This document shows, piece by piece, positions 1 through 64,000 of a stretch of 64,000 bases of DNA. The translations under genes and the position numbers were made by a program. Every line of letters begins with the position of its first letter. Within the stretch, counting starts at the first letter, position 1. The notes below the pieces were generated by a model, which saw only the letters and a list, made by a program, of their open reading frames with translations, did not search any database and was not told where the DNA came from. The DNA comes from Dictyostelium discoideum (lineage: Eukaryota): NCBI GenBank assembly GCA_000004695.1, contig CM000154.2, positions 4,384,001-4,448,000 of the forward strand. The letters run 5' to 3'.

Positions 1-254
1 TTAATATTATTATTATTATTATTTATAATATTATTATTATTATTATTATAATTATTATTATAAACGCTTCTATTTCTATTATTTTGTTGCTGTTGTTGTC
101 TTTGATTATTTCTTGATGAATTATTATTTAAATTAAAACTTGAATTTGAATTTGATGTTGAAGATTGTCTATATATATTTAAATGATTTGATAGGAACGT
201 TTTAAATTTTAACCAAGGTATTGATTCATATATTATTATACTTGTAGTTTCGTC

Positions 255-305
<51 letters not shown>

Positions 306-1331
306 TTGATTATTATTATTTTGATTATTATTATTATTATTATTAATTAAAGAATCATCATTTTGTTGTAAATATTTTGAAGATGAAATCCAAAATTGTC
401 TACCATTTAAACTTGGTATATTATTTAAAATGATTTCAGATAATCTTGATCTAATTTCAATGAATGATGGTCTAATTGATGGATCATGTTTCCAACATAA
501 TCTAATTAAATCTTGAATACCTTTTGGTAAATGGTCCAATGGTAAATGTGATTCTCTTTCCATATCAGTTTTAATTTGTTTAACTTGTTCTCTTGATAAT
601 GATTCATATGGTAATGTCCAATTTAAACATTCCCATAACATTATACCAAATGAAAATACATCAACTGATTTATTAATTAAATTATTATTTTGATTATTAT
701 TACATAATAATTCTGGTGGTGAATATCTATATGATCCCATATTTAAACTATTATTATTATTATTTTGATTATTATTATTTAAAAATTTACTAATACCAAA
801 ATCAATTAATTTTAATTTATTATTTTTTGAATTTTTTAAAATATTTGAAGGTTTTAAATCGAAATGAATAATACCAATTTCATTGTGTAAATAAATCATA
901 GCATCAACAATTTGTTGAAAATCTTGAATTACTTTTAAAGGATTTGGTAATGATGATGATGGTGACAATGGTAGTGACTGACTTGGATATTTATCCAAAC
1001 TATTACCATCGATAAATTCTAATAATATAATTCTTTCAATGGTTGAATAAGTTATAATCTTTACAATATTTGGATGATTTAGTCTCTCCAATATTAAAAC
1101 TTCATTTTCAAACTCTTTTGAAATTAAACTACTACTTAATGATGGTTTGAACCTTTTCATTGCTGTACCCATATATTTATAAATTGAACATTGACCACCT
1201 TCACCAATTTTATTACTATCATTAAATATCTCCTCTAATCCATTATTTGGTAATAATGTTGTTGTATTATTTAATAGTTGTGTCCTTGGTGATATATTAT
1301 TATTATTTGATTGTTGTAACATTGAATTATT

Positions 1332-1371
<40 letters not shown>

Positions 1372-2337
1372 GATGGTGGTGGTGGTGGTAGTTGTTGTTG
1401 TTGTAATTGAATTAAATTTGGTAATAATGAAGAAGATGATGATAATGATGTTCTTAAACTATTTGACCTTATTAAATTTTGAATTGATTGAATTCTTTGT
1501 AATGGTGATGACGATGACGATGATGATGATAATGTTAATGGTGATGATGATAATGGTGATGATGAAATATTACTATTATTATTACTACTATTATTGATAG
1601 ATGATGATAATGATGATGTTGACAAACCACTTGATGAAGCTGATAATAATGAAGCTGATAATAATGATGTTGATAATAATGATGATGATGTTGAATTTGA
1701 CATTGAAAGTGATGATAATGATGAAAATGATGTATTATAACTAACACCACTATTATCTTTAATGGGTGAAATGGGTTTTTGTTGAAGTTGTTGCAGTTGC
1801 AGTTGCTGTAATAGTTCTTGTTGTTGATCTTTATATATTGGTTTTTTTGGTATTACTTTTGTTTCATATCTTTGTTCTATAATCTCAATCTCTTCTTTTT
1901 CTTTTTCTTTCCCTTTTTCTTTTCCTTTAATTGATTTATCACTATCTCTACTCTTTCCAATATCTTTTGTATTATCATCTTCTACGACATCGTCATCCTC
2001 TTCTTCATCACTATCTTCTTCATCCTCTTCATCCTCTTCATCATCATCATCTTCATCACTATCTTCTTTTATGAATGTTTGAAGGAATTTTAAGTTGAAT
2101 GGTTTATTCTAAATAAAAGAAATGTTAAAAATTTATGTTGGGGAAAAATAAAAAAAAATAAAAAAAAAAAAAATAAAAAAAACATACCAAATAGATAGTT
2201 TGTAACTTTCTAATTCTGGAATCAATAGTATCAAATAATATTTGTTTCTCTTTTGTTGACAATTGTTTAACTAATGCTATGAATGAATCTTTATCATCTT
2301 TTTTTAATATTAATATTTTCTTTTCAAATGAATTCAT
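1..2337 (-). CDS. Protein kinase (TKL-like) with an acidic/Ser/Gln-rich N-terminal region. Exon 1 is 2188..2337 and exon 2 is 2108..1, with an intron at 2109..2187. The 3' end of the gene runs off the window start, so the CDS is partial.
   Basis: True ATG at 2337, giving MNSFEKKILILKKDDKDSFIALVKQLSTKEKQILFDTIDSRIRKLQTIYL. A GTATGT donor follows at 2187-2182 and a tttatttAG acceptor at 2110-2109, after which phase 0 continues as NKPFNLKFLQTFIKEDSDEDDDD.... The same frame carries the kinase motifs GEGGQCS (Gly loop, around 1205), HFDLKPSNI (catalytic loop, around 866), LIDFGISKF (DFG, around 800), YSPPELL and DVFSFGIMLWE (TKL-like). The frame stays open through the poly-Asn tail to position 1. 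Confidence 0.7.
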
Positions 2338-2528
2338 TATTTATTTATTTATTTATTTTTAATTTTTTTTTTTTATAGTACATTTAATTTATATTTATAT
2401 TTATATTATAATATTTTTTATTTATTTTTTTTATTTTTTTATTTTTTTATTTTTTTTTTTTTTTATTTTGTTATTCTAAACTACATATATTTATTTTACA
2501 AGGGATGATAATACATACAAGAAGAAGG

Positions 2529-2579
<51 letters not shown>

Positions 2580-2583
2580 GTTC

Positions 2584-2626
<43 letters not shown>

Positions 2627-2962
2627 ACCTTCGAAACATCTTGCTCTAAAAATAGGAGTTTTTTTTTTTTTTCAAAAGAAGAACTGTGACATTGATCATT
2701 ATTTTTTTAATACGAAAATAATTTCTTTCAAATTAATATTTTATTTGAAAAATCTAAAAATAACATATTTTTTTATTTTTTTATTTTTTTTTTGTTTTAA
2801 AATTTTTTTTTTTTTTTAGTTACGTTTTGGAAAAAAAAAAAAAGATTTTTTAAAAATAGAAATATTATTACTAAGAATTAAAAAATTTCCTTAAATCGTT
2901 CATTTTGAATTATTATTTTTTTTATTTTGTTAAATTTTTTTAAATTTTATTTTTAATTATTT

Positions 2963-2999
<37 letters not shown>

Positions 3000-3154
3000 C
3001 TGATTTTTTTCTTGTGATTTGTTTTTTTTTTTTTTTTTTTTTTTTGTGAGAAAAAAAAAAAAAATCAAAATCCAAATTTTTTTTTTTTTTTTATAATCAA
3101 TTCAAAAAATAACAAATAAAAAATAATTAATTAAATAAATAATATTAAACAAAT

Positions 3155-3201
<47 letters not shown>

Positions 3202-3214
3202 ATAATTAATAATA

Positions 3215-5650
3215 ATGAAATCATTTTTAGAAATTACAGGAGAAAATGGTGATACACCAACAACAAGTTATTTATTTTCAGATTCTGATAGATATTTTTT
3301 TGATTGTGGTGATGGATTTCAAAGATTCATTAAAGGAAGGTCAAATATAACATTTGGTAAAATTAAATCAATATTCATAACATCATTATCATGGGATTGT
3401 ATTGGTGGGTTAATTGGTCTATTCTTAACTATGGCAGAATTGAATATTAAAGTTCGTTTATATGGTCCAAAAGGTTTACATAAATTATTTACATCATCAA
3501 GAGAATTTCAATATCAATTGAATGTAGAAATTTATGAAGTTGATTCAACAATAATTCAAACTATTAAAGATGATTCATTTACATTTTATACATTACCAAT
3601 TACTAATAAAAACAATAAAGATGATGATAATGATGAAATTAAATCGATTATTGATGAAAGTAAAACTCCAACTTTAGCATATTATGGTAGAAATCCACAA
3701 CCTATACCAACAACTATTGAGAATGATTATGAATATGAAGAAAGTTCAATAGTTTGTTATATTGGTATGACAAAAGATTTTAAAGGTAAATTCTATCCAG
3801 AGAAAGCTGTAGCATTAGGTGTACCAAAAGGTATTTCATTTAAACATTTACAAGATGGCAAATCTGTGACAAATAAAGATGGAGTTACAATTACACCTGA
3901 TCAAGTTATGGATAAATCGATTAAAGGTACAAAATTTGCAATCATTAGATGTCCATCAATTGAATATTTACCAAGTTTAAAATCACATCTTTCAATGTTT
4001 ACAGATATTCATATTGTAAATCATATAGTTCCAAATGAAGTTTTATCAAATTTAAATTATATTAAATTTATGGAAGATATTAATCAACAATCAACAGCAG
4101 CAGCAATTAATACAAAACATATTATTGTAAATAATGAAAATTGTGAAAGGGTTTCAGGTTGTCAATCATCTGATAATCAAATTTTAAAACTTCAAAAATT
4201 TATACCATCATTATTTCCAATGAAACAACAATCTAGTGAACATGATAGTTTAGTTAAATCAATTGAATTTTTAAATGATTCAAAAATATTAAAAGATCAA
4301 ATTAATGTTTTCCCATGTAAAGAAACTACAAATTTAATATTAGGTCCACCACAAAATGCAGGTGATATTGAATTTTTACCATTAAATAATAATAATAATG
4401 GCGAAGGTGGTGTTGATTCAAATGAAAATGAAGGTTCTTCTGATAATAAATCAATGGAAGAATTTATAAATACAGAACAAGGTCAATTATTTAAAAAACA
4501 ATTAGATCAACAAGTTGAACAATTAGAATCAAATCCAAATAAATGTTGTCATCCAAAAATATTATTCACAGGTACAGGTTCAGCAATACCAAGTAAATAT
4601 AGAAATGTTACAGGTAATTTCATAACATTGGCAGATGATCAAAATATTCTATTAGATGCAGGTGAAGGTACATTTGGTCAATTGTATCGTTTCTTTGGTC
4701 CAATTGAAGTGAAAAAGCAATTAATTAATTTGAAAATGATTTGGTTATCACATTTACATGCTGATCATCATTTAGGTATACCAAATATTTGTGAAAAAAG
4801 ACAACAATATGCTCAAGAATTAGGTTTAAAAGATAATGAATTAGAGCCATTAATTATAATTGGACCAGAGGCATTGATTCAATGGGTTAATGAATTATCA
4901 GTTATTGTAAATTTAAAATTCATTGGTATTGCTATCAATGGTAATCATTCAAATCAATTGGTACAAACTTGTAAGAAATTAAATATTAAATCATTTTCAA
5001 TGGTACCTGTAATTCATTGTAATTATGCTTTTGGTTTAGTTATTGAATGGAATGATGGATTCAAATTAACTTATTCAGGTGATACTCGTCCTTGTAAATT
5101 CCTATCTGAAATGGGTAAAGATTCATGTGTACAAATTCATGAAGCAACTTTTGAAGATGAAAAACAAATGGATGCTGTCTCAAAAAGACATTCAACTGTT
5201 GGTGAAGCTTTAGAAGTTGGTAGATTAATGAATTGTAAATTCTCTTTATTAACTCATTTTAGTCAACGTTATCCAAATTTAAAAATGGGTACATATAAAG
5301 ATACAAATTATGGTTTGGCAATTGATTTACTTCAAATTTCACCTTATCAATATCCATTAGTTTATAAAATGATTGAACCATTTTCTTTATTATTTGAAAA
5401 TGAAGCTCAAAAGAAATTAGATAAAAAATCAACTCAACCAACAACAACAAGTAAATCAAAATCTACAAAAACAGAAGATGAAAATAATACAATTGAAAAA
5501 GATGCTAAAAGATTAGAGAAATATCAAAATAAATATAAAGATGAAGTAATATTACCAGCTTATGTATATAATATTGATTCAAATTCTTTAACTTTAATAG
5601 AAAATACATTTGATGATTTATCAAGTCAACCTCAATTTGAAGATGATTAA
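3215..5650 (+). CDS. tRNase Z, long form (ELAC2-type tRNA 3'-processing endoribonuclease), 811 aa, apparently a single exon.
   Basis: ATG at 3215. C-terminal half has the metallo-beta-lactamase signature LFTGTGSAIPSKYRNVTGNFITL..LLDAGEGTFGQL and the HxHxDH motif LSHLHADHHLG. The N-terminal half is a degenerate pseudo-MBL domain (FDCGDGFQRF), as in long-form RNase Z. The length matches eukaryotic ELAC2. Confidence 0.85.
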   Translation: MKSFLEITGENGDTPTTSYLFSDSDRYFFDCGDGFQRFIKGRSNITFGKIKSIFITSLSWDCIGGLIGLFLTMAELNIKVRLYGPKGLHKLFTSSREFQYQLNVEIYEVDSTIIQTIKDDSFTFYTLPITNKNNKDDDNDEIKSIIDESKTPTLAYYGRNPQPIPTTIENDYEYEESSIVCYIGMTKDFKGKFYPEKAVALGVPKGISFKHLQDGKSVTNKDGVTITPDQVMDKSIKGTKFAIIRCPSIEYLPSLKSHLSMFTDIHIVNHIVPNEVLSNLNYIKFMEDINQQSTAAAINTKHIIVNNENCERVSGCQSSDNQILKLQKFIPSLFPMKQQSSEHDSLVKSIEFLNDSKILKDQINVFPCKETTNLILGPPQNAGDIEFLPLNNNNNGEGGVDSNENEGSSDNKSMEEFINTEQGQLFKKQLDQQVEQLESNPNKCCHPKILFTGTGSAIPSKYRNVTGNFITLADDQNILLDAGEGTFGQLYRFFGPIEVKKQLINLKMIWLSHLHADHHLGIPNICEKRQQYAQELGLKDNELEPLIIIGPEALIQWVNELSVIVNLKFIGIAINGNHSNQLVQTCKKLNIKSFSMVPVIHCNYAFGLVIEWNDGFKLTYSGDTRPCKFLSEMGKDSCVQIHEATFEDEKQMDAVSKRHSTVGEALEVGRLMNCKFSLLTHFSQRYPNLKMGTYKDTNYGLAIDLLQISPYQYPLVYKMIEPFSLLFENEAQKKLDKKSTQPTTTSKSKSTKTEDENNTIEKDAKRLEKYQNKYKDEVILPAYVYNIDSNSLTLIENTFDDLSSQPQFEDD

Positions 5651-5815
5651 AAAAAAAAAAATAATAATAAAAGAAATTTATTTTATTTTATTTTATTTAT
5701 TTATTCATTTATTAAAATTTGATATTACAATATTATTTATTCAAAAGAAAAAGTTATTTTTTTAGATTTTTAGTTTTTTTTTTTTTTTTAACCCTTACCT
5801 CCTTTTTATATTTTT

Positions 5816-7535
5816 TTAGAATTTTACAACTTTTACATCATCTAATAATTTGCAAACATCAAGAGATTGATTAAAATCATTTGATAAAATGATCTTTTTT
5901 ACAGACTTTGGAATTGAACCATTTAATAAAGGTTGTTTTAAATAACCTAAATGTAATTCTTCAACAGAATCTGGAATTATTGATGGTAATAAACATTGAT
6001 CAAATCCATTTTGTAATGAAATACATTTTACAGAATTTGGAATTGAACCTTCCAATAAATCTTTTTTAATAGCATGAATATCTAACCATTGGATACCATC
6101 TGGTACAATACCTGGTAATAAAACTTGATTAAAGTTACTACCGAATGTAATATTCTTAATTGTATTTGGTATTGAACCAAACATTAACTCTTTTTTAATA
6201 TCATGAATTGATAATACTACAACTTCATTTGAAATTACACCAGGTAGTAATTGATCGAATCCATCATTAATTGTTAAAAATTTTACTGATTTTGGAATTG
6301 ATCCTTCAATTAATGGTTTATCTAATTGAAAACAATGGATTGTTTTAATGGTTTCAGGTAATGTTCCTGGTGAAATAAATTGATTAAATCCATTCAATAA
6401 AATAATTGAATTGACATTTGGTCCAAATTTAAATTTTGATAAATTACCACAATCTTTACCAAATGCAATATTTGAAATGTTTTCATTTTCAATTGGGAAT
6501 GGGTAACTTTCTGAGTAGACATAAAATTTTAATCCATTATCTATTTTTTTTAATCAAAATAATTAAAAATTAATATCATTATTTTAATTTTATAATAATT
6601 GTTTTTAATTTATACATACAAGTTACATATCTGTAATTATCTTTATCAAATTGAATATTATTTTTATCATTTACATTTTCATTATTATTATTATCTTCTT
6701 GATTAATTTTATTTGAAACAATTTCATTTTTATTTTTTAAAGAAAAAAATGATTTAAATGATTCTTTTACATTATTAAGTTCATTATTATTAATGGTAAT
6801 AATATTATTTTTATAATTATCAGAAATTGTATTATTATTTTTTTCTTTTAATATAAGTAATGATTCTTGATATTTTTTAATAATATTTTTAATTTCTTTA
6901 TTAATTTCATTTTCATTTTCTTTTTCATTATCATTTTCTTTTTCTTTTTCATTTTCATTTGATAATTTTTTAATTTCATTTAAATTATTAATTGAAATTG
7001 AATTTTTAATACTTGATAATATTTGATCATAATTATTAATTGATGTTGTTATTGAAGAATTTAAATTTGAATTTTCTTCAAGTGTTGATTTTAATTGATT
7101 TTTTAAATCATTTTCAATGATGTTGATTAAATTATGAATTTTTTTAAATTCATTTGTTATTAATTCAATATTATTATCAAATTCATTTTTAATTTGATTA
7201 TATTTATTATTTGATAGATTTAATAAAATTTTATCATTTTTTATTGTTTCTGAAATTGTTGGATGAATTTTATTTTTGAAAATTTCAATTAATGATAAAA
7301 CATTGGTTTCATCCAATAGGTTTGCTTTATGACCTCTATGATGTTTATCACTTGTTAAACAATGAATGCAACATGGTATTAATTCACAATCTGAGCATAA
7401 AAATGTAATTTCATATTTTGGGTGTAATTGACATTTATTAATATTATTATTATTATTATAAATATTAATACTATTATCTTTATTATTAATTATATTATTT
7501 AAAACATTTTCATCAACAACATTATTTGAAATCAT
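5816..7535 (-). CDS. B-box zinc finger / coiled-coil / FNIP-repeat protein. Exon 1 is 7535..6620 and exon 2 is 6540..5816, with an intron at 6541..6619.
   Basis: ATG at 7535. A B-box-like Cys/His cluster follows: CQLHPKYEITFLCSDCELIPCCIHCLTSDKHHRGH. A long Asn/Glu/Lys-rich coiled-coil region comes next. A GTATGT donor at 6619-6614 (exon ends phase 1) joins an aaaaaaaatAG acceptor at 6542-6541. The junction codon t+at = Y gives ...DKDNYRYVT-Y-NGLKFYVYSESYPFPIEN.... Exon 2 carries repeated FNIP units (GFNQ.L..G.IP.S.. blocks) through to the stop at 5816. The ORF-track M at 6397 is a TTG, not a real start. Confidence 0.7.
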
Positions 7536-7769
7536 TTTATTGATAAATATACAATTATAATTTTATAACTTTAATAATAAAAATAAAAAATTATTTTTTG
7601 TGTTGAATAAAAAAAAAAAAAAATTTATTAATTATATATTATTAACGTAATTATTTCATAAAAAAAAAAAAAAAAAAAAAACAAATCAAAAAATTAAAAA
7701 ATATATTTAATAATGAAAAAAAAAGTGGTATAACCACATCAACACCCTCACACACAATTTCTGCGGGGC

Positions 7770-7789
7770 AAATTCATAATTATGAATTT
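7770..7789. promoter_or_regulatory. Perfect 20-bp palindrome in the promoter/3'-flank region between two minus-strand genes.
   Basis: The sequence aaattcataattatgaattt equals its own reverse complement. It is immediately preceded by the G/C-containing ctgcggggc. It lies about 235 bp upstream of the FNIP/B-box gene ATG at 7535. Confidence 0.2.
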
Positions 7790-8044
7790 ACCATTGTGTT
7801 AATATTATTATTTTTTACTAGCATTTAATTTTAAAATTTTTTTTTTTTTTTTAATAATAAAAATTTATTTGTTGGTGGGTAACAAAAAAAAAAAGTGTTT
7901 GGTATTCCAGTTTAAAATAATTAAATTATAATTTTTTTATTATTATTATTTTTTTTTTATTAAAAAAAATACTTGCATAATGATATGCTAAATATTTCCA
8001 TAATTATATTTATTTATATTGTTTTCTTATATTTTTTATTTTTT

Positions 8045-9418
8045 TTATTTTAATTTTTTAAAATTTTTTCTATAGATTTTATTATTTGGATTATATTCTG
8101 AACATTTTGGATCATTTTTAGGTGCAGGTTCACATAGGCAATAATAATCTAAATCATGATAAATATAAATACAAGGATCTTTTATAAAACAAACATTACC
8201 ACCTTCAAATATTTTAATATTTGAATTTTCATTAAAAATAGTAATATTCTTACAACCTGAATTTCTATTTACAAATCCTACTAAATTAAAATGATCAATA
8301 TATGTAACATTAATTAAATTATTTCTACCAATTAAAAATTTTAATGAATTTGGATCATTTCCAAAATAACCAACTGCTCTGAAAAATCCTATAAAAAAAA
8401 AAAAAAAATTTTATTATTTTATTAATTTAAAAATTAAAATAAATTATAATTATTATTTTTTTAAAAAAAAAATCACATACCTCCATTTGAATCTGGTTGA
8501 GTTTTAATTGAATCAATTGTAATTTGTTTTTTTTGATCACAATTTGGACCAATGTAGCCATATTTACAATGACATTCATAAAAACCACCACTAATATAAC
8601 CAAATTTACAATTTGATAAAGGTTTATATTCTGAAAAGTTCCAAATTATTTCATTTTGAATAATTTTAAATTGAAGAGGTTCATTATTATAATTTAATAA
8701 TTTACCAATATTACATCTAATTGTATAATTATTTCTTGATGTTATATTACATGGTTTATTATCAATTGTGATTCTATAAATTTGATTCTTGTAAAAGTAT
8801 CCTATCAACCTAACTTCTCCACCATCAACTTTTGCAGGTTTCAATTGAAACACTTCAGGTTTAAATTTTTCACAATTTTTACCAAAATAACCTGCTTCCC
8901 AACATATTCTTCTACCTGTTAATTCTGATAATGTAGTTTCACTACCACCACTACCACTACCACTACCACCATTTTTATATTCTATTGAATAATTTACTCT
9001 AGTATCTTCAAAAATAATTATATCTTTTAAATTATATGGATCTTTAAAATTGTAATCATCCAAAATTTTAACGATTGGATTTACTATATCACTTTTTTGA
9101 AAATAATCTGAACATCTTGGAAAACCTTTTAATGTTGGTTCACAAAGACAATAAAAATCTTTACTTTGATTATAATACATGTTATTACATCTGTTTGCAT
9201 CAAAACATAATAGATCATTACCACTAAATAATAATTCATTAGTTATTGAATCATAAATTGATATTTTCTTACATCCAATATCACCTTTAACAAAACCAAA
9301 AATTTCTCTAGAATCAATAAATGAAATATTTGCTCTATTATTATTATTATCACCAACTATAAAATTCATTGGGTTTGGATATTTACCAAAAAATCCAATT
9401 GCTCTAAAAAATCCTTTC

Positions 9419-9455
<37 letters not shown>

Positions 9456-10048
9456 AATATTTTAAAAATAAATAATTAATTAAATTATTTACCTCCTTTT
9501 TCTTCTGGTTGAGTTAAAATTTGATCAATTGAAATTGGTCTATCTTTATCACAATTTGTACCAACATATCCAAAATCACAAACACATTTTATAAAACCAC
9601 TTGTTATATAACCATTTTCACATTCTGGAAATGGTGTATATTCTGGATATGTCCAAATTATACCATTTTGATAAATTTTAAAATCTACAGGTTCATAATC
9701 TTTTAATTCACCGATATTACATTTAATAGAATAATTATCATATGATGTAATATTACATGGTATATTATCAATTGTAATTTTATATTCATTTTTATCATAA
9801 AAATAACCAACTAAACTAACTTCACCACCTTCAAGATTTGCAGGAACTAATTGAAAAACTTCTGGTTTTGTTTTTTCACAATTTGAACCATATCTTCCTT
9901 CTTGAGCACACGCTCTTAAATTATTTAATTCACTCGATTTTAAATCTGAAATAACATTTGTATCAATTGACCAACTACCTTGTGTTAAAATTATATTATA
10001 ATAATTATTAATTAATAATATTAAAAAATATAATTTTATAATATACAT
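8045..10048 (-). CDS. Secreted Cys-rich protein built from repeated EGF-like plus IPT/TIG-like modules. Exons are 10048..9493, 9413..8481 and 8388..8045.
   Basis: True ATG at 10048 with a signal peptide MYIIKLYFLILLINNYYNIILTQG. Both introns are phase 1: donor GGAG|GTAAAT at 9492 with acceptor gaaAG at 9415-9414, and donor GGAG|GTATGT at 8480 with acceptor tatAG at 8390-8389. The same module types recur. Module B reads GYFGKNCEK.KPEVFQL.PA..GGEV.L.GYFY....Y.ITIDN.PCNITS..NY.I.CNIG...Y....FKI.QN.IIW..EY.P...C..GYI.GGF..C.C..GY.G.NCD (EGF-like Cys spacing plus an IPT/TIG-like beta-sandwich motif) and appears in exons 1 and 2. Module A reads GFFRA.G.FG..PN...F..G.NN....ID......GFV....GCK.I.I........F.G......D...........YYCLCEP and appears in exons 2 and 3. 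Stop at 8047-8045. Confidence 0.7.
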
Positions 10049-10536
10049 TTTTTTTTTTTATTTTATTAATAATAATAAAAATAATAATAATAAAATTTTA
10101 TTATTATTATTTTTATTATTATTAATAAAATAAAAAAAATAATAAAATAAAAAAACGAATAAATAAAAAACTATAATAAAAAAAATAAATGAATAAATAA
10201 AAATAAAATTGAAAATAAATAATTACAATTAGTAATAGTAAAATTAATTATTTAAAATTTAAAATATGTGGGTTATTCTTTTTCAACAAAAAAATAAATT
10301 GTGGTTAATGTGTTTTAATTTTATTAATTTTTTTTTTTTTTTTTTTTTTAATGTCAATTCTTGAAATAGTAGTAATAGTATTAAAAGATTGAAATTATTA
10401 TTAAAAAATAAAAAAGTTAATTCTTTTAATTATTATCATTATTATTATTTTAAAAATTATTAACCTTTGGTATAAAAGTCATTTTATTATTATTATTATT
10501 ATTTATTTATTTTATTTTATTTTATTTTATTTTATT

Positions 10537-13916
<3,380 letters not shown>

Positions 13917-14718
13917 AATGAATTAATATTAATCTTTTATTACCACTAAAAAAAATAAATAAAAAAACAAATAAAAAAAAAAAAGTGTGGAAAAACCTTT
14001 TTTTTTTTTCTTGAAATTTATTTTTTAATTACGAAAAAAAAATAAAAAAAATAAAAATTAAAATTAAAATAAACTATTATTTCAAAATTTTGAAAAAAAA
14101 AGGAAATCCAATTATTTTGGTAATTTATTTTTAAAAAAAATGAGAAAATGTGGAAAAAAAAAAAATAAAAATATTCTATAAATAGAATTTGCTTTTTTTT
14201 ATTTACCATTAAATATAATAATATATAATAATATATAATATATATTATTATATATATAATAAACTCCACAAATTTTTTTTTTTTTTTATTTCATCAATGA
14301 AGAAATATATTTTTTTATTATTATTATTATTATTTTTATATTTATATTACTATTACTGTTATTTTGTGATTCGATGAAATTAATCCTAACCCTTAATTCG
14401 TTATTGTTATTGTTATTATTATTATTATTTTTTTAATTATTATTATTATACTATTTTCATTAATTTTTAATTTTATCTAAATATCCAATACCACATCGTG
14501 GTGTGTATGCGTGCGTGTGAGTATGCTTGATTTACTTTCTTTTTCTTTTTCTTTTTTTTTATTTTCTTTTTTTCTTTTTTCTTTTTTTCTTTTTTCTTTT
14601 TTTCTTTTTTTTTATTTTTTTCTTTTTTTATATTTTTTTTTTTTATTAATTTTGTGATGGGTGGTGGTCATTGAAAGGGGGAGGGGAAGTTTGATATGTT
14701 ATGTTGAGTGCACCGACC

Positions 14719-14749
<31 letters not shown>

Positions 14750-14764
14750 TTATTCTACTATCCA

Positions 14765-15048
14765 TTAATGACTGCTATTCATTTTTGCTAAAAATGCACC
14801 CCACCCTATATTACAAACATTCATAAAAGTAACTCTGTGTATGCTACTTATATAAGCGAAATTTACGAAATTGATGAATGGCCAAACCACACAATCTGAA
14901 ACATATGTTGTCAACCAATCCTTTTTAAGTTTTTCTACGATATCATCCTTTGATTTACCTTCTAAAATACCCATACCTAAAAATAAATAAATAAAAAAAT
15001 AATAATAATAATATTAAAAATAATTTATTATTTTAGTAAATTGAGAAT

Positions 15049-15098
<50 letters not shown>

Positions 15099-15614
15099 GG
15101 GTGTGTGGGTTGGTTGGAAAAAAAAAAAAAATGAAATTTCGAAAAGATTGGAATTGATTGAATATTGAAATTGATTTTTATAAATATATACCTGAAAAGA
15201 ATAAAAAATTAAAAACTGGTGAACAAACCACTTGATCAATTGTCAATTTTATAAAAGCATGTCTATATGATTTTTTAGGAAAATGTTTATCTAAATATTT
15301 AAACCAATAATGAAATAGTGGACCTGTAACAGCGAATCCAAACACTGCCATTCTCATTGACCTTTTGAAATCATATTTTTTATCTTTGTCTCTACTTAGT
15401 TCAATACCTTGTACTAATGAATCTGATATTAAATATAAAAAACCTGAAGTTACCGCCTAATAATAATAATAATAATAATAAAAATTAGTATTGGGAGAGA
15501 GAAAAAAAAAAAAAAAATAAACTTTATAATTACCTTTGTAGCCACTGGATATTTATGTAGTTGTGAAAGATAATGTGATTGAGCTAATTTTAAACCTACT
15601 AGTAATCGACTCAT
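14765..15614 (-). CDS. Mpv17/PMP22-family integral membrane protein (peroxisomal/mitochondrial inner-membrane type). Exons are 15614..15534, 15456..15192 and 14976..14765.
   Basis: ATG at 15614 gives MSRLLVGLKLAQSHYLSQLHKYPVATK|GTAATT. Acceptor ttattAG at 15458-15457. Exon 2 reads AVTSGFLYLISDSLVQGIELSRDKDKKYDFKRSMRMAVFGFAVTGPLFHYWFKYLDKHFPKK...FNFLFFSG, followed by the donor G|GTATAT at 15191 (phase 1) and the acceptor ttttAG at 14978-14977. Exon 3 reads MGILEGKSKDDIVEKLKKDWLTTYVSDCVVWPFINFVNFAYISSIHRVTFMNVCNIGWGAFLAKMNSSH, which is the family C-terminal signature (W.P..Q..NF......R......N..W...L). Confidence 0.7.
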
Positions 15615-16064
15615 TACTATTTTATTATTATTATTATTATAATTATTATTATTATTATTATTATTAAAATTTAATTTAATTTAATTATATTTTTATATTT
15701 ATATTTATAATATTTTTTTGTATTTATTTATTTGCTTGTTATAAATAAATTTATTTGTTTATCTTTAAATATATGTTTATTTAATTTGTTGGTTTGGTTT
15801 TTTTTCTTCTTTTAAAAGTGTGTGAGAATTTGGGGGGGGGGGGGGGAGATTTTTCAACTTGGTTAAACAAACATTTAATGCTTGAAAAAAAAAAATGTAT
15901 TGTGTGTATTTCTTAGAGCGGTCACTTTTAAAATTGAATTTTAATAATTTTAAATTATTTTAGTAATGTTACGCTGGTGTGTGCTTGACTAAAAAGGTCG
16001 AATGAAATTTGGAAAAATAATTTCAAAAAAAAAAAAAATCAAAAAAAAAAATGAAAAATTATTT

Positions 16065-16106
<42 letters not shown>

Positions 16107-16213
16107 AAAATAAAAAAAAAAAATTTGGAAAGGGTATGACATAACGATGAGCTTTTTTATTCTTTTAGCACAAAACTGCTAATTTTTGATTAAAAAGCTC
16201 ATTGCGCAACCCA

Positions 16214-16267
<54 letters not shown>

Positions 16268-17241
16268 AACTAACAAATGAATAATTTAATTATTTGATTG
16301 GGAAAGTAAATTAATTATTTATTTATTTTTTTTTTTTTTTAAAAAAAACATATATCTAAAAATATAAAAAATTCTATCAGGATTGAAAAAAAAAAAAAAA
16401 AAAAAATTAAAAAAAAAAATAATAAAAATAATTACACAAATTCTTAAAAAAAAATATATATAATTATGTCTATTTTTTTTTTTTTTTTTATGGCAACATT
16501 AAAACAACAACTATTATAATAAAAGAATCTAAAAAAAGCATTAGTGGGAAACTAACAATAAATAAAAAAATTAAAGTGAACATGTTCTTGGAATTAAAAC
16601 CTCTATTTCCTTTTTAATATAAAAAGTTATTTTCAGTATCCCTTTTTTAAAAATACTTTCACCCATACTGTGTTTTTTTTTTTTTTCTTCATTATTCATT
16701 AAATTGATTATTATAATAATCATAGAATAATATTTATCATCTAAAAACAATCATAATAAAATTAATAATTAATAATAAAAAAAAAAAAGAAAAATTAAAT
16801 TAATTCAATATGATAAAAATAGATTTTACACACCCTCTCAACAAAAACAAATCTTAATTTGAAAAAAAAAAAAAAGAATTGATTGTTCTTTTTTTTTTTT
16901 TTTAAATTAAAAAAAAAAAACTTTTTTTAATTGTGTGTGTTTGTGTTTTTATTTTTATTTTTTTATTTTTTTTCATTTTTTTTATTATTTATTATTAATC
17001 ACAATATATCTAGAAATTAATTTGTTATTATTAGAGCGAAAAAAAATGTCCATAGACAATATATATATCTTTTTTTTTTTTTTATTATTTGAAAATCAGT
17101 TTTTATTTGTTGAAACTGTGTAATGTAAATGTGAGAGATATAGGGTTAAGTTTGATTATTGATTTTTCAAACACATTAATGGGGGAGGGAGTTGATTACA
17201 ATTTTTTTTTTTTTCCTTTCATAGTAAAAAAAAACTTTATA

Positions 17242-17275
<34 letters not shown>

Positions 17276-17494
17276 CCAAAACACTCCACCAAAAATACCA
17301 CTTGAGTGTCAACACCCAATTGTATTCATCTCATCAATAAATTAATAAATAAATAATAATAAAAAATAAAATTAGACATATTATAAAGAGGATACAAAAA
17401 CTTATTATTTTATACTATTATGTTAATAATTACACACTATATTCATTAAACTAAATTAAAATTACACATTTTTGAACAAGTGGGATTTGTTGTT

Positions 17495-17543
<49 letters not shown>

Positions 17544-19131
17544 CAGAATTATTTTTTGAAATAGGGTATCTATTTATACAACATCAACATAATGGGAGCG
17601 AGAAAAAAAGAGAGAGAGATATTGATTTAATAATTATTAGAAGAAAAAAAAAAAAAAAAAACAAAAATGATGACTTCAAGTGGGGTATTTTTGTAGATAT
17701 GTGTGGTTGTTCTTTTTTTTTTTCTTTTCCTTTTTTTTTTTTTTATTTGTTTTTTTTTTTGATTTAATATGGTAAAACTCAACTCATTCATAATCATTAT
17801 TATTTTTATTATTTTTATTATTTTTTTATATTTTTTTTTTTTATATTTTTTTTTTTTTTGTGCAAGTGAGTTTGTGTTGTTTTAGTGTTTGTGTTCTTTT
17901 TTATTTATTATAACATCAAACACACTTTCAAATCCATCACTATTTTTATTATTTATTTAATAAAATAATTGATTATATACAAATATATAAAAATAAAAAA
18001 AAAAAATATTTATTTTTGGAAAAAAAAAAAAAGAAAAAAAAAATTATTTATAGAACCAATTTATTTTTTTTCATTTATCTTTTCAATTACAAATAATAAA
18101 AAACAAAGGAAAAAACCTTTTTTATAAAATAAATAAATAATTTGTTGTATTTTTATTATTATTATTTTAATTATTATTTCAATTATTTTTTTAATTATTT
18201 TTTTAATTTTTATTATTATTATTTTTATTATTTTTATTATTTTTATTATTATTGTTTTTTAATCCAATTTCCCATTTTGTATTTTTTTACGACATTGTAC
18301 AAATAGTTCACTCACTCAATCACACACATACACCCACAAAAAAAAAAAAACACACACAGATTTTCACTTTCATAAATAATTTTGACAAATAGAGTAACAA
18401 GTAAGCATAACTCACATTCACATTATCAATTTTGTTAAACTTCTCATTTTTACACTATATCCTACAAAATAATCGTTATATCATATTTTTACACAATTCA
18501 CTTTAATTTTTAAACAACCACTAAAAATTTCTTTGTACTACCACAATTAATTTATCAACTTTATTTAATATATTTTATTAATTTTTTTTTTTTATTATTA
18601 TTATTTTATTTTTTTTATTTTTTTTATTTTTTTTTTTTATTACACATGTATTGAAAGGATTTATCTTCTTTTTATTTTTATAATAATTGAACAACAACAA
18701 AAACATCAAAAACATCAAAAACATAAACCCCATTTCCCACAATAAAAAATTTAAACACTCTTTTAAGAAGCCCCTTTTAAAATTTTAATTTGATTTTTAT
18801 AAATCTACATTCCCAAAAGTTTCTTTTATTTTTTTTATTTTTTTTATTTTATATTTATCATTTTTATAAAATTTCTTTTTTTGTCCATTTTTTTCCTATT
18901 TTAATATTTTTCAAATTAAAAACAATCATTTTTAATTATTTTAAATTAAAATAATTTTTTTAATTAAAAATTAAATAATTAAAATAAAAAAAAAAATAAA
19001 AAAAAAAAATTGATATAGTTTTTTTTTTTTTTTTTTTTTTTTCTTCTTTGGCCTTTCATAGTTAAATTTTTATATTACATAGAAAAAATACAACTATTAT
19101 TACTATAATCCTTATTGTTATAATAATAAAA

Positions 19132-19174
<43 letters not shown>

Positions 19175-19177
<3 letters not shown>

Positions 19178-20149
19178 TCTCAATTATTTTATTCAAAAAA
19201 TTTATTAAATAACAATAATAATATTAGTAATAATATTAGTAATAATAATACAAATAATAATAATAATAATAATAATATCAGTCCAGTCGATTTCTCATCT
19301 AATAATGATAGACCACATTTACCATCAATAACATATAATGATAATTTAAATAATAGTAATAATAATATAAATAATAATAACAATAATAACAATAATAATA
19401 GCCCTTCAATAAATGGAATACCATTTAATATTAGTTCACCAAAAATATCATCATCTTCATCAACATCTTCATCAACTTCTCCATTGCCATCACCATCATC
19501 ATTTTTTAAATATAAAAATTTTAATCAAGAAGAGTCAACAATTACTGTGCCTCCTCTTTTAGCACCACTACAATTTACAAATGATATTAAAAGAACATTA
19601 TCACCACCAAATTTTCCATATTATAATTCATTTTCATCACCATGTCCATCACCAAACCATTTTTCAGTTTCACCAAGAAATTACTCTTCACCAAGTTATC
19701 CAAGCTCACCATTAAGCTCTCCAAAATTAAATAACAACCTTTCAAATTTATGTCTTAACAACAACAATAACAATAACAACAATAACAACAACAACAATAA
19801 TAATAATAACAATAATTATAATAATAATAAAAATAATAGCATTTATAATAAAAATGAATTTTTAAATTTAAGTAGTGAATCATTATTTTCATCATCCTCT
19901 TCTTCAAATTCTTTACTATCTTCCCCATATATTAGATCAGCTTCTTCAAATTCTTCACCTCCATTATGTTCTTCACCCCCATTATGTTCTTCGCCACCAA
20001 GATTAAATTACACTGACTGCGATAGTAGAGTTAATTATTTTATTGAGGAAGAATATATAAATATTAATAATTATAATAATAATAATTATAATAATAATAA
20101 TTATAATAATAATAATAACAATAATAATAATAACAATAATAATAATAAC

Positions 20150-20203
<54 letters not shown>

Positions 20204-20402
20204 TTGTATAATAATTTTTGTAATAATAATAATAATTTAAATAATAATAATAATAATAAAAATAATAATAATTTTACTAATAATATTAATAATAATAATA
20301 TTATAAATAATAGCAATGGTAACAATCTAAATAGTGGCTGTTCTTACTCTCGTAAAAATTATAATAAACAAAATAGAAGCAATAATAAAAATAAAAATAA
20401 TC

Positions 20403-20435
<33 letters not shown>

Positions 20436-20998
20436 TTAATAATAATAATAATAAAAGGGTTCAAAAATCACCAACTTTAATTAGTCAACAATCATTAATT
20501 CCATTGATTTCCAATGGAGATGATAGCTTCACAACTGCAACAGCAGAAGAAGCAGCAGAAGCTAGAACCATGACAACAACTACAACAACAACAACAACAC
20601 CAATATTATTACCACAACCAATTTCATCTTCTTTGTCATTGTTTCAAGAGATTAAACCAAGATACCAATGTGAACATACCAATTGTTTTAAAACCTTTTC
20701 ATCGCCACAATCAAGATCAAATCATTACACTCTAAAACATGATAGTAAATGTCAAGATCCAACAACTTGTCCACAATGTATAAGAAATCAAAAAATTCAA
20801 AATTCACCAAAATCAAAATGCAGACACTTTGGTTGTGGTAAAATTTGTTCATCAGCAAATCTCGCCAAACATGAGAAAACGTCGCATCATAAAACAAATA
20901 CCTTGGAGAAATTCTCATGTACAAAATGTGATGATTTATCAAATATCTCTTGTAAAAACTCCTTACCACCTTGCTCAACAATTATTGAAAAAAAATAA
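19175..20998 (+). CDS. Asn/Ser-rich protein with two C-terminal C2H2-type zinc fingers; putative transcription factor. Single exon.
   Basis: True ATG at 19175 after an A-tract. The ORF is 607 aa, mostly poly-N/S low complexity. The C-terminus carries CEHTNCFKTFSSPQSRSNHYTLKH (C-x4-C-x12-H-x4-H) and CRHFGCGKICSSANLAKHEKTSHH (C-x4-C-x8-H-x5-H). Confidence 0.55.
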
Positions 20999-21149
20999 AT
21001 AAAAAAAAAGAAAATCAACCTCTTTCCCAAACCTTTGTAACAACAACCAGTGCACATTTAAAAATGTAAATAGTTTACAATCATGTATCTAATTAGAATA
21101 ATTAATTATAAAAAATAAAAAAAAATAAAAAAATAAAAAAATAAAAAAA

Positions 21150-21333
<184 letters not shown>

Positions 21334-21473
21334 TAATAGTAATATTTTAATTAAAAGTTTTGGTATTATAAAAAATTGTAAATTAAAATAAATGTTAGAA
21401 AAAAAAAAAAAAACAAATAAAAAAAATAGTGAAAAATGATTAGAAAAATTTAAAATTAATGAATTTTTTTTTT

Positions 21474-21540
21474 TTAAATTTCGGTGGTCACTTTATTTTA
21501 TTTTTTTTAAATTTCGGTGTTCAATTTATTTTTTTTTTTG
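21474..21540 (+). promoter_or_regulatory. Tandem direct repeat of about 30 bp in the 5' flank of the Tgr-like gene.
   Basis: The units taaatttcggtggtcactttattttatttttt and taaatttcggtgttcaatttatttttttttt sit back to back, about 140-200 bp upstream of the ATG at 21679. They are the only complex sequence in an otherwise A/T homopolymer flank. Confidence 0.2.
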
Positions 21541-21678
21541 GCAATTATTATAAATTTTAAACCTGGTTTTTTTTTTTGTTTTGTGTTTTTTAAAAAAAAT
21601 ATGCAATGAAATTCAAAAAAAAAAAAAAAAAAAATTAAAAACGAAAAATAAAAAATCAAAAAAAAAAAAAAACAAAAC

Positions 21679-22043
21679 ATGTATGGAAATAGAATATTAT
21701 TTTTCCTTATTTTATTTTCTCTTTTATGTCTTGTTAATGGTCAATTTCAATTGACAGATTTATCAAGTAATACAGATAAAATAAAATATTTAGAATCAGA
21801 TGGCTCAACATGTAATTTTAAAATTCCAATTTTAGCCAATGGTTCAGGAACTTTGAATTTTTTAAGTGAAAATACTATTCCTGCACAATGGTTTCCATAT
21901 TCATATTCATCAGGTTCTAATACTCTATTTCTAATAGAGTTTAGTTCAATAAAAAAGGGAGAAAAAGAGTTTACTATTTCAGCAGATAGTGCTCCTTCAA
22001 TTAAAATAACTTTATCATGTTTGTGTAAGCATTACTATTTTAT

Positions 22044-22091
<48 letters not shown>

Positions 22092-25000
22092 ATTAATTGA
22101 TATTTACATATTAATTTTGGTGGTGAAATTACATTTAGATCAGTATCAAGTAATCAAAGACCTATTTATTCATTATCAACATCATTCAATAATATTCAAA
22201 TTTATGTATCACCAAGACCAATCTCTGGTAATGCAAATAATATTACCTACATAGTTTATTGCCCTCGTTTTGAAAAAAGTGGAAAACAAGTATATAATTT
22301 AAACTCATTTTTACCATTTGGTAATGCTACTATATCAACAATAAGTATAGTATAGATATCCAATTATATATATTTTTAAGTATAAATACTAACAAAAAAA
22401 AAAAAAAAAAATTAATAGGTAAATTTTATAATACTCTAAGTATTTTTAATAATAATTCAGCAAATATAATTTCAAATAATCAAATAGGTGAAGCATCATT
22501 TGATCTTTCATTTGAAAATTTAAAAGGTTACGATTTTAAAACATATCAATACCAATTTAAATCAGGATCATCTATATATTCAGCATTTCCATTTGGATTT
22601 AAGAGTGGAAATAATTCAAAATTTAATTATTTAGCATCGTTTTTAACATCTAATCAGTCAAGTAATCCCACTTCGGAATTAAAAGTTGATGAAATTACAT
22701 TTCAAGTAACTCCTAATCAATTGGTTCTCACAACAGATGATACTCTCCGTATTGAAGATTTAAGATTTTTAGAAGCCACCAATTTTAAATTTGTAATTAG
22801 AATTATAGCTGGTAGTAAATATTTAGTAAAATACTTTATTATACCATTAAAAAATGGTTTAAATATAAAGATTGACAATAGTAATGTTATTTCTCAAAAT
22901 TTATTACTTGGAATTTGGGAATATATTTTCGATGCTTTTTCATATGGAACTGATTTTGAAGGTAATATTATTATCTATAATTTCAATGATCAACAAAAAT
23001 CATATTCATTAGGATATCCATATGATGCAAAAAAACCTAACAATATTTTATCATTACCAAAAACTGATCTATCAAGTAAGTATACTTTATTAATTTTATA
23101 AAATTATTATTAAAAAAAATTTAATTCTAATTAAAAAATTTATTATTATAATTAAAAGATTGTAATTATTTACAAGATATTAAAAATATTTCATTTTTAA
23201 ATAATAATATTGATTTAACTAATCAAAATGTTGATAATATGATATATTTTTCATTTGGAAATAATAATAATAATTATATTACAAAATCAATTGGATTTTC
23301 ATTAACTGACCCAAAATCATTAAGAGATCAAGGTTTTAATGGTGATATTTCAAAGTATTACAATACAAAATTAACATTTGCAAAATTTGATTCAATTAAT
23401 AATAGATTTAGTGCACCATTTAAAATGCCAGCCAATATAGTACCAGGTCAGTTGGATTATACTATAATATTTGATAGAGATAATATTATTCCAAGTGTAG
23501 CATTACCAATGGAGTATCAATTAAATGTTACAAGTTCAAATGTTGATATTCAAGGACCAATGATAACAAATATAATTTATAATTATAATTCAATTTCTTT
23601 TGGTTGGACAATTACAATTGAAGACTCAATAAATGGTTTTGATAGTGGTTATATTCTAATTAGAGGTGTAATTGATAATTCATTATACAATATTTCATTC
23701 TCAAATAGGGATGGTAAAAATGGTAATAATAAATTTAAAAACAATTATGATATTCTAATAGAATTAGATAAAACTCATAAGTGTACATCACAAAATTATT
23801 CAATCAATTATGTTTATTTAGTTGACACATTTGGTAATGAAGCAACATTTTATAAACATGCAACTGATATACAATTAAATAAAATGGTTTATAATTCGGA
23901 TTCAACTGGTAATCCATTAATAAATTTTATAAATCAACAAAATTTATTTAGTATTTTATCACCAGATTATTGCAACTCTCCTCAAGTTGATTCAACAATT
24001 ACTTTACTTAGTTTTAATACAACCACTACTGAAATAGATGCTGGTTCAATTAATAGATCTGTAACATTTGATTTTGAAGTACAAGATTCTGTTTGGGGTT
24101 TAAAAAAAGATCAATATCCAATGGTTTATTTAATTTCTCAAGATTTTAAATCGGTTCAATGTGTCTCTAAAATTGTATCTTTAAATGATTTTAAAGGTGT
24201 TTATCAATGTACTTTTGATCAATTACCACTAGGTTTTGGCTTTCCAAATGGTTTGAGTATATCAGTTTATGGTTTCATTAATAATGGTGGTCAATTTTAT
24301 GGTTTCTCATCATCAATGTTAAAGAGTTTAGGTTTTAAAAATTTTATAAGTGTTTTACACTATAATCCAAATTTAATATTCATTACTGGTACAAGTGAGG
24401 TAACTGAATTAGATAGTGAATTCTTAATTTATGGAACTGCACTCACAAATGTTATTACAGCTAGAATAACTCTTTCAAATGGTACTCTTATAGAATGCCC
24501 TTGTAAAAGTACTTTTAATAGTATTCTCAAAGTTTTATTTTTCCCAATTGGTATTAAAGATCCTTTTACAATTACACTAAATGGAGTTTTAAATGATTAT
24601 TCAAATGTTTACCCGGTTACACCAATTCAATATAATTTCAAATATGAACCAATAATAACTGAAACTCCAATAGTTACATACCCACCTCAAAAATGTAAAG
24701 GCTCACCAGAATGTGGTGGTACATCCAATGGTTATTGTTCCAATTCAGGTTGTATTTGTTATTCACCATGGTTTGGAATTGATTGTACATCTCAAATTAT
24801 AACAGTAGCTCCACCATTGATTGATACTGATAAACCAATAACATCAATTGATGTACCAAAAGATTCAAATGGTAATAATATAAAATCAATTATATCAATT
24901 GTTGCATTAAGAGAAATTAATTCAGTAACAAATGAACAAATTAAAATTCACTATTTTGAAAAATGGATTTATAAAAATATCTCCTCAACGATTTCACAAT

Positions 25001-25722
25001 ATACAAGTAATATTACAAATGGTGATGGTGATGATGGTAAGCCAATAACCACTACAACCATCACAGCAACTTTAGAATGGTTTTCAGAGAGTAGAAATAT
25101 TTCTTTCGCAAATCAACAATTAATTATGAATCCATCAAGTATGAAATATACCATAGAACTTTCATCATATGCTTTTTCAAATTCATTATCAAATTTACAA
25201 GTGGTAATGTCTGCTCAAATTCAATCAAACCAAAAAAATATTTGTTCAGATAAAGATTTTGGAAATACTACAATGGAAAATTCAAACTATATAAAATTAC
25301 AAGTCGCATCTAATAGTTTCTATGGAAGATATATTAAACGTGGTATTGTTGATGGTAAATTCATTACGGTTGAAAATGAAATTTTAGATTCAAAATTTAA
25401 TGCAATTCAAAGTGAAAATACTGCTCAAACTTTTATTGGTATTTTAATTGGAAGATATGTAAATTATGCTATTATAGATCCAGACTTTTCAATATTAATT
25501 GAATCAAACTCTGCCAATTCCAATTCTCCAAATTCAATTTGTTCAGCATCAAATTCAACAAAAGTTTCAACTGGACAACTTATTGGTATAATCATTGGTT
25601 CTTTTATTGCTTTCTTATCATTGTTAATAATTGTTTTATTCCTTATGTATAAATCTCCTCATTGTTTATTTTTTAAAATTTTTATTTATAAAATTACTAA
25701 AAAGTCAAAAATAAATAAATAA
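21679..25722 (+). CDS. Type I transmembrane glycoprotein with IPT/TIG-like and EGF-like extracellular domains (Tgr-like architecture). Exons are 21679..22024, 22144..22344, 22419..23075 and 23159..25722.
   Basis: ATG at 21679 with a signal peptide MYGNRILFFLILFSLLCLVNG. Exon 1 to 2 uses donor T|GTAAGC at 22025 and acceptor atcAG at 22143; the alternative, donor GT at 22023 with acceptor tttAG at 22138, adds 2 aa. Exon 2 to 3 uses donor A|GTATAG at 22345 and acceptor attaatAG at 22418, with a tactaac-like branch point. Exon 3 to 4 uses donor A|GTAAGT at 23076 and acceptor aaaAG at 23158. All three junctions are phase 1 and frame-consistent. The last exon has an IPT/TIG-like segment (PNLIFITGTSEV..LIYGTAL.NVITARITLSNGTLIECPC.....L.V.F.PIG......ITLNG) and an EGF-like module (CKGSPECGGTSNGYCSNSGCICYSPWFGIDCTS). 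There are many N-x-S/T sites, a TM helix LIGIIIGSFIAFLSLLIIVLFLMY, and a short basic tail. Confidence 0.65.
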
Positions 25723-26175
25723 AATTTGTTTAGATATAAATATATTAATATTTTTGTTTATGTAAAAAAAAAAAAAAAAAAAAAGAATATGTTATTTATT
25801 TTTTTTTTTTGAAATTCAAGTTAAGGTTTTATTATTCTGTTTGTTTTGTTCTACTAAAATAATCAAAACTATTAGATGATATATTTTAGTAAATTTTTAA
25901 TTCTAATCTGTTGGTTTTGTTTTTTTTTTTTGTTTGCCAGTAGGGCTTATAATTTTTTTTTTTTTTTTTTTTTTTTTAAAGATTTTAATTATTAATTATT
26001 ACGAGTCTGTTTTTATGGAATTTATCGCGATTTGAATAATTTGTTCTGTTTATTTGTTCTGTTCATTGTTTCTGTTATTTTCTTCTGTTGTTTTTTTTAA
26101 CTTTTTCTTTTTTTCTTTTTTTTTTTTTCTTTTTTTATATATATATGATTCGGTTGGGTATTATTTGATTTCAAG

Positions 26176-26335
<160 letters not shown>

Positions 26336-26370
26336 CTTTCTTTCTTTTTTTCTTTTTTTTTTTTTTTTTT

Positions 26371-28340
26371 TTATACAATAATACGAAGATTTGTATTAAG
26401 ATTATTATTTCTATTATTAGAACCACGATTACGACCTCTAGTTACATATAAGACTGATACAATAGTTGTTGAGGTTGGAGGGTAAAAATAAGAATCTAAA
26501 TTAACCAAATAACTACGAAGCAATAACTCTTTCATGAACTGTACACCTTGAGTATTGATATTGTTATGGTTTAATTGTATTGAAGCCAATGATTGATTGT
26601 ACCATAGAGCTTCACATAAGGCTTTAGCACCATCATTTGTGATACCATTACCAGAAAGGTTTAATTCAGTGATTGATTGATTTTGTTTTAATGAATCACT
26701 TAGAGCTCTACAACCTTCATCACCAATTTCATTTCCACGTAATTGAAGATCGGTGATTGTTGAATTTTGACGTAATGCTTCACCCAAACGTTTTGCACCA
26801 ATTGGACCCAATCCATTGGTACACATTGAAAGTTTTGAGATTTTCTTATTCATTGCTAAACCCTCAGCTATATGAATTGCACCAAGGTGACCAATTTCAG
26901 GATTGATTGAGAGATCTAGTATCTCTAAAGATCTATTTGTTTTCAAAGCATTACCAAGTGAAGTGGCACCGCTTGCACCAATATTATTGAAAGCCAATGA
27001 TAAATTAATGATTGAATGATTTTGAGCTAGAGCATCCCCCAATTGAACGGCACCTTTATCACCGATTGAATCACCGGTCAAATCGAGATAGGTTATAGAT
27101 TGACACATGGATAAAGCGGCAGCCAATGGTTTTAAACCTTTGTAATTGAATTCGTTTCTTGACATATCGAGATAGGCAATCGTTTGACTGGCTTGAATAC
27201 CTTCGGAGATATATTTCATACTTTCGGGTGATAGTTTAGTATCACATAAATTTACAGAAGCAAGACAAGGATGTTTTCTAATGGCTTCACCAACGTATTT
27301 CGAACTCTTTTCATTGAGATCATTCTTTGAAAAGTCAACCTCTGTTAGTGAACTATTCTTACCAATGGATTCCACGATGAAATCGATACCTTTGGCGCCG
27401 AATCTATTTTTAGAGAGATTAATGGTTTGTAGGATCGTAGTGGATTGAAGTGCTTGACCCAATGCTTTTGAGCCTTTGAGACCAATACAATTTTGTGAAA
27501 GATCCAAATTGATTAGGGTGGTATTTACCAATATCGCTTTGGAGATCTCTTCGGCACCCTCATTACCAATGGAATTAAAACTCAAATTCAAATGAGTGAT
27601 GGTTTTATTTGCCAACAAACATTCACCAATACAATGTGCTGCTTTATTTCCAATACCATTTTGTGAGAGTTCCAATGTCGTGATTGTGGTATTTTTGGTT
27701 AATAACATCCTAACAAAACTTGATACATCGAAAAGGGTAGGTGTTGATACCTTTAGTTGAAGGTTTATTAAATTTGGATATACATTATTTGAAAGATTAC
27801 GAAATAAATTGGTAATACTACGATCTGGTGGTAATTGATAGGTATAATTAACTAATCTTCCAACTGATATCTTTCTCCATTTACTACATACACTACATAT
27901 GTTTGTAAAATTTTGTGAATTTGGTTCATCTTTATGTGCTTTACCCAAAATATTGGAAATAATAATATCTGCTAATGATCCAATAAATGGTGGTCTTTCT
28001 CCTGGTTTTAATAATATTTCTGGTGTTTCATATGTTATATTATTTGGTGCTGATTGATTATTATTATTATTATTATTATTAGGCGGAGTGGTTGATGATG
28101 TAACCCGTGGTGATTGGTTTGATGCACTACTTCCACTTCCTGCCATTAAATTACTTGATGATGATGATGTCGACTCCTCAATCGAATCTGAATTTGTTAA
28201 ATTTGTTATTGAATTATCGTTTTTATTAAAATTATTGTTATTATGGTGACTTATTTGTGGCGATGATGTTGGTTCTTGTTGATTACCATTCCCTTGGTTA
28301 TTATTGTGGTTATTATAATTATTGCTATTATTATTATTAC

Positions 28341-28380
<40 letters not shown>

Positions 28381-28806
28381 GTTATTATTACTATTATTAT
28401 TTGATTGGAAATGATAATTTTGTAAATGTTGATGAATATGGTGTTGTTGCATATGATTTATTGGGTGATTATTGTTATTACTATTATTATTATTACTATT
28501 ATTAATATTATTATTATTACTATTATTATTACTATTATTATTGTTGTTATTATTACTATTATTATTATTATTATTATTGTTATTATTGTTATTATTATTA
28601 CTATTACTATTACTATTACTATTACTATTACTATTACTATTACTATTACTATTATTATTATTATTATTATTATTATTTTTATCCAAACCAGGTTGGTGAT
28701 ATGATGCTTGATCTGAAATATCTATATCCTCTTTTTTTATTTGCGTCTCTAAATTGTTTGATTGATCTTGTCCTGATATAAAATAAAATTGATGATCAAC
28801 ATTCAT
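26371..28806 (-). CDS. F-box/LRR-repeat protein (RNI-like leucine-rich repeats) with an Asn/Gln/His-rich N-terminal region. Single ORF.
   Basis: ATG at 28806. Low-complexity poly-N/S/Q N-terminus. An F-box-like motif follows: GSLADIIISNILGK...FTNICSVCSKWRKI. Then come about 14 RNI-type LRRs (L.LS.N.IG..GA..L..AL..N.T), each roughly 28 residues. Confidence 0.7.
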
Positions 28807-29491
28807 TTGATTCTTTATTGTGTAATTAATATTGATGTTTAATATAGGTAGCGGCCATGCAAGGTGCCCAATTTTGTAGTTTTTATAAAAAATAAAAAAA
28901 AAAAAAACGATTAAAAAAAAAAGTTAACAAATTTTAAAAAAAAAAAAATAAAAATAAAAAAAAAATAAAAAAAATAAAAATGAAAAAGAGGTGTTAGTAA
29001 TGAGGCGAAATTTGAGTTTTTTTTTTTTTTTTTTATGGATTTGGGGGGATAAAAAAAAAAATTCTAAATAACTTACCTGGTGATTTTGCATGTGGATAAT
29101 ATATGATGTTTGGTCAGAAAAAAAAAAAAAAAAAAAAAAAAACAACCCTGAAGTTATGTGGTATTTTTTTTTAAGTTTTCTTTATTTTTTTTATTAATTA
29201 ATGAATTTATCTTCCGACTAAGTTTAAGCAATAATCTGTGAAAAAAAAAAAAAAAAAACTAACTTTTTATTTTTTTTTTTTTATTAAAATTTTGAAAAGA
29301 CTTTTTATTTTTAAAAAGTTTTTTTTTTTTGATTTTTTGATATTTTTTTTTTTCTTTTAGTAAACGATTGGTTTTATTTCTATGGTGAATTTTGTAGTAA
29401 AACACACTTACAATTTTTTTTTTTTTTTTTTTGATAATTTAGTTTATAATTAAATTTTTTTTTTTTTTTTATAAATAATTAATTAATCTAA

Positions 29492-29547
<56 letters not shown>

Positions 29548-29749
29548 AAATAAATAATTAATTAATAAATAAATAAATAAATTAATAAATAAAATATTAA
29601 TTAATTAATTAAATAGATTAATAAACAAAGTAAAGTTAAAAAAGTGGTTGGGTGTGATTTTTTATTTTTAAAAGATCTTATCAATGATAAGCCTTTGTTG
29701 TGTGTGTATGAAATTAATTGTTGAAATATGATTTTTTTTTTTTTGTTTT

Positions 29750-29783
<34 letters not shown>

Positions 29784-30633
29784 TTTATATTTTTTTTTAT
29801 TTTTTTATTTTTTTTTAATGATAAAATAATTTCTTTGAAAATGGAAAAATAAATAAATAAAAAAAATTATTTATTTTAATTTTTAAAATTTTTTTTTTAT
29901 TTTTTATTTTTTTTTTTTTTATTAATATAAAAAACAAATTAAAGGTGACTTTTCACTTTTAGGATTGTGAAGTTTTATTTTATTTTTATTTTTTCCAAAT
30001 TTATTAAAAAAAAAAGTATTACTATAAAAAAAAAAAAATCTAATTGTTGTTAAAATAGAAAAAACCTTAGATTTTAGAAAATTAATGAAATAAATTAAAA
30101 AAAGGAAAAAATGATTTGGCGTTTCTAAACACAAAAAAAAAAATAAAAAAATAAAAAAAAAAATAAAAAAGAAAACCATAAAATTTAAAAAAAAAAAAGA
30201 AAACCATAAAATTTAAAAAAAAAAATTAAAATAAACTTACTTCTTTTATTATATAAAAAATGGGATTCTAAAAAATTGAACAAATATTAATATTGAAAAT
30301 TATATATATATATATCTTTATAAATTTATATGTACAAAAAAAATAATACAGCTTTATTGAATAGAAATAATCTAAACTATAAAATAATAAATAAATAAAA
30401 TATTGAAAAGATAAATTAAACAAAAATAAATAAATAAATAAATAAATAGGTTTTTTTTTTTTTTTTTTTTTTTTTTCCAAAAAAAAAATTTGAAAAAAAA
30501 AATTATTTGAAATTATATAATTTCTTTACCCTTGAAACTCGATTACCTTTAAAAAAAAAATTTAATTTAATAATATTATTATTTTTAAAAAAAAATAAAC
30601 TTTAGAATTTTAAACCCTATTTTAATTATTTCA

Positions 30634-30733
30634 NNNNNNNNNNNNNNNNNNNNNNNNNNNNNNNNNNNNNNNNNNNNNNNNNNNNNNNNNNNNNNNNNNN
30701 NNNNNNNNNNNNNNNNNNNNNNNNNNNNNNNNN
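30634..30733. other. Assembly gap (100 N).
   Basis: Run of exactly 100 n characters. Confidence 1.
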
Positions 30734-31362
30734 TATATAATTTCATTAACTTGAAACTCGAGTAACTATAAAAGAAGAATTTAAATTAATAATAATAATA
30801 ATATTAAAAAATAATAAAATATAGAAATTTAAAATCTATATTAATTAATTTAAAATAAAATAAAATAAATAAAACTTACCACACAAAAGATTTTTTATTA
30901 CTATTATTCATACAAATTCGTATATTAGATAATGTATTAATTTTTATAAAAAAAAAAAAATTATAAAAAAATAAAAAAACACTATATGATTTGGTTTAAG
31001 AAAATCACAAAAAAAAAAAAAAAAAACAGTCCAATCACACAAACATATATAATTTTTTTATTTAATTATATATGTGAATTTTTTAAATATTGATGATGTT
31101 GATGATTAATAAAAAAAAAAAAAATTAAAAAAATTTAAAATGATGGTTTTTTTTTTTTTTTTTTTTTTGTTGTTTGTTTTGTTTTGTTTTGTTTTGTTTT
31201 GTTTTGTTTTGTTTTGTTTTGTTGTTTTTTTTTCTGTATATTAATTGAACGTGTGCTTGTGTGTGAGTGATGAGGAAAATAAAATAAAATAAATAAAATA
31301 AAATAAATGATTAAAAAAAATAAAAATTTAAAAAAAAAAAAAATTAAAAAATAAAATAAAAA

Positions 31363-31411
<49 letters not shown>

Positions 31412-31874
31412 AAAAACAATTTAATGAAGGAATTAAATAATATTAATATTAATATTAATTAAATTAATTGATTATTGTTATTATTATAATTTAATCGTGT
31501 GTTATTATATAATTTTGTTTTATTTTATTTTATTTTATTTTTTTTTTTTTTTTTTTTTATTTTATTATTTTTTTTTTTTTTTTCATAATATTAAAATAGA
31601 GAAAGCTCTTTCCATATTAATTTTGTGAGTAACTGTGGGTGTGTGTAAAATTTAAAAGTTAAATGGGCTCAATGTTACCAATGTAAAAAATTTTATTATT
31701 TATAGTTGCCAATGTTTTTTAAACTGGCAAGGGGGATAATTTCATATTATTATTGAAAAAAAATTTTAAAAAATTATTTAATTTAATTAATTTTATGTAT
31801 AAAATGATTCAGTGTGTTACATTTTTGTTTAGCATTAGATAAATAATTTAATTAATCAACCTTTTTTTTTATTT

Positions 31875-31918
<44 letters not shown>

Positions 31919-32206
31919 GGAACAAGAAGTGGTATTTTTTTTATTTCAAAAAAAAGTGTATTTTATATATAAGTGGGTGTATTTCTGTGTGTGTGTGGTT
32001 ATATATGTGTGTTTGAGTTGATATTTTATTTAATAAATAGGTGGCCCATTAATTAAATTAATTATAATTTCAATAATATGAATATTTTTTTTTTTTTTTT
32101 TTTTTTTTAGTTTATATATACGAAAATATACACACTGACAAGTATAAAAATAAATTCGAAAGAAGTTAAATTTGTTATACTTTTTATTAATGTAGATCCA
32201 AAAATT

Positions 32207-32239
<33 letters not shown>

Positions 32240-32439
32240 AGAAAAACACTGTTATATACCACTTTTATTATAAATTAGTTGATACTATTTCTACATTAAG
32301 TAATTGTTATTGTGATCAAAGATACCACACTAATAGAAATTAAAAATGTAAAAATTTATACAATTTAATATTTTTTTTTTTTTTTATTACTTAAAGTGGT
32401 TAGATTTAAATTATTTTTTTTAATTATAATTTTTAATTA

Positions 32440-32600
<161 letters not shown>

Positions 32601-32785
32601 TTATTATTATTTTTTAAAAATTGAATAAAAAAATAAATAAAAAAAAAAAAAAAACCAAAAACTTATTCCAATTTTGGAAAACAATTTATACATTGAATAA
32701 ATTGATTAATACTGGTTTTTTTTACAAAAAAATCAGAATATATACTAGCAGATTTATATATTAATTAAACTAATTAATATAAAAA

Positions 32786-32819
<34 letters not shown>

Positions 32820-32919
32820 NNNNNNNNNNNNNNNNNNNNNNNNNNNNNNNNNNNNNNNNNNNNNNNNNNNNNNNNNNNNNNNNNNNNNNNNNNNNNNNNN
32901 NNNNNNNNNNNNNNNNNNN
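32820..32919. other. Assembly gap (100 N), followed by a low-quality homopolymer-rich sequence at 32920-33270.
   Basis: Run of exactly 100 n characters. Confidence 1.
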
Positions 32920-33234
32920 CTCACCACACTTTTTTTTATTTGGGAAAACCCGGGCTTCCCCTTTTTGCCAAAAAATGGGGGGGGGGGGGGGATTTTCTTT
33001 TTATCCCTCCTTTAAAAAAAAAATTTTTTTTTTAAAAAATTTTTTTTTTTTGGCCCCCGGCCCAAAAAACGGGGGGTCAATTTTTTTTCCCTTTTTTTGT
33101 TAAAAAAAACTTTTTAAAAAAAAAAATTTAAAAAAAAACCTCCCCTTTTTTTAAAAAAACCTTTTTTTTTTTTTTTTTTTTTTTCCCCCCTTTTTTTTTT
33201 TTTTTTTAACATTTTGTTTTTTTTTTTTTTCCCT

Positions 33235-33286
<52 letters not shown>

Positions 33287-33863
33287 GAACTAATTAATTT
33301 TATTTTATCTAAAAATTATTTTATTTTTTTTCTTTTTTTTTTTTTATTTTTTTTTTTTTTTTTTTTTTTAATGAATTAATTAATTTTAAAAATATGATGA
33401 TGACGAAAATTAGGTTAATCCAAATTGGTGGTTGTACTTGTAGTGTGTTTGTTGGTGGGTTTAAAATAATGATAAATAAATAAAAAAAAATATTTTATCT
33501 TTTTTTTTTTTTTTTTTTTTTCTTTCAACATACAAAAAATTGGATTATTAAATAATTAATTAATTTATTAATTAATTATCAGATATTTAAATTGTAAAAT
33601 AAATTTAAATCGAATATTGTATTTTAAAATCAATTATTTAAAATTTTTTTATTTTTATTTTTTAATTTTTATTTTATTTTTTATTTTTTATTTTTGTATT
33701 GTATAAAAAAATGAAATTTGGAGAATAAAAAAAAAAAAAAGGAAAAAAAAAAAGGAAAAAAAAAAAATAAAAATAAGAAAATTAAATATAAAAATAAAAA
33801 AATTACATTTCGGCTATTGGTTTTTTTTATTTTTTTTTTATTTTTATTTTATTTTTAAAAAAA

Positions 33864-34035
33864 GCTGATCAGAATCTGAATCAACAACGAAATATTGTTA
33901 AAAAAAAAAAAAAAAAATCTACATAAAAAAAAAAAAATTAAAAAAAAAAAAAAAAAAAAAATTAAAAAAAATCAATTAATTGTGATACCACTAATCACAT
34001 TTCACCTCAGTTGAGGTTGTGTAAATAGTTTTAGC

Positions 34036-34036
<1 letters not shown>
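33864..34036 (+). repeat. Copy 1 of a dispersed non-coding repeat of about 150-170 bp, with a bipartite conserved core.
   Basis: The sequence gatcagaatctgaatcaacaacgaaatattgtt .. tcaattaattgtgataccactaatcacatttcacctcagttgaggttgtgtaaatagtttta is closely matched at 36689-36840 in the same orientation. Both copies are followed by long A-tracts. Confidence 0.6.
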
Positions 34037-34084
<48 letters not shown>

Positions 34085-34371
34085 TAAAAATATATAAAAA
34101 CAATAAAAACAATAAAAAAAATTAAAAAATAGTTTCAAAGATCTTTTCATACATCTTTTTTTTAAAAGTATTTTTATTTTTATTTTTATTTTTATTTTTA
34201 TTTTTATTTTTATTTTTTTTTTTAAAATATGCAAATTAAAATAAAGTGATGTGATTTTGGAAGTGAGTTTTTTTTTTTTTTTTTTAAAACAATGTAGGTT
34301 GAAGCATCTTGTTAAAACTTTTGGCAAAATTAAATTTTAATTCCGAAAAAAAAAAAAAAAAAAAAAAAATC

Positions 34372-34411
<40 letters not shown>

Positions 34412-35332
34412 ATGATGGGTGCCAATCACTTGTCTGTTTATCTTTATTATAATTTACTTTTTTGTATAACATCTGTATTTATTATTTTCTAAAAAAATAT
34501 AAAAATTGAAAATATGAAAAAAAAAAAAAAAAAAAAAATTAATTTAAAAAAAAAAAAAAAAGATATAATAAAAAAAATAAATAAAAAATTCTATAGGGAC
34601 CTTTTTTTTTTTTTTTTTTTTTGGTTTTAAATTTAATTGATTAATTATATTGAAAAAAAAAAAAAAAAAAAAAAATAATTTATGAAAAAGTTGTTGTTGT
34701 TGTTGTGATAAGAATAAAAATAAAGTAAAAAAAAAAAAAAATTTGGAAAAAAAAAAAAAAATAAAAAAAATAAAAAAATAAAAATAAAAAAAATTAAAAA
34801 ACAATCGATTTTTAAAATCGTATGAGTGTTGTATGGATACAAATACAAATTGTGTAGGACATTGCATACTCAATGTGCCACTTTTCCTCAAAATTCTTTT
34901 TTTTTTTTTTTCAAAAAATATCTAAAAATCATTCCAAAATCATCACATAATTTTTATTTTTCATTTTTTTTGTAAATAAAATATTTTTCATTGCAGATGT
35001 GACCCCAAAACAATAAAGTGGACCAAAGTTTCCATTTTTTTTTTTTTTTTTTTGTCGTCATGTAAAAGTTCGTTTTTTATTATTTTTTTTTTTTTTTTTC
35101 ATATTTTCACACCAATAACAATTTTTATTTTTAATTTTTTTTTTAATTAATTTATCCAATCAATTTTTTTTTTCATTTTTTTTTTTTTTCATTTTTTTTT
35201 TTTTTTTCATTTTTTTTTTTTTTTTTTTTTAAAAATTAATTAATTTAATTATGTTTTTAATTAATTTATTTTTAATTAATTTATTTTTAATTAATCTATT
35301 TTTAATTTTTTTTTTTTTATTTTTTATTTATT

Positions 35333-35989
35333 TTATTGTGATAATTGTTTTGGTGGAGATGAATCAATTACAGATTCCAAATAATGATTTATAATTGGTT
35401 GTGATTCTAAAAATAGAGAATGAAGCATATCTTTTTTAAATGGTACAATCATTTCATTATTATTTATAAATTCTTCAAAACCAAACCATTTACATTCTTC
35501 AAATTCCGGTTCCTCTTCAACATTTAAATTGACAGTTTTAATTAAATCATTTGGTAAGTAAAATAGATACCAATGTATCATTTGTCCAATATGACCACCA
35601 CTTCTAGATTTTGGTGAATCTTCATAAATGTAAGATAATGGATTTTGAAGCTTTGAAACGTATTTTAATGTATCAATTGATGGCTCTAATCCAACTTCCT
35701 CTTTAATCTCTCTTTGTACTGCTACATAATAATCTTCATTCTTTTCAACTTCTACTCCACCTTGTGGAAATTGCCACTAAAATAAAATAAAAATAAAATA
35801 AAAAAAAAAAAAAAACAAATTAGAAATAATAATAATAATAAAAATGAATAAATAAATATTTATAAATGAAGATATAATTACTTTTCCAACAGCAGTTTTC
35901 TTTTTAGATGATCTTTTACAAATTAAAACTTGATTGTTTTGGTTAAAGATTAATGCTCCAACACAACTTCTATATTTTGCTTCATTCAT
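35333..35989 (-). CDS. Nudix hydrolase (RppH/Ap4A-hydrolase-like). Exons are 35989..35882 and 35776..35333.
   Basis: ATG at 35989 gives MNEAKYRSCVGALIFNQNNQVLICKRSSKKKTAVGK|GTAATT (donor at 35881, phase 0). The acceptor ttttAG at 35778-35777 leads into WQFPQGGVEVEKNEDYYVAVQREIKEEVGL.... This carries the Nudix box GG.E..E......A..RE..EE.G. The GKWQFPQGG context is typical of the RppH/NudH subfamily. Confidence 0.75.
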
Positions 35990-36579
35990 TTTCTTTTTTT
36001 TTTTTTTTTAGTTTATATAATACAACAAATATAAAAAGTTTTTGTATATTACTGGTTAAATTAAAATAAATATAAAGAAAAATAAAATAAAATTAAGTGC
36101 AAACTAAAATTATTTTATTTTTTTTTTTTTTATGCTCACACACCCCCATTCAGAATTAGAAAAATTTCAAAAAAAAAATAAAAAAATAAAAAAATTAAAA
36201 AATAAAAAAATAAAAAAAAATAAATTCACTATTCAAATAAATAAATAAATTCCTAATATGTATATATATTATAATATGAAACTATTTTTTTTTTAAAATA
36301 ATTTTATCATTAAATTTATTGTTTAAGTGAATTAATAAAACGAAATCTAATCAAATTAAAAAAAAAAAAAAATCTAATGGCTTTCGTTTTTGAAAAGATT
36401 ATTGTCATTATTGTTATTATTTTCATACTTTTAAATTTGAAAAATGGCAAATAAAAAAAAAAAAAAAAAATATAAATATGTTTTTTAATCTTTTTAAATC
36501 CAACATTCCTCATTTCTTGCCTCTTTTAAAAATTTAGAATTAATTTAGTGAAAGATTACCAAAATTATAAACTAAAAAC

Positions 36580-36619
<40 letters not shown>

Positions 36620-36688
36620 TTTTTTTTTTTTTTGATTATTATCTTTTAAAGTAAAATATTAATTTATTATTATTTAATAAAAAAAAAA

Positions 36689-36840
36689 AATGATCTGAAT
36701 CTAAATCAACAATGAAACAATTTTTAAGAAAAAAAAATTAAAAAAAAAATAAAAAAATAAAAACCAATTTATTTATTTAATGATTGTGATACAACTAATC
36801 ACATTCCACCTTAAATTGAGGTTTTGTAAATTTAGTTTAT
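36689..36840 (+). repeat. Copy 2 of the same dispersed repeat.
   Basis: The sequence gatctgaatctaaatcaacaatgaaacaatttt .. tgattgtgatacaactaatcacattccaccttaaattgaggttttgtaaatttagttta aligns to 33864-34036 at roughly 85 % identity across the two core blocks. Confidence 0.6.
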
Positions 36841-37496
36841 ATTTTTCCAAAAAAAAAAAAAAAAAAAAAAAAAAATAAATCCCTCAAAAAAAAAAAAATA
36901 TCTGGATTTTAGTTTTTTTATTTTATAATAACACTTTTTTATTTCCAAGTTTTTCTTTATTTTTCAAAAAACCTTTAATTTTTTAAAAGACTCGTCAAAT
37001 CAAATAGATGCTTATTTTTTTTTTTATTTTTTTTTTTTTTTTTGCTATTTGTTTAACTTTAATGATCATAATTTGAAAAAAAAAATAATAAAAAAAAAAT
37101 AATAAAAAAAAAGAAAAATATTTTGTTTGTTGCTTTAAAGCATTTCAAAAGTGAATAAAAAAATCAAATCAAATCAAATTAAAAAAAAAAAAAAAAAAAA
37201 TTATACCCGTGCTACACGGGGTGCCTATTTAAAAAATAAGAAAAATGAAAAAAAAAAAAAAAAAAAATCTGGTGGCTTTGTATTTTTTAAAAGATTATTA
37301 TCATTATCATTATTGTTTTTCACACTAAATTTTCTGAAACACTTAAAAAAAATAGTAAAAATAAAAAATAAAAAAAAAAATTAAAAATAACACAAATCAT
37401 TGAACAGAGTGGTAAATAATATTTAATGTTCGAAAAATGTAATTTATGTTGAGTGGTTAATTGTTTTTTTTATTTTAATTTTAATTTTTTATTTAT

Positions 37497-39041
37497 TTAT
37501 TTATTTCTAATTTTTCTTTTAATTGAAACTCTTTCTAAATTATAATTTGAACATTCAAAAGCTTGAAAAGGTGGAACGAAATGAATATAAGTTCCAATTG
37601 TTATACAAGCAATAATCGGACCAACCATATATGGCCAAATTTTATTAAATATTCCAGTTACAATTGCCGGACATAAACATCTAGCCATATTAAATCCAAA
37701 TATATAATTTGGTGAAATACCAGATGATGCAATAATTGAGAAACCTAATGTAATTGATATGAAAAATGCACCAACTGCTCCACCAATTATTGGAGTTTGT
37801 CTTCTATCCAGGGCAGTTCCAAAAGCAATATACAAATTTAACATTGAAAACATGAATTCCATACCAAGTGCTCCACCACTACTTATATCACCACCATATG
37901 TACACATACCTAAATTTGTCCTTTTCATAACTTCGAATGGAATTATACCTCTAATAATCGCTGATCCAATTATACCACCTGTAATTTGAAAAATAATATA
38001 AAATAAACATCTTATAACTTTTTTTTTATTACACCCCACTCTATTAATATAAAATTATAATTATAATAAATTATAATAAAATTAAATTAAATTAAATTAA
38101 ATACATACAGGATGTATAACCTGAAAAGAAAGTTGCAATTGTAATTGACGGATTTAAATGACCACCACTAACAGGGGCACAAGTTAAAATTAATAAGTAT
38201 AATAATGGTACATGTAAAACAGCAGAAGTTGCAGGCACTCTATAATTTGGTACAGAATTTACCAATGTTTCACCATTAAAATCATTAAGATTTGATATAT
38301 ATGAATAATCAAAATAATTTACAGACGAAATGAAAATACCAATTGACATAAATAAAAATAAAGCACTACCAATCATTTCTGTAACTGATGCTTTGTATAA
38401 TTTACTATCGAATAATTCATTGTATCCTGATATTCTTATAATTTCATTTATTAATTTATCTTTAAATTTTAATTTATTTATTTCACTTTTTTCATCAATT
38501 GATGATTGTTTTGATTTTAAATCTTTTTCACTATTCTCATAATCATCGTCATCATAATTATAATATTCATCATCTTTAAATGACTTTGGAGATATTAAAG
38601 TACTACTTGTATTATTATTATTATTATTGACACTATTACCACTACTACCACTTCTATCACTTCTACTATTATTACTAATATTTGATTCAATATCATAGTT
38701 TATGGGTATTTCTAAATCTATTTCATCATTTTCAATACCATCATTATGATGTTGATTTTGTTGATGTTGATGATGTTCAAGATGTTGATGATGTTGATGG
38801 TGTGGGTGGTGTGGATGATGTTGATGGTGTTGATGGTGTTGACTTTGATAAATATGGTGTATTGTATGTCTTTTTCCATAGTCATTATATTCATCATTAT
38901 TATTAGAACCATACCTTATTAAGCTAGCATACTTATAAAATGGAGCTGCTAATTCATATCTAATTTTTTTTCTTCTCCTTATACTTATATTACTACTATT
39001 ACTATTTCTACTACTACTATTACATGTACTTGGACTTTTTA

Positions 39042-39110
<69 letters not shown>

Positions 39111-39147
39111 TACTACTAATACTATTACTATTACTATAACTACTCAT
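37497..39147 (-). CDS. Major intrinsic protein (aquaporin family) with a long Asn/His/Gln-rich N-terminal extension. Exons are 39147..38109 and 37978..37497.
   Basis: ATG at 39147. About 250 aa of N/H/Q/S/D-rich low complexity follow, including HHQHHQHHPHHPHHQHHQH. The first half of the MIP fold ends ...SGGHLNPSITIATFFSGYTS, then the donor T|GTATGT at 38108 (phase 1) and the acceptor ttacAG at 37980-37979 give C-GIIGSAIIRG.... The second half, FGFNMARCLCPAIVTG, sits in the position of the second NPA box. Hydrophobic helices are typical of MIPs. Confidence 0.75.
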
Positions 39148-39939
39148 TTTGACTATTTTTATAAAAAAACACAGACTGTGGTTATTTATATAAAAAAAAA
39201 AAAGAAAGAAAAGTAATTAAAAATAATTGTAAAAAGAGAACATGTGGGAATGAAAATTTTTTAATTCATTCTATTTGTGGGGATTTTATTTTTATTTTTC
39301 ATTTTTTATTTTCATTTTTTATTTTTTATTTATTTTCTCATTCCATTTTAAATCTAGGGTTTTTAATTTTTTTTTTTTTTTTTTTTTAAAACCCAAAATT
39401 AAAATCTTTCTAACAAAGAAAATTATAAAAAAAACAAGGTTTGTATTTAAAAATAAAAAAAAATTCTATAATTATTTTTTTAAAGTATTTAATTAATAAA
39501 TTTATAAGATGTTGAGGAAGTATGGGCCAAAAGATATGTTAAAAAAAAAACCTAAAAAAATCAAGAATTGTATAGTCAATAATAGAAACTAAAAAAAAAA
39601 AAAAAAATATGGAATTAAAACAAGTTTTTTTAAAATAGAAAGATAATTATTTAATTTCATATATTAATTATTAAAATTTCAAATTTATTAGAGGGGTAAA
39701 TATTAAAATAATTTATTAATTCTTTAACTTTAATTTTAATTTTTTTTTTTTTTTTTTTTATAAAAATGTAAATAATTAATATGTTAACTATTGATATTCC
39801 AAATTTCAATGAAAGTCACTCTTGGTGCAATTAAACATGTGGCGTTTCAAAATCTTTTATTATATTATCAAATAATTTAATGGAATCAAAAAAAAATTTA
39901 AATATAAAATTTTGGTGTTGGCTTTGAATTAATTTATTT

Positions 39940-40260
39940 TTTCTCATAAAAGTTTAGGACTTGTCTAATTTTCTTAGGATATAGCTTTTCGTTATTTGTC
40001 CATCTTCTGGCTACCTCTACTATGAGCATCGCCTGTTGATGAAAAATTAGTAAAAATCAATATTACAGGCAAGTTTGATAAGTCATTAGCTTTTTTGAAG
40101 AAAAATAAACCAGTTGAAAGCCCACCTCAAAATTTTAGCAAATTTTAAGCCAGATGAAATAGTTTTAGCAGATAGAGTTTATTATGGCATTAGTGGCAAT
40201 TTTTTCATACCTAATAAAAAGCCAAATCTAGGAGAATTCAGAGAAGAAGATAAAGTTAAG

Positions 40261-40292
<32 letters not shown>

Positions 40293-40300
40293 ACCCCCAA
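39940..40300 (+). mobile_element. Degenerate transposase-like remnant (Harbinger/PIF-type DDE_Tnp_4-like motif) ending in an A-tract. Not intact.
   Basis: This is a locally less AT-biased, higher-complexity island inside intergenic DNA. Broken reading frames on the plus strand give ...SGYLYYEHRLL... and ...KPDEIVLADRVYYGISGNFFIPNKKPN..., which resemble the Harbinger motif LLGDSGYPL..W.LTP. There are stops and frameshifts, it is followed by A30, and I saw no terminal inverted repeats. Confidence 0.25.
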
Positions 40301-40631
40301 ACTGGTCCAGTATCTTCCAATTATTTAAATAAATTTCAATAAAATAATAAAAGGAAAAAAAAAAAAAAAAAAAAAAAGAATTTAAATAACAATTATCTAA
40401 ACAATCAAGAAAATCCATTTTTTTTTTTTTTTTTATTTTTATTTTTTTATTTTTATTTTTTTATTTTTATTTTTTTTTTATTTTTTTTTTTTCAAATTTT
40501 TTTTTTTTATTGAAATAACTTGAAAGTAGGAAACGACTCATTTCATTATCAAACTTTGTCGATTTTTTTTTTTTTATTTTTACCACTTATCCAATTATAT
40601 TCGAAATATAAAATAAAATAAAATAAAAAAA

Positions 40632-42532
40632 ATGACACAAACTCAATTTCAAGTAGTAATTTTAGCAACTGATAAAGCATCAGGAAATTCTAAATTAGAA
40701 CCAATTGATGCTACAATCCCACATTCATTATTACCAATTGCAAATAGACCTTTAATTTCATATCAATTAGAATTCTTAGAGAAAGCTGGTTTTGAAAGTA
40801 ATAATCACATCATTAATAATAACAATAATAACAATAATAATTGTTTTGTTATTGATATCAATACCAATCATCTGATAATAATCATCATAATTATTATTTC
40901 TTACTAATTTTTTTTTTAAAAAAATATTTATATTTATATATAGCTAAAAGTGAACCAGTCATTATTGTAGTTAATGAAACATCTCAAGAAAAGATTAAAC
41001 AATATGTATCAGAAATTTATAAAGGGAAAATTGAAGTTGAATTCTTTGTTTTAAAGGATCAATTAGCAACTTGTGAAATTTTATATAGAATTAGAGATAA
41101 AATTAGAGTAATTATTTATATATAATTTTCATCCACAACAACAACAACAATAATAATAATAATAATAATAAAAATAATAATTAAAAAAAAAAAATTGAGA
41201 AAAAGTTTGGAAAAATAATAAAATAATAGTAATAATATTTCAAATACTAATTAATATATATATGTATATTTATCAATCAATAAATCCAATAAATCAATAT
41301 TATTATTATTAATAAATCAACAATAAAATTTAATTTTCAATTATATATGTAAATATAAAGTTGGAATATTTTATGGTATTAAATGCAAATTTAGTTTTAG
41401 AGGATACATTCATTAGACAAATGGCAGATTTACATAGAAAAGAAGAAAGTTCACTTACAGTTTTATTAAAACCACCAACTCCAAAAGTTGAACAAAAAGG
41501 TAAAGGTGCAACTGAAACATCAACTAAACAAGATAAACTCTTTACTGATTATATCGCTTTAGAAGAGAAATCTCAAAAAATAGTAATGATGGAACCTGCA
41601 ACTGAAGTTGAAGAAGATTTAAACTTTAATAAATCATTATTAAAATAGTAATATTTATAATTTAATTATATCTATATTATATATATAATGAATATATAAC
41701 AAATAACTAACCAATTAAATTAATTTATTAGTTTCCCAAATGTAACGATTTATACAAATTTACAAGATACTCAACTTTATATCTTTTCAAGATGGGTATT
41801 AGATTTAATTATTGAAGATCAAAAAGAAAAGTATCCATTATTCTTTGATATTAAAAAACATTTAATTCCATATTTATTATCATGTCAAATTCCAAATATT
41901 AAACGTAAGAGAGCATTACCAGCAAGTGCATTCAATCAAAATCAAACACTCTCTCAAACTATGTCATCAACTACCTCACCTTTTGATCAATTCTCTGAAT
42001 TAAATGCTCAAAAGAATAAAACAATTAAATGTTTTGCTCATTTATTAAAAAAAGAAGGTTATTGTATGAATGTAAATACAATTAAAAATTATCAACAAAT
42101 TAATAGAGATGTAAGTTTTAAACAATTTTATATTTAATATATTTATATTTATTATTTTAATTAATAAATATCATATTTATTTATTTATTTATTTATTTAA
42201 AAAAGATTGCAAAAGGTGATTTACAATATCTACCAAATGAACCAAAATCAGAAAAGAACTTTTTTATCGATCCAACAGCAAATGTTACAATTACTCAAGT
42301 TGGTCCACAATGTGTAATTGGTACAAGTACAACATTGGGTGCTAAATGTAGTGTTAAATTCTCAATCATTGGTAAACATTGTAAAATTGGTGATGGTGTT
42401 CGTATTGAAAATTCAATCATTATGGATCATGTAATCATTGAAGATAGATGTGTTATTAATAGTTCAATCATTTGTAATGATGTTTATATTAAATCTGGTT
42501 CTTCAACTGTTGGTCAATATTTAACAAAATAA
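40632..42532 (+). CDS. eif2b3: Translation initiation factor eIF2B gamma subunit. Exons are 40632..40797, 40944..41107, 41361..41647, 41732..42110 and 42206..42532.
   Basis: ATG at 40632. The N-terminus FQVVILATDKASGNSKLEPIDATIPHSLLPIANRPLISYQLEFLEKAGFE is collinear with human EIF2B3 (FQAVVMAVGGGSRM...[31 protein letters not shown]). Donors are GTAATA at 40798, GTAATT at 41108, GTAATA at 41648 and GTAAGT at 42111. Acceptors lie at 40943, 41360, 41731 and 42205, and phases 1, 0, 2, 0 are all consistent. The last exon is left-handed beta-helix hexapeptide repeats (GAKCSVKFSIIGKHCKIGDGVRIENSIIMDHVIIEDRCVINSSIICNDVYIK), typical of the eIF2B gamma/epsilon C-terminus. Total length is about 440 aa, close to the human 452. 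Confidence 0.7.
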
Positions 42533-42906
42533 AATAATAATAATAATAGAGTAAATTAATTAAATATATAAAAATAAAAAATAAATAAATAAATTGTTTT
42601 TATAAATATAATTGTTTTTTTTTTTTTTTTTATTTATTTAAATAAATAATTTAAATCTTTTTTGGTATTTCATTTTTTTAAAAGAAATGGATATTGTATA
42701 TATATATTTTTTTTTTTTTTGTTTTTTTTTTTTTTATTTATCTGTTTTTTTTTATCTTTTTTTTTTATCACTTTTTTTTTTATTTTATTTTTTATATTTT
42801 TTTTTTTTATCTCTTTTTTTTTATCTTTTTTTTTATTTGTTTTTTTTTTTTTTTTAAAAAATGTAAATTTTTGTATTCTATTCTAATTTTTTTTTTTTTT
42901 TTTTGT

Positions 42907-45500
42907 TTACATTTTATCCCAAGACCAAACTTTAAGATTACTAGCTAATGAACCAGTAAATAATTGATTTTGATTTCTCCAAAGACAAAGAATTGAAGAT
43001 CTTGTATTGAGAGAAGCTAAATTTTCGTATTTATCATGACTGAAAACTTGTAACCAATCACCGCTACCTGCAAAGATACCTTGATTAGTGACGTGAAGAG
43101 TTTCAACACGATCCTTACATTTGATGGTATTGACGCAACGTGTAGTTTTAAGATCCCAAATTCTAATAGTTTCATCATGAGAACCACTGTAGAGCATATT
43201 GTTATGAGCGTAAAGTGTTTTGACCCAACCTTCATGACCTTGGAAATTGGTGAGAATAGTACCAGTAGCTAAATTCCAAACGTAAATTTGTTGATCATTT
43301 GAGCCAGAGAATAAGAGATTACCCATTGCGCAAACCGATTTAATGGCACGAGTATGACCTGATAAAGTTTTAACGCATTCATATGATCTCATATCCCAAA
43401 CTTTAACGGTTTTATCGTTGCAACCAGTGTACAATAGATTGTCTTGAATGAAAATGGTATTGACTTCGTTGGATTCTTTGATCTCTTTGATGGTTTGTTG
43501 AGTGTTGATATCCCATTCCTTAACCAAAGAGTCTGCACCTGCTGTCAAAATATTTTGATCGAAACCTGGACGTTTAATGACTGCTCTAATCGATTTACCA
43601 TGTGCTTTAATGTTGGTAACATGTTTCAATTCAACAGCATCCCAAACACCGATTTGGCCATCATTTGAACCACTATATAATCTTAAACTATCACCAGTGA
43701 TACATTCTGATTGTAAACCTCTAACTGTATCGATATTCTTTATTGATGTTAAATCCCATTTTTCAAATTCTGAACGATCTGGTGTTTGTTCCATTGATGA
43801 TGTTGATGTCGATTCTGGTGTTGGAACATTCGATGATGATGTTGACGATGCTGATGCTGCTGCTGATGATGGTTGAATTGGTTGTTGTGGTGGTGGTGAA
43901 TTTCTAGAAACTTGAATTGAAATTGGTGCTGCATTTGTAGTTGATGATGATGAAGATGATGAAGATGATGATGATGATGAAGATACGCTACTACTATTAC
44001 TGTTAACACTACTACTATTGCTACTATTATTTATATTATCATTATTATTATTATTATTATTACTATTATCATTGTTACTGCTGATGCTACTATTATTATT
44101 ATTTATATTATCTTGTTCTAATTTTACATTACTATTTTCTTTTGGTGGTGATACAGGTGATTTATTTACTACATTTGATTGTGAAGGTGTTTTTACAATT
44201 TGAGGTACAGGTTTTGAAGTTGGTGAAGAAGGTGATTGCTGTTTATGTAAATTATTACCAGATGGTTGTTTAACCAATGGTGGAGAAGGTTTACTTTTTT
44301 GTTGTTGTTGAGCTCTAATTCTTTCCAATTGTTCTTGAAGCATTTTCTCTTCATCATCTAATGAGATTGGTTGTTGAGCACCACCACCATTTCTAAAGTA
44401 ATTCATATCGTAGTTATTCTTTGGACCACTACCATTACCATTCAACCCGATTGCATCATGGAAATCCATTAATTGTACGACGGGTAATGTACCTCTTAGG
44501 AGGGCTTTCTTTGATTGATTGATTGGTTTCAACTTTAAAAAGTCACAAACTGGATTACACTTGTGTGTTTGAAGGAATTTGTGGAAACCCGTCTCGCCCA
44601 AATTACCCTCGCCAAAGCCCTCGCCTGATTTCGTATGAATTTGAGGATCAGTGTAGAAATCGTTGACACCTTGGATATCAACGATCAACAATTCATGATT
44701 GGAGAGTTCGTATGAGAAATGAGAGAATGATTGTGGTGTATTTCTAGCATCACTACTAACGTAACCACTGTTGTTGTTATGTTTCTTGTAATCTCCCTCA
44801 ATGAATGGTTCACCACCACAAACTGGATAAGGTGGTGGATGATCAATCAATTCGTAAACGTATGATGGTAAGAATGTAATTGGTTTTGGTGGTTTCGCTT
44901 CATTGAATTTCTCTGCCCATTTAGCACAAAATGTTTGCATCAATACATCTGTAAAGTATGAATCTCTTGTCGTCTTTTTATTGGTTGAAAATTTACCAAC
45001 TAATCCTTGATCTGGTTGACTCCAATCCTTTAATTTATGTGCTGTTCTACAACTACCCTTTGCAAATGGAGTCTTCTCAATTGAAACACATACAATACTA
45101 TGTGTCCATTTTGGTTTTAAATCATCACCAATTGTTAATTCCCATCTTTTTTTTTTAATAATAAAAAATAATTATTAGTAAATTTAATAATAAAAATTGA
45201 AAAAAAATTGAAAAAAAAAAAAATTAAAAAAAATTAAAACCATACTTTATTGCTCTTTCACATTTTGTACCTGCAATAACATCGGCAACTGGGAATTTTT
45301 GATTTAATAATGCCAAAGCTGTCATTTGAAAAATAAATAAATAATAATAATAAAATTTTAGTTTTATTAGTAATTTGTTCAACTTTTTTTAAAAAAAAAA
45401 AAAAATAGGTTTCTATGTAGTATAAAAAATATAAAATAAAATAATATTTATTTAAAATTGATAATTTACCTGCTGCTGCTCCTGTTTTTTTTTCTTCCAT
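42907..45500 (-). CDS. Alpha-kinase/WD40 protein of the myosin heavy chain kinase (MHCK B/C/D) type. Exons are 45500..45470, 45318..45246 and 45145..42907.
   Basis: ATG at 45500 gives MEEKKTGAAAG|GTAAAT (phase 1). The acceptor gacAG at 45320-45319 leads to ALALLNQKFPVADVIAGTKCERAI, then the donor AA|GTATGG at 45245 (phase 2) and the acceptor aaaAG at 45147-45146. Exon 3 begins KWELTIGDDLKPKWTHSIVCVSIEKTPFAKGSCRTAHKLKDW... and continues to ...DIQGVNDFYTDPQIHTKSGEGFGEGNLGETGFHKFLQTHKCNPVCDFLKL, the alpha-kinase catalytic domain including the GNLG and CN..C motifs. A Ser/Asn/Gln/Pro-rich linker follows, then seven WD40 repeats (GSNDGQIGVWD, GCNDKTVKVWD, GSNDQQIYVWN, GSHDETIRIWD ...). Stop at 42907. 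Confidence 0.75.
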
Positions 45501-47444
45501 CTTTTTTTTTTTTTTTTTATATTTTATATTTTATTTGATTATCTATATGTATTTTATTTTATTTTATTTTTTTTGTTTTTTTATTTTTTTATATATATTT
45601 ATATATATAATATATTATATGTTATTATTTTATATCTATAATAGTAAGAGTAAGAATGTTAGTGGTTTGGATCTCTATAGTATTTAATTTTATTCATATA
45701 ATATATCTAAAGCATAAGTGTTGTTTGTGAGTGTGTGTGTGTGGGTATTTATAATTATATTATTTTTATTTTAATTATTTTAAAAATTTTGCGCACAATG
45801 GGGGTGGTAATTGTATTGTTTTACTTTTTATTTTTATTTTTTTATTTTTTTAATTATTTGTAGATCTTTAATCGATTAAAAGATAAACAAAGAGGGTGTT
45901 TGGTGGAAAAAAAAAAAAAAAAAAAGTTTTATTCTATTTTTTTTTTTTTTTTTTTTTTTCTATTCTCTTTTTTTTTTTTAATAATACAATAATTTATGTT
46001 TTTTTTCTTTATAATTTTTTTTTTAAAAAAAAATTGTTTAAATAATAATACAATAATTAATGATAATAAAACAAAGTATAGTTTTTAATGAACTAAATTT
46101 TATTATTATTATTTTTTGAGGAGTGTGGGGTGTTTGATTATTTTTGTTAAAAAAAAAAAAAAAAAAAAAAATTTTAAAAAATTGATTTTTTTTAACACAA
46201 AAAAAAAAAAAAAAAAAAAAAGAAAAATAAAAATAAAAATAAAAAAAAAATAAAAATATCAAAAAACTTTTTTTTTAAAAACACATTGAGGGTTTTATGT
46301 GATGGAGAGAAACAACAATGTGTGTGTTGTCAATTTATTTATTATAAATTATTTTTGATGGGTAATGATTACAATAATGAGTGGTATCCTAAAAATATCA
46401 TCATTTTATTTTTATTTTGTTTTTGTTTTTATTTTATTAAAAAAAAAAAATAATTAAAATAATAATTAAAAATAAAATAATAATTAAAATAATAAAAATA
46501 AAAAAAAATTTTTATTTCACTTATTTTATGTTATTTATGTTATTTTATGATATATTATATTTCTATAGGTTATTTTATTTATTTCCAAAAAAAAATTTTA
46601 AATGTGGGGATAAAATAAAAAATTGAATAAAAAAAAAAATTAAGTGAATAAAATTTGTGAAATTCTTTGATAATATATATTTTATAATAATAATAATTAA
46701 TAATTATTATTATTATTTTTAATTTTTTTTATAAACCATAAAAGAATGATTTTTTATTTTACTCTTATTTTATTATTTTTGTCCAATTATTTATTTATTT
46801 ATTTATTTATTTTTTATTTATTTATTTGAAAACCTACAAAAGAAAAAAAAAAAAAAAAAAAAGAAAATGCGATTATCTCTTTTATAAATAACCTAATAAT
46901 AATGAGATATACATATGATATGATTTTTTTTTTTTTTTTTCTTTATTTTTTTTTTTTTTTTTTTTTTCTTTTTTTTTTTATTTTTATTTTTTTTTTTTTT
47001 ATTTTCATTTTATTTGAAAACGGAGGCCAAATATAACTTTTTTTTTTTTTTTTTTTTGAATTTTTTAATTTTTAATTTTTTAAAAAACTTTTTATCGTTG
47101 TTTCCATTACCAAAAAAAAAAAAAAAAAAATAATAATAATTCAAAGATTGATTAAATAAATAAACATTTTGTTCAGTTTAAATTATTTGTGAAAGTAAAA
47201 AAAAAAAAAAAAAATAAAAAAAAAAAAAAAAAAAGATCTTTTCATTTTCAAAAAATTAAATGTGGGTGTTTTAATTTATCACAAATATTATTTTTTTATT
47301 TTTATTTTTTTATTTTTTTTATTTTTTTTTTTACTTTCACATTATGTTATGTTAAAACATAACCTTATTGGATACATATATACATGTAATATCATTTTTG
47401 TAGGATGTCAAAAAGGACAAATATTTACAGATATGACTGTACAT

Positions 47445-47490
<46 letters not shown>

Positions 47491-47512
47491 TTTTTTTTTT
47501 TTTTTTTTGGGT

Positions 47513-47559
<47 letters not shown>

Positions 47560-47660
47560 CACATATCGTCTTATTTAAAATTACACGCAATACCTTTTTT
47601 TTTTTTTATTTTTATTTTATTTTTTTTTATATAAAAATTTATTTAGAATTTTAAATACAA

Positions 47661-47822
47661 ATGGCAAGAACAGTTACAAAGGAAGAAGTTGCTAAACATA
47701 ATACTCGTGATGATTGTTGGTTAATCATCCACGGAAAAGTAAGAATCTATTTTTAGCAAAAAAAAAAAAAAAATAAAAATAAAAAAAAAAACGAATTGGG
47801 GTTTTCAAAATTTTTTAAACAA

Positions 47823-47887
<65 letters not shown>

Positions 47888-47946
47888 TAACTATTTAAAA
47901 TTTTATTAATATTATAATAATAATAATTATTTATTTATTTATTTGT

Positions 47947-48003
<57 letters not shown>

Positions 48004-48254
48004 ATTTTGTTTAAAAAAAAAAAAAAAAAAATTTTAAATGTAAATGGAATTAATAGGTTTATGATTGTAGTAAATTCCATTCACTTCACCCAGGTGAAGG
48101 TATTAATGATCAATATATCGCAGATCATGCAGGTAAAGATTGTACAGATTTATTTGAAAAATTCCATAATAATGACGAACCATTTGAAATGTTAGAAAAT
48201 GCACAAGATGGCAAACAAGAAGGTATAATTTATATTGGCGAATTAGAAGAATAA
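47661..48254 (+). CDS. Small cytochrome b5-like heme-binding domain protein of 91 aa. Exons are 47661..47738 and 48057..48254.
   Basis: ATG at 47661 gives MARTVTKEEVAKHNTRDDCWLIIHGK|GTAAGA (phase 0). A 318-bp intron follows, containing an A-tract of about 60 and a (TTTA)n repeat. The acceptor aatAG at 48055-48056 leads to VYDCSKFHSLHPGEGINDQYIADHAGKDCTDLFEKFH..., the cyt-b5 core (HGKVYD..KF...HPGG) with HPGEG in place of HPGG. Stop at 48252-48254. Confidence 0.75.
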
Positions 48255-48333
48255 ACAATAAAAAAAAAATTATAAAATTGAAATTATATATATAAAAAAA
48301 AAAAAAAAAAAAAAAAAAAGTTTATTTATTTAT

Positions 48334-49549
48334 TTATTTATTAAATTTTTCAAAAAGAATTTTATCAACTTGTTTATAAAGTGGATTTTTCTCTAAAAGA
48401 TCTTCATATTCAGTACCTTTAATATATGTTGAATGTTGATCTAATAATACCAATTCTCTACAACCAAAAGTACGACCTTGAGCAATGAAACCTTCAAAAG
48501 GAAGAAACCAAATTTTTGGATCCGATTCCATTACAGAGACAACGATGGTTTTGGTGGGTGACAAGGGGATGAATCTCCAAGCATGGAAGAATATATCAGG
48601 ATGAGAGAATTGTTTTGGTAATGGTGGAAGTTCGTAATCGGATTGTCTATTATTTGCACCATTCACTGCAACGATTACACTACCATCTGGAAGAGTGTAA
48701 GTTAATGTCCAGCAATAGGCAGCACGATTAAATAGAATGAATCTACTTAACACCGAAATGATACTAACTAGTTTGGTTCCTTTATAATCATCCAATCTTG
48801 TTATATGTTGGTACCACTTCCATGTGTTAAAAAGTTGAAGTTCTTCCACTCTTAATAACAAGTTTTTAATTGGCTTATCGATTACTTTTATAAATTTTCT
48901 TGCTTTTAATTGTCTACCATTATGTTTATAGGAATAGGTCACACTTTTATCATCACCAGACAACTCTTTTTCATTAACCCATGCATCTTCACTAAAGAAT
49001 GCATTCATTAAATCTTTTAATTGAATTGATTCTTTCATTAATACTAATATTTCTTTATTTTCATTTATATAATCATTAATTGTTATATAATATAAATCTA
49101 AAAAAAAAAAAAAAAAAAAATTAATTAATAATTAAATATTTATATAAATAAATTAATATAAATAAAATATATGTATTTTTTTTTTAAAAAAAATAATCAC
49201 AATTCTTTTTATAATTACTTTTATTTGATTTTAATTTTTCAATAGTTGTTAAAATTTTAAGAAATTGAACTAATGCTTCATAATGATTTCCAGATAATTT
49301 CAATAAAAGACAATTATCAATTTGACTTTTAAATTTTGATGGATCTGGTATTTCTTTAATTTCTTCTAAAAACATTTCCCAACTATATCCATTATTTAAT
49401 TTACTCCATCTATTTAAAACATTTGTTGGAAATTCAATTGAACCACATGAATTGTTATTATTACTATTAATTTTATTTTTTAAAAATGCATAAGCAGCTC
49501 CTGCACCAATTAAAGATGCAGTAATAGTAGATAAATTTAAATATTCCAT
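48334..49549 (-). CDS. Hypothetical protein with an N-terminal transmembrane anchor. Exons are 49549..49201 and 49097..48334.
   Basis: ATG at 49549 gives MEYLNLSTITASLIGAGAAYAFLKNK..., a hydrophobic anchor. The donor T|GTGATT at 49200 (phase 1) joins the acceptor tttttAG at 49099-49098, with the junction codon t+at = Y leading to LYYITINDYINENKEILVLMKESIQLKD.... Phase and frame agree with the downstream 234-aa ORF. No confidently recognisable domain; the C-terminal part may have a START/SRPBCC-like fold. Confidence 0.5.
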
Positions 49550-49550
49550 A

Positions 49551-49616
<66 letters not shown>

Positions 49617-50267
49617 TTAATTATTGAATTGATTAATTTAAAAAATAAAAAAATTTAATATTATATAAAAAAATTATTGAATAGAAAAAAAAAAAAAAAA
49701 ATTTAAAATATAAAATTTAATATTCAAATAAAAAAATTTAAATAAAATATTTAAAAAAGGTAATTTCATTTTATTTTATACATTATTTAATTGTTTTTTT
49801 TTTAAATTATTATTTTTTATATTAAAATGAATCGTCAAATATAATTCTATCAATTCCATTTTTGTTTATTCATGGTAATTTAAAATTACCACATGCATTA
49901 TTATTTTGAAAAATTATCTGTTATGGTTCTATCAAAGAATTGTATGAAACCCCTTTTTTATTTTTTATTATGGATTATTAATATTCTTTTTTAAAATATT
50001 AAATGTTTCACTGTATTTGGTATAAATAATAAAAGACCACTTTTAAAGATAATTATGTATTTTATTTCATTTTTTATTCTAAATTCATTCAAAAACTATA
50101 AGGATATGATATTGAAATTTTAATTTTTTTTTCTATTGTAATATATAAAACCTTCTCAAATTGTTATTTAAGATTTAGCCAATGCAACTGTCTTATTTTT
50201 AAAGATTAAAAAAAAAATAAAAAAAAAAAAATCAATTTTTAAATTATTTAATTAATTTCATAATCCC

Positions 50268-50299
<32 letters not shown>

Positions 50300-50528
50300 A
50301 ACAAAACTCGATATTTGTTTTTTTTTTTTTTTTTATTTTAAATTTAAATTATAATTGTAATTTTATAATATTATTATATTTTTAAAATAGTACTATTTAA
50401 ATTGGTAAGCTGTTTTTAATATTAAATATCCATGTCAAACAAATTTGTTTTTTCATTAAATTTTTTTTATTTTTTTTTTTTTTAATTTATTTATTTTTTT
50501 ATGCTTCAGTAAACAAAATACCAAACAC

Positions 50529-50572
<44 letters not shown>

Positions 50573-50906
50573 AAAAAAAAATAAAATTTAATCACCACAT
50601 GCAATTAAATGACATTTTTTGTTTAATTTAATAAATAAAAATTTTTGACCCCTTCCTTTCCAAAAACATATCTAATTAAAAAAAATATTTTAAATATTTT
50701 AAATAAAAATAAAAAGGATAAAAAATAATTCCTAAAATCAAATAATTACACTATAATTTTTAATTTTTTTTTATTTCCACTTTAAAAAAAAAAAAAAAAA
50801 AAAAAAAATTTTTTTTATTAAATTGGAAATTATTTTTATAAAAATGGAAAAATAAAGGGGGAGGTTAATTTACATTTTTTTAAAAAAGGGGTTTTTTTTT
50901 TTTAAA

Positions 50907-51006
50907 NNNNNNNNNNNNNNNNNNNNNNNNNNNNNNNNNNNNNNNNNNNNNNNNNNNNNNNNNNNNNNNNNNNNNNNNNNNNNNNNNNNNNNNNNNNNNN
51001 NNNNNN
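50907..51006. other. Assembly gap (100 N).
   Basis: Run of exactly 100 n characters. Confidence 1.
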
Positions 51007-51269
51007 TTCTTTTTATTTTTTTTAATTTTTTTAATTTTTTTTTTTTATTTTAATTTTTTTTTTTTTTTTAGAAATCTGGTGATTTCTTGTGATGAAAAAA
51101 AAATCAAAAATAGTTGCAAGATATTTTTTATTTTTTTATTTTTTATTTTTTATTTTTTTTTTTTTTTTTTTTTTTTTCACAAATTTAATTTTAAATTACA
51201 ATCTTATTATATTTGTTTTTTTTGGTTTATTTATTGCTTTATTTATTTCTATATTCTTTTATTTAAACC

Positions 51270-53847
<2,578 letters not shown>

Positions 53848-54039
53848 TAAAAAATATATAATAATTTTATTGCAATCCTATATGCATTCTTATCAAAGAT
53901 TTAAAAATTAAAATTAAAATTAATCAATAAAATACACATACTATTGTTTTTGGTTCAACTGAAATATACATTATCTCATTTTTTTAAATTTTTTTTTTAT
54001 TTTTACTTAGATTAATCTTTTTTTTTTTATTATCTTTAA

Positions 54040-55610
54040 TTAGTTATTGTTATTATTAATATTTTTTAAAATGATTGATTCATTAATTTCCCAATCTTGA
54101 TGATTATAAGAACCAATTGAAGTTAATAATTCTTTTGTGCTATTTGACATTTTGAATAAACTATTGATTTTAAAATTTGATACCATTAAATTTTGATTAT
54201 CGTGAATGTGGAATGTTGAATATCTTTTGGAAGACATTCCATTTGATTTTGAAACTAATTCAATCCATTCTTGGTAATCAATCTCTTTGCAATTGTAATT
54301 ATTTTCTAAAAATTTATAAATTGATTTCATTTCAATTGAATTACCATTTAAACTGTAAATTGAAATTGGTTTTGATTTATTTTGATTCCAACTGTTTTCA
54401 TTGAATATTAAATCGATTGTGGTTTTAGCTATAGTTGTAACTGGAGTTGTGAAAATTGATTTATAAATATTTGGATAATAACCAATCTCTTTTGAAGTTT
54501 TTAATAAAAGTGATACGAAATCATTTGAATGACCTATACCTGTTATTGGATTTGAGAATATATCTGTATTTATTATAATAATAATAATAATAATAATAAT
54601 AAAATGTTTATTTTATTAGAATCTATAAATTAAATATTAAAGGTTTATCATATATGATCTATATTTATTAATTACATACCAGGTGGTCTAATAATGATTG
54701 ATGGTATACCTCTTGATTCTGCTGCGTTTGTTAATAATTTCTCTGAAATAACTTTACATTGAATATATCCAATTGGTGTAGTATCAAAATTTGGTAATAT
54801 ATTTGTTTCTTCAAATTCTTCTCCATCTTTAAAAGGATGATTAATAAATACTGCAATTGATGAAAAATGAACTATTAACTTTTGTGAGCTATTATTTGAA
54901 ACTGATAATTTTACAATTTGATTGACGCTGTTAACATTTACAGTTTTACTTTCTTCGTAGTTTGATTTTAAATTTAAATCTGCTGCTGAATTTATAATAA
55001 TATCACATTCATTTGATAGTTTTAAATAATCTTGTTCAGTTAAACCAAATTTATCTTTTGAGATATCACCAATCATTGGAATGATTTTAATTAATTGATC
55101 TTCACTTATTTGTTTATAATATTCACTATTTTCAATATTACTTAATTTATCATTTGATATATTACCTGTATGATTGATTATTTTTGTTAATCTTTGATTT
55201 GGTGATTCTTTGTTCATATTTATTAATTGATGTTTCTTTAAATTATTAATAATTACATCGATTGGATTTGTTAATTTTGAATTATTTCTTATTAAACAAT
55301 AAATTTTTGATATATTGTTCATTTTAATTAATTCTGTTAATAAATATGCACCCAAGAATCCTGTTGAACCTGTTAAGAATATTGATTTACTATTATTACT
55401 TTTATTTAATATATTTTTAATTGAATATGGTCTTGAAATGATTGATTCATTTAATTTCATTTCATTTTTAATAAATTCATCAAGTGATTGTTGTTCTTTT
55501 TTAACCAAATTATTATTATTATTGTTATTTTTATTATTATTAATATTATTATTAATATTATTATTATTTTTATTATTATTATTATTATTATTCTTATTAT
55601 TATTATTAAT

Positions 55611-55641
<31 letters not shown>

Positions 55642-58600
55642 TTATTATGAGCAGATAAAATAATTTCAATTGATTGATTGATTTTATTATTTTGTAATTG
55701 TTGAATTGTGATAATATTATGACCTAATTGATTATCGATAAAATTCTTTAATTGTACAATCACTAAACTATCCATACCATATTGTGTGAGTTGAAGGTCT
55801 TCATTGATTTTAGATTCATCAATTGATAATAATTCACAAATCTTATTTAAAATTGTCGAACGAATAATTTCATTATTATTATCACCATCATTACTACCAG
55901 TGAAAGATTTGATTTGATTTGATTTTTTAACAATATTAATTTCAAAATCAAATTTTGAATGGTATTGATTTGTTAAAGTTGATGGTAAAATTTCAAAATT
56001 GAAATCTGATAAACAATAGTTTGGATATTGATGTTGATTTTGAATGAATAAATCTAATGAACTAATAACGAGTTGAGGTGAGAATAGTTTTAAAATTGAA
56101 CTCTTGAACATTGTTTCAATTGCATTATTACGTGATACGAAACCAGTTGATGATATCGCACCTAAATTAATGGCTAAAGATGGTAATCCAATTGAATGTC
56201 TATACTTTGATAATGAATCGATAACACTACATGCACTAACATAACAACATTGTTGATCTGATCCCAATATTGAGACTACTGATGATGCCATTATAAATTG
56301 TTTGATATTCCATGAACGATTAATCGATTGATTGTGAAGATTGATTGCTCCAATTGTTTTAGCACCATGTGTATTATTTAAACGATTCATATCGACTTGT
56401 TGGACATCACCAATATCATTCATAAATGCAAAATGAATGATTGAATCAATATTTGTAATATTTTCATTTAATTCTAATTGATTTAATACTTGATTAACTT
56501 TATTTGAATCTTCAATATCGATTTGATTGAAATGGAATTTAATATTATTATCTTTTTTAAATTTGCTTTGATTGATTAATAATTCTAATTCCCATTTTAA
56601 TTTTGATTTTGAAAGTATTATTATATTTTCAATTGAATCATTTGAATATTTAACCAAATATTTTAATATTTCTAAAACAATACCAGTTTGACCAGTGAGT
56701 AAAATATTCTTACCAATATTTAATTTTGAAATATCATACGAATGTTTCAATATGATTTGATTGTTATTACTTTGATAATTATTATAAACTCTATTAAATT
56801 CATCTTGATTGTGATTAACAATGATTTTACCAATATGTTTTCTTTGATTTATATATTCAATTGCATCTTTAAATTGATTATTTGAATATTCAATGATTGG
56901 TACACTTAACTCTAATTTATTTGAATTAATCATTTTGATAATTTTCTTTAAATAGCTTTTGATTAATTTACTTGTGAAATCTTCTACATACACATTACCA
57001 TAGTTCATATTAAATTTGTAATGATTGTTTGTCATATAATCATTTGATGTGAGATGAATGATACTTAAATCAACGATACGTCCTGATAAATTTAAACATT
57101 GGAAATTTGAATCCATATACTCTGATGATAATGTATTTAATATTAAATCTACACCTTGTTGATGTTGTTCAACTACACCTAATTCTATTAATTTATTCTT
57201 AATTTCATAAACATAATCTTTATTACGAGATGAATAGATAGCAGTAATTAATGATCCATATTTATTTATTAAATATTCTTCTTTATCTTTTGAACCAACT
57301 GTTAAAAATATATAACCTTGATGTTGTTTACTTTTTAATAAATCTAAAGATGATATACCGACACCACCTGCTGCTGAATGAATTAAAATTGATTCATTTG
57401 ATTTTAAACTACCAATACCATAGAGACTATGTAATGATGTAATATAAACAGATGGTATTAAGGCTGAAACTGAATGACTATAATTTAATGGTTTATAATA
57501 AATGTAATCATAATCTACAATAATATGAGAACTACTTGTTTTTGAGCCGACACCACAAACTTGATCACCAACTTTAAATTTCTTTACATTACTACCTAAT
57601 CTTGTGATTATACCGCTAAAGTCTTTACCAATTTTTGGATTATTAAAACCAATACAATTTTCAATTTCTTTACCATATTTAATATCTAAATTCGTACCAA
57701 TCATACCGATATACATTAAATAATCTTTATAATTCATACCAGTTGCTTTAATTTCTATCTCTACTTCATTTGAATTTAATTTATCTTTTTTACTATATAA
57801 TTGATATTCTAAATTTGAATTTAATTGAATACATAAATTATCTTTATTGTTTTCAAATGATTTAGATTGAAGTTTTGATTTAATATTATTTGATCTTCTA
57901 CAATATCTTTCATAGTATACTCTATTATTGTTAATCGTAAATTCTTTTTGAATATTATTATTTGGATTGATTAAATAATTGATTAATGATAATTGTTGAT
58001 TATTTTCAATTGAAACATTATCATAATTTAAAGTTAATAAATCTAATTGTGGGAATTCAACGAAATAACGAGCAGCACCAACAATTGATGATGATAAATA
58101 ATTATCAGTGCTTGAATTTAATGATAATAATAAATGTTTGAAATTATTTGATAATTCTAATTTTAATATTAATTGATTAATTTGAATGTATTCAAATGTG
58201 ATCTCTTTGAAATTTGAAGTATTCATTATTGATTCAATTGATTTTAAAAATATTATTAATGTTTTATTACAATCATCTTTAGTTTGATTATTTGTGATCC
58301 ATGATTGAAATTCATTAAAATTATTAATATTAATGATTTTATGTTTTAATTCTTGATTTAATGTTATTGAATCAAGAATACTACTGCAACTATTTCTATT
58401 ATTATCACTATTATTATTATTATTATTATTATTGTTATTACTAAATAAAATAATATTATTGAAAGAATTTAATTGATCTAATGATATTGATTGTTCTGAA
58501 ATGATTTCATTAATTGTTGGTTTTCTAGTTTGAATTAAAAATAGTAAATTATCATTACCAGACATTATTGTATCTCTATAATTACATTGATTTAAAAGGT

Positions 58601-61600
58601 TGATCCATTTCTCTTGTTTCATACAACATCTATCAGGTCTTAATTCGATATCACTATCAGAGGATGGCCACCATTGTGAAAAACAACCGAAAACAGAATC
58701 ATAAATAAATGATTTGTGTGGTGGTTCTATTAATAAAAGTTGACCATTTGGTGTTAATATATTATGAATTTCATTTAATGTTGGTTTGAGTTTCTTAACG
58801 ACATGCATAACATTTGACATTACAACGAAATCATAATAGGATGCTTTAAGATCTTGATCTAATAATGGTTTTTCTAAATCTAATACACGATAGATAATAT
58901 TTAAATTGTTGCGATTTGTAAATGATGAGAACTTTTCTTTAATTTCAGCGAAAAATGATGCAGATATATCACTCCATGTAAATTCTATATTAATGATTGA
59001 TGTTGTACTATTATTATTTAATAATTTACAAATCTTTTCTAAAATTAATAAACTAAGACTACCAGTACCGCCACCTGCTTCTAATATACGAAATACAATT
59101 GGTTCATTTAAAATTGGTTTTAGAGTTTCGACTATAATTTCACTTAATAAACTATTCAATGGTTGAACTACTCTTGAATTCTTATAAAAGTCATCAAGAT
59201 AACCACTTTCAAATAATGATTGTGGTGTATCTGTAATGGAATCATCATCTTTTAATGGGAATAGCTGTTTTGCCATTATTTTAGTTGTTCTAATAAATAA
59301 CTCTTCATTTTTTGATTTAATATTACTGTGATCATTGTCAAGGTTAACAATATTACTGTATTTCTTTAAATTTTCAAAAATGAATTTGAAAAGATTTTCA
59401 TTTGCAGAACTATTATAATATAATTGTTTAAATTGATTATATTCTAATGTTGTTAATGATTCTAAATTGATACTTGGACATCTATTATTAATATGTTTAT
59501 AAAATAATGACAATAATGATTCATTTGAAAGAAATTGATTATCTTCTTCTTTGACACTAAATTCATCTACTCTATATAAATGTTTGAATTGTTCAGGTTT
59601 ATTAATTACTGAATCTTTTGATTGAAGATATGGTGTATAGATATTATTTGATGGTGGTTCACATATTATTGTGCTATCAGGATTGGAGTCAAGTGAAACT
59701 AAAGCGCAAACCACATTTGAGATATCAACTAATAATGTACCATTTGGAAGTATGATTTTAACTGATATTGAATATGTTTGAGAATTGGTTCTTGGTTTAA
59801 TATCTGAAAAAACATATAATTCTTTAATATCATCATCATTATCATCATTATTGTTGTTATTTTTATTTAATGATGGAATGTTTGAAGAGTAATATTTGAA
59901 ACCTTCAATTTTATCAAGTACTACTGGTTGTGTGACTGCAACTAATGACCCATGTAAACAAGTATCTAAAATTGCTGTATTTAAAAATGTATTCATATTG
60001 CTATTGTTTATTAAATGATTATATTCTTTTTGATTGTAAATTTCATTTAATGATACTATTGCTAATGAACAATTATTACCGATATGACATTGTTTTACAC
60101 CTTGAAATAAACCTTTGTATGTTAAATTTGTTTTAATTCTAATAGTTTCATAAAAATCTTGTTTTGATATGCTTGTAAAATTACATTTATCTTTTAATGA
60201 TTGAATATTAATTAATTTGTTACTGATGATACTGTTGTGTTTGGTTAAACTAAAATTACCAAGAGATGTTAATATCCATTGATTTGTTTTTTGATCTTTG
60301 TAATAACTTTTGATATTGAATTCATTCTTTGATAGTGGTGCAATTGTAGTTTGTAAACATTGTCTATTACCTTCTGTTAATACTAATGGTGATTTAAATT
60401 CTAATGAGCTAATTGTAATATCTTGATTTGGATAAATTGATAATAAATTGTGAACATATCCCATTCCTGGATAATAGAATTTATCACTAACTTGATGACC
60501 TTTTAACCATTGGAATGGTGATTTCTTGATATCGATAAATGTTTGATATGATGGGTTAGGTGAATCTGTATTATTGCCAAGACCATGAATGGATGGACCT
60601 TCACTTTTAATCTTTTCAAGTAATGAGTTTAGTTTAAAGTATTCTTTATCATCCCATTGGTAAAGTGGTAAATTATTTAATTGGTTTGAATAGTTATTAT
60701 TGTTGTTGTTGATTAATTGTGATTTGAAATTAATATCAAAATTATTTTTGACATATAATAAAGAGATTGTCTTTAAGAATTCATTATAATCATTCTTCTT
60801 TTTATTTAATGGTGAATAGATTGTAATGTTTTTACCATTATTAAAGTAACTTGATTGAGTTGATTTCATTTGATTTAAGTAATATTGTAATGTTGGATGT
60901 GGTGAAACTTCAATGAATGTAATTTCATTACCCATATCATTTGATTCGATATGTTTGTAAAGATTTGTAATTGTTTGTGTGAAATATACTGGTTGAATAA
61001 TATTATCAAATACATAATTTGCATTGAATGGCGAGCTTTGATGATTGAATAAATTGGTTGTAACTGTTGAAAATACTGCTATCGATGGTTGTTTTGATGA
61101 AATATTTAATGAACATACTTCATCTTTAATCATTTGTTGACTTGATGTATGAAATGATGATAATGATCCTAACATTGAACAAAAGATATCATTTGATTTG
61201 AATTCTTTGGTAATTTCATTTAATAAGTCTTCTTTACCTGCGATAACGATTGATGTCGGTGAATTGTAACATGCAATTTCTAATGATTTATATTTAGTTG
61301 TAGATTGATATTTATTAATGAATTCATCTGAACTAATATTAACTGATAACATTCTACCTGTACCTGTGGTTCTATTTTGAGCTACTGATCTATGGTAAGT
61401 CAAGTAACATAATGTTTGAAAATCAATCATACCTGAACAATATGGCGATGATACTTCACCAAGAGAATGACCAATGATAATATCTGCTGAAACACCCCAA
61501 TGTTTATATAATTCATAGAGTGATACTTGAATCATTACATTTGCAGGTTGTGCTAAAATTGGTTGATGAATTGATATTAAATCTTTATCATCAATTGATC

Positions 61601-64000
61601 TTAATTTATCTAAAACTGAATAACCATAATATTTGAATAACTCTTTATCGAATCTATTGACAGATTCTCTAAATATTGGTTCATTATCATATAATGATAA
61701 TGCCATTTTATTATATTGTGAACCTTGACCACATAATACCATTACTGTGATTGGTGATTTCTTTTTTTCAACTGTAATATTTGAAATTAAATTATCACTA
61801 TTATTTAATTTAATTTGATTATTTTCATCTTGAAATTCATTCCAATCACTTGCGATTATAACTGATTTTTGAATTAATGATGTTGATTTGAATTTAATTT
61901 GATTATATACAAATTCTTTGAAACTTGTTGTTGTTGTTGTGGTTGATGAATTTGAATGTTTAATTATTGATGATTTATAATTATTTAATGATGTTGATGA
62001 ATTACTTGAGAGTGGTATTAAATATTTCTTTTTTTCTTCACTTAATTTATTATCAATTTCCATTTTGTGATAATCATTATGATTATTTTCAAATTCAGAT
62101 AATATTAAACAAACATTTGAACCTAAATTAAAATTGATTTTAAATTGTTAATATAAATTATTTGGAAAAAAATTATAAGATGATGTAAATATTTACCAGT
62201 TATACCGAAATTATTAATTAACATGACAGTTGGTTTATTTTCATTAAATTTAATTGGTTCAGTGACAACTTTTAATCCCCATTCTTTAAAATTAATTAAT
62301 GGATTTGGTTCTTTGAAATTAATATTTTGAAGAAATAGTTTATTTTTAAACATTAAACAACATTTAATTAATGATGCAACTCCTGAACATGCTGTTATTA
62401 TTTTTTATTATTTATTATTATTATTATAAATAATATTTAGTGTTAGTAATTAATGATTGACTATGGTTATTTATACAACTAAATTTAATTAACTTACCTT
62501 CAGTATGACCAATATTTGATTTAATTGATCCAACTAAAACTTGTTTATTATTATTATTTGTTGTTGTTGATGCTATATTATTGAAAACTCTTGATATACC
62601 TTCTAATTCTATTGGATCACCAGTTGGAGTACCAGTACCATGAGTTTCACAATAATCAATATCAGATTCATTGATTTGACCATTGGTTGATTTGATTGCT
62701 AATTTGATATTTTCACACTGAGATGATTTCGATGGTGAATAAAAGTTTAATTTATCAAAGTTACCATCGATATTTGAACTTGATCCTTTGATTACACAAT
62801 AGATGTTATTTGAATCTTTGATTGCATCTTTTAATTTCTTTAATACAACGATACCAACACCTTCTGAACGAACATAACCATCAGCATCCGATGAAAATGT
62901 ATGACATCTACCTGTTGGACTTAAAAGACCTAATTGAGTAAATGATTTTGAAAGGTGTGGGTCTATAAATAAATAAAAATTATTTGATAATTAATATATA
63001 ATCTTTTTCTTTTTTTAATTTTTAATTTGTCACATACCTAATAAAAAATTAACACCACCAACAATTGAAACATTTGATTTATTTGATTTAATTGAATTAT
63101 ATCCACAATTAATTGCATTTGATGAACTTGAACAAGCTGTATCAATTGTTAAATTTTCGCCTCTATTTTTTAAAAAAAATAATCATGATAATAACAGTTA
63201 GTATTATAATTAAGTTTTTAGTGTGTGCCAAAAAAGATAAATCAAAAACATACCTAAAATCAAAGCAATAACCTATTCTATTTGCAACGGAATGAGTTGT
63301 GGAACCAAAAATATTATTTTGAGTTTCAAATGGTGATCTTTGAAGAATAGAATAATCAATAGTACTACTACCAATAAATGTACTTGTATTGGTACCACGT
63401 AAACTAATTGGATCAATACCACTATCTTCTAATGCTTCCCATACACCTGTTTGTTGGTTTTATTTTAAAAAACATTATTAATAAATAAAAATAATTAATA
63501 ATTAAAAAAAAAAAAAAAAATGAAAAAATAAAAAAAAAAGTAGAAAAAAAAAAATTTAAAAAAATTTTTGGATTATTTATTTTTTTTTTTTTTTTGGCGC
63601 CATTGAATGAATATTTCCAAAACACTTAACAAATACATACATTTTAATAATAATCTTTGTTGTGGATCTATTGAACTGACATTATCATTGCTTGGATTAA
63701 TTGCAAAGAAGATTGGATCAAATTGTTTCCATTCATCAAGTGGAAGTAAACCAGCAAACTTTGAAACGATTTCACCATTTAAATAATAATTATCAGACCA
63801 TCTTTCAGAAGTTGTAACGATTCCATCTAATCCATTCAATAATTCATTAAATAATTGATTTGGTTTTGAAATTGATTCTTTTAAATTACCACTTGGAAAT
63901 CTTAAACCAATACCAATCACTGCAATATCACCACTATCAACATCATCATTATCATCATAATCATTTCTATCCCTTATTAATTTACTATTTCTAGTATTAT
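54040..64000 (-). CDS. Highly reducing iterative type I polyketide synthase (KS-AT-DH-cMT-ER-KR-ACP-R). Seven exons lie in the window: 64000..63641 (partial, N-terminus beyond the window), 63446..63254, 63162..63038, 62962..62498, 62391..62197, 62122..54680 and 54563..54040.
   Basis: KS domain (supported by motifs): [15 protein letters not shown]...DPQQRLLLK | [13 protein letters not shown]... | [22 protein letters not shown] (active-site Cys) | ...[20 protein letters not shown]...[11 protein letters not shown] | [16 protein letters not shown]...NNFGITG | [10 protein letters not shown]. Donors are GTATGT at 63640, GTATGT at 63253, GTATGT at 63037, GTAAGT at 62497 and GTAAAT at 62196; all acceptors and phases are consistent. 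AT domain (supported by motifs): GQGSQ and GHSLGE. DH (inferred from the region between AT and cMT): [10 protein letters not shown].. region. cMT (supported by motifs): [16 protein letters not shown]-binding. ER (supported by motifs): [15 protein letters not shown] (supported by motifs): [15 protein letters not shown] (supported by motifs): [14 protein letters not shown]. Terminal NAD(P)-binding reductase (supported by motifs): [15 protein letters not shown]. The last intron has donor G|GTATGT at 54679 and acceptor tacAG at 54565-54564, with stop at 54040. The ORF-track MEIDNKL start at 62063 is internal. Confidence 0.85.

Follow-up and report, generated by a model that had tools for sequence, protein, structure and literature searches.

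Extracellular repeats of the IPT/TIG (E-set) fold are found in the Tgr (Tiger) proteins, e.g. TgrB1 and TgrC1, which cross the membrane with a single transmembrane (TM) pass and have large ectodomains (PMC3188802). It has been reported that tgrB1 and tgrC1 rank 15th and 34th among polymorphic genes (PMC11536038), although such exceptional polymorphism is not a trait of the whole Tgr family. In the stalks of plexin and Met/RON, IPT domains alternate with small Cys-rich PSI knots. The gene DDB_G0290627 lies in a stretch of 64,000 nucleotides of Dictyostelium discoideum DNA (contig CM000154.2, positions 4,384,001 to 4,448,000; hereafter the window) and codes for a protein that may be compared with both. 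Its four IPT domains are a generic likeness to Tgr ectodomains, and unlike the Tgr proteins it has no TM segment. Compared to plexin and Met, its knots are EGF-like instead of PSI, it lacks a Sema domain, a TM segment and a cytoplasmic part, and its IPT domains are only 7–18% identical to theirs, a resemblance at the level of the fold only. The main value of the present analysis is a correction. What looks in this amoebozoan gene like exon shuffling of the metazoan style appears to be a by-product of duplicating an intron-bearing segment.

The spliced product of 610 aa shows 100% identity over its full length to the annotated protein of D. discoideum AX4, which is entered as UniProt Q54FR6, a hypothetical protein described as 'EGF-like domain-containing protein'. 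DDB_G0290627 is an already annotated, real protein-coding gene. It lies on the minus strand, and the three exons and two introns that had been proposed in the first-pass annotation reproduce it exactly. Both introns are bounded by GT..AG and both run into an in-frame stop two codons past the donor. The coordinates of all the features are given in Table 1. A Kyte-Doolittle scan revealed a single hydrophobic segment, at the N-terminus, and no TM segment; the C-terminus is basic (..KIYRKNFKKLK) and has no hydrophobic stretch. The signal peptide was assessed visually and by hydropathy. Because the N-terminus is signal-like, as it is in the homologues, and because the protein carries eight N-x-S/T sequons and an even number of Cys (28), it is probable that the product is secreted and free of a TM anchor, as had been suggested before. 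It is probably an N-glycosylated, disulfide-rich secreted rod.

Table 1. Features of DDB_G0290627; positions are those of the window
Feature	Positions	Strand	Description
Whole gene	10048..8045	minus	three exons; minus-strand reading of 7600..10500, alternative junctions tested
Exon 1	9493..10048	minus	556 nt; start codon, signal-like aa 1-22, EGF remnant, IPT1, EGF, strand A of IPT2
Intron 1	9414..9492	minus	79 nt, GTAAAT..GAAAG, phase 1, 96% A+T
Exon 2	8481..9413	minus	933 nt, phase 1-1; remainder of IPT2, EGF, linker, EGF remnant, IPT3, EGF, strand A of IPT4
Intron 2	8389..8480	minus	92 nt, GTATGT..TATAG, phase 1, 96% A+T
Exon 3	8045..8388	minus	344 nt with stop; remainder of IPT4, last EGF-like knot, basic tail
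Repeat unit 1	9103..9934	minus	aa 39-289; EGF remnant-IPT1-EGF-IPT2-EGF; includes intron 1
Inter-unit linker	8929..9102	minus	aa 290-347, 58 aa; Gly/Ser run
Repeat unit 2	8093..8928	minus	aa 348-595; architecture as in unit 1; includes intron 2
IPT1	9638..9868	minus	aa 61-137; Pfam TIG match
IPT2	9202..9538	minus	aa 171-256; 'module A' plus 15 upstream residues; split by intron 1
IPT3	8632..8862	minus	aa 370-446; counterpart of IPT1 in unit 2
IPT4	8186..8526	minus	aa 482-564; IPT2 homologue in unit 2; split by intron 2 at the equivalent place

The earlier reading of the locus described two types of module, A and B, the latter combining an EGF-like Cys pattern with an IPT/TIG-like motif. The HMM searches bore out the TIG part of this proposal: Pfam TIG (PF01833) matched the protein in two stretches, IPT1 and IPT3, with 31.6 bits as against a cut-off of 20.9, and scans of the single domains gave 24.3 bits for IPT1 and 18.5 bits for IPT3. 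The EGF part did not fare as well, all EGF models remaining below threshold on DDB_G0290627 (12–14.5 bits). The signature CxCxxGYxGxNC is present in the protein. Each of its EGF-like knots contains four Cys, with two in each N-terminal EGF remnant, whereas the knots of the homologues keep six. The aligned knots of the homologues score above the cut-offs of EGF_Tenascin (33 vs 25 bits), EGF_2 (30.5 vs 22.1 bits) and EGF_Teneurin (25.3 vs 24.3 bits), and it is only through these aligned homologues that the knots of DDB_G0290627 may be called EGF-like.

Module A, when scanned alone, gave no Pfam match at all, TIG included. An AlphaFold2 model of unit 1, for which a family alignment of nine sequences was the input (mean pLDDT 73.7), displays two 7-strand sandwiches at unit residues 25–99 and 135–218, which are separated by a small hairpin knot; the pLDDT of the third EGF-like region is below 50. 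Comparison of the IPT1 family profile with the module A profile by hhalign gave a probability of 90% (E 1.5e-6, 74 columns), with KPEVFQL.VPANLEGGEVSLVGYF paired with RPISIDQILTQPEEKGGFFRAIGFFG and the GG motifs aligned. With only the two internal copies as input the B against A comparison dropped to a probability of 1.2% and was uninformative. Because of the two modelled sandwiches and the significant match between the profiles, module A is a second, divergent IPT/TIG domain which is missed by Pfam and which starts at about aa 171. A sequence search of the PDB with DDB_G0290627 gave no relevant match. The architecture of the protein is SP-(EGF remnant-IPT1-EGF-IPT2-EGF)-linker-(EGF remnant-IPT3-EGF-IPT4-EGF).

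When the N-terminal half of the protein was aligned with the C-terminal half by BLASTP, aa 39-289 and aa 348-595 were found to be identical at 129 of 253 positions (51%, E 1e-89), in agreement with the intragenic duplication claimed at the outset. The copy identity of 55–60% given at that time has to be corrected; it was measured as 51% overall, 61% in part B and 45% in part A, and as 69% at the nucleotide level. Judged from the sequence, the order SP-B/A-B/A noticed in the first-pass annotation (slashes here and below mark exon junctions) can be rewritten as SP-(B/A)-(B/A), i.e. one unit of about 250 aa present twice. The boundary between the two copies is the linker, which sits within exon 2 and is intronless. 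Its Gly/Ser run differs in length between isolates and aa 290-347 gave no Pfam match. In local alignments, the linker DNA scored no higher than shuffled sequence against the 5' flank with the N-terminus as well as against the C-terminal tail with the 3' flank. As the duplication junction is untraceable in the linker DNA, a segmental duplication and a gene fusion are not distinguishable by it.

The position of the introns relative to this repeat is critical for its interpretation. The last nucleotide of exon 1 is the first base of the Gly186 codon. Intron 1 interrupts the second of two Gly codons there (G/GA, ..TQPEEKG/GFFRAIG..), and intron 2 interrupts the corresponding second Gly at codon 497 (G/GA, ..TQPDSNG/GFFRAVG..). 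The phase-1 introns at a common G/G codon position, as described in the first-pass annotation, are thus real. That annotation had gone further and placed them at module boundaries, taking them as the sign of exon shuffling or duplication, a process normally described for the extracellular proteins of metazoans, in which recombination within introns copies symmetric phase-1 module exons. The formally 1-1 symmetry of the 933-nt exon 2 and the likeness of the two junctions in phase and in flanking residues speak for such an origin. However, both introns interrupt an IPT/TIG domain, some 15 residues in from its start and between its strands A and B. In the AlphaFold2 model strand A of IPT2 (ISIDQIL, aa 173-179) is upstream of the exon junction at G186, and its equivalent in IPT4 is ITIDSIK. 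With the sandwiches of IPT2 and IPT4 each cut behind strand A, the introns miss the module boundaries, i.e. they are not at domain borders as shuffling would have them. Moreover, the unit that is repeated is B-intron-A, with its boundary intronless and inside exon 2, and the A-B junction within exon 2 is without an intron. An intron at the A/B border is absent also from those homologues whose genes were examined. Exon shuffling is, in our estimate, an extremely improbable origin for this gene, the more so as a single-unit homologue already possesses the equivalent intron (see below). When the introns of an internal repeat agree in phase and in the residues at their junctions, this is no evidence of shuffling unless they are also at domain borders.

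An exhaustive phmmer search, run against 1.84 billion representative proteins, gave six at E<=1e-3 including the query. The others were four small dictyostelid clusters (E 1e-17 to 1e-6) and one distant fish protein, a G8/IPT protein from the coelacanth, whose match is due to its generic IPT domain. The dictyostelid relatives are D. purpureum DICPUDRAFT_41509 (263 aa, 80 bits), D. discoideum DDB_G0272606/DDB_G0274037 (285 aa), D. purpureum DICPUDRAFT_9634/77300 (249 aa, partial, and 494 aa) and an EGF-IPT-EGF protein of 175-176 aa, XP_002649117, in D. discoideum and close relatives. Word-indexed searches with the full protein recovered only the protein itself; those with the alignment of the two units gave nothing and those with the family alignment nothing new. 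To detect the relatives it took the exhaustive phmmer search. DICPUDRAFT_41509 and the other relatives have the domain order and the GG motifs in common with DDB_G0290627. They also share its signal-like N-terminus, such a start being present in all the homologues with a complete N-terminus. DICPUDRAFT_77300 differs in that it has additional EGF domains, and its C-terminus is a hydrophobic tail. These small secreted proteins of group-4 dictyostelids, with the order EGF-IPT-EGF-IPT-EGF, constitute an as yet unnamed family, which is tiny and uncharacterised, the members found being from D. discoideum, D. purpureum or close relatives only. The locus of each relative carries one unit or half a unit; two units were found only in DDB_G0290627. 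None of the homologue loci, that of the D. purpureum homologue included, showed synteny with the window.

The gene of DICPUDRAFT_41509 contains a single phase-1 intron of 57 nt at ..VSHFG/GYFYANGFFG.., which is the aligned G/G codon, while DDB_G0272606 and DICPUDRAFT_77300 are intronless. Because a single-unit gene has the intron at the aligned codon, the intron is likely to be older than the duplication. To call it ancestral is to suppose that it was lost twice and was not gained in parallel at an AG/G site. The units 1 and 2 from three isolates were grouped by neighbour joining into one clade, apart from all the single-unit relatives, in 200 of 200 bootstraps. The explanation which we favour, with a probability of roughly 85%, is that DDB_G0290627 is a real gene, probably for a secreted protein, that was doubled by one tandem duplication which carried along an older phase-1 intron. 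The ancestral gene would have had one unit, whose second IPT domain was interrupted at the conserved GG, between strands A and B, by a single phase-1 intron. One tandem duplication of about 0.9–1 kb could have doubled it, the copied segment starting just past the signal-peptide region, including the intron and extending to the end of the unit. A tandem duplication of the gene with subsequent fusion of the copies would lead to the same outcome by an alternative route. The duplication may be placed between two events, the split of this lineage from the single-unit paralogues and the divergence of the D. discoideum isolates examined, and it would have been followed by moderate purifying selection. 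The duplication of one intron-bearing segment would account for the symmetric 1-1 phase of exon 2 as well as for the agreement of the two introns in phase and in junction residues. As far as the sequence can tell, intron 2 is a duplicated copy of intron 1, so that a single older intron inside an IPT domain, as in DICPUDRAFT_41509, would have been co-duplicated and the shuffling of symmetric domain exons need not be invoked.

Comparison of isolates bears on whether the gene is functional. Orthologues were found in GCA_054859385 (614 aa, 96% protein identity) and in GCA_054859205, 'cf. discoideum' (609 aa, 95% protein identity). Both have two introns at the same codons. The lengths of these introns vary by amounts not divisible by 3, and yet the reading frame of the exons is preserved: introns 1 and 2 measure 79 and 92 nt here, 101 and 69 nt in GCA_054859385, and 70 and 68 nt in GCA_054859205. 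Between the three isolates, dS of DDB_G0290627 was 0.074–0.081 and dN/dS 0.20–0.41 (Nei-Gojobori). Five neighbouring ORFs gave a dS of 0.05–0.15 and a dN/dS of 0.03–0.35 by the same method. By these values DDB_G0290627 would be under ordinary, moderate purifying selection between isolates. Since frame and splice sites are kept while the introns vary, and dN/dS is 0.20–0.41, the gene is likely to be functional. The diversifying selection postulated earlier is not borne out, dS being neighbour-like and dN/dS staying below 1 even between the two internal copies, where it is 0.81. That last value is inflated, because the A/T-biased codon usage lowers dS; it fits relaxed constraint after the duplication and is not evidence for positive selection.

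It could be argued from the same value of 0.81 that the locus is a decaying duplicate, i.e. a pseudogene, or two genes wrongly merged into one. The EGF-like knots have fewer Cys than those of the homologues, and no expression record was found in the literature searched; in particular, the gene IDs were not mentioned in the full-text literature or the paper supplements searched for expression and proteomics. Against decay, the 610-codon frame is intact in three isolates at about 7–8% synonymous divergence, the splice junctions are kept, the isolate dN/dS is 0.2–0.4 and the Cys count is even and retained in both units. A merger is contradicted by unit 2, which has neither a start codon nor a signal peptide of its own. 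We consider a pseudogene or a merged model to be highly unlikely.

Duplication of the unit could have consequences for the function of the protein. From its domain content, and by analogy with the IPT/PSI stalks of plexin and Met, where IPT sandwiches are likewise spaced by disulfide knots, we infer that DDB_G0290627 acts extracellularly as a component of the matrix or in adhesion. Two equivalent putative binding units in one chain could make it a bivalent cross-linker of two copies of its partner, or else simply a longer spacer. Conceptually, skipping of exon 2 would yield an in-frame protein of 299 aa having a single unit with a seamless hybrid IPT domain, in which strand A comes from IPT2 and the remainder from IPT4. 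The frame is maintained because the introns are at homologous codons of homologous IPT domains and the 933-nt exon between them is phase 1-1. It is conceivable, though a very long shot, that by alternative splicing the gene makes both a monovalent one-unit and a bivalent two-unit secreted isoform. If this were true and its partner were a recognition protein on the cell surface, a lineage-restricted family would contain a soluble modulator of cell-cell adhesion.

The presence of IPT/TIG domains with EGF-like spacers in an extracellular dictyostelid protein had led to another suggestion, that DDB_G0290627 is built from Tgr blocks and is a soluble Tgr member, a kin-recognition ligand or decoy under diversifying selection. 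Apart from the lack of a TM segment, no Tgr protein appeared at E<=1e-3 in the exhaustive phmmer search of 1.84 billion representatives; the presence of Tgr proteins in that library is inferred from the recovery of other AX4 proteins. The polymorphism of DDB_G0290627 is ordinary, with dS (0.075) and dN/dS (0.2–0.4) like those of its neighbours, unlike the highly polymorphic TgrB1 and TgrC1 (PMC11536038). Nothing specific in the sequence appears to tie DDB_G0290627 to the Tgr family, the common ground being the generic IPT fold, and membership in that family is in our view very unlikely. The supposed Tgr-like neighbour at 21679..25722, about 11.6 kb away, lends it no support either. This gene carries DUF7743, DUF7035, DUF7034, DUF7949, the ComC supersandwich and a C-terminal TM segment, and showed no TIG match and no tblastn similarity to DDB_G0290627; by its domains it is to be classed as a ComC-family gene and not as Tgr-like. 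DDB_G0290627 in turn has a slight likeness to ComC, scoring 23.1 bits with Beta-sand_ComC_2nd, which is below the cut-off of 27 bits, but the domains that mark the ComC family (DUF7035, DUF7034, ComC_SSD) are all absent from it. Elsewhere the window codes for a tRNase Z, FNIP and B-box proteins, a UBE2O-like E2, an LRR protein, an aquaporin, an alpha-kinase with WD40 repeats and a polyketide synthase, and is an ordinary chromosomal stretch.

It was found that IPT2 and IPT4 of DDB_G0290627 each carry a pair of cysteines (aa 233/255, window ~9205..9352, and aa 542/563, window ~8189..8256, respectively) which is missing from the aligned domain in all homologues. The EGF-like knot that follows IPT2 and IPT4 has two fewer cysteines as compared to the homologues. 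The additional pair within the IPT domain and the cysteine-poorer knot may represent a re-wired disulfide pattern predating the duplication. Exon 2 (window 8481..9413) has a length of 933 nt and is of phase 1-1. Its omission would result in a predicted in-frame, single-unit protein of 299 aa, in which strand A of IPT2 would be fused to the remainder of IPT4.

Comparison of AX4 with the orthologues from two other isolates, P0017 and P0018, revealed that the Gly/Ser run in the linker between the units varies in both length and composition. It reads GGSGSGSGGS in AX4, GGGGGGSGGS in P0017 and SGSGSGSGGGSGSG in P0018. Loci L001 and L005, from two assemblies labelled D. discoideum or cf. discoideum, were compared with window 3215..13523. 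Aligned DNA differs by about 10–14%, and dS of the five neighbouring genes against the window is 0.05–0.15, values which seem high for conspecific isolates of D. discoideum.

DICPUDRAFT_77300, a single-unit relative from D. purpureum, carries additional EGF domains at its N-terminus as well as a Ser-rich region, and its C-terminus is a hydrophobic tail. This tail resembles a GPI-anchor signal, and therefore some members of the IPT/EGF family of DDB_G0290627 may be anchored at the surface.

The gene at 21679..25722 had been described as Tgr-like in the first-pass annotation. Its product contains DUF7743, DUF7035, DUF7034, a DUF7949 EGF-like domain, a ComC supersandwich domain and a C-terminal TM segment; this is the domain set of the ComC family and not of a Tgr/IPT protein. 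Among the other genes of the window, the aquaporin gene extends over two ORFs, which an intron presumably separates.

Features of the window and of the D. purpureum locus
Feature	Position	Strand	Domains or basis
Polyketide synthase ORF, 2463 aa	window 54672..62063	-	AT, DH, MT, ER, KR, ACP, reductase domain
Alpha-kinase with WD40 repeats	window 42907..44943	-	
Aquaporin (MIP) gene, two ORFs	window 37497..39147	-	
ComC-family membrane protein gene, multi-exon	window 21679..25722	+	domain content
Gly/Ser run, inter-unit linker	aa 333-343, window ~8941..8973		isolate comparison
DICPUDRAFT_77300 (P0008)	L004 3001..4485

Follow-up and report, generated by a model that had tools for sequence, protein, structure and literature searches.

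Gene content and structure of the locus

The 64-kb stretch of Dictyostelium discoideum DNA analysed here (the window) contains, at positions 21679–25722 of the plus strand, a gene already annotated in the D. discoideum AX4 reference as DDB_G0290635. D. discoideum proteins, including the DDB_G0290635 product XP_635705.1/Q54FR2 (UniProt Q54FR2), match at 100%. The gene encodes an uncharacterised type-I membrane glycoprotein of ~1255 aa at the cell surface. Its neighbours, a Cys/His-rich gene and an LRR_6 gene, are both unrelated to it, and neither a paralogue nor any tRNA gene was identified within the window. With the ATG at 21679 and the stop codon at 25720–25722, the four coding blocks together yield an in-frame product of 1253–1256 aa. 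The gene and its 5' flank comprise the following features:

21463–21539, + strand: 33-nt tandem repeat (TRF), 2.4 copies, core AAATTTCGGTG, 140–216 nt upstream of the ATG
21679–22024, + strand: exon 1, signal peptide (21679–21741) and first beta-sandwich module, ending ...ITLSCL
22025–22143, + strand: 'intron 1', 119 nt, 87% A+T, with an A40 run at 22048–22087; deletion scar
22144–22344, + strand: exon 2, N-terminal beta-sandwich region, what is left of an ancestral exon
22345–22418, + strand: intron 2, 74 nt, GTATAG...ATAG, phase 1, position conserved in the orthologous loci L001–L003
22419–23075, + strand: exon 3, N-terminal beta-sandwich region with PFGF motif
23076–23158, + strand: intron 3, 83 nt, GTAAGT...AAAAG, phase 1, position conserved in L001–L003
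23159–25722, + strand: exon 4, including the stop codon

The tandem repeat in the 5' flank had been noted in a first-pass annotation of the sequence as a 30-bp promoter repeat; its period is 33 nt, and it is duplicated only in AX4-type strains. Two copies occur only in the window and the AX4-type locus L005, one copy is present in L004 and none in L001–L003.

The same annotation proposed three splices, all in phase 1, which holds for introns 2 and 3 and applies to intron 1 only if the donor at 22025 is paired with the acceptor at 22144. Intron 1 stays in frame with three donor/acceptor pairs: 22025/22144, 22023/22139 and the pair of the AX4 reference model, 22019/22144. The ancestral donor at 22025 (GTAAGC) is conserved in L001–L003 and retains the Cys of the LSCL motif, which is present in 78/80 family members and is lost with the donor of the AX4 reference model. 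Joining this best donor to the first downstream AG (22137–22138) is out of frame and leads to a stop at 22252–22254, so the main mRNA of DDB_G0290635 could be non-productive. The intron 2 donor, previously considered unusual for its position in a gtataGTATAG repeat, was recovered as A/GTATAGTATAG at 22345; its peculiarity amounts to a single A-to-T change from the orthologues' GTAAAGTATAG at a conserved donor position.

Protein architecture and family assignment

Exon 4 encodes the following modules and topological elements:

23545–23955, + strand: DUF7035 domain (Pfam E=2.3e-29)
24001–24354, + strand: DUF7034 domain (Pfam E=1.9e-33)
24367–24630, + strand: divergent IPT/TIG-like (E-set) beta-sandwich, containing the motif noted in the first pass
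24694–24798, + strand: EGF-like six-Cys module, DUF7949 (Pfam E=1.6e-15)
24877–25497, + strand: ComC supersandwich domain, PF22933 (Pfam 40.7 bits)
25576–25647, + strand: transmembrane helix, residues ~1208–1231 (hydropathy)
25648–25719, + strand: basic cytoplasmic tail of 24 residues, YKSPHCLFFKIFIYKITKKSKINK, conserved in orthologues

Hydropathy analysis identified only two hydrophobic segments, the N-terminal signal-like residues 1–21 and the transmembrane helix, in agreement with the initial description of the product as a large membrane glycoprotein of type I that ends in a short tail. The dozens of N-glycosylation sequons ascribed to it were not recovered, as the protein contains 18 N-x-S/T sites and thus fewer than the 23.7 +/- 4 expected from its composition.

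Four Pfam families, DUF7035, DUF7034, DUF7949 and ComC_SSD, matched the protein above their curated cut-offs, and this set is present in 34–36 of 36 relatives scanned. DUF7035 precedes DUF7034, as in 35–36 of the 36 relatives, and the ComC supersandwich domain (residues 975–1181) scored 40.7 bits (E=2.7e-10), well over the cut-off of 24. DUF7743, which is located upstream of DUF7035 where present (23/36 relatives), was not found at E<=1 in the DDB_G0290635 protein or three orthologues, a difference from these 23 ComC-like proteins. Low-complexity words overwhelmed a word-indexed search for homologues (5, 1 and 5 proteins in three runs), and the family became visible by exhaustive HMMER search, which recovered 711 cluster representatives at E<=1e-3 with a typical length of 1340–1430 aa from Dictyostelium, Polysphondylium, Tieghemostelium and Heterostelium.

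The closest known system is represented by ComC and the ComC-like 'EGF-like domain-containing' proteins (PF22933 ComC_SSD with PF23034, PF23033, PF25820 and PF24893). Like DDB_G0290635, these dictyostelid-restricted proteins combine a signal peptide, one transmembrane helix and a short tail with the order DUF7035, DUF7034, IPT/TIG-like segment, EGF-like DUF7949 and supersandwich domain; ComC itself has been described with EGF domains, a signal peptide and a transmembrane helix (PMC4931340). We consider it probable that DDB_G0290635 belongs to this large ComC-like family and not to the Tgr kin-recognition family, with the membership resting on Pfam architecture and Pfam's naming of PF22933.

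In the compact EGF-like module reported earlier, the six-Cys segment CKGSPECGGTSNGYCSNSGCICYSPWFGIDC matches DUF7949, has the spacing C-x5-C-x7-C-x4-C-x-C-x8-C, and its cysteines are invariant or nearly so in the family alignment. Pfam EGF_TEN scored 14.4 bits on this module, far under its cut-off. Searches of PDB sequences gave no match with the exon-4 product (phmmer), and the whole-family profile matched EGF modules only, those of ADAM22 and reelin (E~0.02).

The IPT/TIG-like motif proposed in the first pass stands at the level of the fold. The segment forms a predicted seven-stranded Ig-like sandwich that is superposable on solved IPT/TIG domains, although neither the whole protein nor the isolated segment matched Pfam TIG (PF01833) at E<=1. 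At the profile level, the family segment gave weak matches (5e7g, E=0.0076), and Pfam TIG was matched by 6/47 members. Identity to the IPT/TIG (E-set) domains of plexins, Met, EBF/COE, NFAT/NF-kB, CAMTA, CGTase domain D and galactose oxidase domain 3 is 8–17%, and in the DDB_G0290635 copy (…LDSEFLIYGTAL…) the signature has lost its GG and F. The ectodomain would form a chain of modules composed of N-terminal beta-sandwiches, DUF7035, DUF7034, the divergent IPT/TIG domain, the EGF-like module and a membrane-proximal 'supersandwich', which would be anchored by one transmembrane helix with a short basic tail lacking catalytic or known signalling domains.

Deletion of an ancestral exon in D. discoideum

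By sequence comparison, 'intron 1' is a lineage-specific deletion remnant and not an ancestral intron. The syntenic orthologous loci L001–L003 have one additional exon and intron, and the distance from the donor to ATTACATTTAGATCAGT, 111 nt in the window, is 690–791 nt in L001, L002, L003 and L006. Alignments and translations identified 27 nt of former coding sequence (22116–22142, FGGEITFRS) within 'intron 1', and the scar joins the 5' end of the ancestral intron 1 to the 5' end of an ancestral exon. The deleted structure recurs in a second D. discoideum assembly, so the deletion is not an assembly error. In a MAFFT alignment, the deletion seemed to be shared with L004; a common ancestral lesion was rejected because, on translation, L004 proved to retain the beginning of the ancestral exon and to carry another deletion.

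Compared with its orthologues in three sister species, the D. discoideum gene has lost ~0.6 kb comprising ancestral exon 2, the next intron and ~33 codons at the beginning of the following exon, a total of 133 codons, with the lost exon corresponding approximately to one predicted seven-stranded module. The ancestral intron-1 donor (22025) would now have to pair with an AG in former coding sequence (22142–22143) to hold the frame. Exon loss combined with a cryptic acceptor in former coding sequence is a general mode of gene-structure evolution. The arrangement here resembles such cases in that the exon and its downstream acceptor are deleted, the old donor survives and the nearest available AGs fall within what used to be the exon, with splicing here being predicted.

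The protein is 133 residues shorter than both typical ComC-like relatives and its own orthologues because one N-terminal module has been deleted. The lost residues correspond to P0002 115–247, which in a structural model of moderate confidence (pLDDT 65) cover the strands at 103–206, a linker and the opening strand of the module that follows. Since this opening strand is also deleted, the shortened protein may, judging from the model, misfold.

Decay in related lineages and constraint on the AX4-type copy

The orthologues in the two nearest lineages, L004 and L006, are by their lesions unambiguous pseudogenes that appear to have decayed independently. L004 contains its own large deletion, an in-frame stop, a 68-nt insertion and a 1-nt deletion, and L006 contains deletions of 1, 7, 28 and 10 nt; no lesion is common to both. 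Long-read homopolymer errors were considered as a source of the frameshifts and discarded, since all of the lesions fall outside homopolymers and some of them measure 7–68 nt. Since the gene is a pseudogene in two sister lineages, it appears to be dispensable in this species complex.

This raises the alternative that the AX4-type locus is itself a young unitary pseudogene, which, having lost an exon and an acceptor site through the deletion, would yield mostly mis-spliced transcripts and keep its long ORFs only from lack of time. The loss of 133 conserved codons, the 27-nt coding remnant inside the 'intron' (tblastn of the lost peptide) and the out-of-frame product of the strongest donor and first AG all fit such a scenario. 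However, the 3.77-kb CDS is free of stops and frameshifts, three splice combinations remain in frame, and the deletion fits a module boundary fairly well. DDB_G0290635 is also transcribed in AX4-type D. discoideum, and it is regulated, being one of 31 genes listed with higher expression in chimeric than in clonal tight aggregates (PMC7029077).

Substitution patterns bear on both sides. On the branch leading to the window copy, 10–12 nonsynonymous and 16–17 synonymous changes correspond to an omega of 0.15–0.19, the lowest among all branches, and neutrality was rejected at p~1e-5 to 1e-6, an estimate that spans the whole branch and not the time after the deletion alone. From these counts, the AX4-type copy shows apparent purifying selection along its branch. 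The pseudogene branches L004 and L006 have an omega of only 0.28–0.35, and recent pseudogenes here therefore still look constrained. Taken with the intact frame and regulated expression, we regard a pseudogene in AX4-type strains as possible though rather unlikely, and favour a shortened ComC-like gene carrying a deletion scar.

Comparison with Tgr proteins

The first-pass annotation had assigned the gene to the Tgr (tiger) kin-recognition and adhesion proteins, which would imply allorecognition via polymorphic IPT/TIG repeats as in TgrB1/TgrC1. DDB_G0290635 shares with TgrB1/TgrC1 the character of a social amoeba type-I surface glycoprotein with an Ig-like E-set (IPT/TIG) fold and short cytoplasmic tail, as well as expression at aggregation or tight-aggregate stages; its EGF-like module, its transmembrane helix, its up-regulation in chimeras (PMC7029077) and a weak match of Pfam Ig_TgrO1 to the TIG segment of one relative (E=0.022) also agree with this assignment. 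Pfam profiles, architecture, neighbours and divergence nevertheless speak against it. In the protein itself, Pfam TIG and Ig_TgrO1 (PF24612) are unmatched at E<=1, and the ComC-type architecture, including ComC-specific domains, was found in 36/36 relatives scanned. One divergent TIG-like domain is present in place of a repeat array, and an adjacent, divergently transcribed partner gene of the tgrB1/tgrC1 type is lacking. Hyperpolymorphism like that of tgrB1/C1 left no sign in the two AX4-type D. discoideum assemblies, in which the CDS is identical, or in dS to other lineages (0.17 and 0.09), which equals that of the flanking genes (0.13–0.17 and 0.06–0.09). A literature search for comC together with lagC or tgrC1 yielded nothing beyond one table entry. 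Membership of the Tgr family, as originally proposed, is thus very unlikely.

It is very unlikely that exon 4 is a gene of its own that begins with the ATG at 23239, with unrelated ORF pieces upstream: although this ATG opens an uninterrupted 827-aa ORF and the automatic annotation of one strain lists only a 751-aa product, the latter stems from a lineage with a deleted 5' part, a protein initiated at ATG-23239 would have no signal peptide, introns 2 and 3 occupy conserved positions, and the region of exons 1–3 contains the conserved Cys pair and PFGF motif among other features and is homologous in orthologues and ~80 aligned relatives. The initial model of exons 1–4 as a single gene is instead upheld by orthologues and >700 family representatives, which align over the full length including the N-terminal region.

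Proposed function and implications

From its architecture and the genetics of ComC, we infer that DDB_G0290635 would act as a cell-surface adhesion or communication molecule. Signalling through associated proteins has been proposed for ComC; by analogy, the ectodomain would bind a partner, with signalling, if any, occurring via associated proteins. It is conceivable, albeit highly improbable, that ComC-like proteins make up a second recognition system in which the protein serves as a chimera-responsive surface receptor; the lineage-specific module loss and the repeated gene loss in sister lineages would then reflect rapid turnover of recognition specificity and not simple decay.

The value of the locus for gene cataloguing is small, as the AX4 reference already includes the gene and Pfam its domains. 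Its implications concern the family: the unassigned ~90 residues that separate DUF7034 from the EGF module in this ~700-cluster family would represent a divergent IPT/TIG domain, which links ComC-like with Tgr-like surface proteins at the fold level. Furthermore, the locus offers a clean natural case of an exon and module deletion with a forced acceptor shift into former coding sequence, and the closest lineages, in which the gene has independently become a pseudogene, illustrate how families of dictyostelid surface proteins undergo birth-and-death dynamics.

Gene model and protein topology

The window consists of A+T-rich Dictyostelium DNA (GC 0.10-0.37), in which the DDB_G0290635 locus runs from an ATG at 21679 to a TAA at 25720-25722, with four coding blocks in three frames between them. 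Enumeration of GT/AG pairs yielded ten gene models that reach one single stop, all ten of which share the intron 22345-22418 and the donor at 23076. Intron 3 has two possible acceptors, one of which (exon start 23159) is conserved in orthologues, and three donor/acceptor pairs at the first junction agree with homology (22019/22144, 22023/22139 and 22025/22144). In-frame joining gave a 1255-aa model with the following exons:

21679-22024, + strand, exon 1
22144-22344, + strand, exon 2
22419-23075, + strand, exon 3
23159-25722, + strand, exon 4

This model has 100% identity to proteins of D. discoideum in a cluster including XP_635705.1/UniProt Q54FR2 of strain AX4 (1253 aa), annotated as 'hypothetical protein DDB_G0290635, EGF-like domain-containing protein'. 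Judged by this sequence match, the feature at 21679-25722 is a real, previously annotated gene. The first-pass annotation was right for the most part, and the gene itself is already known; new, but modest, are the origin of intron 1 from a deletion, a probably better first donor, the recognition of an unassigned family segment as IPT/TIG and the recurrent decay of the orthologue in the D. discoideum complex.

Hydropathy identified only two hydrophobic segments, N-terminal MYGNRILFFLILFSLLCLVNG and the C-terminal transmembrane (TM) segment QLIGIIIGSFIAFLSLLIIVLFLM, the latter followed by a 24-residue tail, YKSPHCLFFKIFIYKITKKSKINK. The topology and the IPT/TIG-EGF-TM layout had been read correctly, and the compact six-Cys EGF-like module matches Pfam DUF7949 (E=1.6e-15). 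The protein contains 20 Cys and 18 N-x-S/T sequons, not the 'dozens' claimed, which is slightly below the composition expectation of 23.7 +/- 4. The automatic protein model of the second AX4-type assembly, ACTFIT (P0001, 1223 aa; L005:8029 region), ends in ...FIAFLSFQK, with the TM helix and tail apparently spliced out; these are uninterrupted and conserved in orthologues, and this C-terminal end is probably an annotation error.

A ComC-like family

DDB_G0290635 had been assigned to the Tgr (tiger) kin-recognition family. This is wrong, as its Pfam set is ComC-type and neither TIG nor Ig_TgrO1 matched the protein even at E<=1.

Pfam domains of the DDB_G0290635 protein, all above the curated cut-offs
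Residues 531-667, DUF7035
Residues 683-800, DUF7034
Residues 914-948, DUF7949
Residues 975-1181, 'ComC, supersandwich domain'

With the exon-4 product as query, an exhaustive HMMER search retrieved 711 cluster representatives at E<=1e-3, mostly 1340-1430 aa long; 354 of them reach E<=1e-30. Sampled members derive from Dictyostelium, Polysphondylium, Tieghemostelium and Heterostelium and are all unnamed 'EGF-like domain-containing' proteins; DDB_G0290635 belongs to a dictyostelid-specific surface-protein family. Among 36 diverse members, DUF7034 and DUF7949 are universal (36/36 each), followed by DUF7035 (35/36), ComC_SSD (34/36) and DUF7743 (23/36), and none matched Pfam TIG in a whole-protein scan. 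Mutants in comC, studied by Kibler and colleagues in 2003, are reportedly impaired in communication between cells, with effects on lagC/tgrC1 expression. ComC is the sole named relative; PMC4931340 credits it with EGF domains, a signal peptide and a TM segment. Apart from the EGF module, no homologue with a solved structure was found by sequence for the protein or its family.

The motif noted in the first pass lies precisely in the stretch of approximately 115 Pfam-unassigned residues that separates DUF7034 from the EGF module, with the family consensus P-x-I-x-S-x-S-x5-GG-x-L-x-I-Y-G-x-x-F ... S-N ... P. The best PDB sequences for a profile from 47 such segments were two IPT/TIG proteins, one of them BACOVA_02650 (E=0.0076), and CGTase domain D (E~0.4). 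Taken singly, six of the 47 segments matched Pfam TIG, with a best E of 7.6e-7. The degenerate copy in DDB_G0290635 itself did not match Pfam TIG; its AF2 model is confident (pLDDT 92.7) with seven strands. Taken together, the profile, the TIG matches and the AF2 model identify the motif as an IPT/TIG fold, divergent but real, which is a constant part of the ComC-type architecture and no evidence for Tgr membership.

Intron 1 as a deletion scar

Syntenic orthologues from D. cf. discoideum (L001), D. dimigraforme (L002) and D. firmibasis (L003), all with the same upstream and downstream genes, encode 133 additional residues between ...ITLSCL and SVSSNQRPIYS (residues 115-247 of the full-length orthologue P0002). 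Their DNA reads intron, exon of ~100 codons, intron, and then an exon starting KIDFDQPVDIKTYPNPIDIDFMGDIFGGEITFRS. In the window, 23 nt of intron separate the conserved donor TTG T|GTAAGC (22025) from an A40 run, behind which come a scrambled remnant and then 27 nt (22116-22142) whose translation, FGGEITFRS, is identical to that of the old exon; ATTACATTTAGATCAGT lies 111 nt from the donor, versus 690-791 nt in the other species. This structure is also present in the second D. discoideum assembly (L005), 99.7% identical across 6 kb, which rules out an assembly artefact. The length of the A40 run is not the same in the two AX4-type assemblies.

As no AG occurs between the A-run and 22137, splicing would have to use AGs within former coding sequence, TTTAG|ATCAG|. 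The ancestral donor 22025 is in frame only with the second AG (exon start 22144), while pairing with the first breaks the frame and leads to a stop at 22252-22254. The AX4 reference model uses the GT at 22019 and thereby loses the LSCL Cys, a position occupied by Cys in 78/80 relatives; the same holds for its probable partner, C45. For this reason we prefer 22025/22144, the phase-1 junction of the first pass. Of the three phase-1 introns proposed there, introns 2 and 3 occupy positions conserved in orthologues, and intron 1 is of deletion origin. The 'gtataGTATAG' donor, described as unusual, is present and differs from the orthologues' GTAAAGTATAG by just one A-to-T change.

For the N-terminal region of the D. 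cf. discoideum protein (residues 22-400), AF2 gave a model of moderate confidence only (pLDDT 65), which is all-beta and shows what look like three modules:

Model residues 1-97, module 1, ending at the LSCL Cys
Model residues 103-206, module 2, seven strands
Model residues 222 onward, module 3

Functional status of the AX4 gene

The AX4 gene probably still encodes a functional, shortened protein. Its 3.77 kb CDS contains no stops or frameshifts, and the window-specific branch of exon 4 carries 10-12 nonsynonymous and 16-17 synonymous changes, with the lowest omega of all branches (0.15-0.19; p about 1e-5 to 1e-6 against neutrality). Furthermore, a comparison of tight aggregates of wild strains (PMC7029077) lists DDB_G0290635, under the GO term 'sexual reproduction', as one of 31 genes up-regulated when the aggregates were chimeric rather than clonal; this induction would fit a role at cell contacts, as a correlation only. 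All three observations speak against a young pseudogene, which we consider a possible but rather unlikely state of the locus, although the out-of-frame first AG and the acceptors inside former coding sequence would fit it.

It would also fit the disruption of two close orthologues. The divergent strain labelled D. discoideum (L004, ACTFIW; about 4-6% divergent) has another large deletion, retaining the ancestral exon 2 start and lacking most of the next ~1.5 kb. It also carries an in-frame stop and two indels, a fold-back insertion of 68 nt and a deletion of 1 nt, and a D. cf. discoideum strain (L006) has deletions of 1, 7, 28 and 10 nt. None of these lesions lies in a homopolymer or is common to both, and neighbouring genes are intact. 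Given the exon-4 identity tree, ((((window,L004),L006),L001),L002),L003, and the unshared lesions, the inactivations appear to be independent. As the pseudogene branches still show omega of just 0.28-0.35, the low value in AX4 is compatible with very recent loss of function. The 68-nt insertion (L004:~5950-6020, equivalent to window 23411) holds a 38-nt inverted copy of directly upstream sequence (ACATTTGCAAAATTTGATTCAAATAATAATAGATTTAG) and looks like a templated fold-back insertion.

Flanking sequence and genomic neighbourhood

A tandem repeat was confirmed in the 5' flank, with a period of 33 rather than the 30 bp reported:

21463-21539, tandem repeat, period 33, 2.4 copies

Two copies of its core AAATTTCGGTG are present only in the window and the second AX4-type assembly; the divergent strain has one, and the core is absent upstream of orthologues, so the repeat finds no support as a conserved promoter element. 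Long trinucleotide arrays, (AAT)~84 upstream (21097-21344) and (TTA)~44 downstream (26178-26308), and A/T homopolymers of 40-66 nt also flank the gene, as is typical of Dictyostelium intergenic DNA.

Tgr-like hypervariability was not observed. The CDS is identical in the window and L005, and pairwise dS (0.17 to L001, 0.09 to L004) matches that of flanking genes (0.13-0.17 and 0.06-0.09). Over the whole gene, omega is 0.30-0.39, compared with 0.29-0.41 for the upstream neighbour and 0.18-0.23 for the downstream LRR gene, which is conserved best among the three. Neither a paralogue nor a partner gene was found within the 64 kb window, and nothing in the window or in the comparisons with L005, L001 and L004 resembles the tgrB1/tgrC1 signature.

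Other genes and ORFs in the window
3215-5650, + strand, tRNase Z (ELAC-type metallo-beta-lactamase)
10537-12186, - strand, UBE2O-like ubiquitin-conjugating enzyme (E2)
19175-20998, + strand, upstream neighbour, 607 aa, poly-Asn/poly-Ser rich, C-terminal Cys/His motifs like C2H2 fingers (CEHTNCFKTFSSPQSRSNHYTLKH); no Pfam match at E<=0.001; syntenic across all species examined
26371-28806, - strand, downstream neighbour, poly-Asn N-terminus, then RNI-type LRR_6 array (E=1.3e-43)
42907-44943, - strand, ORF with alpha-kinase domain then WD40 repeats; local GC 0.34-0.37, the window maximum
51079-53847, + strand, 922-aa ORF, no Pfam match at E<=0.001
54672-62063, - strand, 2463-aa ORF, reducing polyketide synthase (AT, DH, MT, ER, KR, ACP, terminal reductase); KS presumably in an upstream exon

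Proposed role

The ectodomain is modular, the TM helix single, and the short basic tail contains no enzymatic or known signalling domains. At the cell surface, the DDB_G0290635 protein may act as an adhesion or communication molecule, whose ectodomain would bind a partner while signalling would be left to other proteins, as proposed for ComC.

Follow-up and report, generated by a model that had tools for sequence, protein, structure and literature searches.

Comparative features point to a XIP-type major intrinsic protein with NPS and NMA boxes in Dictyostelium discoideum

Both NPA boxes are altered in a gene of the major intrinsic protein (MIP) family located in a 64,000-nucleotide stretch of the Dictyostelium discoideum contig CM000154.2 (positions 4,384,001 to 4,448,000; hereafter the window), raising the questions of whether the gene encodes a working channel, to which branch of the family it belongs and what it might conduct. 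A sequence-only reading of the locus had taken the double deviation as characteristic of superaquaporins or gated, non-water channels. The present analysis instead assigned a probability of roughly 0.8 to a functional two-exon gene for a 519-aa XIP-type MIP, which is probably a small-solute channel with low water permeability.

The coding sequence was located on the minus strand at 39147..37497, with the ATG at 39147–39145 and the stop codon at 37499–37497 (Table 1). The sequence-only reading had given this span correctly but overlooked the 91-nt intron at 38018–38108, and the predicted product of the two-exon gene is a 519-aa MIP. Exon 1 encodes the N-terminal extension, TM1 and TM2 joined by a long loop A, and the NPS-bearing half-helix of loop B. 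Exon 2 encodes TM3, loop C with LGMC, TM4 and TM5 joined by a short loop D, the NMARC-bearing half-helix of loop E, and TM6. The tblastn alignment of exon 1 with D. citrinum stopped at GYTS, the splice junction GYTS-F-IRC was the same in D. discoideum/D. purpureum and the D. citrinum gene, and the latter has an intron at the same position with no alternative AG acceptor. Moreover, the match to Pfam MIP, at 96.9 bits before, reached 105.9 bits with the 519-aa splice model, and exon 2 showed 95% identity to D. citrinum and 99% to the Logan ORF P0004. Splice models of 526 and 528 aa (acceptors 38039 and 38041) were rejected; both add an insert, LGCNKKKV, that is absent from the orthologues. Because the Logan contigs carry the intron, they represent genomic DNA and provide no evidence of transcription. 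Scanning the window for tRNA genes gave no hit.

Table 1. Features of the MIP gene and its product, in window coordinates.
Feature	Position	Strand	Residues	Details
Exon 1	38109..39147	-	1-346 and first base of codon 347	ORF, translation
Poly-Asn run	39043..39105	-	15-35	21 N; TRF period 3, 32 copies, 39042-39137
Conserved island IRRRKKIRYELAAPFYKYASLIRY	38911..38982	-	56-79	Ends in F-x-G-x-L-I-R-Y-type motif; dictyostelid alignment
His/Gln tract	38746..38868	-	94-134	21 His in 41 residues; degenerate coding tandem repeat
MIP domain	37602..38406 (including intron)	-	248-485	Pfam PF00230, E=3.5e-30, 105.9 bits
His312, predicted ar/R helix-2 position	38212..38214	-	312	20 residues before N332, as F48 in AQP2
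First NPA box, NPS	38146..38154	-	332-334	Codons AAT CCG TCA
Intron	38018..38108	-		91 nt, 89% A+T, phase 1, GTATGT...AAAAAAAAAG; spliced codons GGT TAT ACA TCC T|TT ATA AGA
Exon 2	37497..38017	-	347-519 and stop	
Loop C LGMC motif	37902..37913	-	382-385	Counterpart of XIP LGGC
Phe453, predicted ar/R LE1 position	37698..37700	-	453	Aligned to Cys181 of AQP2
Second NPA box, NMA	37683..37691	-	456-458	Codons AAT ATG GCT; then R459, C460

The MIP fold recognized earlier was corroborated by the Pfam match (E=3.5e-30), which covers profile positions 5–216 of 222. The NCBIfam MIP subfamily model TIGR00861 was also matched (E=6.6e-26), with a score under its cut-off. Homologues were searched for with the MIP domain as query, as a full-length query was dominated by low-complexity words. 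A sequence search of the PDB returned the aquaporins AQP2, AQP5, AQP4, AQP1 and AQP0 as well as PIP, NIP and TIP proteins, with a best E value of 2.6e-16. Furthermore, the AF2 model of the paralogue DDB_G0274209 (P0001), which is not a model of the window protein itself, showed pLDDT >90 across the membrane domain and, among the 50 matches listed, target-normalised TM-scores of 0.74–0.87 to AQP0, AQP2, AQP5 and TIP2;1. The six helices and two half-helices would form the usual MIP pore.

The deviation of both NPA boxes was confirmed by alignment with human AQP2, in which NMA is a column-for-column match to NPA. The canonical NPA/NPA boxes, a common but not obligatory MIP feature, are absent, and N332, N456 and R459 stand opposite N68, N184 and R187 of AQP2, indicating that the pore Asn pair and the ar/R Arg are kept. 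As their first box, D. discoideum and D. citrinum both have NPS, D. purpureum has NSS, and other dictyostelids have NST, NPV or NPT. The second box follows N-[I/M]-[A/S/T] in all sampled dictyostelid relatives, with R-C next in almost all of them. It is NIA in D. citrinum, where ATT stands in place of the ATG found here, and the paired boxes are NST/NIS in T. lacteum, NPV/NIA and NPT/NIA in P. violaceum, NPT/NMA in C. fasciculata, NPV/NIA in A. subglobosum and NPT/NMS in H. album, each followed by RC. Every sampled dictyostelid lineage has Ile or Met in place of the second-box Pro, two residues that interchange by single-base changes.

Since both signature boxes deviate, the gene could be a decaying MIP relic that no longer encodes a channel, or NMA could be an assembly error; the Pfam score of the window protein (106 bits vs. 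134–138 bits for plant XIP-like proteins) and the NCBIfam score below cut-off point the same way. Either origin is, however, extremely improbable. The possibility that NMA reflects a sequencing error, which the sequence-only reading had left standing, does not survive comparison with two independent SRA-run Logan assemblies (DNA identity 98.9–99.4%), both of which have the same codon within FGFNMARC, and the substitution is kept across Dictyostelia. In addition, two or more base changes are needed to turn ATG into CCG, whereas ATT is one change away. Finally, the ORF and splice sites are intact, and the MIP domain shows 96% amino acid and 91% nucleotide identity to that of D. citrinum, with a dN/dS of 0.07. 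The comparison shows an old and fixed replacement of the second-box Pro that is subject to purifying selection.

The XIP branch is defined by the motifs LGGC in loop C and NPARC in helix E (PMC2386804; PMC5345251). Helix E of the window protein reads NMARC, keeping the Asn, the Ala, the Arg and the diagnostic Cys (C460) with only the Pro replaced, and Ser, which replaces the first-box Ala, is among the variants listed for XIPs at that position (V/L/I/S/C). Among the 148 nearest cluster representatives, 114 have a Cys in the loop C column (C385), and 102 combine it with the helix E Cys; this cysteine pair, C385 and C460, may link loop C to helix E. Moreover, the closest named non-amoebal matches carry the XIP motifs, with NPV or NPT, LGxC and NPARC. 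A canonical first NPA box was found in only five of the 102 double-Cys relatives and the second-box Pro is missing from 38, indicating that the double deviation is ordinary within the XIP-type branch. In published trees, the paralogue (XM_639170) and slime-mould MIPs group with XIPs, but as a very divergent member. In a 2024 MIP phylogeny, the Dictyostelium XIP-like proteins belong to MDC3, and a different slime-mould clade, MDC1, is the one near AQP11/12. With the XIP Cys pair (LGMC and NMARC) present and loop D short, the evidence points to a MIP of the XIP-type branch and away from the superaquaporin or AqpB-like identity considered before.

Positional orthologues were identified in D. purpureum (DICPUDRAFT_9720) and, as an annotated gene, in D. 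citrinum (JBTAPK010000038, L005:15588-17352); both have the intron at the position found here and lie, as in the window, in a series that runs from an MhkC-like kinase through a GMPPB-like transferase and the MIP gene to a NUDIX gene. A tblastx comparison with D. purpureum GL871501 recovered an unchanged succession of cyt-b5, alpha-kinase/WD40, NTP-transferase, MIP and NUDIX. The D. citrinum locus showed the same gene order, and protein identity to D. citrinum, to which this group-4 Dictyostelium is close, was 94–96%. DICPUDRAFT_9720 reads NSS/NIT in contrast to NPS/NMA, and its annotated model is partial, with the open frame extending ~245 aa further upstream.

The D. discoideum gene DDB_G0274209 of strain AX4 (XP_644262/XM_639170) falls in the same clade, with 68% identity over the MIP domain. 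Its product was first noted by Danielson and Johanson (2008) and later named DdXIP1;1, with its deviant NPA boxes described (Gupta and Sankararamakrishnan, 2009). It shares with the window protein NPS, LGMC, the His at the helix-2 filter position, the Phe at LE1 and, in its N-terminal extension, the RRR..IRY..PFY..SLI.Y island. In contrast, its second box reads N-I-A-R-C, with Ile where the window protein has Met, and the protein is 411 aa long, with a 140-aa extension that contains neither a His tract nor a long poly-Asn run. Its genomic neighbours, among them a fucosidase, differ from those of the window locus, and no synteny was seen between the window and the locus that holds the orthologue of DDB_G0274209 in D. 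cf. discoideum. On the basis of this lack of synteny and a neighbour-joining tree (77% bootstrap), DDB_G0274209 is probably a paralogue rather than the orthologue of the window gene, and there appear to be two diverged copies in the discoideum complex.

In the predicted selectivity filter, His312 was placed by ungapped extension of the AQP2 alignment, and no other residue is as frequent as His at this column in the nearest relatives. The helix-5 residue is ambiguous, being Ser by HMMER alignment to AQP2 and Ile in the published model of the paralogue, whose ar/R filter was given as H-I-F-R with bulky residues at all four positions (Gupta and Sankararamakrishnan, 2009); alignment of XIPs at this position is known to be difficult (PMC5345251). 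The filter would then consist of His312, Ser or Ile in helix 5, Phe453 and Arg459. With this predicted His/Phe/Arg filter, and as in plant XIPs, the most likely substrates are small uncharged solutes (the NH3, H2O2, urea, glycerol or boric-acid class), with little water. XIP1 permeability to boric acid, glycerol and urea as well as H2O2, without water, has been reported (PMC5345251), and the earlier suggestion of a function other than canonical water transport is reasonable by likeness to plant XIPs. Danielson and Johanson (2008) doubted, however, that the amoebal protein has plant-XIP function. Water permeability of the window protein is possible given the hydrophilic filters of moss and fungal XIPs (Gupta and Sankararamakrishnan, 2009). 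No permeability, localization or expression data on dictyostelid members were found in the literature searched (DDB_G0274209 by identifier).

The competing view, that the protein is an ordinary water channel in which NPS and NMA are functionally silent, serving for example in osmoregulation or spore hydration, draws on the retention of both pore Asn residues and the ar/R Arg. Moreover, none of the 35 PDB matches at E<0.001 is an aquaglyceroporin structure, with GlpF, AQP7, AQP10 and PfAQP chains all missing from that set. The Ala at +6 of the second box and the aromatic residue at the TM6 position (Y476), which are Froger positions, are presumably aquaporin-like rather than glycerol-facilitator-like and would favour water transport. 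PfAQP is also cited in PMC2789079 as functional with both NPA boxes substituted. Against this, the filter residues His312, Phe453 and Arg459 are bulky, the characterized XIP1s are water-impermeable, and wild-type AqpB, another Dictyostelium MIP, is described as water-tight on expression. An ordinary water channel is accordingly considered unlikely, though it is the alternative to which we give most weight, and a small-solute channel with low water permeability is preferred.

The N-terminal extension (~245 aa, preceding the Pfam MIP match that begins at aa 248) is rich in Asn, Ser and His, with 50 N, 36 S, 21 H and 11 Q among residues 1–235. The earlier account of an extended cytosolic N-terminus bearing an (HHQ/HHP)n tract was correct; the sequence is of low complexity, and the tract occupies aa 94–134. 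Low-complexity runs occur in most large ORFs of the window, and this tract is the strongest His-rich segment in any of its ORFs. The sequence-only reading had suggested that the tract could bind metal or sense pH. A functional module of this kind, gating the channel, can appeal to the density of 21 His in 41 residues, to a shorter His-rich stretch kept at the same place in D. citrinum, to an HHHHH run in the D. purpureum extension and to the position of the tract directly after the conserved N-terminal island. Nevertheless, such a module is improbable, and the comparison does not support a conserved metal or pH sensor. The tract is a degenerate tandem repeat (TRF periods 9/18/27, scores 68–107), and its length varies between the two closest species, being shorter in D. 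citrinum. The poly-Asn run is longer in D. citrinum. DDB_G0274209, T. lacteum, P. violaceum, C. fasciculata and A. subglobosum have no His tract at the corresponding place, and the D. purpureum run precedes the island instead of following it. Furthermore, the N-terminus outside the island is only ~73% identical to that of D. citrinum, with indels, vs. 96% for the MIP domain, and low-complexity runs are common in large ORFs here. The cytosolic N-terminus would thus be mostly expandable low-complexity sequence, and the His tract a lineage-specific coding microsatellite.

The F-x-G-x-L-I-R-Y-type motif that ends the conserved island is a more interesting regulatory lead than the His tract. It was found in 35 of 86 relatives, vs. 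0.12 expected from shuffles, and has a pLDDT of ~82 in the AF2 model of the paralogue (not of the window protein). In compact relatives, the first box follows the motif at a median distance of 91 residues, which puts the motif an estimated ~10–15 residues before TM1, whereas in the window protein it lies ~170 residues from TM1. The N-terminus also has a conserved basic stretch (RRRKK), which might be an ER-retention signal; VvXIP1 is reported to localize to the ER. The island would be the likeliest element for regulation, through gating or trafficking. AqpB and yeast Aqy1, the latter closed by a conserved N-terminal Tyr (the Tyr31 plug), offer possible analogies for such regulation; the window protein has a conserved N-terminal motif that contains a Tyr. 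We speculated on this basis that the dictyostelid N-[I/M]-A XIP-like proteins and a wider protist and fungal clade may be N-terminally gated solute channels, in which the motif Tyr (Tyr79 in the window protein) would plug or dock at the cytoplasmic mouth as Tyr31 does in Aqy1 and the discoideum/citrinum His insertion, placed between the motif and TM1, would add metal or pH dependence; this scheme as a whole is a long shot.

To our knowledge, XIP-type MIPs are the least understood branch of the aquaporins, and assays of an amoebozoan member have yet to be reported. In Dictyostelium, which is experimentally tractable, development is controlled by ammonia, H2O2 and osmotic signals. Reports from 2008–2009 on the D. 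discoideum paralogue had already described the family and its unusual motifs, and the present results overturn nothing; they add a short N-terminal motif that is conserved far beyond dictyostelids.

Compared with known MIP groups, the window protein resembles the superaquaporins AQP11, AQP12 and SIP in that its first NPA box deviates and its identity to orthodox aquaporins is low. However, superaquaporins keep the second NPA box and lack the loop C/helix E Cys pair, and the window protein is the opposite on both counts. Superaquaporins also carry a Cys nine residues after the second NPA box; in the window protein, the residue nine positions after A458 is T467, and Cys residues are found at +2 and +4. 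AqpB, a gated Dictyostelium aquaporin, is described as closed until an intracellular loop is shortened; in contrast to this long gating loop, loop D of the window protein (TALDRRQTPII) comprises ~10 aa. Aquaglyceroporins of the GlpF/AQP3 type have Asp after the second-box Arg, whereas Cys follows R459 here. The plant XIPs NbXIP1;1, PtXIP1;1 and VvXIP1 are the nearest named non-amoebal matches (~28% identity), and they too have a substituted first-box Ala, a loop C Cys and a Cys directly after the ar/R Arg. Unlike the window protein, they keep the second-box Pro, have neither the F-x-G-x-L-I-R-Y motif nor the 245-aa extension, and line their filters with aliphatic residues (V/I-T-A/V-R) in place of His and Phe (Gupta and Sankararamakrishnan, 2009).

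The MIP gene of the window is split. An ATG at 39147 (minus strand) starts a 351-codon frame and a separate frame terminates at 37497; joined across a 91-nt intron of 89% A+T (donor GTATGT at 38108, acceptor AAAAAAAAAG at 38018), they give a 519-aa product with the junction GYTS-F-IRC. The outer coordinates of the sequence-only reading were exact; the gene has two exons. The 519-aa model was preferred because the same junction occurs in the D. discoideum and D. purpureum proteins, the tblastn break at the D. citrinum locus coincides with it (the intron there has no alternative AG), and the Pfam MIP score rose from 96.9 bits for an earlier splice model to 105.9 bits. Splice models of 526 and 528 aa were dropped, as their 'LGCNKKKV' insert is absent from every orthologue. 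Base composition (about 20% G+C) and poly-Asn coding runs are typical of Dictyostelium.

Residues 248-485 matched Pfam MIP (E=3.5e-30), and the nearest solved structures were AQP2, AQP5, AQP4, AQP1 and AQP0. PIP, NIP and TIP came next, and aquaglyceroporins were absent from this set. In the alignment to solved aquaporins, SGGHLNPS lies opposite SGAHINPA and FGFNMAR opposite CSMNPAR; therefore, NPS (aa 332-334) and NMA (aa 456-458) occupy the two NPA sites, confirming an aquaporin-family protein with both boxes altered.

Profile searching across 1.84 billion cluster representatives recovered 3826 relatives, the nearest being dictyostelid proteins throughout. The nearest named non-amoebal matches were plant proteins with NPV or NPT, LG(A/G)C and NPARC, which are diagnostic XIP motifs. 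XIPs are recognised by LGGC and NPARC (Ampah-Korsah 2017, PMC5345251), and a disulfide has been proposed between the conserved Cys of NPARC and that of loop-C LGGC (Danielson & Johanson 2008, PMC2386804). The window protein carries LGMC (C385) and NMARC (C460). The loop-C Cys is present in 114 of the nearest 148 representatives and the helix-E Cys in 105; 102 carry the two together. Within this set of 102, the first box is a canonical NPA in only 5, and the second-box Pro is missing from 38 (W 13, I 7, F 3, A 3, M 2, others), so two altered boxes are ordinary in the XIP-type branch. Several double-Cys relatives (P0030, P0031, P0045, P0058 and others) have Trp for the second-box Pro without the ar/R Arg, reading NWAIC, NWAMC, NWAQC or NWAEC, a more radical filter change than that of the window gene.

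The double deviation had been taken as a sign of superaquaporins or of gated, non-water channels; it is present, and is typical of the XIP-type clade. Superaquaporins (AQP11/12, SIP) keep the second NPA and have a Cys nine residues downstream. The window protein has neither, and an AQP11/12-like identity was rejected. An AqpB-like identity was likewise rejected: AqpB is gated by a long intracellular loop, whereas loop D here is just TALDRRQTPII. With C385 and C460, the assignment is corrected to XIP-type. [quoted passage not shown] The double deviation is thus already known from the paralogue, and the window protein is a new member, probably as a second copy, of a known group that is functionally uncharacterised.

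A sequencing error in the NMA codon, raised as a possible refutation, was not upheld: FGFNMARC is also encoded in the Logan assemblies of two SRA runs, whose identity to the window is 98.9% and 99.4%. The middle codon is ATG in the window and ATT (Ile) in the D. citrinum orthologue. First and second boxes read NST and NIS in T. lacteum, NPV and NIA in P. violaceum copy 1, NPT and NIA in copy 2, NPT and NMA in C. fasciculata, NPV and NIA in A. subglobosum, NPT and NMS in H. album, NPS and NIA in D. discoideum, and NSS and NIT in D. purpureum; Arg-Cys directly follows the second box in all eight. This distribution indicates that an aliphatic residue replaces the second-box Pro in every sampled dictyostelid lineage and that Ile and Met were exchanged repeatedly. 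Window and D. citrinum proteins differ at 12 residues of the 288-aa MIP region (dN 0.026, dS 0.376, dN/dS 0.07); the gene is under strong purifying selection. Together with NMARC in the two SRA assemblies, this ratio ruled out a pseudogene or assembly artefact. A separate H. album protein, P0020 (PPL_05741, 710 aa), has boxes NCT and SIN and, according to its UniRef annotation, contains an endonuclease/exonuclease/phosphatase domain, which makes it a gene fusion or else a merged gene model.

Features of the window, within and around the MIP gene
Position	Strand	Feature	Remarks
3215-5650	+	tRNase Z-like metallo-beta-lactamase	
10537-12186	-	UBE2O-like ubiquitin-conjugating enzyme	
23239-25722	+	ComC-like protein	DUF7034/DUF7035 and supersandwich domain
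26371-28806	-	LRR_6 protein	long poly-Asn, H/Q-rich stretch
35394-35971	-	NUDIX hydrolase	order as in GL871501 and D. citrinum JBTAPK010000038
38746-38842		degenerate tandem repeat, periods 9, 18, 27	codes His tract
38911-38940		motif core F/Y-x-G-[GSA]-[LIV]-[IVL]-[RQK]-Y	aa 70-79; also in relatives P0014-P0076
40630-42530	+	GMPPB-like nucleotidyl-transferase	order as in GL871501 and JBTAPK010000038
42907-45150	-	alpha-kinase and WD40 gene, MhkC-like	94% to D. citrinum, 72% to D. purpureum 'myosin heavy chain kinase C'; kinase domain 97% identical to D. purpureum over 279 aa
48042-48230		cytochrome-b5 gene	order as in GL871501 and JBTAPK010000038
54672-62063	-	2463-aa ORF, highly reducing type I polyketide synthase, continuing towards window end	acyl-transferase, dehydratase, methyltransferase, enoyl-reductase, ketoreductase, ACP, terminal reductase

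Comparison by tblastx with D. purpureum scaffold GL871501 revealed the common order cytochrome b5, MhkC-like alpha-kinase/WD40, GMPPB-like nucleotidyl-transferase, MIP and NUDIX, with the kinase gene as anchor of the synteny. Gene order in D. citrinum is that of the window, and the MIP domains are 96% identical. At the D. cf. discoideum locus with the DDB_G0274209 orthologue, the MIP gene alone is common to the window (tblastx). A neighbour-joining tree united the window and D. citrinum pair with the AX4 and cf. discoideum pair (77% bootstrap), leaving D. purpureum outside. The simplest reading of these comparisons, made between loci rather than within one genome, is that the discoideum complex would have two diverged MIP copies, the window gene being at the ancestral position. 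The D. citrinum orthologue (L005:15588-17352) is annotated as 547 aa with no Pfam match on record, and this annotated protein was not recovered in either protein search; a single-intron model gives 560 aa with the MIP domain intact. The gene model as deposited, or the way it was indexed, may be flawed.

The window protein retains N332, N456 and R459. His312 sits 20 residues before N332, as F48 does before N68 in AQP2, and His is the most frequent residue in this column among relatives; Phe453 aligned to Cys181 of AQP2. For the helix-5 filter position, the HMMER alignment of the window protein gives Ser, whereas Gupta's paralogue model gives Ile; this position is described as ambiguous in XIPs (Ampah-Korsah 2017, PMC5345251). 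The filter would accordingly comprise His312, Phe453, R459 and a helix-5 Ser or Ile. The AlphaFold model, made of the paralogue P0001 rather than the window protein, showed pLDDT >90 throughout the membrane domain and target-normalised TM-scores of 0.74-0.87 to AQP0, AQP2, AQP5 and TIP2;1 among the 50 matches listed. Plant XIP1s conduct boric acid, glycerol, urea and H2O2, not water (Ampah-Korsah 2017, PMC5345251), and PfAQP, as cited in PMC2789079, shows that a channel can compensate for substitutions in its NPA boxes. By analogy with these two cases, a channel for small solutes that passes little water is favoured.

The His/Gln/Asn-rich N-terminal extension was confirmed (50 Asn, 36 Ser, 21 His and 11 Gln in aa 1-235), and all 21 His fall in aa 94-134. 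A metal- or pH-sensing role for this tract was not borne out: it is coded by a tandem repeat, is shorter in D. citrinum (HTIHHIYHQNHQHHHQQPHHLHH), and is absent at this position from the paralogue and the other dictyostelids aligned; in D. purpureum, an HHHHH run instead precedes the conserved N-terminal island. Outside the conserved islands, the extension shares about 73% identity with its D. citrinum counterpart and contains indels, compared with 96% for the channel. The tract thus behaves as a slippage-prone coding repeat, not a conserved sensor, and is most likely incidental.

IRRRKKIRY..PFY..SLIRY (aa 56-79), by comparison, is kept in both the window gene and the paralogue. Among full-length dictyostelid members, its core is missing only from P0018, one P. 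violaceum copy of two. Of 86 relatives that have an N-terminus, 35 carry the core, where shuffled N-termini would give 0.12; none of the plant XIP-like matches has it. In relatives with the motif, a median of 91 residues separates its end from the first box, which would place it an estimated 10-15 residues ahead of TM1; the corresponding gap in the window protein is about 170 residues because low-complexity sequence is inserted between. In the paralogue model, pLDDT is about 82 at the motif and below 50 in its flanks. In yeast Aqy1, a conserved tyrosine of the N-terminus acts as a plug that closes the channel, and, by analogy, we hypothesize that the Tyr-containing motif might close the channel in a similar way.

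Follow-up and report, generated by a model that had tools for sequence, protein, structure and literature searches.

The Dictyostelium discoideum gene pks29 encodes a predicted highly reducing polyketide synthase with a C-methyltransferase and a terminal thioester reductase domain

The analyzed window comprised 64,000 nucleotides of D. discoideum DNA (contig CM000154.2, positions 4,384,001 to 4,448,000), at one end of which a large coding region was found on the minus strand (54040-64000). In a protein comparison its spliced translation was identical to residues 7-3106 of Pks29 from D. discoideum AX4 (3100 of 3100 residues; DDB_G0290699, XP_635588.1, UniProt Q54FQ3 under the name “Probable polyketide synthase 29”), and the gene DNA agreed with the chromosome record CM142511.1 without a single mismatch over 9,961 nt. 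The locus is the annotated D. discoideum gene pks29. A preliminary description, made from the window alone, had stated that the N-terminus runs off the window and had left the identity of the gene to a comparison with the named pks set. Both points were settled: extension on CM142511.1 placed the ATG 16 nt beyond position 64000, with the MVQNTD start outside the window, and the comparison assigned the gene to Pks29. The full-length protein has 3,106 residues, and the window holds codons 6 (partial) to 3106 plus the stop. We are aware of the fact that public annotation already covers pks29 together with its exon model and domains. The convergent gene adjoining pks29 (51373-53847) and the next open reading frame did not belong to any Pfam family. 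The rest of the window was found to encode an alpha-kinase/WD40 protein, an aquaporin, an LRR protein, a ComC-like protein, a UBE2O-like E2 and tRNase Z. A Pfam scan of these other window genes revealed no tailoring enzyme, and a tRNA scan of the window found no tRNA.

The coding region is divided into seven exons by six introns, all with GT..AG borders, 74-194 nt in length and with a GC content of 10-19%. Exon 1 (63641-64000), clipped at its 5' end by the window edge, is followed by intron 1 (63447-63640; 194 nt, 13% GC), exon 2 (63254-63446), intron 2 (63163-63253; 91 nt) and exon 3 (63038-63162), which carries the KS active-site motif DTACSSS at 63123-63143. After intron 3 (62963-63037; 75 nt), exon 4 (62498-62962) contributes both KS histidine motifs, ETHGTG and NIGHTE. 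Intron 4 (62392-62497; 106 nt), exon 5 (62197-62391) and intron 5 (62123-62196; 74 nt) lead to exon 6 (54680-62122), which with 7,443 nt encodes the KS-AT linker, all domains from the AT to the ACP and the larger part of the R domain. Intron 6 (54564-54679; 116 nt) lies within the R domain, the C-terminal part of which is encoded by exon 7 (54040-54563) together with the stop codon TAA at 54040-54042. The GT..AG junctions and the single uninterrupted frame reproduced the seven exons and six introns of the preliminary description. Its placement of five introns in the KS region and one in the R domain held for the four introns in the KS proper and for the sixth in the R domain, while the fifth was found in the C-terminal extension of the KS or KS-AT linker. 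The spliced frame comprises 3,100 codons in the window with one stop only, the terminal one. Exon 6 alone stays open for ~2,480 codons in DNA of ~23% GC, where ~9.4% of random codons are expected to be stops, and the probability of a frame of this length arising by chance was ~1e-106. A chance open reading frame was rejected on these grounds.

Using Pfam models, the domain order KS, AT, DH (weak), MT, ER, KR, ACP and NAD_binding_4 was obtained, with E-values from 3.6e-61 to 1e-7. Alignments to solved structures gave the same order, and both agreed with the KS-AT-DH-cMT-ER-KR-ACP-R arrangement proposed beforehand; all seven motifs on which that proposal was built, GSTGFLG among them, were located at the expected places. 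The KS (residues 30-412; 62315-63929, spanning introns 1-4) scored well over the gathering score of both KS models (PF00109, E=3.6e-61; PF02801, E=2.4e-27), and its Cys-His-His triad is complete with Cys200 in DTACSSS, His339 in ETHGTG and His384 in NIGHTE. The AT (residues 580-903; 60768-61739; PF00698, E=1e-40) carries Ser671 in GHSLGE. As specificity motif it has the malonyl-type SFHT, which aligned to SFHS of the malonyl-using Pks16 and to AFHS of CurL. The Pfam models for the DH remained just under the gathering score. Nevertheless, the region (residues ~936-1258; 59703-60671) aligned to the DH of Pks16 (PDB 9NJU) with E=2.3e-51, and both catalytic residues of that active fatty acid synthase are kept, namely His994 in an HxxxDxxxxP motif, in which Asp replaces the usual Gly of HxxxGxxxxP, and Asp1171 in DTCLH (DxxxH).

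The cMT (residues ~1414-1630; 58587-59237; PF08242, E=4.7e-13) was compared with the C-MT of CurJ (PDB 5THY; E=4.7e-24). Both keep NV(L/M)H and a Glu 26 residues further on, corresponding in Pks29 to the dyad of His1558 and Glu1584, and the SAM motif I of Pks29 reads LEAGGGTG. The preliminary description had asked whether the cMT is intact and had held its reading to be untenable with a degenerate one; SAM motif I and the His/Glu dyad are both retained. The same combination is common to the C-MTs of PsoF (PDB 6KJG) and LovB (PDB 7CPX). Outside the core the identity of Pks29 to the three enzymes is low, and CurJ comes from a bacterial modular PKS. Further downstream, the ER (residues 1902-2220; 56817-57773) with its NADPH motif HSAAGGVG was recognized above the gathering score by PF08240 and PF13602. 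The catalytic domain of the KR (residues 2259-2442; 56151-56702; PF08659, E=4.2e-24; alignment to the Pks16 KR, E=3e-46) shows TGQTG, Lys2373, Ser2398/2399 and Tyr2412. The one departure found concerns the position four residues after the tyrosine, where Cys2416 replaces the Asn usual in the ketoreductases of fatty acid synthases and PKSs, Pks16 included. This YxxxC was kept in all proteins of the pks29 clade including that of D. purpureum and was found in 45 of 100 dictyostelid PKS matches; the exchange could change the activity of the Pks29 KR. The ACP (residues 2530-2621; 55614-55889; PF23297, E=1.4e-32) carries Ser2570 in GMDSL and is connected to the R domain by a poly-Asn/Lys linker encoded by AAT codons (55509-55648, a trinucleotide array of 47 copies).

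The C-terminal domain (residues 2701-3106; 54043-55376) was classified as a terminal thioester reductase (TR). PF07993 matched with E=1.2e-45 (156 bits versus a cut-off of 20.1). The best NCBIfam model was TIGR01746, “thioester reductase” (E=9e-51), with 173 bits, which is under its 213-bit cut-off, the match being split by a low-complexity insertion of ~30 residues that breaks up the N-terminal Rossmann part. The reductases of these two families (Lys2, CAR, NRPS R domains) are kin of the Pks29 domain. Among solved structures, the best match was the terminal reductase MxaA of the myxalamid PKS/NRPS system (PDB 4U7W; E=8e-27), and the R domain of a type I PKS (8V1X) was matched as well. TGSTGFLG (residues 2702-2709) and Arg2730 in CLIRNNS aligned to TGATGFLG and CLVRSK of MxaA. 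Of the catalytic triad, Tyr2904 and Lys2908 (YIQCK) stand opposite YAQSK, and Ser2873 takes the position of the MxaA Thr. Further differences are the bacterial origin of MxaA, its place at the end of a modular NRPS module, and the insertion of low complexity that Pks29 carries in its Rossmann half. A degenerate R domain would likewise have spoken against the preliminary description; GxxGxxG, the NADPH-binding Arg and the Ser-Tyr-Lys residues are all retained.

Looking beyond the window, pks29 was found to stand last in a tandem array of PKS genes, arranged head to tail on the same strand, with pks30, pks31 and a fourth PKS of 3,101 residues upstream and a P450 gene embedded at ~4,620,913-4,622,667 of CM142511.1. 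Pks30 (DDB_G0290701), Pks31 (DDB_G0290703) and the 3,101-residue PKS are 90-92% identical to Pks29 and share its KS-to-ACP architecture. The R domain of pks30 is interrupted at the position equivalent to intron 6 of pks29. Unlike Pks29, Pks31 stops after the ACP at 2,623 residues and has no R domain; a search for an R-domain remnant downstream of pks31 found none. The dN/dS ratio between pks29 and pks30 amounted to 0.38 in total, with 0.39 for the R domain taken by itself, which speaks for selective constraint. The divergence of the two genes is mosaic, with a dS of 0.026 in the AT and of 0.144 in the ER. Many fragments of the pks29 family were present in a wild strain.

The principal fatty acid synthase of the organism, Pks16 (cryo-EM structure PDB 9NJU), has the KS-AT-DH-(MT)-ER-KR-ACP scaffold in common with Pks29, and its AT (alignment E=7e-76), DH and KR aligned with the catalytic residues kept. 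Pks16 has an inactive MT and is, in contrast to Pks29, devoid of a C-terminal reductase (PMC12828403). For an active MT, the same work takes as reference Pks30, the sequence of which is 90% identical to that of Pks29. According to this 2025 study, an offloading domain follows the ACP in 21 of the 40 PKSs of D. discoideum, and in 19 of these 21 it is most likely a monomeric thioester reductase, which makes this the commonest offloading domain of the family (PMC12828403). Such an ending is therefore already described for the family, and the reading of pks29 is correct but ordinary. PMC12625978 and PMC12828403 bear out the figure of about 40 PKS genes in D. discoideum given in the preliminary description, as well as its remark that most of the products are unknown. 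The main text of PMC12625978 contains no mention of pks29, pks30 or reductases. A full-text literature search for pks29 and DDB_G0290699 yielded no Dictyostelium paper, as the matches to “pks29” were fungal or unrelated, and it found no product, transcript or enzyme assay of pks29. In another eukaryotic lineage, the fungi, highly reducing PKSs that end in an R domain, e.g., the betaenone synthase Bet1, show the order KS-AT-DH-cMT-ER-KR-ACP-R as well and release their reduced, methylated chain reductively.

Taking these observations together, Pks29 is very probably an iterative, FAS-like, highly reducing type I PKS of the order KS-AT-DH-cMT-ER-KR-ACP-TR, the chain of which would leave the enzyme through reduction with NADPH. 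Its architecture of one module fits iterative use. Judged from the families of the domains, the AT would load malonyl units on the ACP, the KS would repeat the chain extension, and reduction at the beta-carbon by KR, DH and ER would take place in all cycles or in a part of them. In some cycles, the cMT would place SAM-derived alpha-methyl groups on the chain. Finally, the SDR-type thioester reductase at the C-terminus would cleave the acyl-S-ACP with NADPH to a long-chain aldehyde or, with a further reduction step, to a primary alcohol. By homology, release from Pks29 is expected to give an aldehyde or an alcohol, two outcomes that are indistinguishable from sequence. The presence of a domain in an iterative PKS does not prove its action in every cycle (PMC12828403). 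With domains that may be active in some cycles and idle in others, the sequence of such an enzyme does not tell whether the chain is “fully reduced” or “methylated”; the Pks29 chain is possibly methyl-branched.

Reductive release presupposes a redox-active R domain. Non-redox R* domains occur in fungal PKS-NRPS systems, and the Pks29 domain might be a Dieckmann-type R* cyclase or a structural appendage, with the chain leaving by another route. The TIGR01746 score under the curated cut-off and the insertion in the N-terminal Rossmann part would fit such a domain. However, R* domains typically are without the catalytic Tyr, whereas the Rossmann motif, the Arg and the triad of Pks29 are intact and align to the redox-active, alcohol-forming MxaA, and the 8V1X match points in the same direction. 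Moreover, Pfam detected no amide- or tetramate-forming partner domain in Pks29, and with its dN/dS of 0.39 the R domain evolves no more loosely than the rest of the protein. A Dieckmann-type R* was rejected on the basis of the intact residues and this ratio, and we regard a non-redox role altogether as extremely unlikely. It is also very unlikely that pks29 is a redundant recent duplicate in a copy-number-variable array, a silent or decaying incipient pseudogene without a product of its own. The tandem position next to close relatives, the loss of the R domain in pks31, the many family fragments in the wild strain and the fact that the literature search found no expression data for pks29 would fit such decay. 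Against it stand an intact frame of 3,106 codons, canonical splice sites, catalytic motifs intact apart from the exchange in the KR, a dN/dS of 0.38 and the minute probability (~1e-106) that the reading frame was preserved by chance. The intact frame and motifs together with the dN/dS ratio led us to reject a pseudogene.

A different question is what the released chain serves for. Pks29 might be a specialized fatty-alcohol synthase of lipid metabolism rather than a secondary-metabolite PKS, its long-chain alcohols, saturated or with methyl branches, going into ether lipids or wax esters. The full set of beta-carbon reducing domains, the close likeness to Pks16 and the membership of the R domain in the Pfam family of the fatty acyl-CoA reductases (PF07993) are in favor of this, and the residual ether lipid of the FARAT (fatA-) mutant was speculated to come from PKSs (PMC7375469). 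Nevertheless, the pks29 clade is lineage-specific and fast-expanding, a pattern seen more typically with ecological metabolites (PMC3188802), and the array includes a P450 gene. Furthermore, the cMT of Pks29 looks active, whereas the true fatty acid synthase, Pks16, either lacks this domain or has it in an inactive form (PMC12828403). A function of this kind therefore appears unlikely. Quite unlikely as well, though conceivable, is a joint pathway in which Pks29, Pks30, the upstream 3,101-residue PKS and the P450 of the array together yield a long-chain aldehyde or alcohol with methyl branches. It might be a developmental or ecological signal, or else the fatty alcohol that, independently of FARAT, feeds the ether lipids still present in fatA- mutants.

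Since both the annotation and the thioester-reductase ending are already public, the present result on pks29 has little impact past bookkeeping. Only few of the 40 PKSs of D. discoideum have a known product, and in the literature covered we found no TR-bearing one to which a product had been assigned. With an intact cMT and TR, pks29 and pks30 are reasonable candidates for heterologous expression or knock-out, and the results could be compared with the metabolome of the PPTase mutant (PMC12625978).

The top matches to the spliced translation of the minus-strand gene at 54040-64000 were dictyostelid polyketide synthases (PKSs) only in a search of protein collections. The 90%-identity cluster of the best match includes EAL62084.1 / XP_635588.1 / UniRef100_Q54FQ3 (3,106 residues), described as [quoted passage not shown]. 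Comparing the spliced model with residues 7-3106 of Pks29, 3100/3100 residues were found identical, which assigns the gene within the known D. discoideum PKS set as pks29. Therefore, the seven-exon model of the preliminary description agrees with the publicly annotated one. The gene is encoded on CM142511.1, a D. discoideum chromosome record of 5.29 Mb that shows 0 mismatches to the window across the whole gene (9,961 nt). The start, which had been expected past position 64000, was located there as an ATG 16 nt beyond the window edge, so that MVQNTD alone is missing.

The region has a G+C content of ~23%, and the ORF listing contained one very long minus-strand open frame (54672-62063) with shorter coding pieces on either side. 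Using the minus-strand reading frames and GT..AG boundary placement, the exons were positioned, all on the minus strand, at 64000-63641, 63446-63254, 63162-63038, 62962-62498, 62391-62197, 62122-54680 and 54563-54040. Intron lengths range from 74 to 194 nt with 10-19% G+C, and 6/6 introns start with GTA. The spliced frame is open over 3,100 residues with the terminal TAA (54042-54040) as sole stop. The coding feature was confirmed at exactly the coordinates proposed beforehand. Because the base composition of the strand predicts stops at 9.4% of random codons, exon 6 (~2,480 codons) would remain open by chance with a probability of ~1e-106. G+C at third codon positions was 12.5% versus 30% at first positions, which is the expected pattern of real Dictyostelium coding sequence.

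A Pfam search of the spliced model (residue numbers 6 lower than in full-length Pks29) yielded KS at 24-406 (E=3.6e-61 and 2.4e-27), a KS C-terminal extension at 409-507 (PF16197, E=1e-10), AT at 574-897 (E=1e-40), a weak DH at 960-1249 slightly under the gathering scores, a methyltransferase (cMT) at 1450-1584 (PF08242, E=4.7e-13), ER at 1896-2214 (PF08240 and PF13602), KR at 2253-2436 (E=4.2e-24), ACP at 2524-2615 (E=1.4e-32) and, for the terminal thioester reductase (R), NAD_binding_4 at 2695-2974 (E=1.2e-45). The domain order first read from catalytic motifs was thereby recovered, and each of the seven motifs quoted for it was found once and in the expected order. A 47-copy ATT/AAT trinucleotide array (55509-55648) encodes the Asn/Lys-rich ACP-R linker; a shorter Asn run lies between cMT and ER.

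The cMT, the R domain and the weakly scoring domains were aligned to solved structures; residues are given here in full-length numbering. The cMT matched the CurJ C-methyltransferase (5THY, E=4.7e-24), PsoF, LovB and others. It retains the SAM motif LEAGGGTG, His1558 in NV(L/M)H and Glu1584 26 residues on, the same His-to-Glu spacing as in CurJ. For the R domain, the alignment partners were the terminal reductase of MxaA (4U7W, E=8e-27), the R domain of a type I PKS (8V1X) and reductases of the NRPS, CAR and FAR kinds. Aligned features were TGSTGFLG, Arg2730, Ser2873 (Thr in MxaA) and Tyr2904-x3-Lys2908, leaving the NADPH site and Ser-Tyr-Lys intact. Degeneration of either domain, considered in the preliminary description, was hence not observed. 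The best NCBIfam model for R was TIGR01746 "thioester reductase" (E=9e-51), whose 173 bits fall below the curated cut-off of 213 owing to a low-complexity insertion that interrupts the alignment. The DH matched that of the active D. discoideum fatty acid synthase Pks16 (9NJU, E=2.3e-51) and shares its catalytic residues (His994, Asp1171). The AT specificity motif SFHT matches SFHS in Pks16 and AFHS in CurL, so the AT is of the malonyl type. In the KR, which matched that of Pks16 (E=3e-46), the catalytic Lys, Ser and Tyr are all retained. However, while Pks16, DEBS and other KRs carry Asn four residues past the catalytic Tyr, Pks29 has Cys2416 in YVSAC (residues 2412-2416; 56229-56243, minus strand). 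This YxxxC variant occurred in all members of the pks29 clade, D. purpureum proteins included, and in 45/100 dictyostelid PKSs examined; being clade-wide, it represents a variant conserved in the family rather than decay, although it could alter KR activity.

The gene is the last of a head-to-tail PKS array. From the upstream segment L002 (CM142511.1, 4618082-4638421) onward, the order is a 3,101-residue PKS, a cytochrome P450, pks31, pks30 and pks29. Between the end of pks30 (3,075 residues) and the ATG of pks29 lie 837 bp. The product of pks31 (DDB_G0290703; L002 6001-15693) is 92% identical to Pks29, comprises 2,623 residues and terminates after the ACP. A tblastn search of the 1,354 bp between pks31 and pks30 detected no R-domain remnant, so its loss was apparently a clean one. 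The R domain of the 3,101-residue PKS is 89-91% identical to Pks29 R. The P450 gene (502 residues, opposite strand), located between this PKS and pks31, is the only candidate tailoring gene close to the array; 3' of pks29 none was recognisable within the window. In a wild D. discoideum assembly (locus tags ACTFIW_000140-000170), a single 269-kb contig bears several pks29/pks30-like genes, both full-length and fragmentary, and copy number seems to differ between strains. Stand-alone thioester-reductase-like gene models of 418-441 residues, 36-42% identical to Pks29 R, were present in several Dictyostelium genomes.

The convergent neighbour at 51373-53847 (plus strand, 825 residues, poly-Ile and poly-Asn tracts) had no Pfam family, and 193 bp separate its stop from that of pks29. 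Just upstream of it, at ~51310, the window first differs from the newer assembly. The genes across 3215-44943 have no relation to polyketide synthesis: tRNase Z-like (3215-5650, plus), UBE2O-like E2 (10537-12186, minus), ComC-like DUF7034/7035 protein (23239-25722, plus), LRR_6 protein (26371-28806, minus), two-exon aquaporin (37497-39147, minus) and alpha-kinase with WD40 propeller (42907-44943, minus). A tRNA scan of the window found no tRNA genes.

Comparing pks29 with its adjacent paralogue pks30 over 2,615 aligned codons, dS was 0.09 and dN/dS 0.38, with domain values of 0.39 for R and 0.16 for KR; the R domain is constrained no less than the remainder of the protein. Divergence between pks29 (54680-62122) and pks30 (1084-8442 of its stretch L001) is mosaic, ranging from AT (dS 0.026, 99% amino-acid identity) to ER (dS 0.144, 89%), a pattern suggestive of gene conversion between these tandem genes. 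A silent duplicate, as might be imagined for a gene in such an array, is very unlikely given the uninterrupted reading frame and a dN/dS of 0.38.

Direct evidence covers the identity of Pks29, its domain architecture and, apart from Cys2416 in the KR, its intact catalytic residues; the reaction course is deduced from established family behaviour and from what PMC12828403 describes for D. discoideum PKSs. Malonyl units would be loaded and the single module used iteratively, with ketoreduction, dehydration, enoyl reduction and SAM-dependent alpha-methylation each optional per cycle. The terminal reductase would then use NADPH to cleave the ACP thioester, yielding an aldehyde, or a primary alcohol if a second hydride is transferred. 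That the R domain instead acts as a non-redox R* cyclase is highly improbable, since catalytic triad and NADPH site are intact. A variant of reductive release at the product level, Pks29 as a lipid-metabolic fatty-alcohol synthase, was prompted by the speculation that residual ether lipid of FARAT mutants comes from PKSs (PMC7375469); we consider it unlikely.

All 40 D. discoideum PKSs have been modelled, with Pks30 as reference for an active MT and an offloading enzyme after the ACP in 21/40, most likely a thioester reductase in 19 of these (PMC12828403, Mol Cell Proteomics 2025). With a reductase rather than a thioesterase at its end, Pks29 thus follows the family norm and is no oddity. The family's lineage-specific expansion is documented (PMC3188802), and the earlier statement of about 40 pks genes with mostly unknown products agrees with the 40 genes of mostly unknown function in PMC12625978. 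A literature search found no paper on the chemistry or biology of the Pks29 product. The preliminary description thus correctly re-derived annotation that was already known.
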